Source of the DNA: Candidatus Spechtbacteria bacterium RIFCSPLOWO2_12_FULL_38_22
Lineage (GTDB): Bacteria > Patescibacteriota > Minisyncoccia > Spechtbacterales > 2-12-FULL-38-22
Direction of reading: 5' to 3'
Assembly: GCA_001820055.1 (NCBI GenBank)
Contig: MHOK01000005.1
Coordinates: 7,371-71,370 of the forward strand
DNA length: 64,000 bases
Position 1 is the stretch's first letter. The number at the start of each line of letters is the position of its first letter. Below, piece after piece: positions 1 through 64,000 of this stretch. The position numbers and the translations under genes are program-made. The notes under the pieces are model-generated. The model was not told where the DNA came from and did not search any database. It worked only from the letters and a program-made list of their open reading frames with translations.

Positions 1-110
1 ATTTATCTACGTTCAGATAAATGATACCAAACAAACACCAGCCTGTAAACACCGCCCACCGTGGCTCTGTGGTATAAGAAAAATGAGTAATAAAATGTTA
101 TTATGTTTGT

Positions 111-1664
111 ATGGAAAATAATACAAAAAAAGTGGCCCTCATAATTTTGGACGGATGGGGCGTCACGGAACCCTCAAACGGAAATGCTATATACAAAGCA
201 AAAACACCAACCGTAAATATGATAGAAAAAACCTATTTTTCTACTACCTTGCAGGCTTCTGGAATCGCAGTTGGTCTTCCTTGGGGCAGAGAAGGAAACA
301 GCGAAGTCGGGCACATAAACTTAGGGGCAGGCCGTATAGTTTATCAATATTTACCCAGAATAGTATCTAGCATAAGAGATGGTTCATTTTTCAAAAATGA
401 AGCCCTGTTGCGTGCTATAAAATTTGTAAAACGAAATGACTCAACTCTACATCTAATGGGCCTTGTTTCAAGTGGCTCTGTGCACAGCTATATAGACCAT
501 CTGTACGGCTTACTTGAGTTAGCTAAAAAAAATGATGTTAAAAAAGTTGTGCTTCATGTATTTACAGACGGCAAAGACGGTGAACCAAACGAAGGGGCAG
601 AATTTATACAAAAACTACAAGATAGGTTAAAAAAAGAAAATCTAGGAAAAATCGGAACAATCATAGGAAGAGCATACGCAATGGATAGAAATAACAAATG
701 GGATTTTACTCAAAAAACATATGAGCTCCTAACGAATGGCATAGGAGAAAAAATTACAAACATCTACGAATACCTTAAAAACTCCTACGCTACCGACAAA
801 ACAGATATGACTATAGACCCAGCTGTCGTATATGAAAACGGATCTCCTATCGGGTTAATAAAATCGCAAGACGCTCTAATATTTTTTAATTTCCGAGAAG
901 ATAGCGCAAGACAACTAACTAGAGCTTTTGTACTTTCGGACGATGAATTTGATAAGTTTCCAAGAAAAAAAATTCAAAGCTTATACTTTGTGGGTATGAC
1001 ACAATACGAGATCGGCCTTCCTTTTGAAACTGCCTTTCTTCCTCCTATCATTAAAATGCCACTAGCTGAAGTGCTGTCCAAAAATAAAAAAAAACAGTTG
1101 CACATAGCAGAAACTGAAAAATACGCACATGTCACATATTTTTTTAATGGAGAAAATGAAAAACGTTACGAAGGAGAAGAAAGAATGCTTTGCTCGTCCA
1201 CGGGGACTCCTCATTATGATAAATTCCCGGAAATGCAAGCAGACAGTATCGCCCAAAAATTTTACGAAAATATAGATAAATATGACTTCTTTCTATTAAA
1301 CTTTGCAAATGCAGATATGCTAGCCCACAGCGGAAATATTAAGGCAACAATACGGGGTATAGAAATAATAGACGCAAATCTTTCTGGAATACTTCAGGTT
1401 GCCCAAGATAAAAATATAACTATAATTATTACGTCAGACCACGGAAATGCAGAAGAGATGTTAAATCTGAAGACAGGAGAGATAATAACTAGCCATTCCA
1501 AAAACCCCGTTCCTATATATATCGTAGGCGAAAAATATACCACCGACAGCATACCCCTTTATAAAAAAGTAGCTAGTGGCGTTTTAGCTGATGTCGCGCC
1601 AACAATTTTAAAAATTATGGGACTAAACATCCCACCAGAGATGACAGGAAAACCTTTAATCTAA
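111..1664 (+). CDS. gpmI: 2,3-bisphosphoglycerate-independent phosphoglycerate mutase
   Basis: 517 aa. N-terminal LIILDGWG and metalloenzyme-superfamily motifs (SDHGN, alkaline-phosphatase-like core) typical of iPGM. Confidence 0.88.
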   Translation: MENNTKKVALIILDGWGVTEPSNGNAIYKAKTPTVNMIEKTYFSTTLQASGIAVGLPWGREGNSEVGHINLGAGRIVYQYLPRIVSSIRDGSFFKNEALLRAIKFVKRNDSTLHLMGLVSSGSVHSYIDHLYGLLELAKKNDVKKVVLHVFTDGKDGEPNEGAEFIQKLQDRLKKENLGKIGTIIGRAYAMDRNNKWDFTQKTYELLTNGIGEKITNIYEYLKNSYATDKTDMTIDPAVVYENGSPIGLIKSQDALIFFNFREDSARQLTRAFVLSDDEFDKFPRKKIQSLYFVGMTQYEIGLPFETAFLPPIIKMPLAEVLSKNKKKQLHIAETEKYAHVTYFFNGENEKRYEGEERMLCSSTGTPHYDKFPEMQADSIAQKFYENIDKYDFFLLNFANADMLAHSGNIKATIRGIEIIDANLSGILQVAQDKNITIIITSDHGNAEEMLNLKTGEIITSHSKNPVPIYIVGEKYTTDSIPLYKKVASGVLADVAPTILKIMGLNIPPEMTGKPLI

Positions 1665-1671
1665 GAGGTTA

Positions 1672-1786
1672 AAAAAATAGTACAACTTATTCTATCGTAA
1701 GCCTGCCTGTCTACCTGCACGTTGTACGTAGGCAGGCGGGAACGAAGTGGCAGCGTGGAATAAGCTGTACTATTTTTTATTTTTTA
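1672..1786. repeat. Inverted-repeat hairpin element, family A copy 1, placed as a bidirectional terminator between convergent gpmI and clpP
   Basis: Outer arms AAAATAGTACAACTTATTC / GAATAAGCTGTACTATTTT. Inner CCTGCCTG...CAGGCAGG palindrome. Conserved core GGGAACGAAGTGGCAGCGTGGAATAA. Related copies at 15634, 15729 and 36080. Confidence 0.6.
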
Positions 1787-2364
1787 GATTTGATTATATT
1801 ATCTATTAAACCGTACTTTTTTGCTTCATCTGACATTAGATAAAAATCCCGATCTGTATCTTTTGTAACCGTCTCTAAACTCTGGCCAGTATGCTTAGCC
1901 AAAATTTCATTCAAACGTTTTTTTGTATTTATTATTTGTTTTGCAGAAATTTCTATATCAGATGCCTGCCCACTCAAACCGCTAATAATCACTTGATGAA
2001 GCATCATCTCTGAATTTGGCAGTGCACTGCGTTTACCTTTGGCACCGGCAGCCAAAATCACCGCTCCCCCGGAAGCTGCCATGCCAACACAAATTGTCGC
2101 TACATCGTTTTTAACATGTTGCATTGTGTCATAAATTGCAAGAGCAGCACTCACACCACCTCCGGGACTGTTTACATATAATTGTATATCTTTTTTAGAA
2201 TCCACGCTCTCCAAAAAAAGAAGCTGGGCAATAATGGTATTTGCGGTATCATCTGATATTAGACCACCCAAAAAAACAATGTGGTCTTTAAGTAAACGAG
2301 AATATATATCGTAAGCTCTTTCACCATATTGACTTTTTTCTATAACAGTTGGAATTAAGTTCAT
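1777..2364 (-). CDS. clpP: ATP-dependent Clp protease proteolytic subunit
   Basis: 195 aa. Matches ClpP throughout (GGxVxAG, catalytic Ser in GMAASGG context). Lies downstream of tig as in conserved tig-clpP synteny. Confidence 0.9.
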
Positions 2365-2519
2365 ATTCCTTCGCTCATTAGTAAATTTAAAAAATTTACT
2401 AATTCGCTTCAGTTAAATTAAACATTTAAAATGAAAAGTGAAAATTTTAGTAATTACTTTCGTAATTTTTAATTTTAAATTGCCCGCTTCGCCAAAGCTT
2501 TAGCGAGGCGAGTCGTTTT

Positions 2520-3545
2520 TTATTTTACATTAACGGCCTCTAGCAATTCAAATACTTTCTCATTTCTTATTATACCACGAATATGAACTCGTAACGCATC
2601 TGGATCAATTTGTTTTTCAGCTTCTTTAGAACTACCAAACTGTATTAAATACCTGTTTGCCTCATCTTCCACCTCTTTCTCGTCAGGAACAAAACCTTCT
2701 TTATCTGCTATTAGGCGTAGCAACAAAGAATTAACAGTTCTCTGATTTGCTTTGTCTCTCCACCCGTCTCTAACCTCTTTTAAGTTCTGCTTCGCGTTTT
2801 CTAAATATTTATCCAGCGTCATGTCCATTGACGCAATCTGCTGGCTTAGTTCGTCCTGCATTTTATCTAGCTCTTGCTCTATTAAACTATCTGGCAATTT
2901 AACTTTTATTTTATTTCCTACAGCCTCCAATATTAATAATCTAAGTTTTTGTCTCTCTTGATATTTTTTTTCCTCCATCATGCCCTCCCTCAAGCTTTGT
3001 TTAAGTCCCTCAAGTGTTTTAAATTCTCCTATCTCTTGAGCAAACTTGTCATCTAGCTCTGGTTTTTTGTCCTTATCTTTAACTCTTGAGTTCCTCAACC
3101 ACTCAAGCGCGCTATCTACTTCCTTATCCTCTACCTCCATTTTCACCTTATGTTTGGTCAGTATGTTTTTGGCTATTGCCTTATAATCCGGTAAATCAAT
3201 TTTTGGTAGCAGAGGAACAACAATTCGAAACTCAAAATCGTTTCCGTAAGCTATTTTTAAAATTTTTATATCTGGCCTTCCGATTGGTTCTATGTTGTTT
3301 TTTTCTATTACATAAACATAGTTATCTTGTATGGCTTCCTCTGCGGCCTCCTGAAAAATTACTTCCCTTCCCAAATGATTTTCTACAACATTGCGGGGGA
3401 TATGTCCTTGGCGGAATCCTTTTATTTTTATATCTTTAGATAACCTGTCTACTACCCTGCTAACAAAGCGCTCCATATCGCTTGGAGTAAGCACAATATC
3501 TATTTGTTTTTGTGAATTTTCTAAATCCTTAATTTCAATTTTCAT
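2520..3545 (-). CDS. tig: Trigger factor (short form)
   Basis: 341 aa. N-terminal ribosome-binding signature region IKGFRQGHIPRNVVE (cf. GFRxGxxP). PPIase-like middle. Shorter than canonical ~430 aa. Synteny with clpP. Confidence 0.72.
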   Translation of the reverse strand: MKIEIKDLENSQKQIDIVLTPSDMERFVSRVVDRLSKDIKIKGFRQGHIPRNVVENHLGREVIFQEAAEEAIQDNYVYVIEKNNIEPIGRPDIKILKIAYGNDFEFRIVVPLLPKIDLPDYKAIAKNILTKHKVKMEVEDKEVDSALEWLRNSRVKDKDKKPELDDKFAQEIGEFKTLEGLKQSLREGMMEEKKYQERQKLRLLILEAVGNKIKVKLPDSLIEQELDKMQDELSQQIASMDMTLDKYLENAKQNLKEVRDGWRDKANQRTVNSLLLRLIADKEGFVPDEKEVEDEANRYLIQFGSSKEAEKQIDPDALRVHIRGIIRNEKVFELLEAVNVK

Positions 3546-5452
3546 ATAAGAAATATAACCAAGAATACAGAAAACACAGCTATAGATAGTATGCTAACCA
3601 TCAAAGTTCCCACGTAAGAATAACTATCTCCAATACCGACCATGTTGTCTGAGTCTAAAATTCTATTTATTATTTTTGCAAATTTATCTGGTGATTTATT
3701 TTTTAGAGCATTAACCACCTTGTCTTCGCTGTCAAAGATTATATGCATAGCTAAAAATGTTCCAAGAATAATACTACCCACGACAAGTCCGCCCAAAGCT
3801 TCGGCTCCAAACAACAAGCTGACAACTAGGGGAACCAAAATGATAATGGACAACAACAAAATACTTTCTCTAAATACAGAGGACGCAATCATGCCGACAA
3901 AAGCGTTGTGATCTGGGTTTATGGTTCTTCCGGCCTTGCCCCTTAATTCCTTTAGCTGTTTTGACAAATAACCCACCAGCCTTAAGCGTATCTTTTGAGG
4001 AAAATGATACGTAAAGTACAGAATCCAGTAAATAAGCGAGCCTCCTAAAAACAAGCTTGCTAGTACGGTTGGGTTGTCTAAGGCAAAATCAAGATGCGTT
4101 GCCTTGCTTGTTATTTCCTGTTTATACAGAAAAAACATAATTATGCTAGCTAATACTGACGCAAACCAAGTATATACGTTAACTCCAACTCTAAAAATTC
4201 TGCTTATAAAATGAAGTTTATCTATGGTATTTATACTCTCTTGCGGAAGTTCTGTTATTTTAGAAAAACTACGAGCGTTGTCTGTAACAGACGAAAATAC
4301 TAGTAGAGAAACGATAGAACTACCCACAGATACAAAGGCCACAACGAATAACGACACCGCATAAATACCCGCCAAAACGTAACTAAACCCTATAAATATT
4401 GGAATAGTGAGCGTAATTGTTGCTATAGACTTTATAACCCCCAAGTTTTTCCATCGCGCAATGTAATAAAAACACGATATAAATCCAGCAGCCCAAAAAC
4501 CAAAAATGGAAGAAAGCCATACAGACACATCAGAATACTGCGGGCTTGCGCTTAAAACCCATGCAAGAAGCGGAAATAAAATTACAGATGCAACTAGCAC
4601 TGTTGCAAATACAGATAAAAATATGTTTTTTAGGATATTAGTAGTAGTTCCAGCTCTTACCAACTTGACTCCGATGAAAGATGAAAATAGCCCCACCGCT
4701 GCTATTAAAGAAGGTAAAATCGTGTCCCCCAATACAGAAGACCCAATGATGATAGCTCCTGTTATGCTTATGGTGAATATCCCAAATATGATTGTCGGTA
4801 GTCCAATGCCGTCCTCTATATCATACCCAACCAAAGATGCCACAATTTGTGGATCTCTAGATTCTTTTTCTGTCTTCTTTCTTCCGGAATCTATAAAAAA
4901 CTTCTTATCTGTCAACACCGTCTGCGTATAGCTTGCAATACCTATTCTGGAAAAAGCCATAACAAGTGTAGCGCCCAATGTCATAGCTACTAAATCTTCT
5001 GCACTGGGGTCTAGTGTTATTCTGTATAGAGAAATTATAAAAAGCGAAAGTCCCAATATAAAAACGCTAAAGATATTTCCGCCTTCCAAAATAGACCTAA
5101 AGGACTCGATTAATCCTTTATACGAATTATCTGCAATTTTAGAGTTAAGTTTGTTCAAAAACAAAAGAGATATATATGCCACCAATCCCGCGCCAACAAC
5201 TCCTATGATAAACCCCAGCGCCGTACTAAAATCTAAAAACGGTACGCTTAAAATAACTATCAATATAATCAAAGCAAATACACCTATGATTCTGTATAGT
5301 CTGAATAAATACACAAAAGATATTTTTTGAACCTTACTCGCCAGAGCAGCTATTTCAATATTTCCCAACTTTCCAAAAAAATGCTTCTGACTGGTATAAA
5401 TAGAGTATATAAGCGCAAGAAAGGATATTGTAAGAGGCACAAGAAAAAACAT
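3542..5452 (-). CDS. Polytopic integral membrane protein, possibly a degenerate H+-pyrophosphatase-like protein
   Basis: 636 aa with more than 12 predicted TM helices. Segment RDPQIVASLVGYDIEDGIGLPTIIFG loosely resembles the H+-PPase [29 protein letters not shown] motif but lacks the Asp-rich catalytic residues. Confidence 0.3.
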   Translation of the reverse strand: MFFLVPLTISFLALIYSIYTSQKHFFGKLGNIEIAALASKVQKISFVYLFRLYRIIGVFALIILIVILSVPFLDFSTALGFIIGVVGAGLVAYISLLFLNKLNSKIADNSYKGLIESFRSILEGGNIFSVFILGLSLFIISLYRITLDPSAEDLVAMTLGATLVMAFSRIGIASYTQTVLTDKKFFIDSGRKKTEKESRDPQIVASLVGYDIEDGIGLPTIIFGIFTISITGAIIIGSSVLGDTILPSLIAAVGLFSSFIGVKLVRAGTTTNILKNIFLSVFATVLVASVILFPLLAWVLSASPQYSDVSVWLSSIFGFWAAGFISCFYYIARWKNLGVIKSIATITLTIPIFIGFSYVLAGIYAVSLFVVAFVSVGSSIVSLLVFSSVTDNARSFSKITELPQESINTIDKLHFISRIFRVGVNVYTWFASVLASIIMFFLYKQEITSKATHLDFALDNPTVLASLFLGGSLIYWILYFTYHFPQKIRLRLVGYLSKQLKELRGKAGRTINPDHNAFVGMIASSVFRESILLLSIIILVPLVVSLLFGAEALGGLVVGSIILGTFLAMHIIFDSEDKVVNALKNKSPDKFAKIINRILDSDNMVGIGDSYSYVGTLMVSILSIAVFSVFLVIFLI

Positions 5453-5457
5453 AAAAG

Positions 5458-6870
5458 TTAACTTTTGAGTTTTTTAACACTTCCTTTTTTCTTTTTGATT
5501 TTAGTTCCTGTTTTGCTTTTTTTATTTTCTCCCACTAAATCTTCGTCAGTCTTTTCTACTGAAGCTTCGGCTTCTGCCTCAGCACCTAAATTTTTTGGGC
5601 TTTCAGCGGTTTCTGTTTTTTTAAAATTTTCGCTTACGACAGTTTCCCCTTCTTCTTCCACTCTCTGTTCTGCTTCTTCTGATGTTTCTTCAACCTCTCC
5701 TGTTTCTTTACTTACAATATCTATCTTCCAACCCGTAAGTTTAGCGGCTAGCCGAACATTCTGGCCCTCTTTGCCTATGGCAAGTGAAAGCTGGTCTTCA
5801 GCAACCGTAACCTCTGCTCTGTTTCTCCCTATTTTAGCGCTTAAAACTTTGGCCGGACTTAAAGAATTTGCGATAAATTCCTCTGAATCCTGTTTCCACT
5901 CAATAATATCTATTTTTTCTCCTCCTAATTCATGTATAACTGCCGTAACACGCGTACCGCGCTGCCCAACACAAGAACCAATCGGATCCACCCCGTCTTC
6001 GTTGCTCATAACTGCAATTTTGCTCCTGCTTCCTGCTTCTCTTGCCACCGCTTTTATCTCTACTGTCCCTGTTCCAATTTCTGGAACCTCTAATTCAAAT
6101 AAACGAGATAAAATTTTAGGGTGAGATCTAGATACAAAAATCTGAGGACCCCTTTGACCCTGTTCAAGCTCTGCCAAGTAAAGACGCATTCTTTGTCCAA
6201 TTCTGTATCTCTCACGAGGCATTCTGTCTTTTGCAAGCATGATGCCGGTTGTTTTACCTAGATCAAAAAATATAGTATTGCCCTCAATACGTTGCACTAC
6301 ACCACTGACAATACTATCTATTTTCTCTTCATACTCCTCAAATACCGCCTCCCTTTCTGCTTCACGAATTCTCTGTATTATTACCTGCTTGGCAGTTTGC
6401 GCGGCGATGCGTCCAAAATCTTCCCGGACATCAAGGTCAAAACGCAAAACATCCTCTGGCTGTGCCTTGGAATTAATTTTTTTTGCCTCATCAACCATTA
6501 TGTGTTTTTCTTCATTGAAACGCACCTTCTTTTGCATATCCTCATCGTCTTCCTCATTAATCTCCGGCAATTCTCCAGCCTCTCTTAAACGAGCTTCTTC
6601 TTCCAATTCTTCTTCGCTTTTTATCATATCTTCGTTCACCACTATTTTTTCTTGCCAAATATCAAATTTACCGGTTGCTGAATCCAGTTTTGCCTTAATT
6701 ATTTGGCCTCTTTGGCCATAGTCTTTTTTATAAGCGGCGGCGATTGCAAGCTCAACCGTTTCTAAGATTTTTTCACGGCTTATGCCTTTTTCCTCTTCAA
6801 TTTGACTTACCGCAGATATAAAATTTTTTAAATCAATCATATATGTTTTTACTAAAAAAGCTCGTTCCAT
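5458..6870 (-). CDS. nusA: Transcription termination/antitermination factor NusA
   Basis: 470 aa. NusA N-terminal domain, S1 domain and two KH domains (IGKEGQNVRLAAKLTGWKIDI). Lys-rich acidic/basic C-terminal tail. Confidence 0.9.
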   Translation of the reverse strand: MERAFLVKTYMIDLKNFISAVSQIEEEKGISREKILETVELAIAAAYKKDYGQRGQIIKAKLDSATGKFDIWQEKIVVNEDMIKSEEELEEEARLREAGELPEINEEDDEDMQKKVRFNEEKHIMVDEAKKINSKAQPEDVLRFDLDVREDFGRIAAQTAKQVIIQRIREAEREAVFEEYEEKIDSIVSGVVQRIEGNTIFFDLGKTTGIMLAKDRMPRERYRIGQRMRLYLAELEQGQRGPQIFVSRSHPKILSRLFELEVPEIGTGTVEIKAVAREAGSRSKIAVMSNEDGVDPIGSCVGQRGTRVTAVIHELGGEKIDIIEWKQDSEEFIANSLSPAKVLSAKIGRNRAEVTVAEDQLSLAIGKEGQNVRLAAKLTGWKIDIVSKETGEVEETSEEAEQRVEEEGETVVSENFKKTETAESPKNLGAEAEAEASVEKTDEDLVGENKKSKTGTKIKKKKGSVKKLKS

Positions 6871-6939
6871 GAACGAACTTCAGTTTATGTGTACAGTATA
6901 GCATAAATGAAATAAAATTACAATAGCAACTAAACGACT

Positions 6940-7120
6940 ATATAACAATATAACCAGATACAATATAACTATACAACAACATAACTACATAACCGCACAA
7001 TCAAACTACCACACAAGGGGTTTGGTAATCTGGTAATTTAGTAATCTGATGATTTAGTTATTTGGTTATTATAGTAATTTAGTTATCCTGCGATATAGTA
7101 ATCCGGCAATTTAGTAATGT
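6940..7120 (-). repeat. Upstream repeat module (family U), reverse orientation, 5' of nusA
   Basis: Contains GGTAATCTGGTAATTTAGTAATCTG, the reverse complement of CAGATTACTAAATTACCAGATT. Also TATAAC/GGTTAT-rich direct repeats homologous to 37601-37815 and 43635-43695. Confidence 0.5.
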
Positions 7121-7122
7121 GG

Positions 7123-7503
7123 TTATCTGACAGCATTTCTATAATATCTTAATCTTGCAACTTTGTTGGCGTTATTTATCTCCAGCGCCGCAAGGTCTAT
7201 TCTATAATCTGTGTCCTCTGGATAGTTGTTTTTTATTAAATATACCTGTGCGGTTTTTATAACTCTTTGAGCCTTTTTGTAATCAAAATGCTCTTCGGGT
7301 TTAAAATATTCTATGTACTTTGCGTCTAGCGCTTTTACTTCAACAAATACTACTGTGCGTTTATCTTTTGCAATAATATCTATCTCTCCAGTTTTGTATG
7401 AAAAATTTCTGTCAATAATTTTAAACTCTAAATCTTTTTTAAGATATTTAACTACCAAATCCTCTCCCAAGTTTCCAGTTTTTATATTATTGTGTTTAAC
7501 CAT
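7123..7503 (-). CDS. yraN: YraN/UPF0102 family endonuclease
   Basis: GEDLVVKYLKK...GEIDIIAKDKRTVVFVEVKA matches the UPF0102 (YraN) signature. Likely true start is the internal Met (MVKHNN). The ORF track extends to 7563. Confidence 0.6.
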   Translation of the reverse strand: MVKHNNIKTGNLGEDLVVKYLKKDLEFKIIDRNFSYKTGEIDIIAKDKRTVVFVEVKALDAKYIEYFKPEEHFDYKKAQRVIKTAQVYLIKNNYPEDTDYRIDLAALEINNANKVARLRYYRNAVR

Positions 7504-7526
7504 TTCTTGTGTAGTATAATAACAAT

Positions 7527-8225
7527 ATGTTTCCTTTGTCCAGCGAAAATGAACAAACTGCAAAAAGTATCGTAGAAAAGTTAAAAATAGAACGCCGAGA
7601 AAGAAGCAATAAACTTCCAGTACTTAGCTTTAGGCGCCTATATAGTATACTAAACGGGGACGAAAAACTCTTTGTAAAAAATCTACTTAACCAAAATCCT
7701 AAGACATATGGTTTCAATGGACCATTTTTAGGCATAGAAAAGGTCCCACTTTTTCTCAAAAAAATACGGGGACAAAAATATACGCGTGAGAGAGAAGAAG
7801 AGGAAATCGCGCAACAATACTTACCGTTCCAGGTATGGCTGGCATACAAAAAACTAAGCAAAGCAATGAAAAATGAAATTGGCAAAGAGATACTAATCGA
7901 ATCTGGTTATCGATCTCCTGCGTATCAAGTGCTTACGTTTCTATATTCTTTAGTTGAAAAACATAAGTTGGACTACGAAAAAACATTGAATCTTGTTGCG
8001 CTTCCCGGTTACAGCCAACACGGACACCCTCCGCTTCAAGCAATAGACTTTACAACCAAGGACGGCGCGCTTAGAGGTGAAAAAATGGGATTTGAAAATA
8101 CAAGTGAGTACGACTGGCTATCAAAAAGTGCAAATAAATACCACTTCCACCTTTCTTACCCTAAAAATAATGCACTGGGTATTAGATTTGAACCCTGGCA
8201 CTGGCACTATCAAAAACAAAATTAA
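7527..8225 (+). CDS. D-alanyl-D-alanine carboxypeptidase, peptidase M15B/VanY-like
   Basis: SGYRS...SQHGHPPLQAIDF (SxHxxGxAxD) and EPWHWHY (EPWHW), characteristic of VanY/M15 zinc peptidases. Confidence 0.7.
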   Translation: MFPLSSENEQTAKSIVEKLKIERRERSNKLPVLSFRRLYSILNGDEKLFVKNLLNQNPKTYGFNGPFLGIEKVPLFLKKIRGQKYTREREEEEIAQQYLPFQVWLAYKKLSKAMKNEIGKEILIESGYRSPAYQVLTFLYSLVEKHKLDYEKTLNLVALPGYSQHGHPPLQAIDFTTKDGALRGEKMGFENTSEYDWLSKSANKYHFHLSYPKNNALGIRFEPWHWHYQKQN

Positions 8226-8240
8226 AAACTACAAAAAAAA

Positions 8241-8732
8241 ATGGCGGACCCAAGAATAAAATTTGACTTATTTAGCACATATATAGCAACTATAAAAAAC
8301 TCCGTCGGAACGAAAATGTTCCGAAATATTTATGTTATAGAAAACAAGAGACGCAGAGATGTCGCAAAAAACGGTAGAGTTTCGTGCGCCGCTTTTGTTT
8401 CCTCTGTTTTAGTAATATCCGACAACTTAATAAAATCATCTCACACAACCGTAAAAGGATTACTGGAAGATATGCGGGAAAGTGGCTGGCATAAAATAGA
8501 CAAACCCAAAAAGGGTGCCGTGCTTGTATGGACACCCTTAAAACAAATGGAAGACTTGTCTAAAGATATTATAAGTTTTCCCTGGGAAAATGAGGACAGG
8601 TGGCATCCTGGATTTTATGTTGGCAAAAATACGGCAATAAGCAATAATTCAGATAGCGGGACACCCACAAAACACCCGTGGACTTACAGAAAAGTGGACA
8701 GCATTTGGTGGAACGATAGACTAAATAACTAG
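8241..8732 (+). CDS. Hypothetical protein with a possible Cys/His hydrolase fold
   Basis: 163 aa. Conserved-looking Cys (RVSCAAFVSSVL) and His (WHPGFYVG) spaced as in NlpC/P60 or CHAP folds. Weak evidence. Confidence 0.3.
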   Translation: MADPRIKFDLFSTYIATIKNSVGTKMFRNIYVIENKRRRDVAKNGRVSCAAFVSSVLVISDNLIKSSHTTVKGLLEDMRESGWHKIDKPKKGAVLVWTPLKQMEDLSKDIISFPWENEDRWHPGFYVGKNTAISNNSDSGTPTKHPWTYRKVDSIWWNDRLNN

Positions 8733-8757
8733 AACTACTAGCCATTAACCACCCTTT

Positions 8758-8803
8758 AAATAAACGTTTCAATCCGCCAGCTGGCGGATTGAAACGTTTA
8801 TTT
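8758..8803. terminator. 46-bp perfect palindromic hairpin (family H copy 1)
   Basis: AAATAAACGTTTCAATCCGCCAG|CTGGCGGATTGAAACGTTTATTT. Same arms as the hairpin at 50407-50456. Confidence 0.6.
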
Positions 8804-8842
8804 GTTGATAAATCAAACAATTTGTGGCATTATAAGTTAACA

Positions 8843-10132
8843 ATGACCTCTCAATCAAAAAATAAAAAACTTATATATGACCCTCTCTGGGGCTTAGTAG
8901 ACGTCACTCAATTTATCCCCATGATAGATATCCCCCAATTCCAAGCGCTAGGCTTTAAGTACCAACTTGGCGTAACTCACTTGCTTTTTCCAGCGGCAAC
9001 TCACACAAGAAAGGAACATTCCTTCGGCGCTCTAAAAAGAACTCAAATTTTAACTGAAAAATGGGTTAAACGCGGATTTATAAAAGAAAAAGAAGCAAAA
9101 CTAATGCAGGCATACGCGCTTTGGCACGACCTAGGACATGGACCGTTTTCTCATGTTGTAGAATCTGTAACCAAGGAACTTTGGAATCACGATCACGACC
9201 AAAACGGCGCAAAAATTATAGATAATCTAAAAAAACCCGTTACTGAAGTAGGGCTTGATATAAAAGAACTAAAAAAGTTTTTTACTAAAGAAAATCCCCT
9301 GTACCTGGGAGTACATGATAAAAATTTGGGCACAGAAAAATTAGACTATCTAAGCCGCGATGCTTATTACACTATTGGAGAAATTCCGGGAGTAGAATAT
9401 GTCACGGAACATACATATTTTATAGATAAAAAAATAATGATAGATGAAAAAGCAATAGATAACGCGAAAGCGTTACAGGATTTCTATGTAAAAATGTTTA
9501 AAACTGTATATTTGCGTAAAAACTCTTCTATCGCGCAACGCATGATGCAAAAAATGATGTTTGATTTAATTAACCTAGAAAAAATAAAGGAAAGTGAAAT
9601 GTGGGCAATGAGAGATTTTGAAATTTTGAGCCGTCTAATAAATTCCAAAGATAAAAACCTGCGGGAAAGTGTAAATAAATTTTTAGATCGCGATTTACCT
9701 CGTACGGCAATAGCTCTAAAAATAAACAGGTTCACAAAAATTGATGAAGTTCAATATAAATCGCAAACTATTATTGGGGTATCTGAAAACCAAATGAAGT
9801 CACTTGGCGCATCCCCCATCCTTGAAAGTCCCTCACAGCTAAAGAAGTTGGAGCAGGAGATCGCAAAAATGGCAAAACTGCCCGACAACTCCATACTTGT
9901 TGTTCCGCCAACATCTCAAGATCGTTTTGTACCAAAAGATATTGATATATACGTATCTGGAAACTCTTGCGCAAAACTAAGCGACTATTTCAAAGACCAC
10001 TACCGCTCAATCGAAGAGGAAGGAAAAAGTTACGCTGTGGTCCGCGTGTGCACATTCAAAGAATACCGAGACAAGTTAAGTGATAAAATTATCGCAGAAG
10101 AAATAAAAGATTATCTGTTTTCTTTGCTTTAA
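8843..10132 (+). CDS. HD-domain deoxynucleoside triphosphate triphosphohydrolase-like protein
   Basis: HD motifs RKEHSFGA ... HDLGHGPFSH, typical of the dGTPase/SAMHD1 family. The ORF track starts at 8789 (alternative start). Confidence 0.72.
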   Translation: MTSQSKNKKLIYDPLWGLVDVTQFIPMIDIPQFQALGFKYQLGVTHLLFPAATHTRKEHSFGALKRTQILTEKWVKRGFIKEKEAKLMQAYALWHDLGHGPFSHVVESVTKELWNHDHDQNGAKIIDNLKKPVTEVGLDIKELKKFFTKENPLYLGVHDKNLGTEKLDYLSRDAYYTIGEIPGVEYVTEHTYFIDKKIMIDEKAIDNAKALQDFYVKMFKTVYLRKNSSIAQRMMQKMMFDLINLEKIKESEMWAMRDFEILSRLINSKDKNLRESVNKFLDRDLPRTAIALKINRFTKIDEVQYKSQTIIGVSENQMKSLGASPILESPSQLKKLEQEIAKMAKLPDNSILVVPPTSQDRFVPKDIDIYVSGNSCAKLSDYFKDHYRSIEEEGKSYAVVRVCTFKEYRDKLSDKIIAEEIKDYLFSLL

Positions 10133-10138
10133 CACAGA

Positions 10139-10201
10139 CTAAAAAGATTTCATCCACTATAGGGTTGCCTGGCAGCCCTATAGTGGATGAAATCTTTTTA
10201 G
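10139..10201. terminator. Long perfect hairpin between convergent genes
   Basis: CTAAAAAGATTTCATCCACTATAGGG-loop-CCCTATAGTGGATGAAATCTTTTTAG, stem ~26 bp. Confidence 0.6.
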
Positions 10202-10239
10202 TAGATAGCTATTCTATAGGAGGGGCAAACTAATAAACT

Positions 10240-10292
10240 CTGATACACAAAGAAAAAGCAGGACTTAATCCTGCTTTTTCTTTGTGTATCAG
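10240..10292. terminator. Second long perfect hairpin between convergent genes
   Basis: CTGATACACAAAGAAAAAGCAGGA-CTTAA-TCCTGCTTTTTCTTTGTGTATCAG. Confidence 0.6.
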
Positions 10293-10306
10293 TTATCATT
10301 ATTAAC

Positions 10307-12208
10307 CTACAAACTATCCGAAACTGTAAAAATTTTGGTTAACCTTATATTATCAAAAAAACTTACAAACTCCTTCCATATCTTGCCTAAAGAACTAACA
10401 GGCGCAATTTCTTTAAAGTCTGGTAGGGGTAATTTAACATCTATTGTATCTGTTTTTGAACACTGGCCGTTACCAGAGTTTGAATCTGTGGCAAGAGTGT
10501 TATCTGTAACCCTTAGGATAATTGTTTGGTTCCCGTCACTGCCAAATACTGCTTGGGGATTTTGTTGGGCAGAAGAACTTGGGGTTGTGTCAGCTGGAAA
10601 TGTCCAGTTCCAAGATTGACTTGCGCTTCCTGAATCAAAAATAGTTTGATCTCCAAATTGTACAGGCTCTCCTTGGGAGGGCTTTTGAGGCGCCCAAGAA
10701 AAATCTACAAACGGATATGGATGAAGAAGAGTTCTAAATGAAGTTCCGGCTGAAAATCCACTGCCTGCGTCCGAGGCATCATATACTTGCACTCTCCAAT
10801 AGTATGTCCTATTAAATGCCAGTTGTCCGTCTCCGTCTGCGATTCCGTCTGTAAATTCTGCCACCGGAGTAGAGGAAATAGCTATAAATCTTTCCTCGGC
10901 TCCACTTGCCACCTTTCCAGAATCAAATTGCAAATTTTGTTGAGTAAAGGATGGATTTCTTGAAACCTGCAATCTATATGCTGACTGGCTTGAACTTTCT
11001 AAATCAGAAAAATCCCACCTAAAACGTTCCCTAGCTATGCACGAGGGGCCAGAACCGATAACTAAACTGGCGGGCGAAGTGATTACTGTGGGGGGAGTAT
11101 TTATTAATGTACAAACCCTATCTCCATTTGGATCCTCGTAACCTGCGGGCATAGTTGCTTGTACTCCTCCGAGATTTGTACACAAATCTATAATACATGC
11201 TTGCGTATTGCATGCTTGCGAATCGCTTGTGCTTGTGCATGAAGTCGTATCCCTATTAATCGCAAGACGAGTGCGTGTTTGAGTGCCACCGCCACAAGGT
11301 TCAGAACAAGCACTCCAGACACTCCATTCAGAATATATACAACATCTGTCATCCAAAGAACATCTTTTTTCATTTGGATACGGAGCGCAAACTGTTCGTT
11401 CTTGCGGAACTTCTGTCGGATCACATTTCTCGCCTCCTCCACAACTGCCGACGGTCGTCCACGGTCCTTTGGCGCATGAATCACAAGACCGATGAGGTGT
11501 ACAACTTATAGACCCCGCGCAGTTAGTTTTTAAACCAGAATCGCATATACCGCAAGTAGGCGTAGACGCACTACATATTTGCGTACAAACCCTATCTCCA
11601 TTTGGATCTTCGTAACCCGCAGGCATAGTTGCCTGATTCCCTGCAATGTTTGTGCATACATCGCTAACGGGGCAAGTGGGAAGGTTTACCCCGTCCCATC
11701 TTATGGTAGTACTCCCAGATGGACAGGCGGCTTCTGAAGGAGCCTTGCCATCTACATTGGCCCTAACAGAATTAACCGGAGTACTGCCGTTACAACATAT
11801 TTTATACCGCCCGCCCACGGTACAATTACAATATCCTGCCCTCAAATACGGCGAAGGACCTGGTTCGTCATATTTATCTGCGGTTGAGCATGAGCTTGTG
11901 GTATAGATGAGTCTCCAACTACATGCATATCTACCCGTTCTCCTGCAAGAGGTAGTGTACTTACTCCATGTGTTAGTCTTGCTATTTGGGCCACAGGCCT
12001 CTCCACACCCTCCTGAATCGGTACGACTAGGACCATTATTACAGACTACGTTCGCGCCGGAGGGAGGACTACACCTTACTGGATCACATGATCCCAAACC
12101 ACCATCCGCCCGATATGGCTGATAAGCGCGAACTATGCTGAAAAAACCAAAAAACACAGCTACACTAACTGCCAAAAAAAGACTATGTTTAAGATATCGC
12201 TTATTCAT
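10307..12208 (-). CDS. Secreted/cell-surface Cys-rich adhesin-like protein with thrombospondin type-1 repeat, Fn3-like and PKD-like domains
   Basis: N-terminal signal/anchor. Residues ~291-338 read CIYSEWSVWSACSEPCGGGTQTRTR...QACNTQAC, a canonical TSP1 pattern (WSxWSxCSxxCGxGxQxRxR). Duplicated MPAGYEDPNGDRVCT modules. Fn3-like segment (TYYWRVQV). PKD-like segment (FGDQTIFDSG...WNWTF...ILRVTDN). Locally elevated GC. Confidence 0.7.
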   Translation of the reverse strand: MNKRYLKHSLFLAVSVAVFFGFFSIVRAYQPYRADGGLGSCDPVRCSPPSGANVVCNNGPSRTDSGGCGEACGPNSKTNTWSKYTTSCRRTGRYACSWRLIYTTSSCSTADKYDEPGPSPYLRAGYCNCTVGGRYKICCNGSTPVNSVRANVDGKAPSEAACPSGSTTIRWDGVNLPTCPVSDVCTNIAGNQATMPAGYEDPNGDRVCTQICSASTPTCGICDSGLKTNCAGSISCTPHRSCDSCAKGPWTTVGSCGGGEKCDPTEVPQERTVCAPYPNEKRCSLDDRCCIYSEWSVWSACSEPCGGGTQTRTRLAINRDTTSCTSTSDSQACNTQACIIDLCTNLGGVQATMPAGYEDPNGDRVCTLINTPPTVITSPASLVIGSGPSCIARERFRWDFSDLESSSQSAYRLQVSRNPSFTQQNLQFDSGKVASGAEERFIAISSTPVAEFTDGIADGDGQLAFNRTYYWRVQVYDASDAGSGFSAGTSFRTLLHPYPFVDFSWAPQKPSQGEPVQFGDQTIFDSGSASQSWNWTFPADTTPSSSAQQNPQAVFGSDGNQTIILRVTDNTLATDSNSGNGQCSKTDTIDVKLPLPDFKEIAPVSSLGKIWKEFVSFFDNIRLTKIFTVSDSL

Positions 12209-12839
12209 TAATAAAATATTTTTTGGACAACTCTTCGTCGTCTATTAAACTTTTAGCGACAGTGTCCATGCTCATAAATTGTATAAGCAAATTATAGTTA
12301 TCAAGAACAGCGGGGCCCTCAACCACTTCTGCAATCACGTGTCCCTCCTTATCTATAGAACCTCCCTTTGTTGAATCAATAATCCCTAAATTTTCTTGGG
12401 CTATTTTTTCCAAAGATATCGCTCCAGCCACAAAAACTCCTGTGGTAAAACTATCCACAACACCATTCGGATCATGCTCAAGAACAACCCAGCTCGTTTT
12501 ATCGTTCCAGTCCCAATCTAAATCAGTTCCGGCCATTAAATATCCTTCAAAGGGCGCTAGTACTCTTGTTCCAACAGGTAAGCTAAACGCAAAAAGACTA
12601 TATCCCTTAGAATCTTTGACAATGGTCCAATCGTCGCAATATTGTTGTTCAAGAATTAAACACTTGCCCGCTGACACTGATGGGAGTCCCTCTTTTTTAA
12701 AATCTTCTTCCAATAAAGAGTCTTCATTCTGGGACGCCCGAAATAAATATAAGAACAAACCCAGAAGAATCACCGAAACTAATGCAAATATTATTAATAG
12801 TATGGTCTTTTTGCTTTTCATGTATTTATAACTAAGCAA
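12201..12839 (-). CDS. Membrane-anchored protein with degenerate LytM/M23-like domain
   Basis: N-terminal TM. Domain VLAPFEGYL...WVVLEHDPNGVVDSFTTGVFV resembles the M23 beta-barrel core without HxH catalytic motifs. Paralogous to 12979-13668 (ILAPFDGYL). Confidence 0.4.
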   Translation of the reverse strand: MLSYKYMKSKKTILLIIFALVSVILLGLFLYLFRASQNEDSLLEEDFKKEGLPSVSAGKCLILEQQYCDDWTIVKDSKGYSLFAFSLPVGTRVLAPFEGYLMAGTDLDWDWNDKTSWVVLEHDPNGVVDSFTTGVFVAGAISLEKIAQENLGIIDSTKGGSIDKEGHVIAEVVEGPAVLDNYNLLIQFMSMDTVAKSLIDDEELSKKYFINE

Positions 12840-12978
12840 CGGTGTTCGTCTTTTTTTAGCTCCGAGGTTTAATTAAATTATATATCACACTCCCAATAAA
12901 CTAAAACCTAATCCTAACAAATTTTTAACAATATATGGAGTTGGGTGAGCGGGTTTGAGGCCCACTCACCCAACAGTC

Positions 12979-13668
12979 TCAAGGAAGATAGCTGAAAAAC
13001 TCGCGCATTAGGTCTTCGTCTTCTTCGTACCCTCCGGTGTCTGGATTGAATGTGGTTAAGCCAATCAATACATTGATTTGACTTTCTAGATCAACCATCA
13101 CCTTGGCAGGATCTGTAACTACAGCGATTACCTCCCCCCTCTTCTTCACTCCCGGCTCTGCAAAAGTGACACTGTGACCCGTGAGAATTAAAAGATAATC
13201 ACCTGACATATCTTCTCCCTGGAAAAATAATCCAGCAGGAACGTTGTGTCCGGCAATAAAAGAATTTGCCTGTGTATCAAGGTAACCATCAAATGGCGCC
13301 AGTATTTCACTCCCACTCGGCAAAATGTACCCAACACCTGCCAATTTTGATTCTGGCTGATACCCTATGTCTCCCAGTGAAATTGGAATGCCTTTTGGAT
13401 ATTCGGCCGGATCAACGATATAAATACCGTTTGCCGGAGGAATTACTTGTATCGTCGTAGTCGTAACTGGAATTGTCGTGGTCGTAGTTGTAGTGGTTGT
13501 CGAAGGAACTGCAGTTGTGGTCGTCGTAACTGGCGGCGCAGTTGTAGTCGTAATTGTCGGCTCTGCGGTAGTACTTGTGGTAGGAACAGCGCCTTTGCCA
13601 CTACATGCCGTAGCAACAAAGAAGATAAATGTCAGCATTAGTGCAAAAGAACGCGCGAACTTGGACAT
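12979..13668 (-). CDS. Lipoprotein with Thr/Pro-rich linker and degenerate LytM/M23-like domain
   Basis: Signal peptide with lipobox-like VATAC|SG. Poly-Thr linker. Domain shared with 12201-12839. Confidence 0.5.
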   Translation of the reverse strand: MSKFARSFALMLTFIFFVATACSGKGAVPTTSTTAEPTITTTTAPPVTTTTTAVPSTTTTTTTTTIPVTTTTIQVIPPANGIYIVDPAEYPKGIPISLGDIGYQPESKLAGVGYILPSGSEILAPFDGYLDTQANSFIAGHNVPAGLFFQGEDMSGDYLLILTGHSVTFAEPGVKKRGEVIAVVTDPAKVMVDLESQINVLIGLTTFNPDTGGYEEDEDLMREFFSYLP

Positions 13669-13832
13669 GTTGTTTACCTCTTTCTTGGTGATCTTGCGTT
13701 CTCAACGTGCGCGTGGCACGCAAGAACTCCTTACTGCCTCCAGTATATCGCTCATTTGACAAATAGTCAATAGTATTGTAAAAAACATTCTCTTCTGCAA
13801 AAATAACCTAAAACCAAAAAACGTCTACCAAT

Positions 13833-14186
13833 CTATAATTCAGTAGCAACACAATCATACGGGAGGAGTTCGTTTAATTCTTTCCTCGTTAATTCGTCTC
13901 TGGCATAAATTTCATCTAAGCGCTTAGTATAATCTTCCTGTTCTAGCAGGGGTAAGCTACTAAAGCCTTCACAAAGTATTTCTAAATTATTTGGCTTGAT
14001 TATATCTGTTTCATTCTTGGGCTTGGGTGAAACTCCTTTGTCAAAACCATTTCCAAAATAAAAGAAAGACCCCGCTCCAAGAATGACGACGCCGAGCACG
14101 ATACTCAAGATTAGCTGTTTATTTAAATGCGGCAAAACTTTAATCTTTTTCATAAATTTTATTGCGGTAAATAACCTCCAACTCAT
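13833..14186 (-). CDS. Small single-pass membrane protein
   Basis: 117 aa. One hydrophobic helix near the N-terminus. No recognizable domain. Confidence 0.35.
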   Translation of the reverse strand: MSWRLFTAIKFMKKIKVLPHLNKQLILSIVLGVVILGAGSFFYFGNGFDKGVSPKPKNETDIIKPNNLEILCEGFSSLPLLEQEDYTKRLDEIYARDELTRKELNELLPYDCVATEL

Positions 14187-14334
14187 TTACTTATACTTAA
14201 TTTTAATATTAAACTCCGCGTAAAGCAAAAAAGTTTTCCACCTATAAAAAATCCGCATCAACGTGCGGATTTTATTAAGGCTCAATCATTATGCATTCGC
14301 CGGGACACTCTTCGGCCGCTTCTAGCACAATAAA

Positions 14335-14360
14335 AAAATACCCGCAAATGCAGGTATTTA
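14335..14360 (-). terminator. Intrinsic terminator of the oxidoreductase gene
   Basis: Hairpin AAATACC-CGCAAATGC-AGGTATTT overlapping the stop codon, followed on the minus strand by a T-run (A7 on the plus strand). Confidence 0.5.
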
Positions 14361-15551
14361 CACTAAATCTTTTTCAAAATAATCAATTAAATCCGCTGGC
14401 AATTGCGGTACTTCTCTGCATCCCATATCCCCGCGTAAAGATTGTGTGGCTAAATCTCCTGTAGCAACCGCTTGGCGCGCGGCAATCGGAGAAACAGTTA
14501 TCTTTTTACCATCCCTAACATATCCAATAAATTCTTCTACAATCCTTGGGTCTGCTCCTCCGTGGCCACCAGCCGGGGGCAACACCCGCAGTATTTCTCC
14601 TTCGCTATATCCATCTACCCTATTTTTTAAAATCCTTATTTGGCTGCTACCAATATTTTCTATTCTTCCTTCCGTACCTATAAATGTGTAGTTGCGCCAT
14701 GCGTCAGGCGTGAAATGACACTGCTGATACGACGCAAATACTCCATTGTCAAATACCATATTTACTAAACTTACATCTTCAACATCCATATCGGGGTTAA
14801 GATTCTCTTGGCCCAACGGTGGCCAATTTTCAGGCACAGAAAATTGTCTAATCGTAACCCTACTTTCTGCTTTTAGGTAGTCCTCGCGCTTACTTGGATC
14901 CAACGCCCTGCCGTAAGTAGTTAAACCTCCCATAGCATGCACAAAGCGAGTATATCCACCACCCAACCAATGCATAACGTCTATGTCGTGTGCGGCCTTC
15001 TGTAATAATAGACCATTTACATATTTTCTTTGAGCATGCCAATCCTTAAAGTATGCATCTCCGCCGTAAGAAACAAAGTGTCTGCACCATATTGTAACAA
15101 TTCTTCCTATACTCCCTGAATCTATAATGCTTTTCATGGCCAATATAAGTTCCATGTGTCTCATGTTGTGTCCAACATAAACTTTTTTATCTACCCTACG
15201 CGCTGTCTCTAAAATTCTGTCGCATCCTTGCGTTGTAATAGCCATGGGCTTTTCTAAAAATACATGCTTACCAGCTTCAAGTGCGGCTACGGCTTGTTCT
15301 TCGTGTAAAAAATCCGGAGTCATTATAAATATCGCAGATATCTCTGGACAATCTAACAGATCTTGGTACTGGGTACTGGTAAACGTATCCCCGGCAAACG
15401 GTTTATTTTTAAACATGGCCAAAATTTCTGGTTTTATATCTGAGACGCCAACCAAAAATAATCCCTCATCGGGATTGTGCATATAGTCCACCATGCCGGT
15501 TCCCAGACCGCGCAGACCTAAACCCACCACCCCAACTCCGAATTGCTTCAC
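14358..15551 (-). CDS. Gfo/Idh/MocA family NAD(P)-dependent oxidoreductase
   Basis: N-terminal Rossmann motif GVGVVGLGLRG. EKPMA motif. C-terminal alpha/beta domain typical of the family. Confidence 0.8.
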   Translation of the reverse strand: MKQFGVGVVGLGLRGLGTGMVDYMHNPDEGLFLVGVSDIKPEILAMFKNKPFAGDTFTSTQYQDLLDCPEISAIFIMTPDFLHEEQAVAALEAGKHVFLEKPMAITTQGCDRILETARRVDKKVYVGHNMRHMELILAMKSIIDSGSIGRIVTIWCRHFVSYGGDAYFKDWHAQRKYVNGLLLQKAAHDIDVMHWLGGGYTRFVHAMGGLTTYGRALDPSKREDYLKAESRVTIRQFSVPENWPPLGQENLNPDMDVEDVSLVNMVFDNGVFASYQQCHFTPDAWRNYTFIGTEGRIENIGSSQIRILKNRVDGYSEGEILRVLPPAGGHGGADPRIVEEFIGYVRDGKKITVSPIAARQAVATGDLATQSLRGDMGCREVPQLPADLIDYFEKDLV

Positions 15552-15633
15552 TTGTGCTCCCGTCTACTCACAAGAACTAAACATAAAATACATAAAAAAA
15601 GAGCCCTAGTCAATGGGCCTTGGGACGTAAAAT

Positions 15634-15718
15634 AAAATAGTACAATTTATTCCGTCGTAAGCCTGCCTGCGGTAGGCAGGCGGGAACGAAGTGGCAGCGT
15701 GGAATAAATTGTGCTATT
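15634..15718. repeat. Inverted-repeat hairpin element, family A copy 2
   Basis: AAAATAGTACAATTTATTCCGTCGTAAGCCTGCCTGCGGTAGGCAGGCGGGAACGAAGTGGCAGCGTGGAATAAATTGT. Confidence 0.6.
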
Positions 15719-15728
15719 TGTTAAAAAA

Positions 15729-15856
15729 AGAGTTTGTATAATTTATTTCGTCGTAAGCCTGCCTACCGCAGGCAGGCGGGAATGAGCGTAGCGAATGGCA
15801 GCGTGAAATAAATTGTACAAACTCTTTTTTTAATAAACTGTACTATTTTTTATTTT
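15729..15856. repeat. Inverted-repeat hairpin element, family A copy 3, with conserved 25-nt tail
   Basis: Tandem to copy 2. Inner palindrome CCTGCCTACCGCAGGCAGGC. Tail AATAAACTGTACTATTTTTTATTTT is also present after copies 1 and 4. Confidence 0.6.
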
Positions 15857-15899
15857 ACGTATCTATGTTTTAAAACAATTCAATATACTGCTTAGAAAC

Positions 15900-17108
15900 T
15901 TAGCGCGGCAAAAAATCCTCAAATTTATCCCGTCTACGAATAAGTTTATCTTTTTTGCCTTGGATTAAGATTTCCGCCGGCAACAACCTCCCATTATACC
16001 GCGAGCTCATGGCAAAACTATGAGCTCCAGCGTCCCGAATCACCAACAAATCGCCCTCGGAAATAAATGAAATTTGTCTATCTTTTGCAAACACATCAGA
16101 ACTTTCACAAATATTCCCCACAATAGTAACCTTCTGCTTGCGTCCATTCGGATTACTGATGTTGTCAACTTTGTGATACGCGCCATACATGGCAGGCCTA
16201 ATTAAATGAGTCATTCCAGAGTTGGTTCCCGCCACCAATTCCCCGGCGGGAGTCTTTTTTATACTTGTTACCTCCATCAATAAGTTGCCCGCCTGACCGG
16301 TTAGGTAACGCCCGGGTTCCAGCAGTAAAAGAATATCTTTACCCAACACAAAAGACAACTCTTTCATTTTTTTAGAAATCCAAATACCGTATTTTTTAAC
16401 ATCCACGGACTTATCTTGAGGCTTATATGGTATTCCCAATCCCCCGCCTATGTTGATATATCTTAGATTTTCAAACTCTTGAGCAATTTTTATAGTAGTT
16501 TCAGTCGGCGCAAAAAAACTATCAACACCTAAAATGCCAGACCCTATATGCTGATGCACGCCTATTATTTTCAATCCGTATTTTTTAGCAATTTCTTTAA
16601 TTTTATTAACATCTTTATAGTAAATTCCAAAAGTATTATGCATGCCCGCGGTTACCACTTTTGCGTGGTGCCCTGCCCCAGAGGCTGGATTAATCCTTAC
16701 GCCAACTTCTGCACCCTTAGCTAATTTTCCAACTTGCTCTAACTGGCTCAACGAATCAGCGTGAAAATAAGTTTTATGTTTTATTATGTATTCTAGTTCT
16801 TGGCGAGAAAAATTACGTCCGGTTACGGAAATTTCATTAGCAAGCGCTCCTGCTTTTTTTGCCAAAAATAATTCTGTTGGAGAACCAGCGTCAAAACCCA
16901 CTCCTAAATCTCTTAATAATTTCAAAATGTATAAATTGCTATTTGCTTTTATAGCAAAAAGTATGCGTTTTGGTTCGTAGCTTATGGCGACTTTCAATGC
17001 TTTGAATTGACGCTCCATAACAGAAACATCATAAACGTAAAGCGGAGTTCCGTATTTTTTTGCTAAAGCTTTAAATTGTGCGTTGGAAATCATACTTTTA
17101 GAAATCAC
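15900..17108 (-). CDS. lysA: Diaminopimelate decarboxylase (PLP-dependent Orn/DAP/Arg decarboxylase family)
   Basis: 402 aa. PLP-binding AIKAN. GGGLGIPY and EPGRYL motifs. The lysA call over other fold-III decarboxylases is by length and motif pattern. Confidence 0.75.
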   Translation of the reverse strand: MISKSMISNAQFKALAKKYGTPLYVYDVSVMERQFKALKVAISYEPKRILFAIKANSNLYILKLLRDLGVGFDAGSPTELFLAKKAGALANEISVTGRNFSRQELEYIIKHKTYFHADSLSQLEQVGKLAKGAEVGVRINPASGAGHHAKVVTAGMHNTFGIYYKDVNKIKEIAKKYGLKIIGVHQHIGSGILGVDSFFAPTETTIKIAQEFENLRYINIGGGLGIPYKPQDKSVDVKKYGIWISKKMKELSFVLGKDILLLLEPGRYLTGQAGNLLMEVTSIKKTPAGELVAGTNSGMTHLIRPAMYGAYHKVDNISNPNGRKQKVTIVGNICESSDVFAKDRQISFISEGDLLVIRDAGAHSFAMSSRYNGRLLPAEILIQGKKDKLIRRRDKFEDFLPR

Positions 17109-17110
17109 AC

Positions 17111-17674
17111 TTATTTTAACCTTTCAACATACTCACCTTTCTCTGTATTTATCTTTATAATATCGCCTTCCTCTATAAAAAGCGGTGTCTGAATTTTGGC
17201 GCCTGTTTCTATTGTAACCATCTTTGTCCCTCCGCCTGCTGTATTACCTTTTACATTCGGGGGAGCATCTACAACCTTGTAATCAATCTTTATAGGCAAC
17301 TTAACGCCTATAAACTCATCGTCAAAATATTCAACCACAACCAATAACCCCCCTTTTAAAAACTCCTTCTCATAAACTAAATCTGACTCTTTTATACTAA
17401 CTCTGTTTGATTTGTCATTGGGGTCACTAAAAACGCACTCTCCCCTGTGGTTATATATAAATACAAGCTCCCTTTTTTCAATATCTGCAGGCTCAAAACG
17501 CTCATTAGAGCTTACGTTTTTTGAAATTATGGATCCCGTGACTAAATTTTTCAACTTCAACTGAACGGTTGCCCCCTGGCGTCCTTTCTTCATATGCGAG
17601 CTCTCCAAAACTTTATGTGGATGACCCCCCAAAATAAACACAGAATCTCTTTTTAAATCATTTGCCGAAATCAT
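17111..17674 (-). CDS. efp: Elongation factor P
   Basis: 187 aa. KLKNLVTG near the modified-Lys loop. Three OB domains. Typical EF-P length. Confidence 0.9.
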   Translation of the reverse strand: MISANDLKRDSVFILGGHPHKVLESSHMKKGRQGATVQLKLKNLVTGSIISKNVSSNERFEPADIEKRELVFIYNHRGECVFSDPNDKSNRVSIKESDLVYEKEFLKGGLLVVVEYFDDEFIGVKLPIKIDYKVVDAPPNVKGNTAGGGTKMVTIETGAKIQTPLFIEEGDIIKINTEKGEYVERLK

Positions 17675-18831
17675 GTTATTTTTTTGACTTCCAAATTATT
17701 TATTGCCTCTTGGACAGCGTCCTGAAGCTTAAGTTTTTCTTCCCACTGCGCAATTTCCTGTAGCTTTGCTTTCGTTTTTGGATTAGCGGAACTCAATACC
17801 GTACAGCAATCTTCAAACGGTAAAATTGAAATTTCGTAGGTATCTATACGTTTTGCAATCTCAATAGTCTCTAGCTTATCAAATCCAACGAGGGGTCGCA
17901 ATATGGGAAAGTTGATAGCATAGTCCACCGCGGCGATATTTTCTATGGTTTGACTTGCAACTTGTCCTAAACTTTCTCCGTTAATTAAAGCTTTGTAATT
18001 CTTTTTTTGGGCAATCTCTTTGGCAATTTGCACCATAAATCTTCTATGCAAGAGTGTCCATAATCGTTCTGGCGCTTTTTTTGATTCTACCTGAATTCTT
18101 GCTAAGTTTACAAGATACAACTGAATTTCCCCCCCATTAAAAACAGCCAACTTGCGACATAAATCTACCACCTTTTCTTTTGCTTTTTCCCCAGTGTAGG
18201 GCGGACTGTAAAAATGCACAGCATCAATTTTCATTCCACGCTTTTGACTCATCCATCCAGCAACAGGGCTATCTATGCCCCCTGAAAGCAACAATAATCC
18301 TGTGCCACTTATGCCCACGGGGAGTCCTTTAGGACCCGCAACTTCATCTTTGCTTGAATATAAATATATGCTAGATTTCTGCACTTCCACAAATATGCTA
18401 AAGTCAGGATTTTTAACATCCACTGTTAACATTTCGCCAAACTTATTAAGAACCGCCTCACCCAGTTCCTGGTTTAATTCCATTGAACTTTTTTCAAACT
18501 TTTTATCTGCTCTGCGAGCTTCTATTTTAAAAGTTTTGGCGCCATTTTCAACCTCTTTGCCTGCGATTTCATGTGTAATTTTTACAGCTTCTTTCAAGTT
18601 TGGTTCAACTTCATACGCTTCAACAAAACTGTGGATTCCAAAAATAGGTTTTAGGTTATAGTTGCTAGGTTTTAGGTTGTAAAGATAAATTCTTCCCTGC
18701 CCTATGATAATATCTTTATTGCTTAAACCTGTGCTTGCTTTAATATTTTTAATCAGTCGACCTATAAATTCATCTCTATTTTTACCCTTAAGCCAGATCT
18801 CTCCAAGTTTTATTAAAATAACTTTTTCCAT
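17671..18831 (-). CDS. thiI: tRNA 4-thiouridine synthase/sulfurtransferase ThiI
   Basis: THUMP domain followed by PP-loop SGGIDSPVAGW. Adjacent to cysteine desulfurase. Confidence 0.85.
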   Translation of the reverse strand: MEKVILIKLGEIWLKGKNRDEFIGRLIKNIKASTGLSNKDIIIGQGRIYLYNLKPSNYNLKPIFGIHSFVEAYEVEPNLKEAVKITHEIAGKEVENGAKTFKIEARRADKKFEKSSMELNQELGEAVLNKFGEMLTVDVKNPDFSIFVEVQKSSIYLYSSKDEVAGPKGLPVGISGTGLLLLSGGIDSPVAGWMSQKRGMKIDAVHFYSPPYTGEKAKEKVVDLCRKLAVFNGGEIQLYLVNLARIQVESKKAPERLWTLLHRRFMVQIAKEIAQKKNYKALINGESLGQVASQTIENIAAVDYAINFPILRPLVGFDKLETIEIAKRIDTYEISILPFEDCCTVLSSANPKTKAKLQEIAQWEEKLKLQDAVQEAINNLEVKKIT

Positions 18832-19974
18832 TTATACTCTTAGTTCTTTTAACTTATTTTTCAAAACTTTACATGTGAAATCTATATCTTTCTCGCTTGT
18901 GAAACGGCTCAATCCAAAACGCAGGCTTCCAGTTATATACTCGTCTGGCACCTTTATTTCTTCTAAAACATGACTAGCCCCGCGATTTGCAGATGAACAA
19001 GCAGATCCGCTAGATACGTATATGCCCTCTAGCTCAAGGGCATGAAGCAAAATTTCAGCAGGAACCCTCTCAAAACTTACATTCAATGTCATCAATATCC
19101 CATTCTGGGGGGAATTTATTCTTACTCCCTCCATGTCTCCCAAATATTCCAAAAACTTGCTTCGCAATTTTTCAAAGTGTTTTTTCTTAACCTCAAAATC
19201 TTCGTACATCAGCTCAACTGCTTTCCCAAAACCAACGATTCCTGCCACATTTTCTGTACCGCTACGCATTCTGTTTTCCTGATTTCCACCGTGTATCAGT
19301 TTTTCTATATTTACACCTTCTTTTATGATTAGCGCACCGACACCCTTTGGGCCATGTACTTTGTGAGAGCTTAAAGCATATAGGTCAATGCCTTCTAGAT
19401 TAATCTCTAGTTTGCCAAGCGCTTGCACGCCATCTGAAAAAAATATAATATCTTTTTTTTTGTTTTTGCATGCTCGCGCTAAATCATTTATCGGATAGAC
19501 GGTTCCTATTTCATTATTTACATGCATTATTGAAACTAAAATTGTTCTATCGGTTATAGAGTCTACTAACTCATCCTTGTTAATGCGCCCCTCACCGTCT
19601 ACATCTAAATAGGTAACCTCAAAACCCTTGCTTTCTAGATACTGGCAGGTGCGCAATACCGCCTTGTGTTCTGTTTTTTGAGTAATTATGTGGTTACCGC
19701 TTTTTTGATGCGCAAACGTAGCTCCCTTTACTGCCCAGTTATCACTTTCCGTTGCGCCAGAAGTAAAAATAACTTCAGAACTTTTCACACACAAGATACC
19801 TGCAATTTTACGACGCGCTTCTTCAATGCCACGCATGGCTTCAACTCCCTTTATGTGCAAACTTGAAGGATTGCCAAAAAATTCCTCCATATAGGGCAAC
19901 ATGGCCTCTTTTACTTTCGGGTCTAGGGGAGTAGTCGCATTGTTGTCAAGATAAATTTTATTCACTTCGTTCAT
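18832..19974 (-). CDS. iscS: Cysteine desulfurase (IscS/NifS family)
   Basis: PLP-dependent class V aminotransferase motifs. SSHKVHGPKGVGAL (PLP-Lys region). Active-site Cys loop near the C-terminus (SGSACSS). Confidence 0.85.
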   Translation of the reverse strand: MNEVNKIYLDNNATTPLDPKVKEAMLPYMEEFFGNPSSLHIKGVEAMRGIEEARRKIAGILCVKSSEVIFTSGATESDNWAVKGATFAHQKSGNHIITQKTEHKAVLRTCQYLESKGFEVTYLDVDGEGRINKDELVDSITDRTILVSIMHVNNEIGTVYPINDLARACKNKKKDIIFFSDGVQALGKLEINLEGIDLYALSSHKVHGPKGVGALIIKEGVNIEKLIHGGNQENRMRSGTENVAGIVGFGKAVELMYEDFEVKKKHFEKLRSKFLEYLGDMEGVRINSPQNGILMTLNVSFERVPAEILLHALELEGIYVSSGSACSSANRGASHVLEEIKVPDEYITGSLRFGLSRFTSEKDIDFTCKVLKNKLKELRV

Positions 19975-20015
19975 AAAATATTAGTAACCAGCAACAAGTA
20001 ACTTGTAACAAGTAA

Positions 20016-20390
20016 TTATTTTTGTTTTTCAATAGACCTTATTAAACCATTAATTAACTTCTCTACATCCTTGCTTGTTTCGCCTAACTGCTGACAGCTC
20101 TCTTTGTCTATTAATTTTAAATCTCTGGCCAAAAGTAGGAAATTCTGCACTTCTGCCACAGAACCCCTTGCTTGATAATAAAATCTTATTTTGTCGTTGT
20201 AGTGATATCGCGCAAATCCCTCTGCCATATTGGCTGTAACTGAACTTGAGGCTCTCCTCAACTGACTAGTTATCCCAAACACTTCTTCTTTGGGAAACCT
20301 TTCTGTAATTTGGTAAATTTTTATGATCAACTGGTGACCCTTTTTCCAAGCGCCCAAGTCATAAAAATTTTTAATGGAATTTTCGTTCAT
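20016..20390 (-). CDS. Four-helix-bundle protein (TIGR02436-type, '23S rRNA intervening-sequence protein' family)
   Basis: 124 aa. N-terminal region (FYDLGAWKKGHQLIIKIYQITERFPKEE...SQLRRASSSVTANMAEGF) matches this family. Confidence 0.7.
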   Translation of the reverse strand: MNENSIKNFYDLGAWKKGHQLIIKIYQITERFPKEEVFGITSQLRRASSSVTANMAEGFARYHYNDKIRFYYQARGSVAEVQNFLLLARDLKLIDKESCQQLGETSKDVEKLINGLIRSIEKQK

Positions 20391-20426
20391 TTTACTAGTT
20401 ACTAGTTGTTTGTTACTTGTTACTAA

Positions 20427-21875
20427 TTATTTCAAATAGTATTTCTCCTTTATATCCTGATTAACTTTTTCTTCCAGTTTTTCTTGTTTCTTTATGGCTT
20501 CTTTTTTTAACTTTTCAAGCTCTTTATCGCTCATTTTACCCAGTTCTCCTGTTCGTTTTTTTAAATAAGTCTTTTTATTTTTTAATGGATCGTCTAACAC
20601 CTCGTCTAAAAGAACGTTTAATACCTGTCCCACTTTTGGACTAGGCTTAATATCTAAAAATTTCATTACCTCGTTGCCGGAAACTTTCAACATGCCAACA
20701 GAGATAGCGTCCTTTTGTACTTTATCTATCATGTAGCGAAGATGACGAAGGCGATATGGTTCGGGCTTTGGAACGCCAGAACCCATTCTGTCGCAAATCC
20801 TTACTTTAATCAAGTCGTCCATATTTTGAGAACCAACCTTCGCGATAAGACGACGGACAGAGCTTTCCGTAACTTCGTCCACATTATAGTAAAACAGGTG
20901 ATAGCGCACTAAAGATACCACCCGTTCAATAAATTCACGTGAAAAATTAAGTCGCTCAAGGGCTTTACGCGTTATGCGCGCGCCCACAACTTCGTGGCCG
21001 TAAAAGGTTGCCTCTTCTCCTTCGCCTCTCTTTGTTTGGGGTTTACCAACATCGTGAAATAATGCGGCAAAACGCACGTGCGTAGGGTAGTCGTGTTCTG
21101 CGGCCCATTTAAGAGATAGGGCATTATGTTCAAAAACAGTATATATATGATGTTTTGATTGGTCTACCCCAACACCTTTTGCAATCTCCAGTAAAACAAG
21201 CTCTAGGAGCCCCGTATCTTTCATAAACAAAAGTCCATTATAGGCGCTTTTCGCGTTTATTAGTTTCACCAGTTCGTCTCTTACCCTTTCGCTGGCTATC
21301 AGTTTTATTAAGTGCGCATTTTTTATAATAGCCTTAAATGTCTCCTCATCAATTGTAAAATTTAACTGCGCGGCAAAACGCACACCTCTCATAAGGCGAA
21401 GTGCGTCTTCGTTAAATCTCTCATGCGGATCTCCCACCGCTTTTATAAATCCCTCTTTTAGATCTTTTTTGCCGTTAAACAAGTCAACAAGTTTGCCATC
21501 AGCGCTCATGGCAAGAGCGTTAATGGTAAAATCTCTGCGAGCTAAGTCCTTTTCAAGCGACTCTGTAAACTTAACCTCATCTGGATGGCGTTTATCAGAA
21601 TACTTTGCTTCAACTCTATAAGTTGTAACTTCTATAACCTTAAGTATTTCGTCTTTAGAATCTGTTTTCACCCCGACTGTTCCAAATGTGTTTTCGTAAA
21701 AACTATCTGGAAACAGTTTTTGAATAGCTTGAGTTTTAGCATTGGTCGTGATATCCCAGTCCTTGGGTTTTTGTTCTAATAAAATATCGCGCACGCATCC
21801 GCCTACAACATAAGCCTCAAAACCTGCTTTTTCTAATGTCTTTAATACTTTTTCTACCTCTTTTGGTATTTTCAT
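20427..21875 (-). CDS. cca: CCA-adding tRNA nucleotidyltransferase with HD domain
   Basis: PolyA-polymerase head GGCVRD. HD domain (HDVGK). 482 aa. Confidence 0.85.
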   Translation of the reverse strand: MKIPKEVEKVLKTLEKAGFEAYVVGGCVRDILLEQKPKDWDITTNAKTQAIQKLFPDSFYENTFGTVGVKTDSKDEILKVIEVTTYRVEAKYSDKRHPDEVKFTESLEKDLARRDFTINALAMSADGKLVDLFNGKKDLKEGFIKAVGDPHERFNEDALRLMRGVRFAAQLNFTIDEETFKAIIKNAHLIKLIASERVRDELVKLINAKSAYNGLLFMKDTGLLELVLLEIAKGVGVDQSKHHIYTVFEHNALSLKWAAEHDYPTHVRFAALFHDVGKPQTKRGEGEEATFYGHEVVGARITRKALERLNFSREFIERVVSLVRYHLFYYNVDEVTESSVRRLIAKVGSQNMDDLIKVRICDRMGSGVPKPEPYRLRHLRYMIDKVQKDAISVGMLKVSGNEVMKFLDIKPSPKVGQVLNVLLDEVLDDPLKNKKTYLKKRTGELGKMSDKELEKLKKEAIKKQEKLEEKVNQDIKEKYYLK

Positions 21876-21907
21876 TATCAGTTACATTTCCTAAGACTTT
21901 CTAGGGG

Positions 21908-21956
21908 AAACTTCCTGGGGGTTGAATCTCCTGGGGGTTGAACCCCCAGGAGATTG
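21908..21956. repeat. REP palindromes (1.5 copies) downstream of the RAYT-type transposase gene
   Basis: CTTCCTGGGGGTTGAA then perfect palindrome TCTCCTGGGGGTTGAACCCCCAGGAGA. Confidence 0.65.
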
Positions 21957-21990
21957 CCGCTTATTACTTCCGACTTCTAATTTCCTGTTG

Positions 21991-22019
21991 ATTTCCCGGG
22001 GGTTCAACCCCTGGGAAAT
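21991..22019. repeat. REP palindrome
   Basis: ATTTCCCGGGGGTTCAACCCCTGGGAAAT, immediately 3' of the transposase stop. Confidence 0.65.
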
Positions 22020-22024
22020 GTGCA

Positions 22025-22750
22025 TTAAAACGTATCCGCTCTAATAATATTATTCTCCGCTTTAAAATTTATCCAGTCTTCAACAATTCTGCGACAACTA
22101 CTTTCTCCTCCAAATAAGTTTAAATAAAAATCTCTTTCTGTAACTAGAGGGAAATTAGAATTTCCAATATAATCACAATAACTAGACCACCTATACCTTT
22201 CCAAAAAATTTAGTGCGTTGTTCTTGTTTTTAACTATTAATTCTTTCCAATCCGACTCCACTAGTTCTACAGGATTTGTATGAACATAGCTAAATATAAC
22301 CATTAATTGTTCGTTAGTCTTAATTTTAACACTTCTATATCTACCCTGAAATATGCCACCCATACCACTCCTATTGTACTTCTCATTAAAATATCCCGTA
22401 TATCCATTGCCTAATTTCTTCATAAATAGAGATATACCGCCATCGTTTATCTCTCTCAAAATTAAATGAAAATGATTGCGCATAAGAACAAGGGCTAAAA
22501 TAGCAACTATCGGCTTACGTTGTTTAACACTTCTAGCCTCTAACTTCTTAGGGGTTGAACCCCCAGGAAGTCGTCTTTCGTCATTCTTTAAGTCTCCTAT
22601 AACAATAAGCTCCTTGTTATTAAACCAATATAATGATTCAATAAAGCGCAAATAATCTTTATCGTCTAAAAATATATCGCGTTTATCATATCCGCGATTA
22701 TATACATGGTATATTCCATTTATTTCAAAATCTCTAGGTGGTGAAGCCAT
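22025..22750 (-). mobile_element. IS200/IS605-like Y1 HUH transposase, REP-associated (RAYT)
   Basis: 241 aa. YHVYNRGYDKRDIF N-terminal motif. HUH motif NHFHLIL. Catalytic Tyr region YVHTNPV. Flanked on both sides by REP palindromes. One REP-like copy at 22546-22575 lies in-frame inside the CDS (RLPGGSTPKKL). Confidence 0.65.
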
Positions 22751-22765
22751 AAAGTCAACCTATCA

Positions 22766-22798
22766 TACAATTCCTGGGGGTTCAACCCCCAGGAATTG
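22766..22798. repeat. REP palindrome upstream of the RAYT-type transposase gene
   Basis: Perfect palindrome ACAATTCCTGGGGGTTCAACCCCCAGGAATTGT. Confidence 0.65.
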
Positions 22799-22874
22799 TA
22801 AATTAGCCACCGAGTCCGCCGAAAGGGCGAATAAACTCCGCGAGGCGAACCAAAACTCTTTGACTTTTCCTACG

Positions 22875-22951
22875 TGGTGCTCCCGGGAGGACTCGAACCT
22901 CCAACCTTCTGGTCCGAAGCCAGACACTCTATCCGATTGAGCTACAGGAGC
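22875..22951 (-). tRNA. tRNA-Arg (anticodon TCG), CCA encoded
   Basis: Manual cloverleaf fold. Acceptor GCTCCTG/CGGGAGC. Anticodon stem TCTGG/CCAGA with loop CTTCGGA (UCG). T-arm GGAGG-TTCGAGT-CCTCC. 3' ACCA. Confidence 0.8.
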
Positions 22952-23211
22952 TATACTTTGCTCAGAAAATATTCTGAGCCACGGAAGAACTAAAAACAAA
23001 TTCAAGTTACTACTTGCTTGCCGTCCGAAGTCTTGACGAAGGATGGCCCTTCCGAAGCCCACAATGAAATAAGGGGCGTAGGAGGGAGCTACAGGAGCAT
23101 ATCGTTATTTATACCACACGCTATGCTAAAATTCAATTGAGAAGTTGACTTTAATTTAAAATTATGTTAGGATTGAGACAGCGTACGAAATCCGTACAAG
23201 GGAGGTGAAAA

Positions 23212-23706
23212 GTGACTGCTCAACAAACTAAACAGCCCGATATGTACCAGCCGGGGGATAATGGGAAGGCGACTGCGGTATTAGTTCTAATGCCAGACCC
23301 AACCAATACATACCTTGGCATTCCATTAGTGAAGGACGAAAAGCATCCTAATCCAAAATGGAAACTACCAGGAGGTAGAGGAGAGGGTGAAGAAAGCCCT
23401 TCAAAGACAGGGGTCAGGGAGTTGCTAGAAGAAACTGGTGTTAGTGTAATCCAGTCCCAGTTGTTCCCTCTTACTGAACCAGAGGATAGACACACCAATA
23501 CATTTTTCCTGTACTGGACTGTTCTTCCCCAGTACCAACCCCTTAAGGACAGGGGAACAGTAGATAAAGAACTTGTGGGATTTTTCTCGGTAGAGGAAGT
23601 TATGGAAATGGTGGAGCGGGAAGAATTTCTGCGTTCCCATGGAAAATTCCTATATCCACTTTTTAAGTATCTGCGAAGCCAACATCCCCAATTCGTTACC
23701 GCCTGA
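23212..23706 (+). CDS. NUDIX hydrolase
   Basis: Nudix box GGRGEGEESPSKTGVRELLEETGV (GGx5Ex7REuxEExGu). GTG start preceded by GGAGGTG Shine-Dalgarno. GC content clearly above the window average. Confidence 0.8.
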   Translation: MTAQQTKQPDMYQPGDNGKATAVLVLMPDPTNTYLGIPLVKDEKHPNPKWKLPGGRGEGEESPSKTGVRELLEETGVSVIQSQLFPLTEPEDRHTNTFFLYWTVLPQYQPLKDRGTVDKELVGFFSVEEVMEMVEREEFLRSHGKFLYPLFKYLRSQHPQFVTA

Positions 23707-23819
23707 AAGAACATAAATACGTCTACTCTGTGTAGGCGTATTATTATATCTGGGGATTAGAAAATAGTGACTAAATATTTTATATCTGATAGAATTATTA
23801 TGTTGCATTAATAAAAAGT

Positions 23820-24239
23820 ATGGAAAAAATTTTTAATAGAATACTATTTGGGGTATTGATCATATTTATCGCGACACTTCCGATATCTCCACAAATTACT
23901 GAAGCAGATACAAGAGGGGGCGGACTAATCCCTTGCGGAGGAACTGAAAACCCTTGCGGTGTACGGGATCTATTTGTTCTACTGCACAATGTGGTGGATT
24001 TTGGTATTACAAAACTGGCTCCCATATTCGTTGTAATGATGCTCGTAATTGGAGGGTTCCACATACTAACTTCGGCAGGTAATCCGGGGCGCGTTACCAA
24101 GGGTAAGGACCTAATAAAATGGGCCTTAATCGGTTATGCGATAGTATTATTGTCATGGATCATTATAAATACGATATTTAGTCTCATCGGCCTTGCCAAT
24201 TGGACGGGGTTAAACAAATGGTGGGAAATAAAACTATAA
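23820..24239 (+). CDS. Small exported VirB2/TrbC-like (pilin-like) two-helix protein, stand-alone paralog
   Basis: 139 aa. Signal peptide, Cys pair (PCGGTENPCG), TM1, motif SAGNPGRVTKGKDL, TM2 (ILLSWIIINTIF). Same module as the N-terminal parts of 46899-48122 and 48132-49715. Confidence 0.45.
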   Translation: MEKIFNRILFGVLIIFIATLPISPQITEADTRGGGLIPCGGTENPCGVRDLFVLLHNVVDFGITKLAPIFVVMMLVIGGFHILTSAGNPGRVTKGKDLIKWALIGYAIVLLSWIIINTIFSLIGLANWTGLNKWWEIKL

Positions 24240-24293
24240 CAATACAGTTAGTAGTGAGTAGTTGGTAGGGAGTAGTGGATAACAACAAAAAAC

Positions 24294-24367
24294 CCGCCCA
24301 TAGCTCAATCCGGCAGAGCAGCTCCCTCTTAAGGAGAAGGTTTCAGGTTCAATTCCTGATGGGCGGA
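24294..24367 (+). tRNA. tRNA-Lys (anticodon CTT)
   Basis: Manual fold. Acceptor CCGCCCA/TGGGCGG. D-stem GCTC/GAGC. Anticodon loop CTCTTAA (CUU). T-arm TCAGG-TTCAATT-CCTGA. Discriminator A. CCA not encoded. Confidence 0.78.
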
Positions 24368-24464
24368 CACTCTAGAAAACGGCTCGTACTACTTCAATAA
24401 TACTGGACATTTTTCATACAAAAATCCTTGATTTAACAAATATAGTATGGTAGCATAGATAAAT

Positions 24465-24734
24465 ATGGCATTAAAAACAGATTCTAAACAAAAAGTTATA
24501 GAAGACTACAAATTACATCCAGCCGATACGGGTTCCGCAGAAGTTCAAGTAGCTGTTCTAACAGAAGAAATTAACAAACTAGTTAAACATCTTAAGAAAC
24601 ATAAAAAAGACGACCACTCCAGACGCGGTCTTTTAATGATGGTTTCAAAAAGAAAAAGATTATTGGATTATCTCTCACGTGAAAACGAAAAGAGGTACAA
24701 AAATCTAATCAAAAAACTAGGATTAAAAAGATAA
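24465..24734 (+). CDS. rpsO: 30S ribosomal protein S15
   Basis: 89 aa. Full-length S15 match ([16 protein letters not shown]...[16 protein letters not shown]). Confidence 0.92.
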
Positions 24735-24736
24735 TC

Positions 24737-25252
24737 ATGGTAGAACCTATTACATATCCGGCTCAACGAGTTGCTGTTTTGATAGATGTTCAGAACTTTT
24801 ATCACTCCGCAAAAAACATATACAAACGCCGAGTAAACTTTAAAGAAATACTAAAACACGCTGTTCAAGATAGGCAACTAATACGCGCCTACGCATATGT
24901 CGTTAGCACAGAAAGCGGGGAAGAAAAAGATTTTTTTGAAGTTCTTAAGGGCATGGGGATTGAAATACGCGTAAAAGACCTGCAAATATACTACGGCGGA
25001 TTAAAAAAGGCCGATTGGGATGTTGGGGTTGTAATAGATGCAGTGCGCTTATGTAGCTATGCGGATGTGATAATTTTAATGAGTGGAGATGGTGATTTTA
25101 TACCTCTTGTTGAATACCTTAAAAACAAGGGGGTGCAGACAGAAGTTCTTGCGTTCGGACGCAGCGCATCAGCAAAGCTAAAGGAGTCAGCAGACTATTT
25201 TATAGACTTAGATGAAGCACCGGATAGGTTTTTACTAAAAAAGAAACTATAA
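24737..25252 (+). CDS. NYN-domain (LabA-like/DUF88) putative RNase
   Basis: VAVLIDVQNF ... DVGVVIDAV ... SGDGDFIPLV. Inserted between rpsO and pnp. Confidence 0.62.
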   Translation: MVEPITYPAQRVAVLIDVQNFYHSAKNIYKRRVNFKEILKHAVQDRQLIRAYAYVVSTESGEEKDFFEVLKGMGIEIRVKDLQIYYGGLKKADWDVGVVIDAVRLCSYADVIILMSGDGDFIPLVEYLKNKGVQTEVLAFGRSASAKLKESADYFIDLDEAPDRFLLKKKL

Positions 25253-25289
25253 AACTTAACAAGCAATTTATAGATTTAAACAGAGAAAG

Positions 25290-25339
25290 AAAGACAAAGA
25301 TTGAATTACTGTAGGTGCGGCAACTCAATCTTTGTCTTT
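25290..25339 (+). promoter_or_regulatory. pnp leader stem-loop (candidate RNase III/autoregulatory hairpin)
   Basis: AAAGACAAAGATTGAATT-(14 nt)-AACTCAATCTTTGTCTTT, about 30 nt 5' of the pnp ATG. Confidence 0.45.
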
Positions 25340-25368
25340 ACTCTAAATCTACAAATTGCATTTTAGAA

Positions 25369-27504
25369 ATGCAAAAAAAAGAATATTCTATTGAACTTGG
25401 GGGTGAAACGCTAACTCTCCGTTTTTTAAATTGGGCACAACAAGCAGATGCTTCTGTTTTGGCTCAACTAGGTGAAACAGTTGTCTTGTCTACTGTTGTT
25501 ATGGGAAAGAAAGAGAGTGCCTTGTCTTACTTTCCCCTAACTGTCGAGTACGCAGAAAAATATTATGCTGCCGGAAAAATAGGGGGTGGTAGATTTAATA
25601 AAAGAGAAGGAAGACCGTCAAATGACGCAACACTAAAAGGCAGGCTAATAGACAGAACAATAAGACCGCTATTTAATAACTCCATGAGACGCGATGTTCA
25701 GGTTGTAAGCACTATACTAAGTTATGATTATAAAAATACTCCAGAAATTTTGGCGCTCATTGCCTCTTCCACCGCGCTATGCATATCAAACATACCGTGG
25801 GACGGGCCAATTGGAGCTGTGAGAATGGCAAAAATAGACGAACACTGGAAAATAAATCCCAGCGCCGAAGATAAGGCAAGCTTTAGCGCTGATATAATCG
25901 CTTCCGGACCAAAAGGAAAGATAAATATGATAGAGATTGGGGCTAACGAGGTGCAGGAAAAAGACTTGGTGGACGCCTTGAGTATAGCGCAAAAAGAAAT
26001 AGATAAACTTGTTGATTTTCAATTAAAAATTCAAAAAGAAATTGGCGAAAAGAAAGAACAAATAGAGCTACGGGAGGCACCGCAGGAAATTCAAAAAGAA
26101 ATACGAGGAAATTTTGAGCAAAAAATAAGGTCTCTCATAATAGAAAACTCCACTAAAGAGGGTAAAGAGGAGTTGAATACTCTCACCGATGAATTAAAAA
26201 AATACCTAGAGGAAAAATATACTGAAAATAACCCTCAATACATAGACAGGGGTTTAGAATATTTTGATAAGCTGATAGATGAGTTAGTGCACGAAGCGGC
26301 TCTTAAACACAATAAAAGGGTAGATGGCCGAGCATTTGATGAAATTAGAAATCTTTCTGCAGAAATATCCATCTTGCCTCGAACGCATGGATCTGGAATA
26401 TTTATGAGGGGTCTTACGCACGTACTGTCTGCGGTAACCCTTGATTCACCCGGGGAAGAGGAGCTAAGCGATGCAATGGAGGGAGAGGCTAAAAAACGTT
26501 TCATGCATCACTACAACTTTCCTCCATACTCTGTGGGGGAAGTTGGATTCTTCCGCGGACCGGGCAGAAGAGAAATAGGGCACGGAGCGTTAGCAGAAAA
26601 AGCGTTACAACCGCTTATTCCTGTTCTTGAAGAATTCCCATATGTTGTACGAGTAGTAACCGAAGCCATATCCAGCAATGGTTCAACTTCCATGGCTTCT
26701 GTTTGTGGAAGCTCTCTTGCCCTTATGGACGCTGGTGTTCCTATTAAAAACCATATAGCTGGAATTGCCATGGGTCTAATAACAGACGGTAAAAATACAA
26801 AAATTCTAACAGATATTCAAGGCCCAGAAGATCATTACGGCGATATGGACTTTAAAGTTGCTGGAACAAGAAATGGGGTGACAGCCGTACAACTAGACGT
26901 AAAAATAGGTGGTTTGGATACAGACTTAGTCACTTCCGTACTTGAACAAGCAAAAAAAGCAAGATTACAAATAATCGAACTGCTAGAAAAGACCATACCA
27001 AGCCCGAGAGAAGAAATATCTAAATACGCACCGGTGATAGAATTTATTAAGATAGAACCCTCCACCATAGCAATATTAATAGGAAGCGGTGGAAGAACTA
27101 TCAAGGAGTTAATGGCACAAACAAACACCGAGATTGATGTCGAAGATGATGGTAGCGTATATGTCAGTGGAGCATTAAGAGAAGAGGTTCAAAAAGCAAT
27201 TAAGCGAGTTGAACAAATAACTCATCAGGTAGAGATCGGAGAAATATATGAAGCCAAAGTAGTGCGTATTGCGGACTTTGGAGCATTTGTAGAACTGACC
27301 CCCGGGCAAGACGCGCTTGTTCATGTTTCAGAAATTAGTTCAAACTATGTAAAAAATGTAAGCGATATAGTAAAGGTAGGGGATACTATACGGGTAAAAG
27401 TAATAAAAATTGACGAAAGTGGAAAAATTGCGGCCTCTGCTCGCTTCAACGACGCAAACGAAACAAACAAAACAAGTGGAAAACACGATAACGCTATGAG
27501 TTAA
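25369..27504 (+). CDS. pnp: Polynucleotide phosphorylase
   Basis: Two RNase PH domains, KH domain and S1 domain. Conserved rpsO-pnp neighbourhood. The ORF track starts at an upstream GTG (25315). ATG 25369 fits the PNPase N-terminus (MQKKEYSIELGG). Confidence 0.9.
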   Translation: MQKKEYSIELGGETLTLRFLNWAQQADASVLAQLGETVVLSTVVMGKKESALSYFPLTVEYAEKYYAAGKIGGGRFNKREGRPSNDATLKGRLIDRTIRPLFNNSMRRDVQVVSTILSYDYKNTPEILALIASSTALCISNIPWDGPIGAVRMAKIDEHWKINPSAEDKASFSADIIASGPKGKINMIEIGANEVQEKDLVDALSIAQKEIDKLVDFQLKIQKEIGEKKEQIELREAPQEIQKEIRGNFEQKIRSLIIENSTKEGKEELNTLTDELKKYLEEKYTENNPQYIDRGLEYFDKLIDELVHEAALKHNKRVDGRAFDEIRNLSAEISILPRTHGSGIFMRGLTHVLSAVTLDSPGEEELSDAMEGEAKKRFMHHYNFPPYSVGEVGFFRGPGRREIGHGALAEKALQPLIPVLEEFPYVVRVVTEAISSNGSTSMASVCGSSLALMDAGVPIKNHIAGIAMGLITDGKNTKILTDIQGPEDHYGDMDFKVAGTRNGVTAVQLDVKIGGLDTDLVTSVLEQAKKARLQIIELLEKTIPSPREEISKYAPVIEFIKIEPSTIAILIGSGGRTIKELMAQTNTEIDVEDDGSVYVSGALREEVQKAIKRVEQITHQVEIGEIYEAKVVRIADFGAFVELTPGQDALVHVSEISSNYVKNVSDIVKVGDTIRVKVIKIDESGKIAASARFNDANETNKTSGKHDNAMS

Positions 27505-27526
27505 AATTTTGTGATAATATGAAGCT

Positions 27527-29056
27527 ATGGTAAAGCAAACTTTTCTAGGAACAATTAGAACAATGCAAGATGATATAAAAGGAGCTCCACAAAAGTCTCT
27601 GGAATACTCTGATCAACCTGATTCTATGGCCGTTCCTGCGCCAAAAAAAACTCCAGAACCCCCACATTTTAAACCACGACCAACGCCTCTACCCGTACAT
27701 AGCCTGCCCACAGAAGAAACCCCGAAACCTCCAATTTTAAAATCATCACCGACACCGCTACCGCCACTACCTCAAATTAAATTAGAAGCTCAACCTACTA
27801 CAACTCATGCTACTCCACCTATAAATCTTCCTTTTCAAAAAAAATCATCAAGAGATATACTTGATGAGCTTTTGCCTATGGAGGATAATGAATTTGCGTC
27901 AACACAACCACAAAAAATAGTGCTACCAGGCACCGAAAAAGAAGAAGAGAGAATAGAACAAGAAATTTTTCCAAGTCCCAACTTTCCAAAAGAAGAAACG
28001 CCAGAACAGTTGTTGGGGCTGGGTGACATAGGTGAAATAAATGATATAGAAAGAACCATTGAAGCTCAGACCGTTCCTTCTACTGCGCCTCTGCGCCCAA
28101 TACACGCACCGATACCACCAAAAGCGCCGGCGCCAATGCTTCCAACACAAAATACTCCAACGCCACCACTTCTCACTACTACAAAAATGAAAAGAAAAAA
28201 AATATTTTTATCAAAAACAATCCTTCTCACAACGTCATTCGTAGTAATCGGAGCGGTGCTTGTTGGTGGTGGGCTATATTTTATATTCTCAAACAAAGAC
28301 GACTCACAGGTTTCCCAAGAACCTGAAAAAATAGATACTGAAAAGACGGAGGATTTGGATTTAACACCTCCAAAAGCACTGGTAAGCCCCGATTTTATAC
28401 TAGAAAATATAGTCGTACAAGATGCACTTAAAAACACCTTGCTTGGAATGTTTGACGACTTAAAACAGGCTAATTTTACAAAAAACACGATTACCTATGT
28501 ACCCATAAGGTTAAAGGGCGTGGTGGTTGACCGAAAGGCTCAATTTTTAAAACTACAAACCTTTTTTAGCGGATTAGACATAGCCTATCCCAAGGAACTG
28601 TTTGACGCTGTAGAATCTAATTTTATGCTCTACATATATTCCCCAGGAGATGAAGAAAGAATAGCTTGTCAAAACAACCTCGTAAGCGAAGAGGAGTGTT
28701 ATGGACCGCGTCTGGGTATAGTTATACAGGCACAAGAAGGTAAACAAGAACAACTAACAAAACTCATGACAGAGTGGACAGACGTGGCTAAAACATCAGG
28801 TCTGGAACAGTTTGTTTTAAATAGCCTAACCAAAATGCCATCGGAAACAGTATTTGAACAAGGAGTATACAAAAGCACAAACGTACCGTCTGCGCCGGAA
28901 GTTGCCGTACATTACATGAATTTACAAATGGCAAAATATAACAATTTAGGACTTTCGGGAACGGCGCTAGACTTTGCCGTCTTAGGCAATAAATTAATAC
29001 TAGCTACCTCAAAAAACTCTATGCGCAAAATTATAGATTACATATTAGCCGAATAA
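27527..29056 (+). CDS. Bitopic membrane protein with Pro-rich N-terminal region
   Basis: 509 aa. Proline-rich low-complexity N-terminal ~220 aa. Single TM (ILLTTSFVVIGAVLVGGGLYFIF). ~260-aa C-terminal domain of unknown function. Confidence 0.35.
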   Translation: MVKQTFLGTIRTMQDDIKGAPQKSLEYSDQPDSMAVPAPKKTPEPPHFKPRPTPLPVHSLPTEETPKPPILKSSPTPLPPLPQIKLEAQPTTTHATPPINLPFQKKSSRDILDELLPMEDNEFASTQPQKIVLPGTEKEEERIEQEIFPSPNFPKEETPEQLLGLGDIGEINDIERTIEAQTVPSTAPLRPIHAPIPPKAPAPMLPTQNTPTPPLLTTTKMKRKKIFLSKTILLTTSFVVIGAVLVGGGLYFIFSNKDDSQVSQEPEKIDTEKTEDLDLTPPKALVSPDFILENIVVQDALKNTLLGMFDDLKQANFTKNTITYVPIRLKGVVVDRKAQFLKLQTFFSGLDIAYPKELFDAVESNFMLYIYSPGDEERIACQNNLVSEEECYGPRLGIVIQAQEGKQEQLTKLMTEWTDVAKTSGLEQFVLNSLTKMPSETVFEQGVYKSTNVPSAPEVAVHYMNLQMAKYNNLGLSGTALDFAVLGNKLILATSKNSMRKIIDYILAE

Positions 29057-29061
29057 TAAAC

Positions 29062-29946
29062 ATGATAACCCAAGATGTTTTAAAAACTCTAGCGTATTTT
29101 CAGGCCTTAGCCGATATGCCCCTAACCTTACTGGAAATCAAAAAATATCTTATAAAGGAGGGGAGTAAAAATAATACTCCTCTTTTTGATATACAAAAAT
29201 CACTAAACCACTTAATTAAAACGAGGCTTGTGTGCGGTAAAAACGGATTTTTTTATTTTGAGAACGCGCGCAACAATAAGGTCTACATAAATAGAATAGA
29301 GAAAATAAAAAATACTCACGGAAAATGGCGTAAATTTAATAAAATAAACAAATTCTTAATGTACATACCCTATATACGATCTATATCCTTAACAGGATCT
29401 GTTGCCCTTAATAACGCCTCGCCAAAAAGCGACCTGGATATACTCATAGAGTCGCGAAAAAATAGAATATGGACCGTACGCCTTCTAACAACAGCCGTGT
29501 CAGCTATCTTTCTAAGAAGAAGATACGCTAAAAAGATAAACAACAAGCTATGTTTTAACCGCTACATGGTTGAAAACTCTGATTTGGGACCTACGAACAT
29601 AAATCATGTAGTTAAAAATCGCGTAATAGTATGGAAAAAAGGTTATGACACAAGTGGTGAGACTATATATTCCTTAAAGCCAAATATTTTTGGGTTTGCC
29701 ATAAAGACCCTAGCAGAATTTATATTAAATATTACCGCAGTAGGTTTTTTCTTAGAAAAAGTGTCTGGCGCGTTACAAATAAAAAAGATAAAACATAACT
29801 TAATAGAATACCCCCGACACATCACACCGCTTACGATTCCTGCTTCCAACATATTCTTTTATTATCCAAGCGTCCTTGAAACAGAAAAAAAATGTAAAGA
29901 TATTTTGAGTTCCTTATACAGATTCGGACATGTGTCCGAAGAATAA
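29062..29946 (+). CDS. Nucleotidyltransferase-fold protein (Pol-beta superfamily)
   Basis: LTGSVALNNASPKSDLDIL fits the GS...D.D minimal NTase motif. Confidence 0.4.
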   Translation: MITQDVLKTLAYFQALADMPLTLLEIKKYLIKEGSKNNTPLFDIQKSLNHLIKTRLVCGKNGFFYFENARNNKVYINRIEKIKNTHGKWRKFNKINKFLMYIPYIRSISLTGSVALNNASPKSDLDILIESRKNRIWTVRLLTTAVSAIFLRRRYAKKINNKLCFNRYMVENSDLGPTNINHVVKNRVIVWKKGYDTSGETIYSLKPNIFGFAIKTLAEFILNITAVGFFLEKVSGALQIKKIKHNLIEYPRHITPLTIPASNIFFYYPSVLETEKKCKDILSSLYRFGHVSEE

Positions 29947-29989
29947 CAAGGATGTGGAAAACTATTTGTTGACTCGGCTGTCCGAATAG

Positions 29990-30476
29990 AAATATAATAT
30001 AATTAGATCCTTTTTTGTGTTCTATCTGCGGACCTCAGGAAAAAATTGGCACGAAAAGACTGGGCCACGAAGCCGGCAGAGGGAGCACAATCCTTGGTAT
30101 TCAGGGAAATAGGCCCTCTAATTAACAACTGGAATATGCTTTAGAAGTATCATTATAGTTATTAATTAGGGGGTCCAAGTGAACCCACTACAAGTAGTAA
30201 AACTATCGGGGATAAATCACAACTCCCTGAATACCGACCAAGCCTCCCTATCGGCAGACAGGCCTATCAACCGACAGGCAAATCAAAAAGTTCTTTATTT
30301 ATTAATACGTAAGTTTTCCTCCAAAAACACTCGGATAAGAGAACGCCTTAAGCCGTAGGCTTCTCTTTTTCATTCTCTCTCGTTGTCCGCATGACTAGGA
30401 CAACATTGTCTGCTCCATCATCGAGAGCAAGACACCCCGCTACTGACTACCAGTAGCGGGTCTTTTTTTATTAATA
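29990..30476 (+). ncRNA. Candidate structured non-coding RNA of unknown family, ending in an intrinsic terminator
   Basis: ~650-bp ORF-free stretch with elevated GC. Multiple local hairpins (GAGAACGCCTTAAGCCGTAGGCTTCTC; CTCTCGTTGTCC...GGACAAC). Terminal hairpin CCCGCTACTG-ACTA-CCAGTAGCGGG plus T9 at 30444-30476. Confidence 0.3.
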
Positions 30477-30606
30477 CTCCAGCGATAAACAGCTTGACAA
30501 AAAATCCAATAACGATTAAGCCCGAAAACTCCTATTATAAATAGGTTCTTCTCCCTAGGGATTAACTTCAATTGTCTTTGTCTGTTTTTTTGTTTACAAT
30601 ATATCT

Positions 30607-30981
30607 ATGACTTTAAAAACCTTAGAAAAATTTAAACTTCTCTTGCTTGAGCAAAAGGACTTGCTAGAAAAGAAATTAGAAACGATTGCTCAACGCGATC
30701 CAAATCAAGAAGATAACTGGAATACTATTTTCCCCAACTTTGCGCCAGACGAGTTTGACGAAGAAGAATCCGCAGACGAAGTGCAAGAGTACATAAACAG
30801 ACTCCCGCTAGAACATGCTATGGAACTGAGAATAAAAGAAATAAACAAAGCGCTTGGAAGAATTAAGGTGGGCACTTATGGAAAATGTAAAAACTGTAAC
30901 GAAGATATACCCCAAAAAAGACTGGAAATTCTGCCCGAAACAGACATTTGTTTAAAGTGTAAAGCTAAAACCAACAAATAG
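30607..30981 (+). CDS. DksA/TraR-family C4 zinc-finger protein
   Basis: C-terminal CKNC-x17-CLKC zinc finger with coiled-coil N-terminus. Confidence 0.62.
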   Translation: MTLKTLEKFKLLLLEQKDLLEKKLETIAQRDPNQEDNWNTIFPNFAPDEFDEEESADEVQEYINRLPLEHAMELRIKEINKALGRIKVGTYGKCKNCNEDIPQKRLEILPETDICLKCKAKTNK

Positions 30982-30983
30982 AT

Positions 30984-31856
30984 ATGTACTGGATTTTGTT
31001 ATCGCTGGGAGCGGGACTGTTTAATTCAGCCACTGGTGTCTTTAAGAAGAGAGGGGGGTTAAAACAGCTTGACCCCTATACTATAGCGTGGTCAGTTGCT
31101 TTTTTTTCTTTATTTATATTAGTGCCAGCTACAATAATTAAAGGAATCCCTCAAATAAGCGCCTCCTTTTGGTGGGCGCTTTTAGTTAGCGGATCTTTAA
31201 ACGCGCTAGCCACCACCCTTCAGGTAAAGGCCCTTCTTAAAAGCGACATGTCCCTAATCGGACCGCTCCAAGCGACAACTCCATTTTTTATAATCTTTAG
31301 CGCGTTCATACTACTAAAAGAAGTCCCTACAATATTGGGACTGGTTGGAATTATCATTCTAATTGTGGGGTCGTATTTTTTACAATACAAACGAAAGGCG
31401 AGCTTATTTGCACCCTTTAAGGCCTTGCTAGAGGACAAAGGAGCGCGATTGGTATTTGGGGCAGCTTTAATTTGGGGCATAACCGGCACCGTAGATAAAA
31501 TCGGTGTACAAAGTTCATCTTCTGTTTTTTGGTCAATGTTTGTAAACGCCCTTATGGCGCTTATTTTATTTCCCATAGTTATCGGGTTTGGAAATAACCG
31601 CGGAATAAAAGATCTATTCTCTTATAAAAAACTTAAAAACTTGGTTCCCCTAGGACTTTTTACATCACTTATGTCTATATTCCAGATGACAGCGCTAACT
31701 ATGGCAAATGTCGCCTACGTAGTATCTCTAAAAAGAACCAGCGCTTTGACAGATGTATTATTTGGCAAGTTATTTTTTAAAGAACCAAATATCAAAAGCA
31801 GGGCACTGGGAGCCACTTTAATAGTTATTGGTGTAATACTTATCTCTATAAACTAA
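30984..31856 (+). CDS. EamA/DMT-superfamily transporter
   Basis: 290 aa. ~10 TM helices in two repeated halves. Confidence 0.5.
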   Translation: MYWILLSLGAGLFNSATGVFKKRGGLKQLDPYTIAWSVAFFSLFILVPATIIKGIPQISASFWWALLVSGSLNALATTLQVKALLKSDMSLIGPLQATTPFFIIFSAFILLKEVPTILGLVGIIILIVGSYFLQYKRKASLFAPFKALLEDKGARLVFGAALIWGITGTVDKIGVQSSSSVFWSMFVNALMALILFPIVIGFGNNRGIKDLFSYKKLKNLVPLGLFTSLMSIFQMTALTMANVAYVVSLKRTSALTDVLFGKLFFKEPNIKSRALGATLIVIGVILISIN

Positions 31857-31957
31857 CAAACCCCACACTAGCTAGGGAAAATTTTTCTATTCTTAATTTA
31901 TCCTGAGCCATTCGATATCTAGCTCACGGCCGAAGTACTTTTCGAAGGACTAGTTAA

Positions 31958-33232
31958 TCACATATCAATTACCAGCGTTGCCCACCCAAATTCGTCAGCA
32001 CCCACCGGCTCACCAGTCAGGGGATTATAAAACTCGTTGAAACCATATTGCTCTACGAGTTTTTTTGATTTACGAGCTATTTGATCTGCTAAATCTCCGT
32101 AGCCATGTTGCCTAAGCCCATCAACTAAAAACCAGTTGGTATTCATAGATAATGGACCTCGCCATATACCACTCCGATCTTTATCATTACTTTTTGGATT
32201 AAAAGTTTTTTCGTTCTTAGCTACAGACGGAATCATGTGGGGCGTTAAAAACTCGTCCCCATTTATTAAATGATCTATAACCATTTTATCTGCAATTTCC
32301 CTCGGCAATTCCTTTATTATAAGGGGCATTAGTGACAAAATGGTTTTTACCTTGGAAGGAGTCTGTTTTTTTCCATCTAAATTCCAAAATAACCCCGATT
32401 CTTTGTCATAACATTTACTTGTCAAAGACTTCAAAGCTACTTGCGCTTGTTCGCGAGCCCATTTTTCAATTTCTATGTTACTGCAAAGTCCCGCCAGGTG
32501 TACCAAAGAAAAAAGACCCTGTATAAAAACGCTATTAACAAGTACGTCCTTGGTTTGGAAGCGTCCAAAAGTAAAAATTAGCTTTAAGTTATAGTTAAAA
32601 AGTTTATTTAAAAAGGTAATTCTGCGAACTTTATCAGCCGGCTTATTTTTATCGCTATCGTATGCTATTGCACTATCGTAGGCCGGACTATAATCTATTC
32701 CTGATTCATACTGGCAAATTATTGATATTAAGCCATCTTTGTGCACACTTCTTGTTTCTAGCAAATTCTTATAGTACCTATATAGGGGAAATAGCATTTT
32801 GTGAACAAAAGTAATGTCTTTGTCTTGTTCCCAAATTTTTTCAACTGCCTGCGCTATAATTGGAGGCTGTATTTCCGCGGTTATTTTTGCTTTTGCCAGT
32901 GGGTTTAGCCATGTAAGATAACCTTTGCTTTGCAATTTATGCCAGCTCCTCCACGACCTAGATCCATGTTTTCTGTCCCAAAAAATAACATGGGGTATAA
33001 ATCCATCCCCTTTTTGCCACAAGACTAAAGCTTGCAATTCTTCTTTGGCGCGCTTATATTCCCCCAACTTAGCCCAAACTATCGCGTGGAAACAAGAATC
33101 CCAAAACCATTGAAACGGATACACGGTTCCGGACGGCACACTGAACCGATAGATATGTTTACCTCTTTTGATGACTCTCGTATTTTTTTCCAACAATTTT
33201 TTTGCTTGTTCTTCCAGTTTTGACATAAACAT
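31958..33232 (-). CDS. Glycoside hydrolase, (alpha/alpha)6-barrel type (GH63/GH37/mannosylglycerate-hydrolase-like)
   Basis: YPFQWFWDSCFHAI motif and overall length match six-hairpin glycosidases. Confidence 0.5.
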   Translation of the reverse strand: MFMSKLEEQAKKLLEKNTRVIKRGKHIYRFSVPSGTVYPFQWFWDSCFHAIVWAKLGEYKRAKEELQALVLWQKGDGFIPHVIFWDRKHGSRSWRSWHKLQSKGYLTWLNPLAKAKITAEIQPPIIAQAVEKIWEQDKDITFVHKMLFPLYRYYKNLLETRSVHKDGLISIICQYESGIDYSPAYDSAIAYDSDKNKPADKVRRITFLNKLFNYNLKLIFTFGRFQTKDVLVNSVFIQGLFSLVHLAGLCSNIEIEKWAREQAQVALKSLTSKCYDKESGLFWNLDGKKQTPSKVKTILSLMPLIIKELPREIADKMVIDHLINGDEFLTPHMIPSVAKNEKTFNPKSNDKDRSGIWRGPLSMNTNWFLVDGLRQHGYGDLADQIARKSKKLVEQYGFNEFYNPLTGEPVGADEFGWATLVIDM

Positions 33233-33274
33233 ATTTAAATGCTAAAAAGTGTATAGTTTACAAAAAAGGTTACG

Positions 33275-34033
33275 ATGAAAAATCCACCCCTAATCATATC
33301 ACATGCAGGATGCGAAGGGCTAGCTCCCAGAAACTCTTTGGAAAGCATAGGGGTAGCGTTAGAATTGGGCATAAACTACATAGAAGTAGATGTTCAGGTA
33401 ACCAGCGATGGTGTTCCAATTTTAGCTCACGACCCCATAGTTCGGTTGTTGAGTGGTCAAACTTTAGTTATCCCAGAAACCGATGCAAAACAGCTGGTTG
33501 GCAAACGCATATACGTATACTCAAATGGAGAACTGGGGTTAACAACCCATCTTGGTACCTTAGAGCAGGCTACTACACTAATACCCAAACACGTAACTCT
33601 GATTGTGGAAATCAAACACCCCCGCTTTGACCCAAAATATGCACGTAGAATGCGAGATGTAGATATTTTACAAGAAGATAAAGTAGAAAGCGCAATCTTT
33701 GATTGTACAAATGGGCATAATGTTCAATATATATCGTTCTATTCGGAAGTTTTACTAAATATCAAAAGATTCAGTTCCAAAGCGATTTGCGGTTTTGTAT
33801 CAGAACTCTCGGATGAGCGTATCTTAGTAGTAGCAAAAGCGCTTGGTGTATACCATGTTGTACCAAATTATAGAAATCTAGGAAAATGCTTCATAGATTT
33901 AGCGCATCAACAGCTTCTAAATGTATTTACCTGGACAGTAGATAAAGAATCAGAAATGCTGCGTCTAGCAGAAATGGGCGTAGACGGCATTATAACAAAC
34001 CGCCCCGACAGAGCGTTAAGACTGTTTTTGTAA
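33275..34033 (+). CDS. Glycerophosphodiester phosphodiesterase
   Basis: IISHAGCEG...ENSLESI...IEVDVQVTSDGVPILAHD matches the GDPD catalytic signature. Confidence 0.8.
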   Translation: MKNPPLIISHAGCEGLAPRNSLESIGVALELGINYIEVDVQVTSDGVPILAHDPIVRLLSGQTLVIPETDAKQLVGKRIYVYSNGELGLTTHLGTLEQATTLIPKHVTLIVEIKHPRFDPKYARRMRDVDILQEDKVESAIFDCTNGHNVQYISFYSEVLLNIKRFSSKAICGFVSELSDERILVVAKALGVYHVVPNYRNLGKCFIDLAHQQLLNVFTWTVDKESEMLRLAEMGVDGIITNRPDRALRLFL

Positions 34034-34070
34034 AAATCCTGTTTTTCAGGATTTTTTATTAATATACAGG

Positions 34071-35642
34071 TTGACTAAAAAACAAAATTTTGATACCTTG
34101 CAAACAATGCCAAATAAACTATACTCCATTGCCAAACTAGGCATGAGTACTCGAACTGTTGAACTAGAAACAGATGTCACAAGCGGTCTGCATGTATTTT
34201 CTATTGTCGGACTTCCCGATAAGGCCGTGGAGGAAAGCAAAGAAAGAATAAGCAGTGCGCTAAAAAATAATGGTTTTAAACCGCCACGCGCATTTAATAA
34301 ACGAGTTATTATAAACCTAGCTCCAGCGGATATTAAAAAAGAAGGCGGACTATACGATCTTGGTATGGCACTTGGTTTTTTAATAGACTCTCAGCAAATC
34401 GAGCCTGTTTTTGATTTAAGTAAAACACTCGTAGTGGGCGAGGTGGGGCTTAACGGAATTATACGTTCGGTACGCGGTGTTATTTTGTATGCAATACATG
34501 GCGCAGAAAATGGATTTGAAAATATAATTGTCCCCGCAGGAAATAAACAGGAAGCCGAACTAATAAAAGATATAAATGTTATTGCTCCTGATAATATCGG
34601 CGAATTGGTGGCGTTTTTAGAAAAAAGAGGAGAAATAAAAGATAAAAAACCAATCGGGAAAAAGGCTGCTTCTGTAAAAACCCAACATGATTTTTCTCTT
34701 ATCCAGGGACAGGAAAATGCAAAATGCGCCCTAGAGGTTGCTGTCGCCGGAGGGCACAATATTTTATTTCATGGACCGCCGGGTAGCGGGAAATCTATGC
34801 TGGCAAAAACTGCGACAACAATCATGCCGACCTTGAGCTACGAAGAAGCGCTTGAGGTAACAAAAATAGAAAGTGTATGCGGTAACGTTTCAACGCAAAA
34901 CCCCCTTGCTGAAAACAGACCCTTTAGATCTCCGCACCACGCTTCCAGCGAAAGCGCGATAATTGGTGGCGGATCCACTCTAAACCCCGGGGAAATAACG
35001 CGGGCGCACAGAGGAATATTATTTCTAGACGAATTTCCAGAGTTCCACCGAGACATTTTAGAATCGCTTCGCCAACCAATGGAAAATGGATCTATAACCG
35101 TAGCGCGCGCAAAAGGAACTGTGAATTATCCAAGCAAATTCATGCTTATCGCCGCAGCAAATCCTTGTCCTTGCGGCTACTTCGGAGATCCAAAACGTGA
35201 ATGTAATTGTACAACCGCAAGCGTTATTAAATACCAAAGAAAATTATCAGGCCCTATCGCCGATAGAATAGACATGCATATAAGTGTGCCGCGCCAACAC
35301 TTCAAAAAAATATCCTCTGAAGATTTGGCGGAATCTTCACAATCAATAAGAAAAAGAGTTGAAAAAGCTCGTTTCATTCAACAAAATAGATTCAAAAATG
35401 ACCCTATCCATACAAACTCTGAAATGGGAATAAAAGAAATAAAAAAATACTGCGCAATTGACGCTAATCTAAAAAACTTTATAGGTCTTGCTATTGAAAA
35501 ATATAAACTTTCAGCCCGCGCCTATCATTCCATACTAAAAGTTGCGCGCACCGTGGCAGATTTAGCTAACTCTGAAAGCATCCAACGACCACATATTGCC
35601 CAAACCTTACAATACATTAAAAGGGATATGGAAATTATTTAG
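34071..35642 (+). CDS. comM: YifB/ComM family Mg-chelatase-like AAA+ ATPase
   Basis: N-terminal Lon-like ChlI domain. Walker A GPPGSGKS. C-terminal Mg-chelatase domain. Confidence 0.8.
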   Translation: MTKKQNFDTLQTMPNKLYSIAKLGMSTRTVELETDVTSGLHVFSIVGLPDKAVEESKERISSALKNNGFKPPRAFNKRVIINLAPADIKKEGGLYDLGMALGFLIDSQQIEPVFDLSKTLVVGEVGLNGIIRSVRGVILYAIHGAENGFENIIVPAGNKQEAELIKDINVIAPDNIGELVAFLEKRGEIKDKKPIGKKAASVKTQHDFSLIQGQENAKCALEVAVAGGHNILFHGPPGSGKSMLAKTATTIMPTLSYEEALEVTKIESVCGNVSTQNPLAENRPFRSPHHASSESAIIGGGSTLNPGEITRAHRGILFLDEFPEFHRDILESLRQPMENGSITVARAKGTVNYPSKFMLIAAANPCPCGYFGDPKRECNCTTASVIKYQRKLSGPIADRIDMHISVPRQHFKKISSEDLAESSQSIRKRVEKARFIQQNRFKNDPIHTNSEMGIKEIKKYCAIDANLKNFIGLAIEKYKLSARAYHSILKVARTVADLANSESIQRPHIAQTLQYIKRDMEII

Positions 35643-35720
35643 TTGAACAACAAAAACAAAGCTTGGTTTAAGATACAAACTATGTTATACTACGTTTAGC
35701 ATTCAAGGAAGGAGTAGGTA

Positions 35721-35966
35721 ATGTTGACATTCTTGGTACTAACGCTTTGGTTATCTTGTGGGTACGTAGGTTCTGCTATTATGTCCGCTCATTTTATAGA
35801 AAATACTCCCAATGCTGGATTTAATAAGATAGACAAACTCTTTGCTTGGCTGGTGGTATTGCTGGGATTGGTTACTATGGTAATGGCGCTCTTAATTGCG
35901 GGTAATTTCTTTCGCTCCCATAAAAAACCCCTATGGAATTGGCCTTTCTATAATAACAACAAGTAA
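35721..35966 (+). CDS. Small two-TM membrane protein
   Basis: 81 aa. Two hydrophobic helices. Confidence 0.35.
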   Translation: MLTFLVLTLWLSCGYVGSAIMSAHFIENTPNAGFNKIDKLFAWLVVLLGLVTMVMALLIAGNFFRSHKKPLWNWPFYNNNK

Positions 35967-35978
35967 TATACGTCTTTA

Positions 35979-36006
35979 TGTCGTCCTGTCAGGACGACAT
36001 TTTTGT
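35979..36006 (+). terminator. Intrinsic terminator
   Basis: Perfect hairpin ATGTCGTCC-TGTCA-GGACGACAT followed by TTTTT. Confidence 0.6.
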
Positions 36007-36079
36007 AAAACAGTCTTTATTCAATGTCGTTTACTTGACGCACAACATAAGTACATACAAGAAAATAAAACAAAAACAA

Positions 36080-36190
36080 AAGAGTCTGTATAATTTTATT
36101 TCGTCGTAAGTGGGAATGAGCGTAGCGAATGGCAGCGTGAAATAAAATTATACAGACTCTTTTGTTAATAAACTGTACTGTTTTTTATTT
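36080..36190. repeat. Inverted-repeat hairpin element, family A copy 4 (lacks the inner palindrome module)
   Basis: AGAGTCTGTATAATTTTATTTCGTCGTAAG-TGGGAATGAGCGTAGCGAATGGCAGCGTGAAATAAAATTATACAGACTCT plus the AATAAACTGTACTGTTTTTTATTTTTAC tail. Confidence 0.6.
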
Positions 36191-36205
36191 TTACTATTTT
36201 TAAGT

Positions 36206-37363
36206 TCAACTCAACGGATTTCTTGCTCCATGCACCTCCCAATGCAAATGGCATCCCGTAGAGCGCCCAGTGGAACCCGTGTAGCCTATCAGTTGCCCCT
36301 GGCCTACATCTTGTCCTTGAAACACAGAGGTCTGGATCAAGTGGGCGTAAAGTGCTGAAGTTCCATTTGGATGTGAAACTTTTACATAGTTGCCAAACCC
36401 GCCATTCCACCTTCCGTTACCCACTGATAAAACAGCGCTTCCAGATGCCGCCGCATAAACTGGCTGCCAACAACCACCTGCGATATCAACAGCATTGTAC
36501 CCATGCAACCGCTGACTAATATAACCCGTGGTAGGTTTTATAAAGTAACCGCTCAAATTCTCAAGCGCAGGAGAAGAGGTGCGTGTTGTCGCGTACTTGG
36601 GCACAGGTGGCTTAACTCCCCCAGGAATGATAAGAGTCTGACCAGCAACAATATGAGCCGCGTCTGCGATATCGTTTACCCTCAAAATCTCCTCGCCGTC
36701 TGCTTTATAGCGGGAGGCAATTGTAGAAATAGTATCGCCATATTGCACCTCATATGCCAGACCGTCCATCGGTAATATCATAAGTTCGTCTCCCGGTTGT
36801 ATGTAATCTGAAGAACTTAGGTCGTTAGACCAAAGCAAAGTATCTAAACTTAATCCGAAGGAGTTTGCGATTGCGGCTGGAGTATCTCCAGAACGAACAA
36901 CATATTTTCTCAAACCGACTCTATCGCTTGTAGGTACCGTCTCTTCAATTTCACTTGTATTATTCCAAAGAAAAGCACTACCTTGATCCACTGAATTAAT
37001 ATACTCCACGCTACCACCAATACCCGTTGAATCAGACATAAGGGCATCTATGTTCAATCCAGCTACTAAGCGACCGCTCGCAAACACTTCCGAGTACTTG
37101 GTGCTACTATTTTCTATTACTTTTTCTACCTTAATTTCCTGGTCAACAATAGCATGTATTGGCGTCACGGGGCCTAAATTGTCGCGTAAGAATATAGAAA
37201 AAAAGCCAACTAAAAAAAGAACGGCGATAGAACCTTTGAAAAAAATAAAAAAGGCATAATGATCGCCTTTCTGTTGTATATCTAAAAATTTGAATTTTAA
37301 TTTACTAAAAACACCCTCGACGTAGAGTACAATTCTTTTTATGTCGCGCATCTTTTTTATCAA
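36206..37363 (-). CDS. LysM-domain peptidoglycan endopeptidase (M23 family)
   Basis: N-terminal TM. Two LysM repeats (GDTPAAIANSFGLSLDTLLWSN; GDTISTIASRY). C-terminal M23 core with HxH (CHLHWEVH). Confidence 0.82.
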   Translation of the reverse strand: MIKKMRDIKRIVLYVEGVFSKLKFKFLDIQQKGDHYAFFIFFKGSIAVLFLVGFFSIFLRDNLGPVTPIHAIVDQEIKVEKVIENSSTKYSEVFASGRLVAGLNIDALMSDSTGIGGSVEYINSVDQGSAFLWNNTSEIEETVPTSDRVGLRKYVVRSGDTPAAIANSFGLSLDTLLWSNDLSSSDYIQPGDELMILPMDGLAYEVQYGDTISTIASRYKADGEEILRVNDIADAAHIVAGQTLIIPGGVKPPVPKYATTRTSSPALENLSGYFIKPTTGYISQRLHGYNAVDIAGGCWQPVYAAASGSAVLSVGNGRWNGGFGNYVKVSHPNGTSALYAHLIQTSVFQGQDVGQGQLIGYTGSTGRSTGCHLHWEVHGARNPLS

Positions 37364-37600
37364 TTTATTGACAGACGAAGATGTGGTTTTTAATTTCTCG
37401 ATAATATATTTCTATAGCTTAAGGGTTGAATAAATACACCATTCAGCTACAATCTAAGAGTATTTAATATATAATCTGCGTAATCAAAAATGCTGCTTTC
37501 GCAGCACTCCTATAGTATTCAGCATAGCAGTTACACCCTATTTGTCAATAGGTCTAGGTGGAAAAAGTGTTAATATCGCATAGTGACTGTATTACTATAT

Positions 37601-37815
37601 TACTAGATTACAAAATTACTAAATTACCAGATTACAGAAACGCCGGATTACTAGATTACAAAATTACTAAATTACCAGATTATTTACATGACCCTGCGGT
37701 TGTACGGTTATATAGTCATCTTATTATGTAGTTATATAGCCGTCTTGTTACATGGTTATATGGTTATGTAGTTATTGTTATATAGTTATATAGTCATCTT
37801 GTTATTAGTTATCTT
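37601..37815 (+). repeat. Upstream repeat module (family U), 5' of pcrA
   Basis: Two tandem copies of ATTACTAGATTACAAAATTACTAAATTACCAGATTA, followed by TTATATAGTCATCTTRTTAT direct repeats. Confidence 0.5.
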
Positions 37816-37820
37816 ATTGT

Positions 37821-39734
37821 ATGGATATTTTAAAAAATTTAAACGAAAAACAAAAGCAGGCAGTTAGTATAACTGATGGCCCACTTTTGATTTTGGCGGG
37901 GCCGGGAAGCGGAAAAACACGAACCCTTACACACAAAATTGTTTATTTAATTCTCAAACAAGTAAGCCCTCATAATATACTTGCCGTAACTTTTACAAAC
38001 AAGGCCGCTTCCGAAATGAAAAACCGCGTATCGGGCCTGCTTTCTGGGCCAAATGTTAAAAATCAAATGTCCAGTGTGTCGTCGGCCATGCCGACGATCG
38101 GGACCTTTCACTCCATATGCGTAAAAATTTTACGAACAGAAGCTAAAAACTTGGGTTATAACTCAAGTTTCACTATATATGACAACCAAGATCAGTTAAG
38201 TTTAATAAAAAATATAATGAAAAGCTTTGAAATGGACACTGAACAACTTCCCCCGTCTCGCGTGGCTTCTTTTATAAATGACGCAAAAGATAATTTAGTG
38301 TCGCAGTCAGAATTTCAACTAACGGCGTATAATACAGCCACGGAAAAGACATCAAAAGTGTACAGCGAATATCAAAAAAGGCTGAAAAACATAAATGCTT
38401 TTGATTTTGGCGATCTTATTACGCAGGTTGTGTTCTTGTTTCGAGAAAATAAAAACATTCTAGAAAAATACCAAAATCGTTTTCACTATATTTTGGTGGA
38501 TGAATACCAAGACACAAATACCGCCCAGTACACCTGGTTGAAACTGCTTGCGCAAAAAAACAACAACATCTGTGTAGTAGGGGATGATGCTCAAGCAATA
38601 TATGGTTGGCGCAACGCTAATTTTAGAAATATCTTAAACTTTCAAAAAGATTGGCCTGACGCTGAAATTATAAAATTAGAACAAAATTACAGATCAACCC
38701 AAAACATAGTGCTCGGTGCCTCAAATCTTATTAAAACCAACACTCTTGGCTATCCAAAAAAACTATGGACCGAAAATACTATCGGAGATCCTATATTCAT
38801 ATGCGAACTGGGAAACGAATATGAAGAGAGTGAGTTTATAATAAGCCAAATAGAACGGCTCACTGAACAAAAGCAGTACCAACTTAAAGATTTTGTTGTT
38901 TTATATAGAACAAATGCCCAATCTCGCCCGATAGAACAAATGTTCTTGAAATATGATATACCCTACAAAATAGTTGGCGGGTTAAAATTTTATCAAAGAC
39001 AAGAAGTAAAAGATGTTATTGCTTGGCTGCGCTTGTTACAAAATCCTTACGATGAAGCATCTGTTCAGAGACTCGAGCGATTAAAATTAAAGGATCTGCT
39101 AAAAAATACTCAAAACGAAGCACGGACAAAAAAGCAGGCGATTGGTGTACTGCTTAAAAAAATTAAAGACTGTGCTGGAGAAAACCCCAGTTTAGGTAAA
39201 TTGTTAAAATATGTAATTGAAATATCAAATTTTGAAATTATGTTGCGCGACAGCACAGAGAAGGGGGAGGAAAAATGGCAAAACGTACAAGAACTCTTAT
39301 CCGTCGCCCAAGACTACGGACAAATAAACGTACGGGAAGCCATAGATACCTTCCTAGAAAACGTAACTTTGGCGCAAGAAGCAGATAATATAGAATACAG
39401 CTCACAACTGGTGCACCTAATGACTCTTCATATGGCAAAGGGGTTAGAATTTCCAGTGGTTTTTATTGCAGGATGCGAAGATGGTCTTTTACCTCACTCA
39501 AGTAGCATGACCAGCGTAGAAGAATTAGAAGAAGAGCGTCGTCTTGCATATGTCGGGGTAACGCGAGCAAAAGACAGGGTTTATATGTTATTTGCGCGCC
39601 AACGGATGTTATGGGGAAATATTCAATCTAACCCTCCTAGCAGTTTTCTACATGAACTACCGCAAGAAAATATACAATTTAAACCCCTTTATGAAGAATT
39701 GGAAACAGAAGAAGATATCATAGAAATAGATTAG
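37821..39734 (+). CDS. pcrA: ATP-dependent DNA helicase, UvrD/PcrA family
   Basis: Walker A AGPGSGKTRTL. Helicase motifs II (DEYQDTN) to VI. 637 aa, shorter than typical. Confidence 0.85.
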   Translation: MDILKNLNEKQKQAVSITDGPLLILAGPGSGKTRTLTHKIVYLILKQVSPHNILAVTFTNKAASEMKNRVSGLLSGPNVKNQMSSVSSAMPTIGTFHSICVKILRTEAKNLGYNSSFTIYDNQDQLSLIKNIMKSFEMDTEQLPPSRVASFINDAKDNLVSQSEFQLTAYNTATEKTSKVYSEYQKRLKNINAFDFGDLITQVVFLFRENKNILEKYQNRFHYILVDEYQDTNTAQYTWLKLLAQKNNNICVVGDDAQAIYGWRNANFRNILNFQKDWPDAEIIKLEQNYRSTQNIVLGASNLIKTNTLGYPKKLWTENTIGDPIFICELGNEYEESEFIISQIERLTEQKQYQLKDFVVLYRTNAQSRPIEQMFLKYDIPYKIVGGLKFYQRQEVKDVIAWLRLLQNPYDEASVQRLERLKLKDLLKNTQNEARTKKQAIGVLLKKIKDCAGENPSLGKLLKYVIEISNFEIMLRDSTEKGEEKWQNVQELLSVAQDYGQINVREAIDTFLENVTLAQEADNIEYSSQLVHLMTLHMAKGLEFPVVFIAGCEDGLLPHSSSMTSVEELEEERRLAYVGVTRAKDRVYMLFARQRMLWGNIQSNPPSSFLHELPQENIQFKPLYEELETEEDIIEID

Positions 39735-39769
39735 ATGCTAACTAAATAACATATTACTAAATAACGAAG

Positions 39770-40582
39770 ATGGTGCAAAATATAAAAAACTTATTAGAAA
39801 AATACAATGTAACACCGAACAAAGTGCTGGGGCAAAATTTTTTAATAAACGAAGGTGTCGCAGATGAGCTTATCAAAGCGACGTGCTTAACAAAAGATGA
39901 TACTGTGGTTGAGGTCGGGCCGGGAACGGGTGTCATCACGAAAAAATTAGCGCAGATTGCAAAAAAAGTAATAGCTGTGGAAAAAGACCCTAAACTTATC
40001 CCAATTCTCCAAAAAGAACTAAAAACTTTTCTTAATATTGAAATTATAAACGAGGACATTCTTAAATTCAATCCCGCAAACTACTCACTACAAACTACCT
40101 GCCTACCGGACAGGCAGGCTCACTACTCACTACTTGGCGCCCCTCCCTATTATCTGACCGGACGCCTGTTTCGTCACTTTTTAGAACTCTCTCTTATTCG
40201 ACCGACACAAATCTCCCTTATTATACAGAAAAATGTCGCTCAAAGAATTATTGCAAAACCACCAAAATCTAATATCCTAGCAACATCTATTCAATTTTAT
40301 GGAGAACCAAGTATTATCAATATAATTTCTAAAAACTCTTTTTGGCCCCGACCCAAAGTTGATTCTGCTATTTTGGTGATTAAAGATATAAAAAATCCTA
40401 CCACAAATGAGCAAAACTTTTTTAAAATTGTGCGCGCTGGCTTTTCTTCACCAAGAAAACAGCTCAAATCAAACCTAAAACAACAATTTAAACTAGATAC
40501 GGCGTTGGAAATAGACTTTTCGCGCAGAGCAGAAACACTCACCATAAAAGAATGGGCATACTTAACAGAAAAACTGCGCTAG
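39770..40582 (+). CDS. rsmA: 16S rRNA (adenine1518/1519-N6)-dimethyltransferase
   Basis: VLGQNFLINEGV ... VVEVGPGTGVITKKL SAM-binding motif. Degenerate NLPYNIS region (APPYYLTG). Contains a 42-bp palindrome-bearing insertion at 40080-40133. Confidence 0.85.
   Translation: MVQNIKNLLEKYNVTPNKVLGQNFLINEGVADELIKATCLTKDDTVVEVGPGTGVITKKLAQIAKKVIAVEKDPKLIPILQKELKTFLNIEIINEDILKFNPANYSLQTTCLPDRQAHYSLLGAPPYYLTGRLFRHFLELSLIRPTQISLIIQKNVAQRIIAKPPKSNILATSIQFYGEPSIINIISKNSFWPRPKVDSAILVIKDIKNPTTNEQNFFKIVRAGFSSPRKQLKSNLKQQFKLDTALEIDFSRRAETLTIKEWAYLTEKLR
40080..40133 (+). repeat. Palindromic mini-element with 12-bp flanking direct repeats inside the rsmA reading frame
   Basis: ACTACTCACTAC-AAACTA-CCTGCCTACCGGACAGGCAGG-CTC-ACTACTCACTAC. 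The palindrome matches the inner module of family A repeats (CCTGCCTACCGCAGGCAGGC). Confidence 0.5.
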
Positions 40583-40591
40583 CGCAGTTTT

Positions 40592-43021
40592 TTGTTAGGG
40601 GAAAACTTCTTGAGCAAACGTGCTCTTCTATTGTATAATAAATCTATAACTAGTATGGATTTTTATAGAAAACTCCGCAAATTTTTTATTACAAAAAATC
40701 TGCATATGTCGCAGAGTATTCTTAGTATTTCGCTGTCCATAAGATACTCAAAATACTTCCTCACAGCTATCGTTTTTGTAGTATTTGGGGGATTTTTCTT
40801 TTCAGCGCAACCAACAGACGCGTTCGGATTTTTAGCGTGGTTCGGTGTTGGTTTATTAGCGGATATACTTACTGGTGGACACGTCTTAAGTGCCGTAGCA
40901 GCACCCTTCTTCGAAGCCTTAATGAAGATATTGACCGAATTTATATTTCCAATTGTTGAAGCTGTCATAACCTCAATATTATCCTTCATAAACTTCTTAC
41001 TCACTGGAATTGTATATGTGGCAAAAACCATAATGGAGTTTGCTTTAAACTTTTCCCTTACCGCTCCTTACACAGACACAAGCCAAGGAGTTATAAAAGC
41101 CGCATGGCCGATATTTAGAGATTTGGCAAATATGGGACTTATTCTAGTACTAGTAGCTATCGGCATCGGGACAATACTTAACCTAAAGACAAACCGCAAC
41201 CAATTGATGCCCTTTATTATAATCGCGTTTCTAATTAACTTTACTCCGATGCTTACGGGCATCGTTATAGATTTAAGTAACTTAACCGCACGTATCTTTT
41301 TTGACGCGGCGCAAAATGCCTCAAACGCGTTTCTAGCTGGGAATCCATTTTCAGGTTCAATGGACAGACTTGGGGGAAGCATACCACTAATAGGTAGAGG
41401 AATATCAGGAGATGCGTTCGGAGCAACAGATTTTTCTGGCATCTCAATTTTTGCCATAATGACTACCATATTTTTACTTGTCCTAATTTTTGCGTACTTA
41501 CTGCTAGGCGCGCTATTTTTGGGTAGAACTTTGGCGCTTTGGTTGCTTGTTATATTTTCTCCTATAGCGTTTGTGGCTTATATACTTCCCTCGACCAGAA
41601 AAGTTTTTGATAACTGGTGGAACAACTTTTTAAAATGGTCCCTCATCGCAATACCCCTTATATTCTCTTTGTGGCTAGCGGGTATATTTTTACATAACAC
41701 AAGTGTTGGTTGTCAGGCGATATCTCAAAGTGCGATAGAACAAAATATTGGCGAAAACTTAGAGGAAAACGACGGAACAATAACAGGAGAGTCGTCGTTA
41801 GCAGGAGATGACTACGCAACCATACTTTATCCTGTAACCGCCGCGCAAACCAATACCGGCACAAATATGATTTGCGGAATTACATCTATGATATTTGCTC
41901 TTGGGACGCTATTTGTTGGCATATCTATGAGCTTAAAAAGTTCTGCCACAGGGGCGAACATTATAATATCGCGCGCTAAAAAACTGAAAGATGCGATGAT
42001 GAAAAAAGCTTCAAAGTGGGCAGGCACTGAAGCTGAAAAAAGGGGAAGACAACTTACGGCAAGACCGCTTTCAAAAGCGGGGCAGGGCTTGGCAGATTCT
42101 CGCCTTGGGCGCAGCGCTCTAGGGTCACCACTTCGCAACCTCGGGCTTGCGATGCAACGCCCTGCTGTAAAATGGGCTCAACAATATAAAGAGCACGAAA
42201 AGAAATTCCAAGGCATGAGCTGGGAACAAATGAAAGGAATGTTGTTTGAACGCACAGACAAAGGGTCTGCTGCGTGGGCATACGCCGCTAAAAACCACGC
42301 CGGAGATTTAAGAAAAACCTTAGATGATCCAAAAACTGGAGGTGGCCTAAGAAAAGTTATGAAAGCAAAGATGAAAAAAGCTAATTTACGAGGCGATGAC
42401 TCTATGAAAGAGGTAGAAAAAATTGATCCAAAAACCGCAGCAGAAACAAAACATGCCGGTATCAGTGATGAAGGAAAACGACTAGATGCTATAAAAAATG
42501 AAATACATAAGATAGTAGAAAAGCTAGATGACAAAGCGGTCGCAAACCTATCTAATTCGTCTCTGGGAGATACTAGAGTTGTAAAAGCGCTAGAGGAACA
42601 AGGCAAGTTAACTAAGGGTGCCATTGAAAATCTGGCAAAAGAAGAAACACGACTTGCAACGCTGGACACCATTCTGCAAGAAAACTACAAAAAAGAATTG
42701 GTCAAAGAATTAAAGAAAATGACATCAGAAGAAAGAATAAAAACATTTGGATCAGTTGGATCACTTATAGCGAGAGGGGGGGATTTATCACCCGAAGCAT
42801 ACAAAAAATTCCTATCAAGTCCTGAAAACTATAAAAAAATGTTGCGATACAAAAAGGATAAAAGTGGGGGGCGTGTTAGCCCGTACTTGGAAACCATAGA
42901 GGCTCACCCTTATGCGGCGGCGTTTCACTTCACAACCAAAGAATCTGTCCGGGAAGGACTAACAAAAAAAGATTTCGAGACTTTTAGAAAAGAAATGACC
43001 TCAAAGGAAGATAAAAAATAA
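40592..43021 (+). CDS. VirB6/TrbL-like polytopic membrane protein with long hydrophilic C-terminal domain
   Basis: ~8-10 TM helices in the first ~400 aa. Charged Lys/Ala-rich ~400-aa C-terminal extension. Position at the head of the VirB3/VirB4 cluster. True start may be 40655 or 40706. Confidence 0.45.
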   Translation: MLGENFLSKRALLLYNKSITSMDFYRKLRKFFITKNLHMSQSILSISLSIRYSKYFLTAIVFVVFGGFFFSAQPTDAFGFLAWFGVGLLADILTGGHVLSAVAAPFFEALMKILTEFIFPIVEAVITSILSFINFLLTGIVYVAKTIMEFALNFSLTAPYTDTSQGVIKAAWPIFRDLANMGLILVLVAIGIGTILNLKTNRNQLMPFIIIAFLINFTPMLTGIVIDLSNLTARIFFDAAQNASNAFLAGNPFSGSMDRLGGSIPLIGRGISGDAFGATDFSGISIFAIMTTIFLLVLIFAYLLLGALFLGRTLALWLLVIFSPIAFVAYILPSTRKVFDNWWNNFLKWSLIAIPLIFSLWLAGIFLHNTSVGCQAISQSAIEQNIGENLEENDGTITGESSLAGDDYATILYPVTAAQTNTGTNMICGITSMIFALGTLFVGISMSLKSSATGANIIISRAKKLKDAMMKKASKWAGTEAEKRGRQLTARPLSKAGQGLADSRLGRSALGSPLRNLGLAMQRPAVKWAQQYKEHEKKFQGMSWEQMKGMLFERTDKGSAAWAYAAKNHAGDLRKTLDDPKTGGGLRKVMKAKMKKANLRGDDSMKEVEKIDPKTAAETKHAGISDEGKRLDAIKNEIHKIVEKLDDKAVANLSNSSLGDTRVVKALEEQGKLTKGAIENLAKEETRLATLDTILQENYKKELVKELKKMTSEERIKTFGSVGSLIARGGDLSPEAYKKFLSSPENYKKMLRYKKDKSGGRVSPYLETIEAHPYAAAFHFTTKESVREGLTKKDFETFRKEMTSKEDKK

Positions 43022-43035
43022 CAAACACAAACATT

Positions 43036-43611
43036 ATGTTGGATATTGCCCTTAATAACTACGTACAAGCATTTGATACAACTCCGCAGAAGATAAAGGA
43101 TGTGCTTTTTGCCGACTTTACATCATCGGCAATAAAAAACATTACTCACCGACATAACGCGCAAAATAACATGCTGGATATATCTGCAACCATTGGTTAT
43201 GTACTAGTTGGCCTTATTCCCGTAAAAAACATTATTGAAGTTTTAAAATTAGAAGCGCAACTTGATCAAAACACAGCTCGCAATATAGCCTATGACATAC
43301 GCGAACAGATATTCGCGCCCATAGCTCAAGAACTTGCTTCAATACAAGCGCAAGCGCAAAACAGTTGGGGACAAATCAACGTACTTCAACCGCAAACAAT
43401 GCTTACTGTAGCTCCTGTTTTAGACGAATCAATCACAAGAGAAAAACTACAAATGATTCCTCCTGCGTTACAAGACCATCCTGCCCTAGAACTCCCCACA
43501 AAAGTAGCGCCCGCCCCGCCTCAAAACTTGCCAACAGAACCAAAAGCAATAGACAATATTCCGCCCGACAATCGAATAGATTTAAGAGACAAAAGAGATA
43601 CAAGGTTTTAA
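43036..43611 (+). CDS. Hypothetical soluble protein in the T4SS-like cluster
   Basis: 191 aa. No TM. Gln/Pro-rich C-terminus. Confidence 0.3.
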   Translation: MLDIALNNYVQAFDTTPQKIKDVLFADFTSSAIKNITHRHNAQNNMLDISATIGYVLVGLIPVKNIIEVLKLEAQLDQNTARNIAYDIREQIFAPIAQELASIQAQAQNSWGQINVLQPQTMLTVAPVLDESITREKLQMIPPALQDHPALELPTKVAPAPPQNLPTEPKAIDNIPPDNRIDLRDKRDTRF

Positions 43612-43634
43612 CGCCTACTGATAAACCCGTACAC

Positions 43635-43695
43635 TATTACTAGATTGCAGAAGTACCAAATTACTAGATTACAAAATTACTAAATTACCAGATTT
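43635..43695 (+). repeat. Upstream repeat module (family U), 5' of the VirB3-like gene
   Basis: ATTACTAGATTGCAGAAGTACCAAATTACTAGATTACAAAATTACTAAATTACCAGATTTG. Confidence 0.5.
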
Positions 43696-43717
43696 GTTAT
43701 CTTGTTATTTAATTATA

Positions 43718-44119
43718 ATGCAATATTCAACTCCACAATTTATAGACAGGGAACAAAAGCTGCTGGGGCCACTAACTGTACACCAAACAGTTATTCTTGG
43801 TTTAACTACTGTGTTTTTGGTAATATCCTATTTTATATTTAATTTCTTTTTGTTTAGCGTGTTACTCGTAATTCTTGGAGGCACGAGTATCTCAATATCT
43901 TTTATTAAAATAAACGACAGACCAGTATACCAGTTTGTAACTTCTTTTTTTGGATATTTTTTAAAACCCCGCATATACATATGGCAAGGAGAATCTCAAA
44001 ATCCTGTTGCGCAACCTCAAACCACGCAAAAGACACAACAAGAAACTGAGCCTCAAAAGAGATCTCCCCAAATTACAAAAAAAGAACTAGAAGAACTGAC
44101 AGAATTTCTTAACAAATAA
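43718..44119 (+). CDS. VirB3-like small membrane protein
   Basis: Two adjacent TM helices near the N-terminus. Immediately upstream of VirB4. The ORF track starts at TTG 43694. Confidence 0.3.
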   Translation: MQYSTPQFIDREQKLLGPLTVHQTVILGLTTVFLVISYFIFNFFLFSVLLVILGGTSISISFIKINDRPVYQFVTSFFGYFLKPRIYIWQGESQNPVAQPQTTQKTQQETEPQKRSPQITKKELEELTEFLNK

Positions 44120-44120
44120 T

Positions 44121-44771
44121 ATGGCACAACCCTCAACTCAACAATTTATACCGATAGATAATATAAGAGATGATGTGGTTATTTTAAAAGGCGGGCAAAT
44201 GCGCGCTGTTTTACAAGTATCCAGCATAAACTTGGCCCTAAAATCGCAAGACGAACAGGACGCAATAATTCAAAGTTACGGAGCGTTTCTTAATTCTCTA
44301 GAATTCCCGATACAGATACTCGCAAATTCCCGCTATATGAACCTAGACGAATATCTTAAAAACCTCAACGACATGATAGAGAAACAGCCATCCGAACTGA
44401 TGCAGATACAAACCCAAGAATATATAAATTTTATACAAGAATTCTTGTCACAAGACTATGTAGTATCTACAAACTTTTACGTTACGGTGCCCTTCAGTCT
44501 GGTTGATATAGATATTCAAAAGGGCGGTGCGCAAGAAAGATTTAAAGCCTTACTTGGAAAACAAAGCGAACTATCCTATATAGACCCCAAAGAATTTGTA
44601 TCTTACAGGAACCAACTAGTGCAGAGGGTTGAATTTATAGCAAGCGGTTTGCACAGAATGGGACTTGTTATAGATATGCTAAACACCGAACAGTTAATAT
44701 CCTTGTTTTGGAGCTTGTACAATCCCGAGGACTTAAAAAAAAGGTCTTTAGTAAAATCATTATTTGAATAA
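44121..44771 (+). CDS. VirB4/TrbE-family protein, N-terminal domain encoded as a separate ORF
   Basis: IPIDNIRDDVVILKGGQMRAVLQVSSINLALKSQDEQDAI... resembles the VirB4 N-terminal domain. Stop TAA overlaps the next ORF's start (TAATATG). Confidence 0.55.
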   Translation: MAQPSTQQFIPIDNIRDDVVILKGGQMRAVLQVSSINLALKSQDEQDAIIQSYGAFLNSLEFPIQILANSRYMNLDEYLKNLNDMIEKQPSELMQIQTQEYINFIQEFLSQDYVVSTNFYVTVPFSLVDIDIQKGGAQERFKALLGKQSELSYIDPKEFVSYRNQLVQRVEFIASGLHRMGLVIDMLNTEQLISLFWSLYNPEDLKKRSLVKSLFE

Positions 44772-46542
44772 TATGAAGCAGCTTGACGCACAACAAATCA
44801 ACCAGAAAGAACTTGAGCAAGAAAAAAAAAGGCGTTTAATAAATGTCCTGGCACCTCCGGTGGTAGAAATTGAAGCAGATTTTATAAAATTAGGTGGAGT
44901 ATTTGTTCGTACATTATTTATATCAAGTTACCCTAGATTTCTTTCACAAAACTGGATCAGTCCAATTATAAATTTGGACGAAACTGTTGATGTGTCCATA
45001 TTTATACAACCGATACCAACAGAATCTGTGCTTAAAAAACTGGAAAGCCAACTGACCGGCGTGGAAGCAGATATGATGGAGCGAGAAAAAAAGGGGCTGA
45101 TTCGCGACCCATTGCTTGAAGCGGCGTATACAAATATAGAAGATTTGAGAGATAAAATGCAAACCTCAGAAGAGAGGGTATTTAAGTTTGGGTTATATTT
45201 AATGCTTTACGGAAAAACAAAAGAAGCGCTTGAAGATGTTGAAAATAAAATTAAATCCCTACTGGAAAGTAGATTGATATACGCAAAACCCGTTGTATAC
45301 AAACAAGAACAGGGAATCGTGGGTGGACTACCTCTGGGTATAGACAACCTTAAATTAAACACGAGCCTAAACACATCATCGCTTTCTGCGTCTTTCCCTT
45401 TTGTTTCTTTTGACTTATCGGACAACAAGGGCATTCTTTATGGAATTAACCGACACAATTCAAGCCTAATACTATTTGACCGTTTCTCCTTAGAAAACGC
45501 AAATACTGTGGTTTTAGGAAAAAGTGGGGGGGGTAAAAGTTATGCTGTAAAATTAGAGATTCTGCGCTCTTTAATGCTTGGCATAGACAATATTGTAATA
45601 GATCCAGAAAATGAGTATAAATATCTTGCGGAAGCGACAGGAGGCAGTTTTTTTCATATATCGCTTACAAGCGGGGACCATATAAACCCTTTTGATATAC
45701 CCCAACCCCAACCAGACGATAAACCTCAAGAGGTTTATCGGGCTAATGTAATAACCTTAATGGGACTACTCAAACTTATGCTGGGCTCTATGACCCCAGA
45801 AGAAGAAAGCGTTTTAAATGAAGCAATAGACCAAACTTATGCCTCATACGATATTACAGCGGACACAGAGAGTTTCTGGAAAAAATCTCCACCCCTAATG
45901 AGAGACCTCCAGGCCGTGCTAGAAAGCATGCAAGGGGGAGAAGCGCTTGGACAACGGTTAGAAAAATATACGAAAGGCATCTATTCAGGATTTTTAAACG
46001 AAAGAACAAACGTAGAGCTAAACGACCAGCTGGTTGTTTTAAGCATAAGGGATATGGAAGAGGAACTGCGCCCAATAGCCATGTATATAATAATTGACTA
46101 TATCTGGGGAGCTATACGGCGGGAGCTTAAAAAAAGAATTTTAACAATAGACGAGGCTTGGTGGATGCTACAACAAAAAGAAAGTGCCTCGTTTTTGTTT
46201 GGAATTGCAAAACGAGCTCGTAAATACTTTTTGGGGTTAACAACTATCTCCCAAGATATAGCAGATTTTTTAAGCAGTGACTACGGCCGCGCTATTATTG
46301 CAAATTCTTCACTTCAAATTTTAATGAAGCAGTCTCCAACCACAATAGACCAAGTGCAAGAAGTATTTAATTTGACAGATGAAGAAAAACTACTGTTACT
46401 GGAGGACAATGTGGGCGAGGGTTTGTTTTTTGCGGGAACCAAGCATGTCGCCATAAAAATAATGTCCTCCTACATAGAAGACCAAATAATAACATCCGAC
46501 CCAGAGCAACTGCTTGAAATAAAAAGAATGAAAGAAAATTAA
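44764..46542 (+). CDS. VirB4/TrbE-family T4SS ATPase, C-terminal ATPase domain
   Basis: Walker A VVLGKSGGGKSY. DPENEY motif. Walker B ILTIDEAWWML. Probable ATG start at 44773. Confidence 0.85.
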   Translation: MNNMKQLDAQQINQKELEQEKKRRLINVLAPPVVEIEADFIKLGGVFVRTLFISSYPRFLSQNWISPIINLDETVDVSIFIQPIPTESVLKKLESQLTGVEADMMEREKKGLIRDPLLEAAYTNIEDLRDKMQTSEERVFKFGLYLMLYGKTKEALEDVENKIKSLLESRLIYAKPVVYKQEQGIVGGLPLGIDNLKLNTSLNTSSLSASFPFVSFDLSDNKGILYGINRHNSSLILFDRFSLENANTVVLGKSGGGKSYAVKLEILRSLMLGIDNIVIDPENEYKYLAEATGGSFFHISLTSGDHINPFDIPQPQPDDKPQEVYRANVITLMGLLKLMLGSMTPEEESVLNEAIDQTYASYDITADTESFWKKSPPLMRDLQAVLESMQGGEALGQRLEKYTKGIYSGFLNERTNVELNDQLVVLSIRDMEEELRPIAMYIIIDYIWGAIRRELKKRILTIDEAWWMLQQKESASFLFGIAKRARKYFLGLTTISQDIADFLSSDYGRAIIANSSLQILMKQSPTTIDQVQEVFNLTDEEKLLLLEDNVGEGLFFAGTKHVAIKIMSSYIEDQIITSDPEQLLEIKRMKEN

Positions 46543-46543
46543 T

Positions 46544-46897
46544 ATGGCTTTGCTCCACAAGAAATTAAAAAAGCGTATAGAAAAAGAATCTGTGTGGGGA
46601 GATAACTTCTTAATATTATTCTGGGCTATATTTATAGACATTATAGGATTTATTTCCGGATTATTGGGATTTCTTATTGTTCCTATAATATTTTCTAACA
46701 TTCTAAGTTCCATAGCCGGTATTCCTATTTTTGTTTGGGGTTATAAAAAATATAAAAAACGCGGAGGCTTTGGTGTTTGGAAATACATAAAACAAGTCTG
46801 GAGGACATCTCTAGCAGAAACGCTTGTAAGCCCGGGACCATGGTTAACTTTATTCGTAAGAAAAACAATACGAGGTAAAAAAATATTTAAATTCTAA
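46544..46897 (+). CDS. Small membrane protein in the T4SS-like cluster
   Basis: 117 aa. Basic N-terminus and 2-3 TM helices. Confidence 0.35.
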   Translation: MALLHKKLKKRIEKESVWGDNFLILFWAIFIDIIGFISGLLGFLIVPIIFSNILSSIAGIPIFVWGYKKYKKRGGFGVWKYIKQVWRTSLAETLVSPGPWLTLFVRKTIRGKKIFKF

Positions 46898-46898
46898 A

Positions 46899-48122
46899 AT
46901 GCTAAACTTCACAAAAAAGTCCACAAGCATTCTTGCGCTCTTCATACTAGTTTTTGGCGGTTGGGGTATAAACGCAAACACGCATGACACACGAGAAGCT
47001 GATATAATATATACTCCGCCATCCGAAGCAACTACCACAGCGGGAGAACCCATAGAACTGGGACCTATAAAATGCAACGTTAACTGGCCACGAATTCCTA
47101 TTCCGGGCGGAACTTTTGACCTAAACGAGTACTGCCAACCGGGCGCTTCAATAAGTATCGGCACCGTGATTGCCGCAATATATGCAACAGCACTCTGGCT
47201 TGGCGGTTTAATCGCATTTGGCGCTTTGTTTTATTCAGGGTTTTTATATATATTTTCTGGAAATGTTCCGGCAAATCGGTCTAAAGCGCGGGGTATGCTA
47301 GTTAATGTAGCATGGGGCATGGGAATACTACTACTTTCCTGGGTAACGCTCAGGTTGATAAATCCAGATATAACTAACCTAAAATTCCAAGAACCTCAAA
47401 AAACTAGAGTATGTCTGGACGCCAATCAGATAAACTGCATACCGGTGCCGGGTTTTATAGGAAGAGTCTCCTATAGCCCATACAATGCCGGAGATCCCTT
47501 GGAATCGGCTAGATGTATCGGGACAGGAGATGTGCGAGTGGGAGACTCCACTCTAAACAGTCTGGCAAATATTATGTGTGAAAGCGAAGAACTACTTAGA
47601 AAAGACGCCCATTCTTACCTAATACAGGCTGTCGGAAATTCAAATTGTTCTCAAGAGGATGTGGATGCGCTGTTGTTAAAAACAGAAACACTATGTCCTG
47701 CGAACCAGCCCGGAGATGAAGCGCTGGGAATAACCGGGGACACTGTGTCAACTGGTTTATGCTACTGGCAAGGACAATACGGTGGGGGAGCAGGAATATC
47801 TTTTGGAGCAAGCGGAGCTGTATATTTTCCGAATGACTATCTAGGCGATGCAGCTGATGATTTTTTGGAAATTGCTAACCTAGACATAATTGATGCTACG
47901 TCTCCCAGTGCCGAATTCGTTAATGCTATTCAAAAAAACCTTGACGCTGTTTTTGACTATTGTTCAAACGAAGATTCTAACCCCAACATCTGCATACTAC
48001 TGGACGAAGACGAATCCAACATCGCTGACCTAAACCCAGCACGAAGGGAGGCGCTACGTTGTTTCTGCACCAGGGACATATTACCATCCAAGTGGAACCC
48101 ATCTTTCCCTGAATGCAACTAA
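46899..48122 (+). CDS. Exported protein: VirB2/TrbC-like two-helix module fused to a Cys-rich ectodomain
   Basis: Signal peptide. Residues ~67-165 read IPGGTFDLNEYC...GGLIAFGALFYSGFLYIFSGNVPANRSKARGMLVNVAWGMGILLLSWVTLRLINPD, paralogous to the 23820 and 48132 proteins. C-terminal ~240 aa has 14 Cys. Confidence 0.45.
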   Translation: MLNFTKKSTSILALFILVFGGWGINANTHDTREADIIYTPPSEATTTAGEPIELGPIKCNVNWPRIPIPGGTFDLNEYCQPGASISIGTVIAAIYATALWLGGLIAFGALFYSGFLYIFSGNVPANRSKARGMLVNVAWGMGILLLSWVTLRLINPDITNLKFQEPQKTRVCLDANQINCIPVPGFIGRVSYSPYNAGDPLESARCIGTGDVRVGDSTLNSLANIMCESEELLRKDAHSYLIQAVGNSNCSQEDVDALLLKTETLCPANQPGDEALGITGDTVSTGLCYWQGQYGGGAGISFGASGAVYFPNDYLGDAADDFLEIANLDIIDATSPSAEFVNAIQKNLDAVFDYCSNEDSNPNICILLDEDESNIADLNPARREALRCFCTRDILPSKWNPSFPECN

Positions 48123-48131
48123 ACACCCTTT

Positions 48132-49715
48132 ATGATTATTAAAAATAAAAAATACATAATACTGGGCTTATCTATTTTGGTACTATTGCCTACTACCTTT
48201 GTATACGCCGCAGAGTCCCCAAACATAATCTTTAATACGAACTTCCCAGCAATTCCCGCTCCAGTACCAGGAGGGTTTTTTGATTTAAATTGCATAGAAG
48301 GATTAAACTCTAATCTGTGTAGTAGCAACTTTGAATATGCTCCAACTATTGGAAACATAATTTTATTTATATTTACCGCCGCGATATGGATCGGCGGACT
48401 TGTCGCATTTGGGGTTTTATTCTACGGCGGGTTTTTATATATATTTTCTGGAAACGCTCCGGCTAATCGATCTAAAGCGCGAGGCATGTTGGTTAATGTA
48501 GCATGGGGAATTGGGATTTTACTCCTTTCTGTTGTATTTTTAAACTTAATAAACCCTGATGTTGCTAACTTGCGTTTTGAGAACCCCGAAGCCATCCAAA
48601 CTTGTCCCGACGGCACAACTGATTGTATAACCTACCCAGAATTGCCAAAACAATACAACACATTTGGATGTAGTTGGAACGAACAGGAAGACAAGTGCGA
48701 AATAGCCCAAGATACCGTAGCGTGTACACTTGGGTTTAAAACCTCTGGTGTGTGTGAAAAAGTTAATGGACTTCATAACCAAAATAGCTTACTTGATAAC
48801 GAAAAGGTTTGTAAAAGCTTAAAATCAAATGCTTGCGCGCTAAGTTCTGAGGGCGAAGACGCAGTTGGCAATGTTGGTTCCTATGTAGCATGTCTTGGAA
48901 CTTGCCTGTCACAAGGAAAATTAGAGGCAACATGCCAAAACGAGTGTTCTGTTTATACAGGAGGGGGCAGCGGATACTCTTGCCGGGAAAGATGCCAGGA
49001 AACCCTTCCTCCACAACTAGCGCATGAGTGTTCAGAGCTTCCGTCATGCTTAGAAACTCCCCCCGGAGTTACACCTGCAGCTGACGGATATTTTAAACTA
49101 CCCGCTTCAAATTTTTATACCAAAAGATACGAAGACGCATCGTGTGGCAAATTAGAACTAATACAAGCAATATATGTTGTGGCAAAAAGATGGTCAGAAA
49201 TAGGGGGGTCTAAAATGAATGTAACGGATTTAAACGGGGGAGGAGATTACAACTCCGGAGTTTGCCACTCAACCCATAATAGAGGCATCGACGTTGATAT
49301 TCATATTGAAGGTGTAACGCTGCACAAAACAGCAAATTCTGGAGAGTGGCTAATTAAACTGGGTAAACTACTAGTGGACACCGGGGTCGTGTCAGGATTC
49401 ATACACAGAACTGATGCTCCCCAGGATGCCGCAGCTTTAGAAGTTGTTAATAGATACTTTGAGAATAAATTCCCAAATCGAAACCCCTGGCACCCACCAT
49501 GGGCTCTAAATGAGGGGTTCTGGAGGACGGATACTGCAGGTAATCACGAAGATCATATGCACATACATATTGGCGACTCAGACGGAGCAACGGGGACAGG
49601 AATTCAACCTGGACCATACAATAGGTCTTGTAGTAGGGATACAACCTTAAGATATTATTCGAGCTCCGATTATTGTTGCTATAGAACAGATGGAGGGCAA
49701 CAAAAGTGTGGTTAG
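48132..49715 (+). CDS. Exported protein: VirB2/TrbC-like module, Cys-rich region, C-terminal LAS/M15-like zinc peptidase domain
   Basis: Residues ~40-145 are paralogous to the 46899 protein (FSGNAPANRSKARGMLVNVAWGIGILLLS). Residues ~375-482 read CHSTHNRGIDVDIH ... NHEDHMHIH, fitting SxHxxGxxxD plus HxH of Hedgehog/DD-peptidase-fold (M15) enzymes. Confidence 0.5.
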   Translation: MIIKNKKYIILGLSILVLLPTTFVYAAESPNIIFNTNFPAIPAPVPGGFFDLNCIEGLNSNLCSSNFEYAPTIGNIILFIFTAAIWIGGLVAFGVLFYGGFLYIFSGNAPANRSKARGMLVNVAWGIGILLLSVVFLNLINPDVANLRFENPEAIQTCPDGTTDCITYPELPKQYNTFGCSWNEQEDKCEIAQDTVACTLGFKTSGVCEKVNGLHNQNSLLDNEKVCKSLKSNACALSSEGEDAVGNVGSYVACLGTCLSQGKLEATCQNECSVYTGGGSGYSCRERCQETLPPQLAHECSELPSCLETPPGVTPAADGYFKLPASNFYTKRYEDASCGKLELIQAIYVVAKRWSEIGGSKMNVTDLNGGGDYNSGVCHSTHNRGIDVDIHIEGVTLHKTANSGEWLIKLGKLLVDTGVVSGFIHRTDAPQDAAALEVVNRYFENKFPNRNPWHPPWALNEGFWRTDTAGNHEDHMHIHIGDSDGATGTGIQPGPYNRSCSRDTTLRYYSSSDYCCYRTDGGQQKCG

Positions 49716-49740
49716 TTGTTTATTATTAACATAAAAGTAA

Positions 49741-50394
49741 ATGAAGCATAATCTGAAAACTTTATTAGCCTTTGGCGGCTTACTGCTGGGTTTAACTTTG
49801 ATATTTGTATTTATAAATAGGTTATGGGATGTACAAGATCCAGAAACTTTTGTAATAAAGAGAACAGACCAAACAACAACGCAATGGGATAGAATTTTAC
49901 AACAAAAAGACACAGAGAACGCAAAGATTATAACTAATGTATACGACGGCTACGAAATAACAATTCCAAAAAATTGGCTAGCTCCCCAAAAAAGTCCCTC
50001 TGCCCTACGTCTATATTCATACGAACAGCTACAATACCGTACAGAAAAAAATCTATTAGAAAATATAGAAAAATGGCCCCCACTAGAACACGAGATGCCG
50101 ATATTCAGTATAGATATCTTAGAAAAAATAGAAAAAACCCCTCTAGATGTTTGGCTAAACACCTCGCCCTTTGTAACAAACGTCCTCCCTGGTGAATTAA
50201 TTTTTAAAAAAATAAAAATAAACACTTTGGAAGCCTTGAAAGCTATACAACAAACATATGAAGAAGACGGTAGCCTAGGACTTATGCAAAGTGTCTTTGT
50301 TGTGTCTGGTAAGAATAGAGTTTACATCTTAACCTGCGCCGACGACTTACAAAAATGTGAAAACGCGATAAAAACCTTTAAAATCCTCGAATAA
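49741..50394 (+). CDS. Bitopic membrane protein, possibly VirB8-like
   Basis: 217 aa. N-terminal TM plus ~190-aa extracytoplasmic domain, the VirB8/PrgL topology and size. No motif-level support. Confidence 0.25.
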   Translation: MKHNLKTLLAFGGLLLGLTLIFVFINRLWDVQDPETFVIKRTDQTTTQWDRILQQKDTENAKIITNVYDGYEITIPKNWLAPQKSPSALRLYSYEQLQYRTEKNLLENIEKWPPLEHEMPIFSIDILEKIEKTPLDVWLNTSPFVTNVLPGELIFKKIKINTLEALKAIQQTYEEDGSLGLMQSVFVVSGKNRVYILTCADDLQKCENAIKTFKILE

Positions 50395-50406
50395 GTGGGC
50401 CCACAA

Positions 50407-50456
50407 ATCAACAAATAAACGTTTCAAACCTGGTTTGAAACGTTTATTTGTTGATT
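50407..50456. terminator. Palindromic hairpin (family H copy 2) between convergent genes
   Basis: AATCAACAAATAAACGTTTCAAACC-T-GGTTTGAAACGTTTATTTGTTGATT. Shares AAATAAACGTTTCAA arms with 8758-8803. Confidence 0.6.
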
Positions 50457-50457
50457 T

Positions 50458-51903
50458 TTAATCCAGTTGCTGATCGGTTTTGGAGAGTAAGTTTGAAGGT
50501 AATATCTTATGAAGTCTAAGTAAATAAGAAGATGCTATAAATATCCCAACACCAAACACGAATACCCGCATGAACCGGTTAGCACCAAGAGGTGTTTGTA
50601 TGTCCGCTATAGCGTAAAACACAAACCCCCCAACAACAGTAGCAACTAACACCGCCCGAAACAACACAGAAAACGAGATACTAAATTTAGTCTTCGTTCT
50701 TACAATATAAACTATGTAAATAAACACTAGTAATTCGGTGGCAACCGTGGTCCACGAAGCTCCCAAATAAGAATACTTAGGTATAAAAATTAAATTAGCG
50801 ACAAAATTAAAAATAAATCCGGCTACGTAAGCCCACATTGCTTTTTTTTGTAAATCCAAAGCTACCACGCTGTTGCCAAAAAGGGTAGCTAAAAATATTA
50901 TACCTGTTGCAATAAATAATATCTGAAGTGGCAAACCAGAGGGTAAAAACTCTGTTCCCCCTATAAAATTTACTATTGAATAAGAGAGTAAAACCCCACA
51001 AACCACCGCCGTCAATGTTACTGTAAATATCAACTCCACTAAACGGGAAAGTAAATGAGAAAACTTTTCTTTATTTTCTTTCGCATAACGTGAAAGAATA
51101 GGGAGCAAAAGACCAACAAAAGCTGCTGGAAAAAATATCAAAACCTCCAAAATCTTATAGGCTACGTTGTATGTTCCTACTTCTTCCTGCGTTTTTATGA
51201 TAGATAAAAGAAGTGTGTCTGATTTAAAATATAGAAGTGTAAAAATAATAGAAATAGCAATCGGATAGGTGGTTTTTATAATTCTTCGCCACTCTAAATT
51301 TCTAAAAGTTACCTTAAACGGAACTAAACGACGAACAAACACCAAGTCAACTACAAATATAACAAACACCCCCGCAAGTACAGCGCTTAGATAGTGAAAC
51401 AGTCCGCCCCCCCTGACAAAAAAGAACCATACAAAACCCAACTGAACAACCCGGCCCAAAACTTCAGCGAACGCCGCTTTATAAACTTGTAAATATTTCT
51501 GAAAAACTCCCAAAAAAAGCTGTGTTAAAGAAAGCATAACAAATGCGGAAGATGCAAAAACTATTCCTAGTTTAAGCTCGCGTGAATACGGAAACAAAAA
51601 TACCAACACGCTCGCCAAGGCCATAAAAAATACGGCCACAATAAGCCGTAGCGTAAAGAACTGTCCCACCAACTGTTTTTCCTGTTCAGGTTTTTGAGAT
51701 ATCTCTTTGGTCAATAAAGAATACAACCCCAAGTCCGCTAAAATTTGAAAAGTAGACAAATAAGCAACGCCTGTTGCGTATTGCCCAAATCCAAAAACAC
51801 CAAGGGAGCGGGTAATGAAACCCAAAATCACGAGCGAAATGCCCCCGCCAAGAACCTTGCCTAACGAAGAAGCAATGGTATTAAGTGTTATTTTCCTCAA
51901 CAT
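50458..51903 (-). CDS. MOP-superfamily flippase (MurJ/Wzx-like)
   Basis: 481 aa. 12-14 TM helices. N-terminal region resembles polysaccharide-biosynthesis/MurJ proteins. Confidence 0.55.
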   Translation of the reverse strand: MLRKITLNTIASSLGKVLGGGISLVILGFITRSLGVFGFGQYATGVAYLSTFQILADLGLYSLLTKEISQKPEQEKQLVGQFFTLRLIVAVFFMALASVLVFLFPYSRELKLGIVFASSAFVMLSLTQLFLGVFQKYLQVYKAAFAEVLGRVVQLGFVWFFFVRGGGLFHYLSAVLAGVFVIFVVDLVFVRRLVPFKVTFRNLEWRRIIKTTYPIAISIIFTLLYFKSDTLLLSIIKTQEEVGTYNVAYKILEVLIFFPAAFVGLLLPILSRYAKENKEKFSHLLSRLVELIFTVTLTAVVCGVLLSYSIVNFIGGTEFLPSGLPLQILFIATGIIFLATLFGNSVVALDLQKKAMWAYVAGFIFNFVANLIFIPKYSYLGASWTTVATELLVFIYIVYIVRTKTKFSISFSVLFRAVLVATVVGGFVFYAIADIQTPLGANRFMRVFVFGVGIFIASSYLLRLHKILPSNLLSKTDQQLD

Positions 51904-52364
51904 TATTTTTTAAGCTTAACGACGATTCTGCGCTCGCGCCCCTCGCCCGTACTTTCAGTTTCCACGTCGCTAAATTCTGAAAGCGCGCTGTGTACTATGC
52001 GTCTATCAAAAGCGGTCATGGCCTCCATTTCTATATCTTTATCTTCTCTCAACGCTCGAGTGCGAGTAAAGTGCGCCATATCTTTTAAAAGCTCCGCGCG
52101 CTTTCTCTTGTACCCGTTAATATCCAGATCCATCACAACTTCATCCCCATGCTTTTTTCTGACCATCAAACGAACTAAGTGTTGTAGCGCGTTTAGATTC
52201 TTGCCTTTTTCTCCTATCAGCTGGCGAGGCTCATCAACAAAAACGTCCACAAAAAATCTGCCATCTTCTTCAATAACCTCCGGCGCTTGCAAAGAAATAT
52301 ATCCAGTTTTCTCCAACAACTCTTGAACGTCTCTTTTTAAATCCAACGCTATTTTAGATTTCAT
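51903..52364 (-). CDS. jag: Jag/KhpB-like RNA-binding protein (KH + R3H)
   Basis: KH-like (IGEKGKNLNALQHLVRLMV) and R3H (DRRIVHSAL) motifs. Downstream of yidC as in the conserved yidC-jag pair. Confidence 0.8.
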   Translation of the reverse strand: MKSKIALDLKRDVQELLEKTGYISLQAPEVIEEDGRFFVDVFVDEPRQLIGEKGKNLNALQHLVRLMVRKKHGDEVVMDLDINGYKRKRAELLKDMAHFTRTRALREDKDIEMEAMTAFDRRIVHSALSEFSDVETESTGEGRERRIVVKLKK

Positions 52365-53080
52365 GTTGTTATTTTATTTAAAGATTTGTTAATAAAAAGC
52401 TGTTGAGCAAAAGAAAACACGGTAGTTACAAACCAGTAAAGAACGAGCCCCGCAGGAAAACTCTGCGCAATAAAAAAAGTAACCAGAGGCAAAACATATA
52501 TCATCTGTTTACCCATCATTCCTTGTAGCCCAGAATTTCCGCTTGTCCCTATTTTTTTCCTTTGGCTGAAAGTGATGCGCGATACCATAAATTGAGAAAA
52601 CGCGGCAAGAAACGCCAACACCATGGAAACTTCTGTCAAAGGAACTAAACCAAGAAAATTAGTGTTTATACCGGAAGGAGCACCGACGAAAGAGTATAAC
52701 CCGTTTAAAGTTTCGGGCGTAAGTTGTATCGAAAATACCTTATACAAACCTATAATAATTGGCAGTTGTATTAAAAATGGCAGACATCCAGCAAAAGGAT
52801 TAATATTATTTTTCTTATAAAACTCCATGACAGCTTGCGACTGTTTTTGGCGGTCGTCTTTAAATTCCTTCTGAATTTCTTTCAACTGTGGTTGTAGCTG
52901 CGACATCTTTTTTTGAGAAGAAAGCGCCTTATGAGACAAAGGGAAAAGTATAAGGCGCGTTATAACAGTAACAGCTACAATCGCCCAACCCAAACTATGC
53001 CCGGGTAAATAATCCACGATAAAAATCAAAAGATTAAGTATGGGCCTAAATATTATTTCATTAAAAATTGTTAGTAACAT
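52361..53080 (-). CDS. yidC: Membrane protein insertase YidC (short form)
   Basis: 239 aa. Conserved YidC/Oxa1 core (LFPLS...QLQPQLKEIQKEFKDD...FAGCLPFLIQLPI). Confidence 0.85.
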   Translation of the reverse strand: MLLTIFNEIIFRPILNLLIFIVDYLPGHSLGWAIVAVTVITRLILFPLSHKALSSQKKMSQLQPQLKEIQKEFKDDRQKQSQAVMEFYKKNNINPFAGCLPFLIQLPIIIGLYKVFSIQLTPETLNGLYSFVGAPSGINTNFLGLVPLTEVSMVLAFLAAFSQFMVSRITFSQRKKIGTSGNSGLQGMMGKQMIYVLPLVTFFIAQSFPAGLVLYWFVTTVFSFAQQLFINKSLNKITT

Positions 53081-53087
53081 AATTAAA

Positions 53088-53357
53088 TTAATGGCATTTT
53101 TTTAACTGCGCAAACCCCGCTTTTAAGCCATGAAGCGCTCCGCGCTCCTTAATCGCTATTTTTGTGTACTGTGAACATGTCGGGCGGAACTTGCACTGCC
53201 CTACTGTAAAAAAACTTACAACACCGTGGTCTGGCGACAGCGTCCATTGATAAACTGTTATTAAACCTAAAAATAAAAAACTGGGAGTTCTTTTGGCCCA
53301 GCTATTGGTCAGTCTATTTTTAAAACATATTGGTTTTTTTAAATAGTTGTATTGCAT
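53088..53357 (-). CDS. yidD: Membrane protein insertion efficiency factor YidD
   Basis: YQWTLSP...CKFRPTCSQY motif. 5' end overlaps rnpA, so the true start is probably internal. Confidence 0.78.
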   Translation of the reverse strand: MQYNYLKKPICFKNRLTNSWAKRTPSFLFLGLITVYQWTLSPDHGVVSFFTVGQCKFRPTCSQYTKIAIKERGALHGLKAGFAQLKKCH

Positions 53358-53655
53358 CTTCTCTTAAATCTTCAAATTTCCTATTTTTAATGTCTTCATT
53401 ACCTATAATTATAATGTCAAACCCTAAATTTAAATTCCCAATAGCCTCACGAGCCACATGGCGCAAAACTCTTTTGTAATAGTTCTTTTTAACAGAGGTT
53501 TTTGCAATCTTCTTGCTAACAGCGACACCGACTTTTATAATTCCAAAATTATTTTTGATAATTCTTACATAAAAAAATCTCCCTCTGTATACACGACCCT
53601 TGGCAAGTGTGTATTCAAATTCTTTCGTGTTTAATCTGTGTTTTTTAGAGAACAT
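53320..53655 (-). CDS. rnpA: RNase P protein component
   Basis: 111 aa. Basic. RNR-like motif region (KKNYYKRVLRHVARE). Position between rpmH and yidD. Confidence 0.85.
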   Translation of the reverse strand: MFSKKHRLNTKEFEYTLAKGRVYRGRFFYVRIIKNNFGIIKVGVAVSKKIAKTSVKKNYYKRVLRHVAREAIGNLNLGFDIIIIGNEDIKNRKFEDLREDAIQLFKKTNMF

Positions 53656-53658
53656 ATA

Positions 53659-53802
53659 TTAAACCGCCAAACGTTTTCGTCCTTTGCTCCTGCGACGCGA
53701 CAAAACTCTACGCCCATTCTTTGTGGCGGCCCTCTTTAGAAATCCATGGGTTCTTTTTCTTCTACTTTTGCTTGGATTATATGTTTGTGCTTTTGTCGTC
53801 AT
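53659..53802 (-). CDS. rpmH: 50S ribosomal protein L34
   Basis: Manual translation of the minus strand: [47 protein letters not shown] (47 aa). Below the ORF-track length cutoff. Confidence 0.85.
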
Positions 53803-54040
53803 ATTTATAACTTTACCACTTTAATGAACTGTTTTCAAGTTAGGAAAGTGATTCCACACACACTCCACAACTTATACCCAAAATTCGTAAAAAATCAAGA
53901 TTTACAACATGGTATGTGCTCGTGGTAGAATGGAATAGAATTAATCGCCCACACTTAGTTATCGTATCCGCCAACTACAGACTGCGACAAAAAACTAAAC
54001 GTAGTCCATAGACACCTTGTGGGTGGTGGCAAATAAAATT
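53803..54040. promoter_or_regulatory. Candidate oriC / dnaA promoter region with DnaA-box-like 9-mers
   Basis: GATTCCACA, ACTCCACAA, TGTGGGTGG. Classical rpmH-dnaA position. Confidence 0.35.
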
Positions 54041-55396
54041 ATGAATGAGTATGATTTGTGGCAAGTCGTTTTAACTGAAATAGAACCTCAAATATCAAAA
54101 GCTAATTTTGTTACTTGGTTTAAAAACACTTATATATCTTCCAAAAAAGATGGGGTTGTTTCTGTTGCAGTACCTAATGCGTTCAGCAGAGAATGGTTAG
54201 AAAATAAATATACCAAACCAATAATGAGATCGTTGAGAAACACATCAAGAGACATTAGAGAGATTCGCTATATAATAGAAAACAAAAAACCTACGATTAT
54301 TACGGCCCAAAATCAAACAGTAGAAAAAAGGGACATTGAGGAAACACAGTTACAGTTTGAAGAGTTACAAATAGATAGTGTAACCAATCTTAACCCAAAA
54401 TACTCCTTTGACAACTTCGTTGTAGGCTCCTCCAACGAGTTGGCGCATGCCGCAGCCATCTCAATAACAAAAAAACCCGGAGCATTGTATAACCCACTAT
54501 TCATATACGGGGGGGTGGGACTAGGAAAAACACACCTGCTTCAAGCGATAGGAAATACTTTTGCCCAAACCAGAAAAAAAGTTCTTTACATAACGTCCGA
54601 ACGCTTTACAAGCGAGTTTATAACCTCTATATCCAACCAAACAATAGATAGTTTTAAAAATAAATATAGAAACAAGGATGTTTTAATAATAGACGATATA
54701 CAGTTTATAGCTGGCAAAGAGCAGACCCAAGAAGAGTTCTTCCACACATTCAACACCCTACATGAAACAAACAAACAAATAATTCTTAGCTCCGACAGAA
54801 CCCCACGGTCCATACCAACCCTAGAAGAAAGGTTGCGATCCAGGTTCGAGGGTGGGATGTTGGTAGACATAGGATACCCAAACTATGAGATGCGGGTAGC
54901 TATTTTAAAAACGAAGGTTAAAAGTAAAAATATCTTTTTATCCGAGGAGGTTATTAACTACATAGCAAACAATATACAAAAAAACGTACGAGAATTGGAG
55001 GGTGCCCTTAATTTGGTCATCGCCTCCTCAAAACTCAACAACAACGAGACGAACCTAGAACAGGCTAAAAAAATACTATCTCACATAACCAGCAAACCAA
55101 ACAAGCCGATTAGTTACAAAAAAATATTTAAGACAGTTTCTGATTTCTATGAGATAGAGGAAAAGTCTCTTTTGGGCAAAAATAGAAAAAGAGAAATTGT
55201 TTTACCCAGACAAATTGCTATGTTTTTAATGCGGTCTGAACTAAAAGCCTCTTACCCGTTTATAGGAGAAAGGTTTGGTGGCAAAGACCACACAACAGTC
55301 ATGTATGCTTGTGCAAAAATAGAAAAAGAAGTAAACACTAATCACAATTTAGAACAAGAAATAGGACTGATAAAACAACAAATATATAGTGACTAA
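54017..55396 (+). CDS. dnaA: Chromosomal replication initiator DnaA
   Basis: AAA+ Walker A GGVGLGKTHLL. Sensor motifs. C-terminal DNA-binding domain. Likely true start at 54041 (MNEYDLWQ). Confidence 0.9.
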   Translation: MWVVANKIMNEYDLWQVVLTEIEPQISKANFVTWFKNTYISSKKDGVVSVAVPNAFSREWLENKYTKPIMRSLRNTSRDIREIRYIIENKKPTIITAQNQTVEKRDIEETQLQFEELQIDSVTNLNPKYSFDNFVVGSSNELAHAAAISITKKPGALYNPLFIYGGVGLGKTHLLQAIGNTFAQTRKKVLYITSERFTSEFITSISNQTIDSFKNKYRNKDVLIIDDIQFIAGKEQTQEEFFHTFNTLHETNKQIILSSDRTPRSIPTLEERLRSRFEGGMLVDIGYPNYEMRVAILKTKVKSKNIFLSEEVINYIANNIQKNVRELEGALNLVIASSKLNNNETNLEQAKKILSHITSKPNKPISYKKIFKTVSDFYEIEEKSLLGKNRKREIVLPRQIAMFLMRSELKASYPFIGERFGGKDHTTVMYACAKIEKEVNTNHNLEQEIGLIKQQIYSD

Positions 55397-55623
55397 TATA
55401 TCAATTTTGTGGAAAAGTTGTTGAAAAGTGTGTATATATCCCTTAGGATATCTATGTTGAAAAAACTCTAATCGTTTTCTAAAAAATAATTAACCCGCTT
55501 CTTTCCAACAAAAATCCACAACGTTATACAAACTAGTTTGCACAGGTTTTTCCATCTAACAAATACTGATCACAAAGCCAAAAAATAGTTTTTGAACAAA
55601 TTTATAACTATACTATAACAACT
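55397..55623. promoter_or_regulatory. Candidate oriC segment (dnaA-dnaN intergenic) with DnaA-box-like 9-mers and AT-rich stretch
   Basis: TTGTGGAAA (TTTCCACAA) and AAATCCACA. AT-rich tracts. Confidence 0.35.
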
Positions 55624-56736
55624 ATGAAACTGTATATAAAAAAAGAGTTATTTCTGAAAGCAATAAGCGCAACCGAAAAAAATACCGGAAAAAATTTTAC
55701 ATTACCTATATTAAACAATGTTTTAATAAAAACTGTTGAAAACATATTGCAATTAACCTCTACAGATTTGGAATTAGCAACAATTGCTGAGGTGCCTGCA
55801 AAAATAGAAGAAGAAGGAAGTATCGCGATGAACCCAAAAACCTTAAGCGGTTTTTTAGTCAATTCCCCAGAGGGAGAAGTTTTATTAAAAACAAAAAAAG
55901 ACATCTTACTTGTAGAGCATAGAAATTATAAAACAAACATTAAAGGTTTTTTAGATAAAGATTTTCCATTATTACCAAAAACAGATAAAAAGAAGTTTTT
56001 TACAATTCCGTCTACCATTATCACCAGTGCTTTGTCCCAAGTAATAAATTCTGTCTCTATCAGTGATTTGAAGCTGGAACTCACAGGAGTGTTTTTTAAG
56101 ATTACAAAAAATAATATTAAACTGGTGTCCACGGATTCTTTTAGATTATCTGAAAAAACACTTTCTAGAGATAAATCAGAAAATGTTAACGAGGAAAGTT
56201 TTATATTGCCGACGAAAGCGGCGAACGAGATTATAAGAAATTATCAAGACCTCAACGATATTTTGTTTTTTTATATAGACAAAAACCAAGTTACTATACA
56301 AAATGAGGAAAACAAAAAGGTAAATTTAAAAATTATATCCAAAATTATTGAGGGCGAGTATCCAGAATATTCCCAAATAATACCCAAAGAATTTACAACA
56401 AAAGTAATTATTTCTAAAAAGGAGTTTGCGCAACAAATAAAAAGCGCGGGCTTATTTGCAAGCAGAATAAACGACATTACTCTCAGGGTTGAAAAAGATA
56501 AATTGACAATACATTCGCAAAATAATGATGTAGGAGAGTTCAGTTCTTATATTGAGGCCCATGTGGAGGGGGAAGAACAGGAAATGAGATTTAATTATAA
56601 CTACCTTTTATCTGGGTTGAATAATATAGAAGGAGATGAAGTTGTGTTTAAGATAAATAGGTCTGACGGCCCAACTCTTGTGGAATCTGTTAAAAACAAA
56701 GATTACTTCTATATTCTGATGCCAATTAGAAAATAA
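55624..56736 (+). CDS. dnaN: DNA polymerase III beta sliding clamp
   Basis: 370 aa. Three-domain clamp. Immediately downstream of dnaA. Confidence 0.9.
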   Translation: MKLYIKKELFLKAISATEKNTGKNFTLPILNNVLIKTVENILQLTSTDLELATIAEVPAKIEEEGSIAMNPKTLSGFLVNSPEGEVLLKTKKDILLVEHRNYKTNIKGFLDKDFPLLPKTDKKKFFTIPSTIITSALSQVINSVSISDLKLELTGVFFKITKNNIKLVSTDSFRLSEKTLSRDKSENVNEESFILPTKAANEIIRNYQDLNDILFFYIDKNQVTIQNEENKKVNLKIISKIIEGEYPEYSQIIPKEFTTKVIISKKEFAQQIKSAGLFASRINDITLRVEKDKLTIHSQNNDVGEFSSYIEAHVEGEEQEMRFNYNYLLSGLNNIEGDEVVFKINRSDGPTLVESVKNKDYFYILMPIRK

Positions 56737-56740
56737 ATTT

Positions 56741-56772
56741 AATAAACCCCCGATGCGTCGGGGGTTTATTAA
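56741..56772. terminator. Bidirectional hairpin terminator between dnaN and the PBP gene
   Basis: AATAAACCCCCGA-TGCG-TCGGGGGTTTATT. Confidence 0.6.
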
Positions 56773-59060
56773 ATGTCGGATTGAGCAGGAACATTTCCAA
56801 CCCAATTTTGTATGGCTGCTTCCCAGTTTTTATACTGGGGATCATCTTGCGAGGTGTCAGAAGACAGAGGATTTTTCTTTGATATGTAGTGAAGTATGGT
56901 GTGGGGTATTGTAATAATTCCGTCTAACATATTTTTTCCCATTGTTTCAATTTTAGGGTCTATAAATTTTTTTTCATTTTCTATAGAAGTTAGTTTGAAG
57001 TAAAACTCTTTTTCTTTTAAGTCTGCTTCCTCTGCGATTTTTTTTGCGTATGCTTCTTTAAAAAACCGATTCCAAATAGGAACAGCGGCGGATACACCGG
57101 GTGCATTGATCATTGCTTCGTTATTATTGTTTCCTACCCAAATGCCCGCGGCTAAACTTGGTGTATATCCGACCACCCAAGCGTCTCTAAATTCTTGTGT
57201 AGTCCCTGTTTTTGCAGCTATATCTAGCCCGTCTATTGTTAGGTTACTTACCCGCCCAAAGACCCTAGAGCGGAACTCGTCTGTGCTTAGAATATAATTT
57301 ATCTGATCTGCCACGTTTTCTTCTAAAACTTTTTCTGACTCTTGGCGCAGTTCCTCTAAAATATTTCCTTCCTTGTCTTCAATTTTTAGTATAAATTTGG
57401 TTTTATTTCTTGTTCCTCTGTTTGCGAAAGTGCTGAACGCCGAAGTCTGTTCTAGAAGCGTTACATCAGCGCCACCTAATACTAATGAGAGGCCGTACCC
57501 AGAGCGGTCTTTTAAAGATTCAACTCCTAATTTTTTTGCTAAATCTATTGTGTTTTCAATTCCCGCAAGATATAGAGTTTTAACCGAACTTATGTTGCGA
57601 GATTCTGCCAAAGACTCTTTCATAGATATAGCTCCAAACTGGAGCGAGTCATAGTTATTCGGATGGTAACAATCAAGTCCGTACTGGTCTTTGTCTTGCG
57701 TTGCGGACCAATGGCAATCTGGGTTGAATTCGGTTTTTATATCGTATAGTATTGTATCTGGTGTGAAGCCCTTCTGGAATGCGGCAGCGTACGCGAAGGG
57801 TTTGAAAGCAGATCCCGGTTGTTGTAGAGAGGTTGCTATGTTCACTTGAGGGTCAAATAGACAAGTTTTTCCAGGAACACATCCTTGAGGATAAGAATCG
57901 CCTAAGTAGTTTTTAGACCCGACCATAGCAAGAATTTGTCCGGTATTTGGGTCTATAGCAACTAGGGACGCATTGTGCGCATTAAAATTTGTTTGATTAA
58001 ACTCCGCTCGTTCTTCTACTGCTGTTTCTGCTATATTCTGAAGTGTTTTATCTAGTGTTGTTAAAACCCTAAGTCCTGCTTGTTGAACAAAACTAACCCC
58101 ATATTTTTCTTCTAGATACTGTTTTACCATTATTACAAAATGAGGAGATCGAATAGAACCAGGCCTTTGTTTGAGTGTTGTGTCTTGCGACCGGGCTTCG
58201 CTATGTTGTTTTTCGGTTATGTAACCAAAATGAAGCATTCTATCCAACACGTATTTCTGGCGAGCTTCTAGGGCGTCTGGATTGTTGGTGTAATATGTCG
58301 GGGCTTGGGGGAGTGCGGCAAGCAGTGCAGATTCTGCCAGAGTCAGATTTTTTGCGCGTTTGCTAAAATAAATTTGCGCCGCCGCTTCTGTTCCGTATGC
58401 GTTAGATCCGTATGGCACATAGTTTAGATATCCGGTTAGGATTTCTTCTTTCGTGTATAGTACCTCCATTTCTATAGCAAGTATGGCTTCTTTAATTTTT
58501 CTAACGAAAGTTCTTTCGGGGGTTAGGAGGAGGTTTTTAATGTATTGTTGTGTAATGGTTGAACCACCCTGTCGTATACTGCCTCCTTTTATATTTACCC
58601 AAACAGCCCGCAGTATCGCCTTGATATCTATGCCCCAATGATGATAAAAGTCATCATCCTCGGCAACTATAGTCGCCCAGCGCATGTAGTCCGGCATATC
58701 TTGCGCGCTGATGACAGTTCTATTATATTCGTCGTAAATATCATAGAGAATAGAAGTACCGGTTCGGTCCAATATTTTTGTGCTTTCTGGAACAAACAAG
58801 TCATTAATTGCATCGCGTCTAGGCAAATCTTTGGCAAAGTAAATAAAAAGAAACGCGACAAAAACAAAGCCGGAAAACGAGGCGTAGCCGACCACTTTTA
58901 AAGTCTGTTTTTTGTTTTGGGATATATAGGAAAAGAGTTTTTTTGCAGAGCGTTTAAGTTTTGTCAGTAAAAATAGGGCTACGTAACCCAATATCTTAAA
59001 CATTTTCCATATGTATATGAGGACTTTTTTTAGGTAGTATTTTGCAGTATGATTTATCAT
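56769..59060 (-). CDS. Class A penicillin-binding protein (transglycosylase + transpeptidase)
   Basis: GT51 motifs (RQGGSTITQQ). Transpeptidase SxxK (SAFKPF), SxN and KTG motifs. N-terminal TM. Confidence 0.85.
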   Translation of the reverse strand: MINHTAKYYLKKVLIYIWKMFKILGYVALFLLTKLKRSAKKLFSYISQNKKQTLKVVGYASFSGFVFVAFLFIYFAKDLPRRDAINDLFVPESTKILDRTGTSILYDIYDEYNRTVISAQDMPDYMRWATIVAEDDDFYHHWGIDIKAILRAVWVNIKGGSIRQGGSTITQQYIKNLLLTPERTFVRKIKEAILAIEMEVLYTKEEILTGYLNYVPYGSNAYGTEAAAQIYFSKRAKNLTLAESALLAALPQAPTYYTNNPDALEARQKYVLDRMLHFGYITEKQHSEARSQDTTLKQRPGSIRSPHFVIMVKQYLEEKYGVSFVQQAGLRVLTTLDKTLQNIAETAVEERAEFNQTNFNAHNASLVAIDPNTGQILAMVGSKNYLGDSYPQGCVPGKTCLFDPQVNIATSLQQPGSAFKPFAYAAAFQKGFTPDTILYDIKTEFNPDCHWSATQDKDQYGLDCYHPNNYDSLQFGAISMKESLAESRNISSVKTLYLAGIENTIDLAKKLGVESLKDRSGYGLSLVLGGADVTLLEQTSAFSTFANRGTRNKTKFILKIEDKEGNILEELRQESEKVLEENVADQINYILSTDEFRSRVFGRVSNLTIDGLDIAAKTGTTQEFRDAWVVGYTPSLAAGIWVGNNNNEAMINAPGVSAAVPIWNRFFKEAYAKKIAEEADLKEKEFYFKLTSIENEKKFIDPKIETMGKNMLDGIITIPHTILHYISKKNPLSSDTSQDDPQYKNWEAAIQNWVGNVPAQSDI

Positions 59061-59098
59061 AAACTATAGTATACTACTATTATATCAATGAATTTTCA

Positions 59099-60292
59099 AT
59101 GCGTATGGATATTAATTTTACACAAAGAGACATTTTAGAAAGGGGGGTGGAAGAAATTATAGAGATTACAAGCTTAAGAAAAAAGTTAAAATCTGGCAGG
59201 AAATTGCGGGTTAAATTAGGCATAGATCCAAATGCGCCGGACATACACTTGGGTCACACGGCGCCTCTTTGGAAGCTTCGACAGTTCCAAGAATTAGGAC
59301 ACAAAGCAGTGCTTATAATAGGAGATTATACAGCTTCTATAGGAGATCCTTCGGGGAAAGACGAAACACGTCCTAGTTTAACAGAGGCGCAGATTAAAGG
59401 AAACTACAAAACTTATGAAAAACAAGCGTTAAAAATTTTAGACAACAAAACTCTGGAGGTTAGGTATCAAACAGAATGGTATAAAAATTTTAATCTGAAA
59501 GATGTATTAAATTTGTTAAGGAAAGCTTCAGTTGGACGGCTTTTGCAACACGAAACATTTCGCGAACGACTTAAAAAAAAACAACAGTTCGCTGTGCATG
59601 AGATTATATACCCGTTTTTACAGGGATATGATTCTGTTGCCGTAAAAGCAGATGTTGAACTAGGTGCCACGGAACAAAAGTTTAATTTGTTGATGGGAAG
59701 GGAACTGCAAAAAGCATATGGACAGGAACAGCAGGATATTATTACGAATCCGTATTTGTTGGGTACGGACGGGAAAGAAAAAATGAGCAAATCGTTGGGT
59801 AATTATATAGCTATACAAGACAAGCCCACGGAAATGTTCGGCAAGGTTATGAGTATACGAGATAGTGAAATTGTGCAGTATTTTGAACTTGTCACACCCG
59901 TACCGTTTAAAAAAGTGCAAGAAATAAAAAAATTAAAAATAACCGGAAAAACCGCACGGGACTTAAAAGTACAACTTGCCGGAGTTATAACGGAGTTATA
60001 TTGGGGCAAGGAAGAGGCAGAGAAAGCGCAGGAAAGATTTGAAACACAATTCCAAAAAAGGGGAGTGTCAAAAGGACTAAGCGTGGTGCGTGTTTCTGGG
60101 TCTGATAGCACAATCATCACAATACTAGTTGATGCTGGATTTGTGTCTTCTAAAAACGAGGCTAGAAGGTTAGTAGAACAAGGGGCTGTATATTTTGATA
60201 ATGAGAGAATGGCAGAGTATAACGATCCTATTCCTAAACGCTCTTTTATACTTAAGGCAGGAAGAAAGATGGCAAAAATAGTGCCAAAATAA
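59099..60292 (+). CDS. tyrS: Tyrosine--tRNA ligase
   Basis: Class I HIGH variant (HLGHTAP) and KMSKS (KMSKSLGN). C-terminal S4-like domain. Confidence 0.9.
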   Translation: MRMDINFTQRDILERGVEEIIEITSLRKKLKSGRKLRVKLGIDPNAPDIHLGHTAPLWKLRQFQELGHKAVLIIGDYTASIGDPSGKDETRPSLTEAQIKGNYKTYEKQALKILDNKTLEVRYQTEWYKNFNLKDVLNLLRKASVGRLLQHETFRERLKKKQQFAVHEIIYPFLQGYDSVAVKADVELGATEQKFNLLMGRELQKAYGQEQQDIITNPYLLGTDGKEKMSKSLGNYIAIQDKPTEMFGKVMSIRDSEIVQYFELVTPVPFKKVQEIKKLKITGKTARDLKVQLAGVITELYWGKEEAEKAQERFETQFQKRGVSKGLSVVRVSGSDSTIITILVDAGFVSSKNEARRLVEQGAVYFDNERMAEYNDPIPKRSFILKAGRKMAKIVPK

Positions 60293-60314
60293 AAAAGAGG
60301 TGTACACCTCTTTT

Positions 60315-61751
60315 TTATTTTGGCTTAGTGTTAGAATAAGTTTTGGTAATTTCGGCACTTTTTTTTGTTAATCCCGCACTTCTAGTTTTTTTACTTTTTT
60401 GAATTTTGTATTCGTATACCAAGCCGTCTATATTGTTAATAAAGTAACCTTTTTTCTTACCCTTTTTAGTAAACCCAGCTTTTTTGAAGGACAGCTGTCT
60501 TTTTTTATTGTTAGCTGGAACGATAACATTGATTTTTTTGTTTTTCGCAGTTTTGGATATCTCTATTAATTGTCGTATCATCCTTCTTCCCATTCTTTGT
60601 CCGCGGAAGTCCTTGAGTATACCCATGCGTGTTATTCTGCGCATTTTGCCACTTAAATAGTGGGTCATAAAAGCTATGGGCTCTTGATTTTTGTAAATTA
60701 CAATAAGATCTCGTTGCAAAACTGTGTCTAGAAAATCTTTTTTTGTAAACGGCTTTTCAGTTTGTTCTGGATTGTCTTTTTCTATCTTGTATAAAGTATC
60801 AAATATTTTCTTTTTAGTTTTTGTGTCAAATTCTGTTTCTATGCTCCACAAATATTTTTCTTCTATGTAGGATATTAACTTTTCTGCCACGTTAATTTTG
60901 GTTGCGGATTCAAAGCCCTCAAATCCGGGGAAGATATTTACCTCTAAAATATAGTGTTTATTTTTATATTTAATGATATCTACTCCCGCAAACTCTGCGT
61001 TAAATATTTTTGCCGCTTTTAGCGCTAGGCGTTGCATTTCAGGCGTTACTTCGGCTTCTTCCGCCGCACCTCCTAAAGACACGTTGGCCCTGAATTCCCC
61101 TTCTTTGGCTGTTCTTTTCATAGCGCCTATTACTTTACCCCCTATCACTATGACCCTGTAGTCATGTTTGGTCGGTATGTATTTTTGTATCAACACCTTG
61201 CCCGGACCAGAGACCCCCACTAGGTTCTCTATTTGTTCCGTCTTTTCTATAAGAAACACTTGAGCACCCCTTGAACCTTCAACATTTTTTGCTATGTATG
61301 GTTTTTTAAATTTTTTATAAACAGTATCCGGTGTGTGCTTTCCTGTATATAGAAGGGACGTTACAATAGGAAGCCCATTTTTAGCTAGCAAGTAATGTTG
61401 TAGTAGTTTATCGTAGAAGGGTATTTTTATTATGGTTTTTTCGTTCAGTACGTGTTTATAGTGTTCGTTTATATATCGAACCAGAAGTAAATAGTGTCGA
61501 TATAAATGACTTACATATGTTGTTTCTTCTTTTCCTTTAAATAGTGGATTTCTTGGGATTATGTAATCGTAGTATTTTAGATCGGTTCCGTTTGGTCTTT
61601 TTATAACCACGCCTTTTTTAGAAAATTGGAAAACAAGTCCACCCCAAAACATGTAGTTTACCGTGTGACCTCTTTTTTTAAGTTCTTGTACCAACCTTCT
61701 TGATACGTACGGTAGTTTTTTAGCGCTAAATCCCAGTAGTAATATTCTCAT
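60315..61751 (-). CDS. RimK-type ATP-grasp ligase fused to C-terminal GNAT acetyltransferase
   Basis: ATP-grasp core closely matching RimK (IQKYIPTKHDYRVIVIGGKVIGAMKRTAKEGEFRANVSLGGAAE...GVDII...LEVNIFPGFEGFE). C-terminal ~130 aa with GNAT acetyl-CoA motif (RGQRMGRRMIRQLIE). Confidence 0.68.
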   Translation of the reverse strand: MRILLLGFSAKKLPYVSRRLVQELKKRGHTVNYMFWGGLVFQFSKKGVVIKRPNGTDLKYYDYIIPRNPLFKGKEETTYVSHLYRHYLLLVRYINEHYKHVLNEKTIIKIPFYDKLLQHYLLAKNGLPIVTSLLYTGKHTPDTVYKKFKKPYIAKNVEGSRGAQVFLIEKTEQIENLVGVSGPGKVLIQKYIPTKHDYRVIVIGGKVIGAMKRTAKEGEFRANVSLGGAAEEAEVTPEMQRLALKAAKIFNAEFAGVDIIKYKNKHYILEVNIFPGFEGFESATKINVAEKLISYIEEKYLWSIETEFDTKTKKKIFDTLYKIEKDNPEQTEKPFTKKDFLDTVLQRDLIVIYKNQEPIAFMTHYLSGKMRRITRMGILKDFRGQRMGRRMIRQLIEISKTAKNKKINVIVPANNKKRQLSFKKAGFTKKGKKKGYFINNIDGLVYEYKIQKSKKTRSAGLTKKSAEITKTYSNTKPK

Positions 61752-62349
61752 ATTTTTTAATTACCCTACTTAATGCTAAAATGAGGTTCGCAAAATGTTT
61801 TTCGTTTTGTCTAACTTCCTCATTAAGTTCTAGTTGGACTGCGGGTATGTCTAGATTTCTTCTAACGTGATAGGTCAGTGTTTTACTACCAGGTCCTTTG
61901 ACTGACCTGAAAAATCCTTTACTCACGTCCTCTTTTAAGAAAAAAGACTCAAAGCTTTTTAATAGTAGTTCTTCGAGGGCCTGGTCATGTTTATGTGTTT
62001 GAGGGAATATAAAATCATAGTCAATTAAAAAAGGTCTTGAATGTTTTGATCCATGAACATCGAGCACTAAAGATATATTATTCTCTTTTACTATTTCTCT
62101 AACAAATTTTTTGTATACCCTATAAACTTTTTTGTCCCAGTTTTCTAAAATACTTTCGCCGGTTTCTAATTGGGTGAATATGCCCCATACTCCGATTTCG
62201 TCGCATAATACCTCTACAATCTCTGACACCCTTTTTTCGAATTTTGTGTAAGGACCCTCCTTATCTTCTTTTAATAACGGAACAGCGTGAGGCGCGGAGA
62301 TTAGTACAGGAAACTTGCCTTCTATGATTTTTATATTTGGGTGTTCCAT
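61726..62349 (-). CDS. N-formylglutamate amidohydrolase-family (M14-like fold) hydrolase
   Basis: ISAPHAVP ... LDVHGS pattern typical of the FGase / succinylglutamate-desuccinylase-like superfamily. Overlaps the RimK-GNAT start by 26 nt (operon). Confidence 0.45.
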   Translation of the reverse strand: MEHPNIKIIEGKFPVLISAPHAVPLLKEDKEGPYTKFEKRVSEIVEVLCDEIGVWGIFTQLETGESILENWDKKVYRVYKKFVREIVKENNISLVLDVHGSKHSRPFLIDYDFIFPQTHKHDQALEELLLKSFESFFLKEDVSKGFFRSVKGPGSKTLTYHVRRNLDIPAVQLELNEEVRQNEKHFANLILALSRVIKKYENITTGI

Positions 62350-62350
62350 A

Positions 62351-62851
62351 TTATGTTCTTTCTAGGTAATTCAACGAACTGGCACAACACATAGCAACCG
62401 CCAACGCGTCAGCCGCATCATCTGGGTGTGGCACTTCGTTTAGTTTTAATAAATTTTTAACCATACTCTGTACTTGTTTTTTGTCTGCTTGGCCATATCC
62501 GGTTACAGCTTGTTTTACTTGTAGTGGGGTAAATGAATAACATTGTTTATGGTTATCTGCGGCAAGAAGCAACACGATACCCCTGGCTTGGCTGACAGTT
62601 ATGAGCGTTTTTTGATTTTTAAAATAAAAAATATCCTCGACAGCAATAACGTGAGGATTGTATTGTTTTACCATACTTTGCAGTGTTTTGTAAATATCCC
62701 CTAGTCGTAGATGTTCGGGAGTATTCATATCTGTTTCTATTATACCATGTGCTATATGGTTTATGTTAGAATCCTCGAGGCTTATAAGCCCGTATCCCAT
62801 ACGCGCGATTCCAGGGTCAATACCAAGTATAATTTTTTTCGCTTCGCTCAT
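62351..62851 (-). CDS. ruvC: Holliday junction resolvase RuvC
   Basis: ILGIDPGIARMGYGL. Catalytic acidic residues (D, E, D, D). 166 aa. Confidence 0.85.
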   Translation of the reverse strand: MSEAKKIILGIDPGIARMGYGLISLEDSNINHIAHGIIETDMNTPEHLRLGDIYKTLQSMVKQYNPHVIAVEDIFYFKNQKTLITVSQARGIVLLLAADNHKQCYSFTPLQVKQAVTGYGQADKKQVQSMVKNLLKLNEVPHPDDAADALAVAMCCASSLNYLERT

Positions 62852-62936
62852 AAGATTATAGGTATTAGGTGATAGGTATTAGGTCGCTACGCTCTTGGGT
62901 TTAAAACTTACCAGCCCAAAACCTATAACCGATAAC

Positions 62937-63659
62937 CTACTTTGTGTTTGAATAAATTGCTTGTACATCGTCGTTTTCATCAAGTGCCTCAAATAATGCC
63001 TCTAGTTTTTTTTGGTCTCCTTGTGAGATTTCTATTTCATCTTTTGCAACCCACTCTAGACCACTATCTACATTTTGAAAACCTTCCTTTTCAAGTATAG
63101 ATTGCATTGCTTGCAAGTTGTTTATATTTGTATAAATAATCACGCATCCCTCTTCTTCTTTCATGTCTTGCGCTCCTGCGTCTATCGCACGCAGTTCAAA
63201 TTCTTCTATATTTTTTACATTATCCTTGGGTATTTTTAGTACACCTACATATTGGAACATCCAGCGAACACCACCCTCTCCAACTGGTTTTCCGTTATTT
63301 TTGTTTAATATTTGTTTGACTTCAGACGCAGTTCGATTTCGGTTGTCAGTAATTGTTTGTATAAGTAATGCCGAATTCCCAGGCCCGTATGCTTCCATAA
63401 GCAGTTCTTCTAGTTGTGTGCCGCTTTTATCTTCTCCCGTACCCTTTTTTATGGCGGCTTCAATTTTATCTTTGGGCATGTTTAGCTCTTTTGCTTTTTC
63501 AACTTCCGTACGGAGCGTATAATTTGCTCCTAGGTCTCCGCCCCCATGCGTGGCGGCCACTGTTATTATCTTTGCAAGTTTACCAAAAACATCAGCACGT
63601 TTTTGGTCCATCGCAGTTTTTTTGTTTTTTATATTAGCCCATTTACTGTGACCAGACAT
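62937..63659 (-). CDS. yebC: YebC/PmpR-family transcriptional regulator
   Basis: MSGHSKWANIKNKK N-terminus is diagnostic. Confidence 0.9.
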   Translation of the reverse strand: MSGHSKWANIKNKKTAMDQKRADVFGKLAKIITVAATHGGGDLGANYTLRTEVEKAKELNMPKDKIEAAIKKGTGEDKSGTQLEELLMEAYGPGNSALLIQTITDNRNRTASEVKQILNKNNGKPVGEGGVRWMFQYVGVLKIPKDNVKNIEEFELRAIDAGAQDMKEEEGCVIIYTNINNLQAMQSILEKEGFQNVDSGLEWVAKDEIEISQGDQKKLEALFEALDENDDVQAIYSNTK

Positions 63660-63780
63660 AATTTTGTTCAGCTTCGCCTCACAAAATCGTAAAACTTGAA
63701 ACTTGAAACCTATAACCTTAAGTCCTAAATGTTTGATGAATGTTTCATGTTCTATGTTTCAAGTTTTAAGAAGTGGATCG

Positions 63781-64000
63781 TTAGCCAAGTAAAGTATTTT
63801 CTTGTTGTGGCAAGTGCAGACCCAAGTGTTTATATGCTGCAGGTGTTGCCACTCTTCCGCGCGGGGTTCTTTCTAAAAATCCGATTTGCATTAGGTATGG
63901 TTCGTAGACTTCTTCTATGGTCTCTATTTCTTCAAAAGTTCCCGCGGCAAGCGCCTGAACTCCAACTGGCCCCCCCGAAAATTTACTGATTATTATTTCC
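63781..64000 (-). CDS. ruvB: Holliday junction helicase RuvB, C-terminal fragment (runs off window)
   Basis: Manual minus-strand translation ...[40 protein letters not shown] matches the RuvB winged-helix C-terminus. Confidence 0.7.

What the first reader, a model, noticed from the sequence alone, without database searches (positions are those of the whole stretch)
22952..24293. High-GC islet between tRNA-Arg and tRNA-Lys carrying a Nudix gene and a third, stand-alone copy of the pilin-like module
GC content rises clearly above the ~33% background. The islet is bounded by two tRNAs and adjoins the REP-associated transposase (RAYT) and its REPs. A 13-nt copy of the tRNA-Arg 5' end (GAGCTACAGGAGC) recurs at 23085-23097. 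The 139-aa exported protein has the same Cys-pair/TM/SAGNPGRVTKGKD/TM architecture as the N-termini of the 46899 and 48132 proteins. It may be the major subunit and the fused versions minor or tip subunits. This points to horizontal acquisition or an integration scar.
Basis: partly seen in the sequence, partly recalled or inferred. Interest (0 to 1): 0.6.

Follow-up and report, generated by a model that had tools for sequence, protein, structure and literature searches.

The report
Secretion pilin gene between two tRNAs
The flagged stretch is not a foreign DNA island: it is a rearranged copy of an old gene cluster in which a small pilin-like protein of the Patescibacteria type IV secretion system sits between a tRNA-Arg and a tRNA-Lys gene, here with a Nudix gene inserted beside it.

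Summary
The features are real, but the 'high-GC islet' is not. The window is 38.5% GC, not about 33%. The inter-tRNA stretch is 41.2%, the 83rd percentile of same-size windows. Only the Nudix gene (46%) is raised, and its orthologues in relatives are raised too.

The 139-aa protein belongs to Pfam PF18895 (T4SS_pilin), the VirB2-like pilin family already described for Patescibacteria. The two fused proteins at 46899 and 48132 are distant members of the same family. Profiles detect this; pairwise search does not.

The organism is a Candidatus Spechtbacteria genome from an aquifer. Relatives with 60-62% identical pilins keep tRNA-Arg(TCG)/Nudix/pilin/tRNA-Lys(CTT)/rpsO, so recent horizontal acquisition is not supported.

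The unexpected result concerns the tRNAs. In 80 metagenome loci of this pilin subfamily, grouped into 52 clusters at 90% identity, 40 of 49 assessable clusters have tRNA-Lys(CTT) after the stop codon (median gap 8 nt). In 31 of 48, tRNA-Arg lies just before the first ATG (median gap 13 nt). The two tRNAs are therefore the gene's conserved partners, probably co-transcribed with it, not island borders.

The window holds a derived form: tRNA-Arg inverted, Nudix inserted, and a RAYT with its REPs inserted alongside.

The parts
22875..22951 (-). tRNA-Arg (anticodon TCG), CCA encoded. It is inverted relative to the arrangement seen in most relatives, where it is on the same strand as the pilin gene.
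   Evidence: ARAGORN; Rfam tRNA 70.2 bits; orientation in relatives
23086..23098 (-). Exact 13-nt copy of the first 13 nt of tRNA-Arg, in the same orientation and 147 nt upstream of the intact gene. Together with a 9-nt anticodon-loop match (GGCTTCGGA) further on, it may be a decayed partial duplicate of the tRNA.
   Evidence: The extra 9-mer match is weak: 22 of 500 shuffles reach the same score. The copy is absent from the related species L007 and L011 and identical in all same-species contigs.
23145..23173 (+). Promoter-like site (TTGACT, 17 nt, TAGGAT, with TG) ahead of the Nudix gene. A strong Shine-Dalgarno sequence, GGGAGGTG, follows at 23200-23207.
   Evidence: Consensus scan; a similar TTGACT...TATGATAAT element lies before the L007 orthologue
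23212..23706 (+). Nudix hydrolase gene (164 aa, GTG start) of unknown substrate. It occupies the variable slot between tRNA-Arg and the pilin gene.
   Evidence: PF00293 at E 1.5e-11. Only sub-threshold matches to MutT and other specific subfamilies. Orthologues in L007 and L011 are 37% identical.
23716..23742 (+). Terminator-like hairpin (11-bp stem) after the Nudix gene
23767..23795 (+). Promoter-like site (GTGACT, 17 nt, TAGAAT, with TG) ahead of the pilin gene
   Evidence: a consensus match only
23820..24239 (+). Stand-alone VirB2-like pilin family protein (PF18895, 139 aa). It has a signal helix, a Cys38/Cys45 loop, a helix hairpin (residues 48-83 and 89-123) joined by the SAGNP loop, and a conserved WTGL..WW tail.
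24294..24368 (+). tRNA-Lys (anticodon CTT), 54 nt after the pilin stop codon with no terminator-like site between them. It is the conserved downstream partner of this pilin subfamily.
24465..24734 (+). rpsO (ribosomal protein S15), followed by an NYN-domain gene and pnp. This is the conserved right-hand neighbourhood.
   Evidence: synteny
21909..22795 (-). RAYT-like Y1 transposase gene (22025-22750) with five REP palindromes (21914-22015, 22547-22567, 22773-22793). This insertion is specific to the lineage and lies between the cca gene and tRNA-Arg.
   Evidence: absent from the related loci
43694..46542 (+). Core of the type IV secretion locus: PrgI/VirB3-like (43694-44119), TrsD/VirB4-N-like (44121-44771) and the VirB4 ATPase (44764-46542)
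46899..49715 (+). Two paralogous proteins (407 aa and 527 aa) with an N-terminal PF18895 hairpin fused to Cys-rich extracellular domains. The second carries a weak MepA/M74-like peptidase signal.
   Evidence: The orthologue P0203 carries a Peptidase_M23 domain instead.

Best explanation
The stretch is a rearranged version of an old, vertically inherited cluster, cca(-) / tRNA-Arg(TCG) / pilin / tRNA-Lys(CTT) / rpsO-NYN-pnp, in a Candidatus Spechtbacteria genome. It is not an acquired island.

The 139-aa gene encodes a member of the VirB2-like pilin family of Patescibacteria (PF18895). The protein is exported with a cleavable signal peptide. It inserts as a hairpin of two hydrophobic helices joined by a short basic loop, with both ends outside the cell. 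It is most likely the small, abundant subunit used by the type IV secretion machine encoded about 20 kb away, next to dnaA. That last step is inferred.

The two neighbours of VirB4 use the same hairpin to carry large extracellular domains. One of these is probably a cell-wall peptidase.

In most relatives the pilin ORF is wedged between the two tRNA genes on one strand, with gaps of 0-20 nt. It must therefore be transcribed with them. tRNA processing probably sets the ends of the mRNA: RNase P at the 5' end of tRNA-Lys and 3' trimming of tRNA-Arg. The processing step is inferred.

In the window's clade three changes occurred. A Nudix gene with its own promoter and Shine-Dalgarno sequence entered the slot between tRNA-Arg and the pilin gene. 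tRNA-Arg became inverted. In this species alone, a RAYT/REP block and a short partial tRNA-Arg duplicate were added. The pilin gene now has its own promoter-like site but still sits 54 nt upstream of tRNA-Lys with no terminator between.
For: Family membership:
- PF18895 hits lie above the gathering score for all three proteins.
- An independent family profile finds only those three among 465 ORFs.
- The AlphaFold2 model shows a signal helix plus a helix hairpin, with pLDDT 80.9.
- The family has 28,531 representatives, and many of the best-scoring ones are fused or tandem.

Link to the type IV secretion system:
- PrgI, TrsD and VirB4 lie in the window.
- A 47%-identical relative sits directly upstream of PrgI-TraC-VirB4 next to dnaA.
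- Published surveys place PF18895 pilins in 1,948 Patescibacteria assemblies, near virB4 in 1,135 of them (PMC12102498).

Not an island:
- GC is at the 83rd percentile.
- The pilin gene's codon usage is ordinary.
- Nudix orthologues in relatives are also about 4 GC points above their loci.
- Synteny is kept at 60-62% pilin identity and down to 35-43%.

tRNA sandwich, among 52 clusters at 90% identity:
- tRNA-Lys(CTT) follows on the same strand in 40 of 49 clusters (median gap 8 nt).
- tRNA-Arg precedes in 31 of 48 (median gap 13 nt; 14 clusters with 10 nt or less).
- Both are present in 28 of 45.

Derived state of the window:
- tRNA-Arg orientation.
- RAYT is absent from relatives.
- Promoter-like and terminator-like sites.
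Against: - No pilus built from these proteins has been seen in any Patescibacterium, and the function of their type IV secretion system is unknown (PMC11665869).
- The window protein has no direct PF04956 (TrbC/VirB2) hit and no sequence match to any solved pilin.
- The gene lies 20 kb from virB4, so the functional link is by family and by a relative's context only.
- Co-transcription with the tRNAs and processing by RNase P are inferred from spacing. No transcript data were available.
- In the window itself the 5' tRNA partner is inverted and 868 nt away, so the tight arrangement is not present here.
- Only 64 kb of the genome was available for the composition tests.
Confidence: 0.72

Rival explanations
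1. One reading: the stretch is a horizontally acquired islet, or the scar of an element that integrated at a tRNA gene. It brought in the Nudix and pilin genes.
For: - Two tRNA genes bound the stretch.
- A 13-nt tRNA-Arg fragment recurs 147 nt away.
- A RAYT with REPs adjoins it.
- The Nudix gene has the highest GC among 56 ORFs (z 2.2) and a strong Shine-Dalgarno sequence.
- The slot between tRNA-Arg and the pilin gene holds different genes in different lineages.
Against: - Whole-stretch GC is only at the 83rd percentile, and the stated background was wrong.
- Pilin codon usage is ordinary.
- Nudix orthologues in relatives show the same GC excess.
- The full block is conserved in species with 60-62% identical pilins and 37% identical Nudix proteins.
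- The pilin-between-tRNAs core is conserved far more widely.
- No integrase is present.
- The repeat copies the 5' end of the tRNA, not the 3' end, and encloses only 134 bp.
- At most, the Nudix gene alone is an old insertion shared by the clade.
Confidence: 0.07
2. The PF18895 hairpin is not a polymerising pilin. It is a general two-helix membrane module that anchors or presents extracellular parts at the cell surface. On this view the stand-alone 139-aa protein is a small membrane protein whose conserved outside segments (the Cys loop and the WTGL..WW tail) do the work, for example as a receptor, adhesin base or assembly factor.
For: - Of the 148 best family representatives, 84 are longer than 200 aa. 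Many carry large domains before or after the hairpin, or several hairpins in tandem.
- The most conserved positions of the subfamily lie in the extracellular Cys loop and the C-terminal tail.
- Fold searches cannot separate it from generic hairpins.
- No pilus has been observed.
Against: - The top hit of both fold searches is a conjugation pilin.
- Several relatives also match PF04956 TrbC/VirB2.
- A sub-threshold match to the Mycoplasma ICE pilin-like protein family NF045849.
- Relatives sit directly beside PrgI and VirB4 (PMC12102498).
Confidence: 0.22
3. The 13-nt repeat and the position between two tRNAs are coincidences of a compact genome and carry no meaning.
For: - Patescibacteria genomes are tightly packed.
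- An unrelated 13-nt match between the same intergenic stretch and 40014-40026 shows that 13-mers do recur by chance at window scale.
Against: - By my own calculation, a 13-nt match to the adjacent 77-nt tRNA within 260 nt is expected about 5e-4 times under uniform base composition. The match also starts exactly at the tRNA's first base, in the same orientation.
- The same two tRNA species flank the orthologous ORF in most of 52 sequence clusters, which chance cannot produce.
Confidence: 0.03

Closest known systems
VirB2-like pilins of the Patescibacteria type IV secretion system (Pfam PF18895 T4SS_pilin; Quinonero-Coronel et al. 2025, PMC12102498; Wang et al. 2023 as cited there and in PMC12857230)
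   Same: - Hits the same Pfam family above threshold.
- Same small size, signal peptide and two-helix hairpin.
- Several divergent paralogues occur in one genome.
- The secretion locus lies next to dnaA.
- No relaxase is visible in the locus.
   Different: - This copy lies 20 kb from virB4, inside a tRNA/rpsO neighbourhood.
- The survey paper reports pilins near virB4 in 1,135 of 1,948 assemblies. It never mentions tRNA genes and does not describe fusions of the hairpin to other domains.
Conjugative pilins VirB2/TrbC/TraA (PF04956) and the archaeal Ced pilin of Aeropyrum pernix (PDB 8dfu)
   Same: - A helix-loop-helix hairpin with a short polar or basic loop and a cleaved leader.
   Different: - No sequence-level match for the window protein.
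- An extra Cys-containing N-terminal loop and an aromatic C-terminal tail.
- The host is a monoderm with an MPF-FATA-like machine, a class that normally lacks VirB2.
Protein genes co-transcribed with tRNA genes: the E. coli thrU-tyrU-glyT-thrT-tufB operon, and the mitochondrial tRNA punctuation model (both from my own knowledge, not checked here)
   Same: An ORF directly abutting tRNA genes on the same strand, so that tRNA processing would define the mRNA ends. Gaps of 0-7 nt in many relatives resemble mitochondrial punctuation.
   Different: - No transcript evidence exists here.
- In bacteria such tight two-sided flanking of a single ORF has not, to my knowledge, been described.
- The window itself has lost the tight 5' junction.
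tRNA-gene-targeted genomic islands and integrative elements
   Same: The stretch is adjacent to tRNA genes, a short tRNA-derived direct repeat is present, and a transposase-like gene lies nearby.
   Different: - No integrase.
- The repeat is of the tRNA 5' end and only 147 bp away.
- Composition is ordinary.
- The block is conserved in related species.
- The two flanking tRNAs are different species, not att repeats.
Mycoplasma ICE pilin-like protein (NCBIfam NF045849, Mbov_0395 family)
   Same: Weak match over the hairpin (E 7e-5). The neighbouring TrsD-like ORF matches the Mycoplasma ICE VirB4 family. This fits the reported MPF-FATA ancestry.
   Different: The score of 22.4 bits is below the family cut-off of 40, so the protein is not a member.

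Membership tests
Pfam PF18895 T4SS_pilin (VirB2-like pilins of Patescibacteria) | Score above the curated gathering threshold | tested here: met
   39.9 bits against 26.6 for the 139-aa protein; 30.5 and 31.1 bits for the two fused proteins
Pfam PF18895 T4SS_pilin (VirB2-like pilins of Patescibacteria) | N-terminal leader followed by two hydrophobic helices joined by a short polar or basic loop | tested here: met
   AlphaFold2 model: helices 2-19, 48-83 and 89-123, with the loop SAGNP and pLDDT 80.9
Pfam PF18895 T4SS_pilin (VirB2-like pilins of Patescibacteria) | Encoded in a genome with a VirB4-type secretion locus, usually near it | tested here: inconclusive
   VirB4, PrgI and TrsD are in the same window but 20 kb away. 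A 47%-identical relative lies directly upstream of PrgI-VirB4.
Pfam PF18895 T4SS_pilin (VirB2-like pilins of Patescibacteria) | Polymerises into a pilus or conduit | not testable with these tools
   No experimental evidence exists for any member (PMC11665869)
TrbC/VirB2 conjugative pilins (PF04956) | Sequence match to the family model | tested here: not met
   No hit at E <= 0.1 for the window protein. Six distant relatives carry precomputed PF04956 hits.
TrbC/VirB2 conjugative pilins (PF04956) | Fold like that of solved conjugative pilins | tested here: inconclusive
tRNA-associated genomic island / integrative element | Composition or codon usage distinct from the host | tested here: not met
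   83rd percentile GC; pilin z-scores below 1.6; only Nudix reaches z 2.2, and its orthologues show the same excess. Only 64 kb was available as background.
tRNA-associated genomic island / integrative element | Integrase or recombinase gene at one border | tested here: not met
   The neighbours are RAYT (a Y1 HUH transposase-like gene), cca, rpsO, an NYN-domain gene and pnp
tRNA-associated genomic island / integrative element | Direct repeat of the tRNA 3' part at the distal border | tested here: not met
   The repeat copies tRNA nucleotides 1-13 (the 5' end) and lies 147 nt from the gene. Nothing comparable lies near tRNA-Lys.
tRNA-associated genomic island / integrative element | Absent from the same site in related genomes | tested here: not met
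   The block is present in L007, L011 and L012 and, without Nudix, in many more distant loci
Nudix hydrolases (PF00293) | Nudix box GX5EX7REUXEEXGU and a family model hit | tested here: met
   GRGEGEESPSKTGVRELLEETGV read from the sequence; PF00293 at 44.9 bits against 21.1
MutT 8-oxo-dGTP diphosphatase (NCBIfam NF008044 / TIGR00586) | Score above the equivalog cut-off | tested here: not met
   32.9 bits against 148, and 20.8 against 97.9. The substrate remains unknown.
REP-associated tyrosine transposase (RAYT) | Y1 transposase domain flanked by REP palindromes | tested here: met
   PF01797 at 27.9 bits against 23. Five REP copies lie on both sides and one lies inside the ORF, with 0 expected.
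tRNA-punctuated (co-transcribed and processed) mRNA | ORF abuts tRNA genes on the same strand, leaving no room for its own promoter or terminator | tested here: inconclusive
   Met in most relatives, with median gaps of 13 nt (5' side) and 8 nt (3' side). In the window, only the 3' side is close (54 nt), and the 5' tRNA is inverted and 868 nt away.
tRNA-punctuated (co-transcribed and processed) mRNA | A single precursor transcript cut by RNase P and a 3' tRNA-processing nuclease | not testable with these tools
   No transcript data. The RNase P protein gene rnpA is present at 53320-53655.

The most novel reading that the evidence does not exclude
In this pilin subfamily the gene is expressed as a tRNA-punctuated message. 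One transcript would carry tRNA-Arg, the pilin ORF and tRNA-Lys (often also tRNA-His). RNase P cutting at the 5' end of tRNA-Lys would leave an mRNA that ends at or a few bases past its stop codon. 3' trimming of tRNA-Arg would leave a nearly leaderless mRNA with an A-rich start. That would be a bacterial counterpart of mitochondrial tRNA punctuation. It would tie production of the main secretion-system pilin to the strong, growth-linked tRNA promoters. The window shows how the arrangement decays, through tRNA inversion, gene insertion and gain of a new promoter.
Probability: 0.35. Interest if true: 0.65.

Novelty: new member of a known kind. Interest (0 to 1): 0.4.

Why it matters
The type IV secretion system is the only such system shown to be essential for its bearer. 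This was shown in one Saccharibacterium, according to reviews PMC11665869 and PMC12857230, and its role in Patescibacteria is unknown.

Knowing which of the many pilin-like paralogues is the main, highly expressed subunit would help to find the filament or conduit. A pilin gene held between two tRNA genes across a wide range of Parcubacteria-type genomes marks a candidate for that role.

The arrangement also offers a simple, testable case of mRNA ends set by tRNA processing in bacteria.

For genome annotation, it warns that tRNA genes on both sides of a small gene need not mean an integrated element.

Tried and rejected
- **Rfam on 21800-24500 (E <= 1) and on the whole window (gathering score).** Only the two tRNAs were found. 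Nothing was found in the 260-nt tRNA-Arg/Nudix spacer. The weak His-leader and miRNA hits are the REP palindromes.
- **Folding of the spacer's minus strand.** z is -2.27, too weak to claim a structured RNA.
- **Treating 23040-23098 as a decayed tRNA half.** Apart from the 13-mer, only a 9-nt anticodon-loop match supports it, and 22 of 500 shuffles reach that score. I left it as 'possible'.
- **Search for a remnant of a plus-strand tRNA-Arg before the pilin gene.** None was found.
- **Pairwise phmmer among the three modules.** No hits. Only profiles link them.
- **Profile search against PDB sequences.** No pilin was found. The weak PsaF hits rest on the signal peptide and a 'LVPC' motif and were discarded.
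- **GTDB genome scan with the pilin alignment.** It returned one distant locus without the tRNA context.
- **Sequence search of the C-terminal domain of the 527-aa protein against PDB.** Nothing meaningful. Its peptidase nature rests on sub-threshold M74/MepA matches and on an orthologue that carries M23 instead.
- **Cluster-member names.** These gave almost no further taxonomy.
- **Promoter scan upstream of tRNA-Arg in the tight loci.** 14 of 33 loci have a 9-of-12 or better match, and about 11 of these end 6-16 nt before the tRNA. This is suggestive, but the DNA is AT-rich and no control was run.
Full report
**What is there**

The flagged interval 22952-24293 is exactly the space between tRNA-Arg(TCG) at 22875-22951 on the minus strand and tRNA-Lys(CTT) at 24294-24368 on the plus strand. 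It holds two plus-strand genes.

- The first is a 164-aa Nudix hydrolase gene at 23212-23706. It hits PF00293 at E 1.5e-11, and the Nudix box GRGEGEESPSKTGVRELLEETGV is complete.
- The second is a 139-aa gene at 23820-24239.

To the left lie a RAYT-like Y1 transposase gene (22025-22750) and five REP palindromes, and then the CCA-adding enzyme gene. To the right lie rpsO, an NYN-domain gene and pnp.

An exact match of the 407-aa protein to an NCBI entry names the organism as Candidatus Spechtbacteria bacterium RIFCSPLOWO2_12_FULL. The same DNA is in assembly GCA_001821845.1 and in several aquifer metagenomes.

**Check of the observation**

The composition claim does not hold.

- The window is 38.5% GC, not about 33%.
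- The interval is 41.2% GC, the 83rd percentile of same-size windows. Other parts of the window reach 47%.
- Among 56 ORFs, the pilin gene is ordinary: GC z 0.7, GC3 z 1.1, codon-usage z 1.6.
- Only the Nudix gene is raised: 46.1% GC (z 2.2) and GC3 z 2.1.
- Nudix orthologues in two related species are likewise about 4 points above their loci. The excess therefore belongs to the gene, not to a recent arrival.

The 13-mer GAGCTACAGGAGC is real.

- It is the first 13 nt of the tRNA, in the same orientation, 147 nt upstream of it.
- By my own estimate, a match of that length to the adjacent tRNA within 260 nt is expected about 5e-4 times.
- At whole-window scale such 13-mers do occur by chance, and one unrelated match was found.
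- A 9-nt match to the anticodon loop further along hints at a decayed partial tRNA copy, but 22 of 500 shuffles do as well.
- The segment is identical in all same-species contigs and missing from the related species.

**The 139-aa protein**

It scores 39.9 bits on Pfam PF18895 (T4SS_pilin), against a cut-off of 26.6.

An AlphaFold2 model built on 47 relatives has pLDDT 80.9. It shows a signal helix (residues 2-19), a poorly ordered loop holding Cys38 and Cys45, and two long helices (48-83 and 89-123) joined by SAGNP.

Fold searches give the following.

- The Agrobacterium T-pilus VirB2 ranks 14th in Foldseek.
- Generic hairpins score nearly as well, so the fold evidence fits a pilin but does not prove it.

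No sequence-level match to any solved structure was found.

The family is very large. A profile search gave 28,531 representatives at E <= 0.001. Of the 148 best, 64 are 200 aa or shorter and 84 are longer, with the hairpin at either end or repeated in tandem.

**The 'three modules'**

Pairwise search does not link the 139-aa protein to the proteins at 46899 and 48132. The link appears at profile level.

- Both fused proteins pass the PF18895 threshold.
- A profile built only from relatives of the 139-aa protein picks out exactly those two among 465 window ORFs (E 2e-9 and 9e-9; next best 0.07).

They are therefore distant family members, not copies. The two fused proteins are close paralogues of each other (E 4e-43).

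They follow a type IV secretion core: PrgI/VirB3-like, a TrsD-like ORF that matches the N-terminal part of VirB4, and the VirB4 ATPase. This locus lies next to yidC, rnpA, dnaA and dnaN. That layout matches the published survey of Patescibacteria secretion systems.

The survey already reports the following (PMC12102498).

- PF18895 pilins occur in 1,948 assemblies and lie near virB4 in 1,135 of them.
- Arrays of 2-11 divergent pilin genes occur.
- The system lies close to the replication origin.

Reviews state that the system is essential in one Saccharibacterium and that its role is unknown.

**Is it an acquired island?**

No. Orthologous pilin genes at 60-62% identity lie in the same order: cca(-), tRNA-Arg(TCG)(-), Nudix, pilin, tRNA-Lys(CTT), rpsO, NYN, pnp. 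These are Candidatus Spechtbacteria GCA_001821885.1 and an unnamed relative. They lack the RAYT.

More distant orthologues (35-43% identity) still lie between cca and rpsO or nusA. One relative instead lies directly before PrgI-TraC-VirB4 beside dnaA.

No integrase is present, and the repeat geometry is wrong for a tRNA-targeted element.

**The unexpected part: the tRNAs belong to the gene**

In the distant loci the pilin ORF is directly flanked, on its own strand, by tRNA-Arg(TCG) and tRNA-Lys(CTT). A metagenome scan with the subfamily alignment returned 80 loci, and I ran ARAGORN on them. After grouping the ORF products at 90% identity into 52 clusters, the counts were as follows.

| Feature | 90% identity clusters | 70% identity clusters |
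|---|---|---|
| tRNA-Lys(CTT), same strand, within 150 nt after the stop | 40 of 49 | 23 of 30 |
| tRNA-Arg, same strand, within 150 nt before the first ATG | 31 of 48 | 15 of 28 |
| Both | 28 of 45 | 13 of 26 |

At 90% clustering:

- The median gap to tRNA-Lys is 8 nt. It is 20 nt or less in 30 clusters and 0 nt in several loci.
- The median gap from tRNA-Arg is 13 nt, and 14 clusters have 10 nt or less.
- tRNA-His(GTG) often follows tRNA-Lys.

The junction sequences show the first ATG 1-7 nt after the tRNA-Arg end. An A-rich coding start follows, for example MKNEKLKIKK, ahead of the signal-peptide core. The stop codon abuts the first base of tRNA-Lys.

Such spacers leave no room for a separate promoter, ribosome-binding site or terminator. 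Co-transcription with the tRNAs is therefore a strong inference.

That RNase P and 3' tRNA trimming set the mRNA ends, leaving a nearly leaderless message, is a further inference. I could not test it.

Promoter-like sites ending 6-16 nt before tRNA-Arg occur in about a third of the tight loci. No control was run for this.

The survey paper does not mention tRNA at all. Two full-text searches found no description of such an arrangement. That library is incomplete.

**How the window fits**

The window shows a derived state.

- In its clade, tRNA-Arg is inverted. The slot between it and the pilin gene holds the Nudix gene, which has its own promoter-like site (23145-23173), a strong Shine-Dalgarno sequence, and a terminator-like hairpin (23716-23742).
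- The pilin gene has a promoter-like site at 23767-23795.
- The pilin gene is followed, after 54 nt and with no terminator-like site, by tRNA-Lys.
- The same slot holds other genes or N-terminal extensions in other lineages, so it is the variable point of an otherwise fixed cluster.
- The RAYT/REP block and the 13-nt tRNA fragment are specific to this species.

**Mechanism, with what is shown and what is inferred**

Shown:
- family membership;
- the hairpin architecture;
- a VirB4-type locus in the same 64 kb;
- conserved synteny;
- the tRNA flanking in relatives.

Inferred:
- The protein is exported, and its leader is cleaved after about residue 29.
- It inserts with both ends outside and the basic loop inside.
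- It serves the VirB4 machine as its small subunit.
- The fused paralogues present extracellular domains by the same hairpin. One of these domains is probably a peptidoglycan peptidase, given sub-threshold MepA/M74 matches and an orthologue with an M23 domain.
It gains indirect support if the tRNA context means high expression.

The main rival is that the hairpin is a general membrane anchor rather than a polymerising pilin. I give that about 0.2.

**Verdict**

The finding as written, a high-GC acquired islet, is not supported. The pilin-like protein is a new member of a known, very large family. The one point of real interest came out of the follow-up: a widely conserved tRNA-Arg / pilin / tRNA-Lys sandwich. 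The window holds a broken-up version of it.

Noticed in passing
window 22545-22569 (inside the RAYT ORF 22025-22750, minus strand): One REP palindrome (TTCTTAGGGGTTGAACCCCCAGGAA) lies inside the RAYT-like ORF without breaking the frame. It encodes ...LPGGSTPKK... between the N-terminal YHV motif and the HFH (HUH) motif. The Pfam match covers only residues 82-158.
   Followed up: partly
window 48132-49715 (+) and protein P0203: The 527-aa protein joins a PF18895 hairpin to a C-terminal domain with H-x6-D and HxH motifs and weak MepA/M74 matches (E 0.0015 and 0.0056, both below cut-off). An orthologue that is 46% identical over the N-terminal half carries a Peptidase_M23 domain instead. So a pilin-like hairpin fused to a cell-wall peptidase recurs with different peptidase types.
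   Followed up: partly
window 44121-44771 and 44764-46542 (+): The VirB4 function seems split. A 216-aa ORF matches the N-terminal part of VirB4-type ATPases and TrsD. It overlaps by 8 nt the start of the 592-aa ATPase ORF that carries the P-loop domain.
   Followed up: no
window 40592-56736: The secretion locus (40.6-49.7 kb) lies within a few kb of jag/yidC/rnpA (51.9-53.7 kb, minus strand) and dnaA/dnaN (54.0-56.7 kb). This is the origin-proximal layout reported for Patescibacteria. The 809-aa polytopic membrane protein at 40592-43021, possibly the VirB6 counterpart, has no Pfam or NCBIfam hit.
   Followed up: partly
window 23200-23211, compared with 23805-23819, 24450-24464 and 24722-24736: The Nudix gene has a strong GGGAGGTG Shine-Dalgarno sequence before its GTG start. 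The pilin, rpsO and NYN genes show no obvious one. I judged this by eye only.
   Followed up: no
loci L027-L098, and L015 757-829: In many relatives a tRNA-Pro(CGG) on the minus strand lies about 1.55 kb before tRNA-Arg, with the cca gene between them. The conserved block is therefore efp(-)/tRNA-Pro(-)/cca(-)/tRNA-Arg(+)/pilin/tRNA-Lys/(tRNA-His)/rpsO. The window has no tRNA-Pro.
   Followed up: partly
window 20016-20390 (-): A 124-aa gene next to cca matches PF05635 (23S rRNA intervening-sequence protein) and, weakly, bAvd. Copies recur in the related loci, two of them in L011.
   Followed up: no
protein P0001 compared with window 23820-24239: A 99%-identical variant from another sample differs at only two positions (Gly40Val and Gly47Cys). 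Both lie in the extracellular Cys loop.
   Followed up: no
window 22960-22979: A perfect 8-bp hairpin (GCTCAGAA AATA TTCTGAGC) lies 9 nt upstream of the tRNA-Arg 5' end on its strand. Its role is unknown.
   Followed up: no

What the first reader, a model, noticed from the sequence alone, without database searches (positions are those of the whole stretch)
29950..30480. ORF-free structured region ending in a strong intrinsic terminator: candidate sRNA
About 650 bp without ORFs over 60 aa. GC is higher than neighbours. Several nested hairpins and repeated ATCGGCAGACAGGC / ATCAACCGACAGGC units. A canonical terminator sits at 30444-30476, well upstream (130 bp) of the next gene. It is too long and structured for a simple leader. 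It does not show obvious RNase P (GGAAAGUCC), tmRNA (tag ORF, T-arm) or SRP domain IV signatures, so it may be a lineage-specific RNA.
Basis: seen in the sequence. Interest (0 to 1): 0.5.

Follow-up and report, generated by a model that had tools for sequence, protein, structure and literature searches.

The report
Undescribed structured RNA gene in Spechtbacteria
The ORF-free stretch is a real gene for a folded non-coding RNA of about 465 bases with its own promoter and terminator; it is conserved only in one order of ultra-small groundwater bacteria, matches no catalogued RNA family, and its function is unknown.

Summary
Window 29947-30606 has no ORF over 59 aa. It carries a near-consensus sigma-70 promoter (29969-29998) and an intrinsic terminator (30436-30470) on the + strand.

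The genome is a Candidatus Spechtbacteria (CPR/Patescibacteria) MAG. Ten lineages of the order hold a homologous element at the same place, directly downstream of an NTase-like gene. Nine also have a dksA-like gene after it.

Two helices have strong covariation support:
- H1 (30019-30031 / 30073-30086): 89% of cells paired, 6 of 13 pairs with compensatory changes.
- Ha (30096-30106 / 30225-30235): 98% paired, 6 of 11 compensatory.

The most conserved piece is the hairpin CCC[AYYACAAGUARUAAA..]GGG (30184-30211). The 59-aa ORF is broken in relatives.

Rfam 15, ARAGORN and motif checks exclude RNase P RNA, tmRNA, SRP RNA and 6S RNA as far as these methods can see. A dksA leader is unlikely, because dksA has its own promoter in most lineages examined and is absent downstream in one.

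Verdict: an independently transcribed, lineage-specific structured ncRNA of an undescribed family. It has a core of about 300 nt plus a clade-specific 3' module of about 170 nt. Its function is unknown. My inference is a trans-acting, protein-binding RNA, possibly tied to the NTase gene.

The parts
29923..29940 (.). Palindrome TTCGGACA-TG-TGTCCGAA at the 3' end of the NTase ORF. It is an operator-like half-site pair.
   Evidence: TTYGGACA / TGTCCRAA copies recur around the promoter in most lineages, and both arms change together in L020 (TTTGGACA / TGTCCAAA).
29953..29961 (+). TGTGGAAAA, the reverse complement of a DnaA-box-like 9-mer, 8 nt upstream of the -35 element.
   Evidence: It is present in all 10 lineages. 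It reads TGTGGAAAA or TGTGGATAA in eight of them and has the opposite orientation (TTTTCCACA) in L016 and L026.
29969..29998 (+). Sigma-70-type promoter TTGACT-18-TATAAT. The spacer contains TGTCCGAAT (29979-29987).
   Evidence: 11 of 12 matches. Equivalent 11-of-12 promoters occur in L024, L016 and L020. The ten promoter regions are aligned.
30005..30470 (+). Predicted full transcript (about 466 nt): core plus 3' module.
   Evidence: Promoter and terminator positions; fold z = -7.6; constrained fold. The transcript ends are inferred, not measured.
30019..30086 (+). Domain 1. Long hairpin H1, with GTTCTATCTGCGG (30019-30031) pairing with CCGGCAGAGGGAGC (30073-30086), plus a variable apex.
   Evidence: Alignment A5: 89.4% of cells paired, 6 of 13 pairs with changes on both sides, slid controls 37-52% paired. 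Model R2 hits once per locus.
30065..30072 (+). Conserved asymmetric internal-loop sequence CCACGAAG on the 3' side of H1.
   Evidence: It reads CCACGAAG, CCAAGAAG or CCACGAAA in the near clade and YCAYCAC in L016 and L020.
30096..30235 (+). Domain 2. Helix Ha, with GGTATTCAGGG (30096-30106) pairing with CCCTGAATACC (30225-30235), closes a multi-branch region.
   Evidence: Alignment A6: 97.7% paired, 6 of 11 pairs with changes on both sides. Model R1 scores 55-88 bits on the + strand only, once per locus.
30114..30173 (+). Variable expansion hairpin Hv (about 18 bp).
   Evidence: inverted repeat I1. It is absent in L005, L016, L020 and L036, short in L023, and expanded by 268 nt in L011.
30184..30211 (+). 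Most conserved element: CCC[ACTACAAGTAGTAAAACTATC]GGGG, a hairpin presenting an AAGUARUAAA loop. It includes the small helix ACTA-CAAG-TAGT (30187-30198).
   Evidence: It is also kept in the minimal L036 version, CCC[AUCAAGUAAUAAAUUU]GGGG.
30237..30244 (+). Conserved single-stranded tail ACCAAGCC directly after Ha.
   Evidence: ACCA follows the Ha stem in 6 of 10 lineages. It is absent in L026 and L036.
30247..30278 (+). This is a variable hairpin region, not a conserved feature.
   Evidence: direct repeat D2. L014, L005, L011 and L023 have different sequence here.
30291..30305 (+). U-rich tract TTCTTTATTTATT at the end of the core. In L016, L020 and L024 a true terminator sits at the equivalent place.
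   Evidence: (direct repeats D1 and D4).
30306..30435 (+). Clade-specific 3' module. It holds the helix AAGAGAA/TTCTCTT around TAAGCCGTA, the hairpin 30382-30404 and the hairpin 30407-30434.
   Evidence: It is present in win, L014, L005, L011 and L023, and absent in L016, L020, L024 and L036.
30436..30470 (+). Intrinsic terminator: 10-bp stem, loop ACTAC, T run.
   Evidence: One search shows 88% paired, 4 pairs with changes on both sides, and G-ACTA-Y-C at the top of the stem and in the loop unchanged except the Y in 5 lineages.
30572..30600 (+). Separate promoter of the dksA-like gene (TTGTCT-17-TACAAT). It is not part of the RNA.
   Evidence: The same arrangement occurs in L016. L005 carries the same TACAAT close to the ATG (read by eye).

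Best explanation
Window ~30005-30470 (+ strand) is an independently transcribed gene for a structured non-coding RNA of a family not yet described. So far it is found only in the CPR order Spechtbacterales.

Shown:
- A near-consensus sigma-70 promoter and intrinsic terminator(s) bracket the element, and there is no conserved ORF.
- The core has two domains. Domain 1 is a long hairpin (H1) with a conserved asymmetric internal loop. Domain 2 is closed by helix Ha and presents a strongly conserved hairpin loop, CCC[AYYACAAGUARUAAA..]GGG. Both helices are maintained by compensatory substitutions.
- Expansion hairpins come and go between lineages. The window's clade carries an extra 3' module of about 170 nt that ends in a terminator with a conserved loop.
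- The gene always sits directly downstream of a ~290-aa nucleotidyltransferase-like (NTase-like) gene whose N-terminus looks like a winged helix in a low-confidence model. It keeps that position even where the downstream dksA-like gene is missing.

Inferred:
- The RNA acts in trans as a stable, protein-bound RNA. The conserved loop and the H1 internal loop would be the recognition surfaces.
- Its synthesis is regulated through the conserved DnaA-box-like 9-mer and the TTCGGACA/TGTCCGAA repeats around the promoter.
- The NTase-like protein is the most likely partner, either as binder or modifier of the RNA or as regulator of its promoter.
For: - Promoter and terminator lie on the + strand. The same 11-of-12 promoter occurs in L024, L016 and L020, and promoter architecture is aligned in all ten lineages.
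- Folding energy gives z = -7.6 on the + strand against -5.2 on the - strand.
- Syntenic homologues were found through both flanking proteins.
- Conservation is block-wise, with indel-tolerant hairpins.
- H1: 89.4% paired, 6 of 13 pairs with changes on both sides, 0 of 500 shuffles reach the covariation score, slid controls 37-52% paired.
- Ha: 97.7% paired, 6 of 11 pairs with changes on both sides.
- Terminator stem: 4 pairs with changes on both sides and a near-invariant loop.
- An invariant U-G pair and further U-G pairs in H1, together with + strand model scores of 55-88 bits against 14-32 bits on the - strand, fix the strand.
- Each locus has a single copy, and there is none in loci of distant NTase homologues.
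- The minimal L036 version keeps the promoter, Ha and the loop hairpin but has no dksA downstream.
- No Rfam family matches and ARAGORN finds no tmRNA.
- The 59-aa frame has stop codons in L011 and L016, and peptide similarity is spread over all six frames.
Against: - No expression data were available, so the transcript ends are predictions.
- Only about 10 lineages are known, and two pairs are close relatives. The shuffle control overstates significance for related sequences.
- The two most distant members are weak. L026 matches only H1 at 24.6 bits, and its Ha-like helix scores 11 bits. L036 scores 15 bits. They are accepted mainly on position and promoter layout.
- Nothing tested here shows protein binding or any link to the NTase beyond gene order, and sampling through the NTase gene biases that association.
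- In L024 the terminator lies 11 nt from the dksA start with no recognisable promoter between, which fits a leader.
- Whole Spechtbacterales genomes could not be scanned. It is therefore not shown that they hold a separate RNase P RNA, tmRNA, SRP RNA or 6S RNA.
Confidence: 0.7

Rival explanations
1. The element is a cis-acting 5' leader (attenuator or riboswitch-like) of the dksA-like gene. The structured RNA would sense a ligand or protein and control read-through of its terminator into dksA.
For: The RNA lies upstream of a dksA-like gene, in the same orientation, in 9 of 10 lineages. In L024 the terminator ends 11 nt before the dksA ATG, and no promoter was found between them.
Against: - The window and L016 have a separate TTGTCT-17-TACAAT promoter just before the dksA ATG. 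L020 and L026 have promoter-like sites between the RNA terminator and dksA.
- The spacer between terminator and dksA is 85-270 nt in most lineages.
- L036 keeps the RNA but has a convergent gene instead of dksA downstream.
- No conserved terminator/antiterminator alternative was found.
Confidence: 0.1
2. The element is a highly diverged form of a universal RNA (RNase P RNA, tmRNA, SRP RNA or 6S RNA) that Rfam models miss. Diverged RNase P RNAs of this kind have been reported in CPR bacteria.
For: Lui et al. 2021 (PMC8172020) found that 10 of 35 circular CPR genomes had RNase P RNAs that fell below the model's noise cut-off and were detectable only with RF00010 at a threshold lowered to about 5 bits. 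The present RNA is single-copy, strongly promoted and in a fitting size range (190-465 nt).
Against: - No hit to any of these families appears even at E<=10 (about 11-17 bits) in the window, L005 or L024.
- ARAGORN finds no tmRNA.
- RNase P CR-I and CR-V, the tmRNA T-loop and the SRP domain IV motif have at least 2-4 mismatches at inconsistent positions in all nine homologues tested.
- The covariation-supported architecture (two consecutive hairpin domains, with no long-range P4-type pairing seen, no tRNA-like ends and no central bubble) does not fit those folds.
- The L036 version is only about 150 nt.
Confidence: 0.05
3. There are two RNAs rather than one. The conserved core (~30005-30305) would be the functional sRNA ending at the U-rich tract, and 30306-30470 would be a second, clade-specific sRNA or a read-through extension.
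For: - L016, L020 and L024 end in a true terminator right after the core, and L036 ends in a U run directly after Ha.
- The window has the direct repeat TCTTTATTTATTAATAC / TCTTTTTTTATTAATAC after the core and after the final terminator.
- The 3' module has conserved features of its own: TAAGCCGTA, covarying hairpins and an invariant terminator loop.
Against: No promoter-like site was found between the modules. In the window no G+C-rich stem directly abuts the 30291-30305 U tract. The full-length MFE pairs 5' and 3' parts, but that pairing is not conserved.
Confidence: 0.25
4. The region encodes a small protein (the 59-aa ORF 30179-30358, preceded by AGGGGG) or is a decayed protein gene.
For: The ORF and a Shine-Dalgarno-like AGGGGG lie 5 nt upstream of a GTG.
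Against: - The frame is interrupted by stop codons in L011 and L016 within the most conserved stretch.
- There is no Pfam hit.
- Cross-lineage peptide similarity is equal in all frames and on both strands.
- Substitutions are compensatory in stems.
- Gene callers predicted no + strand gene here on any contig.
Confidence: 0.02

Closest known systems
Orphan structured ncRNA motifs found by comparative genomics (for example raiA, ROOL, GOLLD and OLE, and the intergenic-region motifs from the Breaker and Weinberg groups; recalled from my own knowledge, all in Rfam)
   Same: It is an intergenic, independently transcribed, multi-helix RNA with covariation. It tolerates expansion hairpins, is restricted to a lineage, and has no assigned function.
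   Different: There is no sequence or structure match to any of the 4227 Rfam 15 families. It has a much narrower known range (one CPR order). It sits in fixed synteny with an NTase-like gene rather than in prophage or tRNA contexts.
Diverged CPR RNase P RNA (Lui et al. 2021, PMC8172020)
   Same: It is a CPR-specific, single-copy RNA of a few hundred nucleotides that escapes standard Rfam thresholds.
   Different: It lacks CR-I (GAGGAAAGUCC) and CR-V (ACAGAA..GGCUUA), and no P4-type long-range pairing was seen. There is no RF00010 or RF00011 hit at E<=10. Its architecture is two serial hairpin domains.
Riboswitch or attenuator leaders with intrinsic terminators
   Same: Promoter, then structured RNA, then terminator, upstream of a conserved gene (dksA-like) in the same orientation.
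   Different: dksA has its own promoter in most lineages examined and is absent downstream in L036. No switching helices were identified. The length and modularity exceed typical aptamers.
6S RNA
   Same: It is an abundant-looking, sigma-70-driven, housekeeping-style sRNA, and it sits next to a gene for an RNA-polymerase-binding factor (DksA family).
   Different: There is no closing stem, central bubble and terminal stem shape, and no Rfam 6S hit.

Membership tests
RNase P RNA (bacterial type A/B) | Conserved CR-I (GAGGAAAGUCC) and CR-V (ACAGAA..GGCUUA) strands that form the P4 pseudoknot | tested here: not met
   The best matches have 3-4 mismatches, at non-homologous positions, in 9 homologues.
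RNase P RNA (bacterial type A/B) | A match to Rfam RF00010, RF00011 or related covariance models | tested here: not met
   No hit at gathering or at E<=10 in the window, L005 or L024. The 5-bit threshold used by Lui et al. could not be reached with this tool.
RNase P RNA (bacterial type A/B) | Absence of any other RNase P RNA in the genome | not testable with these tools
   Only 64 kb of the genome and short loci of relatives were available.
tmRNA | A tRNA-like domain (acceptor stem formed by the 5' and 3' ends, T-arm GGUUCGAnUCC) plus a tag reading frame | tested here: not met
   ARAGORN finds none. T-loop motif matches have at least 2-4 mismatches. There are no Rfam tmRNA hits.
SRP RNA (4.5S / long form) | Domain IV motif (GGAA tetraloop, AGCA / GGAAGCAGCC loops) | tested here: not met
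   (3-4 mismatches, or no match at all). No Rfam hit.
6S RNA | An RNA of about 180 nt that is mostly double-stranded, with a large central bubble between a closing stem and a terminal stem | tested here: not met
   The covariation-supported structure is two serial hairpin domains. No Rfam 6S hit.
Cis-regulatory leader / riboswitch of dksA | No independent promoter between the element and the regulated gene | tested here: not met
   A separate promoter lies just before the dksA start in the window and L016, and promoter-like sites occur in L020 and L026. Only L024 lacks one.
Cis-regulatory leader / riboswitch of dksA | Constant association with the regulated gene | tested here: not met
   L036 keeps the RNA but has no dksA downstream.
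Independent bacterial ncRNA gene | Its own promoter and intrinsic terminator on one strand, conserved across lineages | tested here: met
Independent bacterial ncRNA gene | Conserved secondary structure supported by compensatory substitutions, and no conserved ORF | tested here: met
   structure; no ORF.
Independent bacterial ncRNA gene | A detectable discrete transcript | not testable with these tools
   No RNA-seq data were available.
Mobile-element or guide RNAs (IS605 omega RNA, IS110 bridge RNA, retron ncRNA, TIGR arrays) | An adjacent transposase, reverse transcriptase or Tas gene, multiple genomic copies, or repeat arrays | tested here: not met
   The neighbours are the NTase-like gene, a dksA-like gene and an EamA transporter gene. 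The element is single-copy. It has only two non-conserved 16-nt units. There are no hits in viral contigs.

The most novel reading that the evidence does not exclude
The RNA and the upstream NTase-like gene form a conserved two-gene module that is new to biology. Domain 2 is a helix of 7-14 bp, often followed by a single-stranded RACCA tail, which resembles a tRNA acceptor minihelix. In this reading the RNA would be the dedicated substrate, template or decoy of the nucleotidyltransferase. The protein's possible N-terminal winged-helix domain would autoregulate the module through the TTCGGACA/TGTCCGAA operator. This would be a previously unknown RNA-protein system in reduced-genome CPR bacteria.
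Probability: 0.15. Interest if true: 0.75.

Novelty: new member of a known kind. Interest (0 to 1): 0.5.

Why it matters
CPR/Patescibacteria have tiny genomes, so each conserved non-coding gene is likely to serve a basic function, and very few ncRNAs beyond the universal ones have been described for them. This RNA has a near-consensus promoter, a conserved upstream 9-mer, operator-like repeats and covarying helices. That makes it a well-defined candidate for experiment or metatranscriptome mapping. The covariance models built here give a way to chart its distribution.

If it proves to be tied to the adjacent nucleotidyltransferase, it would define a new RNA-protein module. If it is only a lineage-restricted sRNA, it is still a useful addition to RNA family catalogues, but not a surprise.

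Tried and rejected
1. Known RNA families. I ran Rfam at gathering on the window and on nine homologous loci, and at E<=10 on the window, L005 and L024. Only noise appeared (dinG, snR91, nuoG and similar, all E>1). ARAGORN found only two tRNAs.

2. Signature motifs of RNase P, tmRNA and SRP RNA were absent.

3. Repeated or mobile element. There is no other copy in the window and none in viral contigs.

4. A TIGR-like or CRISPR-like array was rejected. There are only two 16-nt units, and they are not conserved.

5. Wider distribution by DNA pattern (CCCAYYMYAAGTARTRAA..GGG..CCCYGA). There were 0 hits in genome contigs. In metagenome contigs only lineages already known were found.

6. A first related-loci run with a 10-sequence alignment failed because no stretch was conserved enough. 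A 6-sequence alignment worked.

7. Replication origin, prompted by the DnaA-box-like 9-mer. There is no cluster of DnaA boxes and no GC-skew turn at 30 kb.

8. Antisense targets of the conserved loop in the window: 21 sites with up to 2 mismatches, against 14 +/- 4 expected. This is not informative.

9. The AlphaFold model of the NTase-like protein has mean pLDDT 50.3, too poor for fold search, so none was run. Profile searches gave only the generic minimal-NTase motif.

10. K-turn and tRNA-cloverleaf readings of H1 and domain 2 were worked through by hand. Both were dropped because they conflict with the covarying registers: pair 17-42 in A5 and pair 12-78 in A6.

11. The window's MFE pairing of GCCGGCAGAGGGAG with CUCCCUAUCGGC was rejected. 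It is not kept in L014, and H1 uses that strand instead.

12. Literature searches for CPR ncRNAs gave only the RNase P paper.

Full report
**What is in the window.** The interval between the ORF at 29062-29946 and the ORF at 30607-30981 is 660 nt long. Its longest ORF is 59 aa. G+C is 0.41-0.435 there, against 0.31-0.36 just outside and 0.385 for the whole window.

A consensus scan finds TTGACT-18-TATAAT at 29969-29998 (11 of 12 matches) on the + strand. It also finds a terminator with a 10-bp stem at 30436-30460 followed by a T run. The predicted transcript therefore runs from about 30005 to 30470. It folds with z = -7.6 against dinucleotide shuffles; the reverse strand gives z = -5.2. No other copy of any part of the region occurs in the window.

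**Known families.** Rfam 15 at gathering thresholds reports only two tRNAs in the whole window. At E<=10 the region gives only chance-level hits with E>1. ARAGORN finds no tmRNA.

**Organism and homologues.** The flanking proteins are a nucleotidyltransferase-fold (NTase-like) protein (PF01909) and a DksA/TraR zinc-finger protein. Exact and near matches place the window in Candidatus Spechtbacteria from the Rifle aquifer.

I fetched contigs for homologues of both flanking proteins. This gave ten distinct lineages with an element at the same place:
- the window and L014, which are close relatives;
- L005, L011, L023, L016, L020 and L024;
- the GC-rich L026 and the minimal L036.

All ten have the element directly downstream of the NTase-like gene. 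Nine have the dksA-like gene after it. No + strand gene was called inside the gap on any contig. More distant NTase homologues in L022 and in Saccharibacteria and Harrisonbacteria loci have no such element.

**It is RNA, not protein.** Conservation comes in blocks separated by hairpins that appear, vanish or expand. The 59-aa frame meets stop codons in L011 and L016 within the best-conserved stretch. Six-frame peptide comparison shows equal weak similarity in every frame on both strands.

**Structure.** Segment-wise alignment and RNAalifold recover two helices.

H1 pairs 30019-30031 with 30073-30086. On MAFFT alignment A5 of nine lineages, 89.4% of cells are standard pairs. Six of 13 pairs have changes on both sides. 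No shuffle of 500 reaches the covariation score, and partners slid by 1-3 columns give 37-52% pairing.

Ha pairs 30096-30106 with 30225-30235. On A6 of eight lineages, 97.7% of cells are paired and 6 of 11 pairs have changes on both sides.

The final terminator stem also covaries. G-ACTA-Y-C at the top of the stem and in the loop is unchanged, apart from the Y, in the five lineages that have it. An invariant U-G pair and several further U-G pairs in H1 fix the strand. So do covariance-model scores of 55-88 bits on the + strand against 14-32 bits on the - strand.

Inside Ha lies the most conserved sequence of the family, CCC[ACUACAAGUAGUAAAACUAUC]GGGG at 30184-30211. The minimal L036 RNA is about 150 nt. 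It keeps a 7-bp Ha, CCC[AUCAAGUAAUAAAUUU]GGGG and a U run. That supports the CCC/GGG hairpin and marks its loop as the core element.

The hairpin at 30114-30173 is an expansion segment. It is absent in four lineages and is 268 nt longer in L011.

The 16-nt tandem units lie in a region that differs even in L014, so they are not a feature of the family.

The window's clade carries a further 3' module (30306-30435) with conserved features of its own, before the terminator. L016, L020 and L024 terminate right after the core.

**Promoter region.** All ten lineages share the same layout:
- a DnaA-box-like 9-mer (TGTGGAAAA or TGTGGATAA, inverted in L016 and L026) 3-14 nt upstream of a TTGAC -35 element;
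- a good -10 element;
- a transcript that starts near TAGA in most lineages.

Most lineages also have TGTCCRAAT in the spacer and one or more TTYGGACA copies upstream. In L020 both arms change together (TTTGGACA / TGTCCAAA). This looks like an operator for a dimeric regulator, and it argues for a regulated, functional promoter. It is not a replication origin, because there is no DnaA-box cluster and no skew turn here.

**What it is not.**

RNase P RNA deserved attention, because Lui et al. 2021 (PMC8172020) reported diverged CPR forms found only at very low RF00010 scores. Three results argue against it here:
- E<=10 scans of the window, L005 and L024 give no RNase P, tmRNA, SRP RNA or 6S RNA hit, and none of nine loci has any gathering-level family.
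- The CR-I, CR-V, T-loop and domain IV motifs are missing in all homologues tested.
- The supported fold is two serial hairpin domains, with no P4-type long-range pairing seen.

I could not scan whole genomes to show that a canonical RNase P RNA lies elsewhere, so a small residual probability stays.

A dksA leader is also unlikely. The window and L016 have a separate TTGTCT-17-TACAAT promoter just before the dksA ATG, which suggests a leaderless or near-leaderless mRNA. L020 and L026 have promoter-like sites between the RNA terminator and dksA. The spacers are 85-270 nt in most lineages. L036 has the RNA without dksA. Only L024 fits a leader.

Mobile-element and guide-RNA readings fail on copy number and neighbours.

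**Mechanism.**

Shown: a conserved promoter, terminators and a covarying two-domain fold with an invariant loop.

Inferred: the RNA is a stable trans-acting molecule that is recognised by protein through the loop and the H1 internal loop (CCACGAAG, 30065-30072). The only constant neighbour is the NTase-like gene, so that protein is the leading candidate partner.

The tail after Ha reads RACCA in six lineages. Together with a 7-14-bp helix this recalls a tRNA acceptor minihelix. However, the tail is not universal, and a cloverleaf reading conflicts with the covarying pair 12-78 in A6. I keep this only as the novel case.

The NTase could not be characterised further. Profiles give only the generic minimal-NTase motif, and the AlphaFold model is unreliable. 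No enrichment of sites complementary to the loop was seen in the window.

**Verdict.** This is a real, previously uncatalogued, lineage-specific structured ncRNA gene. It is a new family of a known kind, the orphan bacterial structured RNA. Interest is moderate. It would rise if expression data and a link to the NTase were shown.

Noticed in passing
window 29953-29961; equivalent positions in L005, L011, L014, L016, L020, L023, L024, L026, L036: A DnaA-box-like 9-mer (TGTGGAAAA or TGTGGATAA, the reverse complement of TTWTCCACA) sits 3-14 nt upstream of the -35 element of the RNA promoter in all ten lineages. In L016 and L026 it has the opposite orientation. It may be a transcription-factor site.
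   Followed up: partly
window 29923-29940 and 29979-29987: TTCGGACA/TGTCCGAA inverted repeats bracket the RNA promoter, one copy lying inside the promoter spacer. In L020 both arms read TTTGGACA/TGTCCAAA, and L026 has extra direct copies. They look like an operator.
   Followed up: partly
window 30572-30609: The dksA-like gene has a TTGTCT-17-TACAAT promoter whose -10 element ends 6 nt before the ATG, so its mRNA is probably leaderless. The same layout occurs in L016, with the ATG 10 nt after the -10 element, and L005 has the same TACAAT 6 nt before its ATG.
   Followed up: partly
L016 2885-2912: The called start of the dksA-like gene (130 aa) lies inside its own predicted promoter. The ATG at 2912 fits the 121-125 aa of most homologues better, so the annotated start is probably too far upstream.
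   Followed up: partly
L011 about 2210-2560: The expansion hairpin of the RNA carries a 268-nt insertion in this lineage. Its nature is unknown; a nested element or extra RNA domains are possibilities. Rfam finds nothing there at gathering.
   Followed up: partly
window 30446-30450 versus 30194-30198: The terminator loop ACUAC (ACUAU in L014, L005, L011 and L023) is complementary to GUAGU in the conserved loop, so a loop-loop contact between the 3' module and domain 2 is possible. The same GUAGU also pairs locally with ACUAC at 30187-30191.
   Followed up: no
window 55408-55450: A second TGTGGAAAA lies 4 nt upstream of a TTGAAA -35-like hexamer, in the intergenic region before the ORF at 55624-56736. 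The 9-mer may therefore be a more general promoter-proximal element in this genome.
   Followed up: no
window 22025-22951: A 241-aa ORF with an HFHLIL motif looks like an IS200/REP-associated tyrosine transposase. Its start lies about 125 nt from tRNA-Arg(TCG) at 22875-22951, on the same strand. This assignment is by eye only.
   Followed up: no

What the first reader, a model, noticed from the sequence alone, without database searches (positions are those of the whole stretch)
37601..37815. 35-bp module ATTACTAGATTACAAAATTACTAAATTACCAGATT repeated upstream of nusA, pcrA and the T4SS-like genes in a consistent orientation
The module occurs twice in tandem upstream of pcrA. It occurs once (extended) immediately upstream of the VirB3-like/VirB4 genes at 43635-43695. 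It occurs in reverse complement at 7024-7048, which is again upstream and in the same relative orientation to the minus-strand nusA. The nusA and pcrA upstream regions also share TATAAC/GGTTAT-rich direct repeats (6940-7010 vs 37700-37815), so each carries a homologous ~200-bp 5' block. This may be a transcription-factor binding array or a mobile promoter module.
Basis: seen in the sequence. Interest (0 to 1): 0.5.

Follow-up and report, generated by a model that had tools for sequence, protein, structure and literature searches.

The report
Dispersed 8-bp repeat block upstream of genes
The repeated 35-base module is real: it is the best-kept part of a roughly 230-base block of 8-base tandem repeats that one small-genome groundwater bacterium has copied, always in the same direction, in front of three unrelated genes. 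It resembles poorly understood "short repeats before start codons" seen in a few other bacteria, and its function is not shown.

Summary
Observation confirmed. The exact 35-mer occurs three times: twice upstream of pcrA and once upstream of a PrgI-like T4SS gene. A diverged copy lies upstream of nusA. All have ATTAC on the sense strand of the gene downstream.

The 35-mer is part of a composite block of about 230 bp:
- an A-array, (ATTAC-NNN)n in strict 8-bp register;
- a short GC-richer junction;
- a B-array, (RGTTAT-NN)n.

The host is a Candidatus Spechtbacterales (Patescibacteria) genome. The pcrA block is a ~236-bp insertion between the ancestral promoter region and the ATG, and three relatives lack it. 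The nusA block is older, because relatives keep arrays of the same type and orientation there. Such arrays are exclusively intergenic.

The ATTAC core is conserved while the 3-nt spacer varies (p=7e-6), which suggests a repeated recognition site. Specific A:B pairing, Rfam families and copy-number variation between assemblies were all tested and not found.

My best reading (about 0.4) is a dispersed, recombining repeat cassette transcribed as 5' leader or intercistronic RNA, offering many AUUAC sites to a single-strand-binding protein. Rivals are a DNA operator or portable promoter, and selfish or neutral repeats. The closest precedents are TAACTGA repeats, STRR/LSSR and "putative mobile promoters". 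Interest is moderate.

The parts
37591..37686 (+). A-array upstream of pcrA. Twelve 8-bp units in strict register: ATTACTAT, ATTACTAG, ATTACAAA, ATTACTAA, ATTACCAG, ATTACAGA, AACGCCGG, then ATTACTAG...ATTATTTA. It contains the two exact 35-mers (37599-37633, 37647-37681). The sense strand is G-poor (8% G).
37687..37706 (+). GC-richer junction between the A and B arrays (TACATGACCCTGCGGTTGTAC). It is homologous to the nusA junction. A weak predicted promoter, ATGACC-17-TATAGT, spans 37688-37716.
37707..37820 (+). B-array upstream of pcrA. About 14 units of RGTTAT-NN type with a 24-bp higher order. It is T-rich and C-poor (8% C) and runs right up to the pcrA ATG at 37821.
   Evidence: (D4)
37584..37818 (+). 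Extent of the whole A+junction+B block, seen as an insertion of about 236 bp. The flanks GTGTTAATATCGCATAG and TATGGATATTTT are contiguous in the relative L121.
   Evidence: (alignment A2)
37568..37576 (+). TGTTAATAT, an extended -10-like element conserved with relatives. In relatives it lies 8-13 nt before the pcrA ATG; here the block displaces it about 245 nt upstream.
   Evidence: read from the sequence, function inferred
43636..43699 (+). A-array upstream of the PrgI-like gene. Eight units in register, including the exact 35-mer at 43660-43694. It is intercistronic, with no terminator or promoter predicted nearby.
   Evidence: (D1)
43695..43718 (+). Short B-like stretch (TTGTTATCTTGTTATTTAATTATA) between the A-array and the probable true PrgI start (ATG 43719). 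It resembles the last 24 nt before the pcrA ATG.
   Evidence: the homologue in L121 starts MQ...
7021..7134 (-). A-array upstream of nusA. Thirteen diverged units (ATTAC, ATAAC, ATTGC, ATCGC cores; one 9-nt unit). It begins at the stop codon of the upstream UPF0102/YraN gene.
   Evidence: (D3, I1-I11)
6919..7008 (-). B-array upstream of nusA (GGTTATGTAGTTATG...GGTTATATTGTTATATAGTCG), collinear with the pcrA B-array.
6895..6923 (-). Predicted nusA promoter TTGTAA-17-TATACT with TG. Its -35 overlaps the end of the B-array. It is orthologous to the promoter found upstream of the arrays in L186 and L187.
6854..6878 (-). Leader hairpin GTTCGTTC-ATG-GAACGAGC followed by TTTTTT, between the promoter and the probable nusA start (6840). 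It looks like an attenuator or terminator, and relatives keep an equivalent element.
39741..39765 (+). Short related array in the 35-nt pcrA|ksgA spacer (TAACTAAATAACATATTACTAAATAAC). It is in sense orientation and ends 4 nt before the ksgA ATG.

Best explanation
**What it is (largely shown).** It is a lineage-specific dispersed repeat cassette of a Spechtbacterales genome, about 230 bp long, built from two 8-bp-periodic arrays:
- A, ATTAC plus a variable 3-nt spacer;
- B, RGTTAT-NN, which is roughly the reverse complement of the ATAAC variant of A.

It changes length, apparently by slippage or duplication. It is copied or homogenised between intergenic sites; the route is inferred to be ectopic recombination or gene conversion. 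It always has the ATTAC strand as the sense strand of the gene downstream.

**How it most likely works (inferred).**
- The block is transcribed as part of the 5' leader or intercistronic RNA of genes that lack a Shine-Dalgarno sequence.
- The G-poor, unstructured A-array then offers 8-13 phased AUUAC sites.
- These sites would form a multivalent platform for a single-strand RNA-binding protein. Candidates are ribosomal protein S1, or a KH, S1 or Csp-type protein.
- That binding would affect ribosome loading or mRNA stability. This is the role proposed for TAACTGA repeats, and it is formally like TRAP binding to spaced triplets.
For: **Anatomy and statistics**
- The pcrA and nusA blocks are collinear over about 220 bp.
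- The ATTAC core shows 17/125 mismatches against 32/75 in the spacer, Fisher p=7e-6. This argues for constraint on a repeated 5-nt site.

**Copying between sites**
- The 35-mer is perfect in three copies, while the adjacent 24 bp of the same pcrA/prgI homology has 7 mismatches.
- The block at pcrA is a 236-bp insertion relative to L121, and L123 and L125 also lack it.

**Persistence**
- Relatives with 82%, 78% and 73% NusA identity keep arrays of the same kind and orientation just upstream of nusA.
- Examples are ATTACTAA x2 followed by GGTTATATAGTTAT; a TTACGAAAG-type array; and (TATCTAC)5.

**Consistent with being transcribed in sense**
- In L186, L187 and L188 the arrays lie downstream of the promoter and leader terminator.
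- The prgI and ksgA arrays are intercistronic, with no terminator predicted before them.
- The pcrA block lies downstream of the conserved -10-like element.
- The nusA array in the window starts at the yraN stop codon, with no terminator in between.
- Orientation follows the gene, not the replichore: the nusA array is on the - strand and the pcrA and prgI arrays are on the + strand, all on the same side of oriC.

**Location and context**
- 14 of 14 arrays with WTWAC cores (ATTAC, ATAAC and the like; at least 3 units) in about 190 kb of Spechtbacterales DNA are intergenic. The window is 91% coding.
- Only 6 of 60 genes have an SD-like motif.
- The same core appears with 7-, 8- and 9-nt spacing within the clade. 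A flexible single strand tolerates this better than a cooperative duplex-DNA binder would.
- The A-array sense strand has 8-10% G, and the folding z-scores are weak, -1.1 and -1.9.
Against: - There are no transcript data, so "transcribed leader" is inference.
- In the window's own nusA copy the arrays lie upstream of the only strong predicted promoter, which suits a DNA-level role.
- Predicted promoter-like hexamers lie inside or at the edge of B in L186 and at pcrA.
- No binding protein has been identified.
- The orientation sample is small: 3 independent loci here and about 10 of 13 in the clade, with some antisense cases. Examples are the L121 virB4 spacer and the inverted pairs flanking genes in L186 and around 20016-20390.
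- Intergenic restriction is expected for any repeat with a period that is not a multiple of 3.
- The recent pcrA copy could be a neutral insertion that is merely tolerated.
Confidence: 0.4

Rival explanations
1. Portable promoter/operator cassette acting on DNA. The A-array would be an upstream operator for a protein that polymerises on 8-bp sub-sites, in the way ribbon-helix-helix proteins do (MetJ met-boxes, ParG tetramer boxes, omega heptads). The B-array would supply -35 and -10-like hexamers (TTGTTA, TATAGT, TGGTTATAT), so the block brings transcription with it.
For: - The A-array keeps a strict 8-bp register with a conserved core over 96 bp.
- At nusA the block ends in the -35 of TTGTAA-17-TGcTATACT.
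- In L186 a TTGTTA-16-TATAGT site lies inside B.
- At pcrA a weak site spans the A/B junction.
- Many genes here look leaderless, with TAnnnT at -12..-7 in 9 of 60 genes against a 3.8% background. Promoters therefore sit right at start codons, where B lies.
- In a Saccharibacteria locus (L035) an ATTAC array sits about 45 nt upstream of a TGTTATAAT-N6-ATG promoter-like site.
- In a Clostridium contig (L076) ATTAC and GTAAT arrays precede a ParA-like gene, MKIISICNQKGGCGKTT..., identified by eye only.
- The pcrA/prgI pair meets the mobile-promoter criteria (PMC3488235).
Against: - Promoter-like sites are not enriched over shuffles: 5 against 3.3, 2 against 2.7, and 0 against 0.6.
- They fall at a different position in each copy, and none is predicted at prgI.
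- In L186, L187 and L188 the conserved promoter and terminator lie upstream of the arrays.
- The same core occurs at 7-, 8- and 9-nt spacing, which a cooperative duplex binder should not tolerate.
- No RHH or other candidate regulator was seen among about 60 window proteins.
- The pcrA copy is absent in relatives, so there is no conserved regulon.
Confidence: 0.25
2. Neutral or selfish repeat. On this view the arrays are slippage-generated tandem repeats in AT-rich spacer DNA, spread by illegitimate recombination or gene conversion. They would be tolerated wherever they do not break a gene and would have no function of their own.
For: - The pcrA copy is an insertion absent from three relatives.
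- Identical 35-mers at two loci point to recent copying.
- Many other 7-8-nt arrays with unrelated units fill spacers in this genome and its relatives.
- Octamer arrays with a control core are as common as ATTAC arrays in viral contigs: 68 against 61 loci.
- Intergenic restriction is expected for repeats with a period that is not a multiple of 3.
Against: - A conserved core with a variable spacer (p=7e-6) is not what whole-unit slippage or homogenisation predicts.
- Arrays of the same type and orientation persist upstream of nusA across genomes diverged to 73-82% NusA identity. Other spacer sequence between these genomes aligns only in short blocks.
- A 236-bp non-functional insert between the promoter and ATG of pcrA, in a 91%-coding streamlined genome, should be costly.
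- No copy-number differences were seen between independent assemblies.
Confidence: 0.28
3. Structural RNA or DNA hairpin. On this view the A and B arms pair to form a long imperfect stem that acts as an RNase III site, terminator, stabiliser or cruciform. This is what the GTAAT...ATTAC inverted pairs in Acidobacteriota appear to be able to do.
For: - B units (GGTTAT, AGTTAT) are exact complements of the ATAACC and ATAACT variants of A.
- The minimum-energy folds pair A with B.
- Inverted array pairs exist in relatives and flank the IVP gene at 19975-20429 (I20).
Against: - The A:B duplex energy is no better than with a dinucleotide-shuffled B: z = -0.64, -0.33 and -0.23.
- Whole-region fold z-scores are only -1.06 and -1.93.
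- ATTAC against GTTAT leaves a central mismatch in every unit.
- The prgI copy has almost no B arm.
- There is no Rfam match.
Confidence: 0.05

Closest known systems
Intergenic TAACTGA heptamer direct repeats of marine Beggiatoaceae, some Cyanobacteria and Bacteroidetes (MacGregor 2015, PMC4679880)
   Same: - Short direct tandem repeats, not a multiple of 3, lying mostly in forward orientation within a few nucleotides of start codons.
- They replace a recognisable Shine-Dalgarno sequence.
- They sit in front of unrelated and partly essential genes, including translation and transcription genes.
- Their phylogenetic distribution is patchy and their function is unknown, with an RNA-binding protein (S1, Csp, CsrA) proposed.
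   Different: - The unit here is 8 nt with a 5-nt conserved core and a variable spacer, not an invariant heptamer.
- Arrays are longer (8-13 units against 2-6).
- They come as a composite A+B block about 230 bp long that is itself a dispersed repeat.
- The host is a Patescibacterium.
Putative mobile promoters (Matus-Garcia, Nijveen & van Passel 2012, PMC3488235)
   Same: A homologous stretch of more than 50 nt with at least 80% identity lies upstream of non-homologous genes with non-homologous upstream neighbours. The pcrA/prgI pair meets this at 59 nt and 88%.
   Different: That class is defined only operationally. Promoter activity is not shown here, the block is internally a tandem repeat, and the nusA copy is below the 80% threshold (about 76%).
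Long simple sequence repeats (Mrazek 2007, as summarised in PMC4679880) and the STRR heptamers of heterocystous cyanobacteria (STRR from my own knowledge)
   Same: Tandem repeats with 5-11-nt units, longer than chance, concentrated in non-coding DNA, lineage-specific and of unknown function.
   Different: Those are mostly arrays of identical units. Here the units share a core but differ in the spacer, and the arrays form a defined two-part block copied between loci.
Arrays of protein-binding sub-sites: TRAP (G/U)AG triplets with 2-3-nt spacers on RNA; MetJ 8-bp met-boxes, ParG 4-bp boxes with 4-bp spacers, and omega 7-bp heptads on DNA (all from my own knowledge)
   Same: A conserved short core repeated many times at a fixed short interval with non-conserved spacers, close to the start of the controlled gene.
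   Different: No cognate protein is known or found here. The core sequence is unrelated. Location relative to the promoter and terminator is not constant. This is an analogy of mechanism, not membership.
MITEs and REP/REPIN elements
   Same: Small non-coding dispersed repeats confined to intergenic DNA, with presence/absence differences between relatives. The genome also carries an IS200-like Y1 transposase flanked by palindromes (22025-22750).
   Different: There are no clean terminal inverted repeats and no target-site duplication. The arms do not pair better than chance, and the internal structure is tandem rather than palindromic.

Membership tests
Putative mobile promoter (PMC3488235) | Upstream regions align over more than 50 nt at 80% identity or more | tested here: met
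   pcrA against prgI: 59 nt at 88% and a 64-nt copy at 86% (D1). pcrA against nusA reaches only about 76% over 62 nt (I1).
Putative mobile promoter (PMC3488235) | The downstream and upstream coding sequences are not homologous | tested here: met
   The downstream genes are NusA, a UvrD/PcrA helicase and a PrgI-like protein. The upstream genes are UPF0102, a LysM/M23 peptidase and an unknown 191-aa protein.
Putative mobile promoter (PMC3488235) | The block actually carries promoter activity | not testable with these tools
   Consensus scans give inconsistent, non-enriched sites. 5'-end mapping or a reporter is needed.
TAACTGA-type repeats (PMC4679880) | The repeat unit is TAACTGA | tested here: not met
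   The units are ATTAC-NNN and RGTTAT-NN.
TAACTGA-type repeats (PMC4679880) | Forward-oriented direct repeats immediately upstream of start codons that lack an SD | tested here: met
   All the window's ATTAC/TAAC arrays upstream of nusA, pcrA, ksgA and prgI are in sense orientation. The ksgA array ends 4 nt, the prgI A-array 24 nt and the pcrA B-array 0 nt before the ATG. No GGAG-type motif is present.
Phase-variable simple sequence repeat (contingency locus) | Identical units whose copy number differs between closely related genomes | tested here: not met
   Units differ in the spacer. Independent assemblies from other samples (L178 across pcrA, L184 across nusA) are 100% identical. The sample is only a few assemblies.
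Ribbon-helix-helix operator array (MetJ, ParG, omega type) | Tandem 7-8-bp sub-sites with a conserved core in strict register | tested here: met
   12 units in 8-bp register at pcrA and 8 at prgI. The core is conserved and the spacer is not.
Ribbon-helix-helix operator array (MetJ, ParG, omega type) | A cognate small DNA-binding protein encoded nearby, and a site overlapping the regulated promoter | tested here: not met
   No RHH domain was found among about 60 window proteins. Position relative to predicted promoters varies. A regulator elsewhere in the genome is not excluded.
MITE | Terminal inverted repeats and a target-site duplication | tested here: not met
   The A and B arms pair no better than shuffled controls. 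No direct repeat is seen at the insertion junctions in alignment A2.
MITE | Dispersed copies with presence/absence differences between relatives | tested here: met
   There are three loci in about 83 kb. The pcrA copy is absent in L121, L123 and L125.
RNA-binding-site array (TRAP or HutP type) | At least 6 conserved short cores with variable short spacers on the transcribed strand of a 5' leader | tested here: inconclusive
   The core/spacer pattern and sense orientation are met. Transcription of the arrays is inferred only from gene order and predicted promoters and terminators.
Known RNA family (Rfam 15) | Match to a covariance model | tested here: not met
   Only two tRNAs reach the gathering score in the window. 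Nothing meaningful appears at E<=5 in 37364-37860.

The most novel reading that the evidence does not exclude
ATTAC-octamer arrays may not be a private quirk of this genome. They could be one face of a widespread, undescribed class of intergenic "punctuation" elements.

The same core, period and variable spacer fill the spacers of high-GC Acidobacteriota and Chloroflexota genomes. There they form inverted GTAAT...ATTAC pairs, for example in every spacer from secE to rplL in L062. In Patescibacteria they occur as direct arrays. A conserved single-strand nucleic-acid-binding factor would read them to mark cistron boundaries, through processing, ribosome loading or insulation.
Probability: 0.1. 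Interest if true: 0.75.

Novelty: new variant of a known kind. Interest (0 to 1): 0.4.

Why it matters
Patescibacteria have tiny, tightly packed genomes, few regulators and mostly no Shine-Dalgarno sequences. How they start and tune expression is poorly known.

A 230-bp repeat cassette sits between the promoter region and start codon of housekeeping genes that are essential in model bacteria (nusA, pcrA). It is kept upstream of nusA across diverged relatives. That makes it either a cheap, copyable cis-regulatory device or a surprisingly well-tolerated genomic parasite.

If the ATTAC sites are read by a protein, this would be a tractable example of the unexplained "short repeats before start codons" phenomenon, with a clear binding motif to test. 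If not, it is a useful marker of how spacer DNA turns over in streamlined genomes.

Tried and rejected
- **A:B hairpin, RNase III site or terminator.** Duplex energies equal those of shuffled controls, and fold z-scores are weak.
- **Known RNA family.** There is no Rfam hit.
- **Plasmid or phage origin, or iterons.** BLAST of the block against PLSDB and INPHARED finds nothing, though the low-complexity filter was on.
- **Phase variation.** Other assemblies of the same genome are identical.
- **Orientation set by the replication strand.** The arrays are on opposite strands of the same replichore.
- **More copies nearby.** None were found in 19 kb of extra flank.
- **Literature search by repeat sequence.** No papers were found.
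- **Cross-phylum homology of ATTAC arrays.**
  - The search was seeded by the motif, and no control scan of genomes was possible.
  - In viral contigs a control core (CATTA x6, 68 loci) is as frequent as ATTAC x6 (61 loci).
  - I therefore do not claim relatedness.
- **Gene-orientation bias in those other phyla.** Solo arrays show none: 19 have the neighbouring gene reading away from the array and 21 have it reading towards the array.
- **Arm-to-arm spacer covariation in those other phyla.** It is weak: 2.01 against 1.87 +/- 0.06 pairs out of 3.
- **Link to the IS200-like transposase at 22025-22750.** IS608 targets TTAC, which I recall from memory. This was only a thought, and nothing was tested that supports it.

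Full report
**1. The observation**

The 35-mer ATTACTAGATTACAAAATTACTAAATTACCAGATT is present exactly three times, at 37599-37633, 37647-37681 and 43660-43694. None is expected by chance.

Its 19-nt core is present in reverse complement at 7027-7045.

A degenerate two-unit pattern gives 20 hits against 1.4 expected. Eighteen lie in the three upstream regions, one in the pcrA|ksgA spacer, and only one (mismatched) inside a gene.

Pfam confirms the genes:
- NusA, 5458-6870(-);
- a UvrD/PcrA helicase, 37821-39734(+);
- a weak PrgI-like protein, 43694/43719-44119(+);
- a VirB4/TraG-type ATPase further on.

**2. Anatomy**

The module is a stretch of an 8-bp tandem array. Upstream of pcrA, twelve units keep a strict register over 96 bp. 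The register holds even across one unit that has lost the core (AACGCCGG).

A second array of RGTTAT-NN units follows, with a 24-bp higher order. It runs to the ATG.

The nusA upstream region, read on the minus strand, has the same order: A-array, GC-richer junction, B-array. It aligns collinearly with the pcrA block over about 220 bp. The prgI copy has the A-array and only 24 nt of B-like sequence.

Base composition is skewed in opposite ways on the sense strand:

| Array | G | C |
|---|---|---|
| A | 8-10% | 16-20% |
| B | 17-23% | 4-8% |

B units are the complement of the ATAAC variants of A, so the two halves are loosely inverted. They do not pair specifically:
- A:B duplex energies equal those obtained with a shuffled B.
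- Whole-region fold z-scores are -1.1 and -1.9.

**3. Constraint and copying**

Across 25 non-redundant units the ATTAC core has 17/125 mismatches and the 3-nt spacer 32/75 (Fisher p=7e-6). Whole-unit slippage would not produce this pattern. It suggests a repeated 5-nt recognition site.

The pcrA and prgI copies share 59-64 bp. Within that stretch the 35-mer is perfect, while the adjacent 24 bp has 7 mismatches. This indicates either recent conversion of that tract or selection on it.

**4. Organism and relatives**

The PcrA and NusA homologues that carry source names are annotated Candidatus Spechtbacterales.

The same genome was assembled with 100% identity from other samples (L178, L184, L185). 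The arrays therefore show no copy-number variation, and the extra 19 kb holds no further ATTAC array.

*pcrA.* Gene order around pcrA is conserved in relatives. Their LysM|pcrA spacer is 157-221 bp against 457 bp here. Alignment A2 shows the whole block as a ~236-bp insertion between GTGTTAATATCGCATAG and TATGGATATTTT. In relatives a -10-like element sits 8-13 nt before the pcrA ATG.

*nusA.* Relatives do carry arrays at nusA, in the same orientation just before the start:
- L186 (NusA 82% identical) has ATTACTAA, ATTACTAA, ATAACTAA and so on, followed by TTGTTATATAGTAATATGGTTATATAGTTAT.
- L187 (78%) has TTACGAAAG-type units followed by their inverse.
- L188 (73%) has (TATCTAC)5 next to the ATG.

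In those three genomes a promoter plus hairpin-T-run lies upstream of the arrays, so the arrays are in the 5' UTR. In the window the order is reversed: arrays, then the orthologous TGCTATACT promoter and hairpin, then nusA.

*prgI.* The relative L121 also has A-like (AATAACCAA) and B-like (TTGGTTATTA) sequence upstream of prgI. It has an ATAAC/ATTAC array upstream of its TraC-like gene.

*Location.* All 14 arrays with WTWAC cores in about 190 kb of Spechtbacterales DNA are intergenic. The window is 91% coding.

**5. Context of expression**

Only 6 of 60 window genes have an SD-like motif. Nine have TAnnnT exactly at -12..-7, against a 3.8% background. Leaderless or near-leaderless mRNAs therefore seem common.

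Consensus promoter scans are not enriched in the array regions and place sites differently in each copy.

The cumulative GC-skew minimum and dnaA/dnaN place oriC near 54-56 kb. All three loci are on one replichore but on different strands, so orientation follows the gene.

**6. Interpretation**

The safest statement is that this is a lineage-specific dispersed repeat cassette built of short-period tandem arrays. It is old at nusA and recently copied to pcrA and prgI.

For function I favour, at about 0.4, an RNA-level role. The block is part of the leader or intercistronic RNA, and its G-poor A-array is a multivalent AUUAC platform for a single-strand-binding protein that influences ribosome loading or stability. 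The reasons are:
- sense orientation;
- intercistronic and 5'-UTR positions in most loci;
- adjacency to SD-less start codons;
- tolerance of 7-9-nt spacing within the clade;
- lack of RNA structure.

A DNA-level operator or portable promoter (about 0.25) is favoured by the window's nusA arrangement and by -35 and -10-like hexamers in B. A neutral or selfish repeat (about 0.28) is favoured by the pcrA insertion and by the abundance of other arrays. It is disfavoured by core conservation and by persistence at nusA. A hairpin role is disfavoured (about 0.05).

**7. Comparison with known things**

- The nearest described phenomenon is the TAACTGA heptamer repeats upstream of start codons in Beggiatoaceae, Cyanobacteria and Bacteroidetes, whose function is still unknown (PMC4679880).
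- Operationally the pcrA/prgI pair is a "putative mobile promoter" (PMC3488235).
- It also falls under long simple sequence repeats and STRR.
- It fails the tests for MITEs, phase-variable SSRs, REP elements and any Rfam family.
- RHH operator arrays and TRAP-type RNA sites are mechanistic analogies only.

**8. Wider occurrence (not claimed as related)**

Most are high-GC Acidobacteriota and Chloroflexota.

There the usual form is stop codon, (GTAATNNN)3-4, a 20-40-nt spacer, (ATTACNNN)4, then the start codon. In L062 one such pair lies between each pair of neighbouring genes from secE to rplL, and arrays also flank the tRNA just upstream.

In those loci nearly all period-8 arrays belong to this family. 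The GTAAT arm precedes the ATTAC arm about ten times more often than the reverse, and solo arrays show no gene-orientation bias. Spacer covariation between arms is weak. No Rfam family matches.

Because the search was seeded by the motif, and a control core is equally common in viral contigs, I treat this as a separate lead.

Noticed in passing
L062:350-3750 (Acidobacteriota MAG JBKPSP010000133) and about 90 other high-GC loci, L001-L120: Inverted pairs (GTAATNNN)3-4, then 20-40 nt, then (ATTACNNN)4 fill intergenic spacers. In L062 one pair lies between each pair of neighbouring genes from secE to rplL, and arrays also flank the tRNA just upstream. The GTAAT arm comes first about 10 times more often than the reverse. 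No Rfam family matches and no paper was found by sequence. This looks like an undescribed REP-like family.
   Followed up: partly
window:21928-22805: An IS200-like Y1 transposase gene (22025-22750, PF01797, E=3e-6) is flanked by four copies of the palindrome TTCCTGGGGGTTCAACCCCCAGGAA. The arrangement resembles a REP-associated tyrosine transposase (RAYT) with its REPs.
   Followed up: no
window:19975-20429: A 23S-rRNA-intervening-sequence-protein gene (20016-20390, PF05635) lies between cca and a cysteine desulfurase. It is bracketed by inverted heptamer arrays (TTACTTG/TTACTAG type, 74% complementary). A relative (L125) has such a gene inserted between its TraC-like and VirB4-like genes, which suggests a mobile cassette.
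   Followed up: partly
window:1665-1776, 15552-15899 (two copies), 35967-36205; also L185:2553-2782: A dispersed element of about 100 nt has a 28-bp perfect stem (AACAAAAGAGTCTGTATAATTTTATTTC...) around a conserved loop (GGGAATGAGCGTAGCGAATGGCAGCGTGAAATAAA). It sits downstream of genes. The fold z-score is -7.3 for 36060-36200. No match reached the Rfam gathering score in the whole-window scan.
   Followed up: partly
window:6854-6923 (-); L186:3670-3740; L187:3778-3865: A strong promoter (TGCTATACT type) is followed within about 40 nt by a hairpin and T-run upstream of nusA. It is conserved in relatives and may be a NusA autoregulatory attenuator. Its position relative to the repeat arrays is swapped between the window and its relatives.
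   Followed up: partly
window, all gene starts: Only 6 of 60 genes have an SD-like motif. Nine of 60 have TAnnnT exactly at -12..-7 from the start codon (background 3.8%), for example TATAAT-N6-ATG at 7527. This suggests that leaderless mRNAs are frequent in this organism.
   Followed up: partly
window:29947-30606: A 660-bp gene-free gap with GC-rich, structured-looking segments lies upstream of a dksA/traR zinc-finger gene. Relatives keep a non-coding gap of about 440-930 bp at the same place. There is no Rfam match at E<=1 and ARAGORN finds no tmRNA. It may hold an unrecognised structured RNA.
   Followed up: partly
window:53656-56736: The cluster rnpA-yidD-yidC-jag (-) next to dnaA-dnaN (+), together with the cumulative GC-skew minimum at about 54-56 kb, indicates that the window contains the replication origin. 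The 13-kb pcrA-to-T4SS cluster (37821-50394, + strand) would then be transcribed head-on to replication.
   Followed up: no
L121:11912-12080, 16482-16605, 17254-17340; L125:12833-12867, 15417-15566, 17185-17233: Relatives carry other 7-8-nt arrays in spacers of the same gene cluster. A ~35-nt module, AAGCTAAAAAGCTAYAAGCTAAGAACCTAAAACCY-ATG, is shared upstream of two T4SS genes in L121, and a related AAGCTAW array lies upstream of virB4 in L125.
   Followed up: no
L076:4150-4300 (Clostridium sp. C2-6-12 contig): (ATTACTWT)4 followed by inverted GTAAT units lies immediately upstream of a gene beginning MKIISICNQKGGCGKTT..., which looks like a ParA/Soj-type ATPase (not scanned). It resembles a plasmid partition centromere/operator and shows that the same core and period can serve as a DNA-binding array elsewhere.
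   Followed up: no
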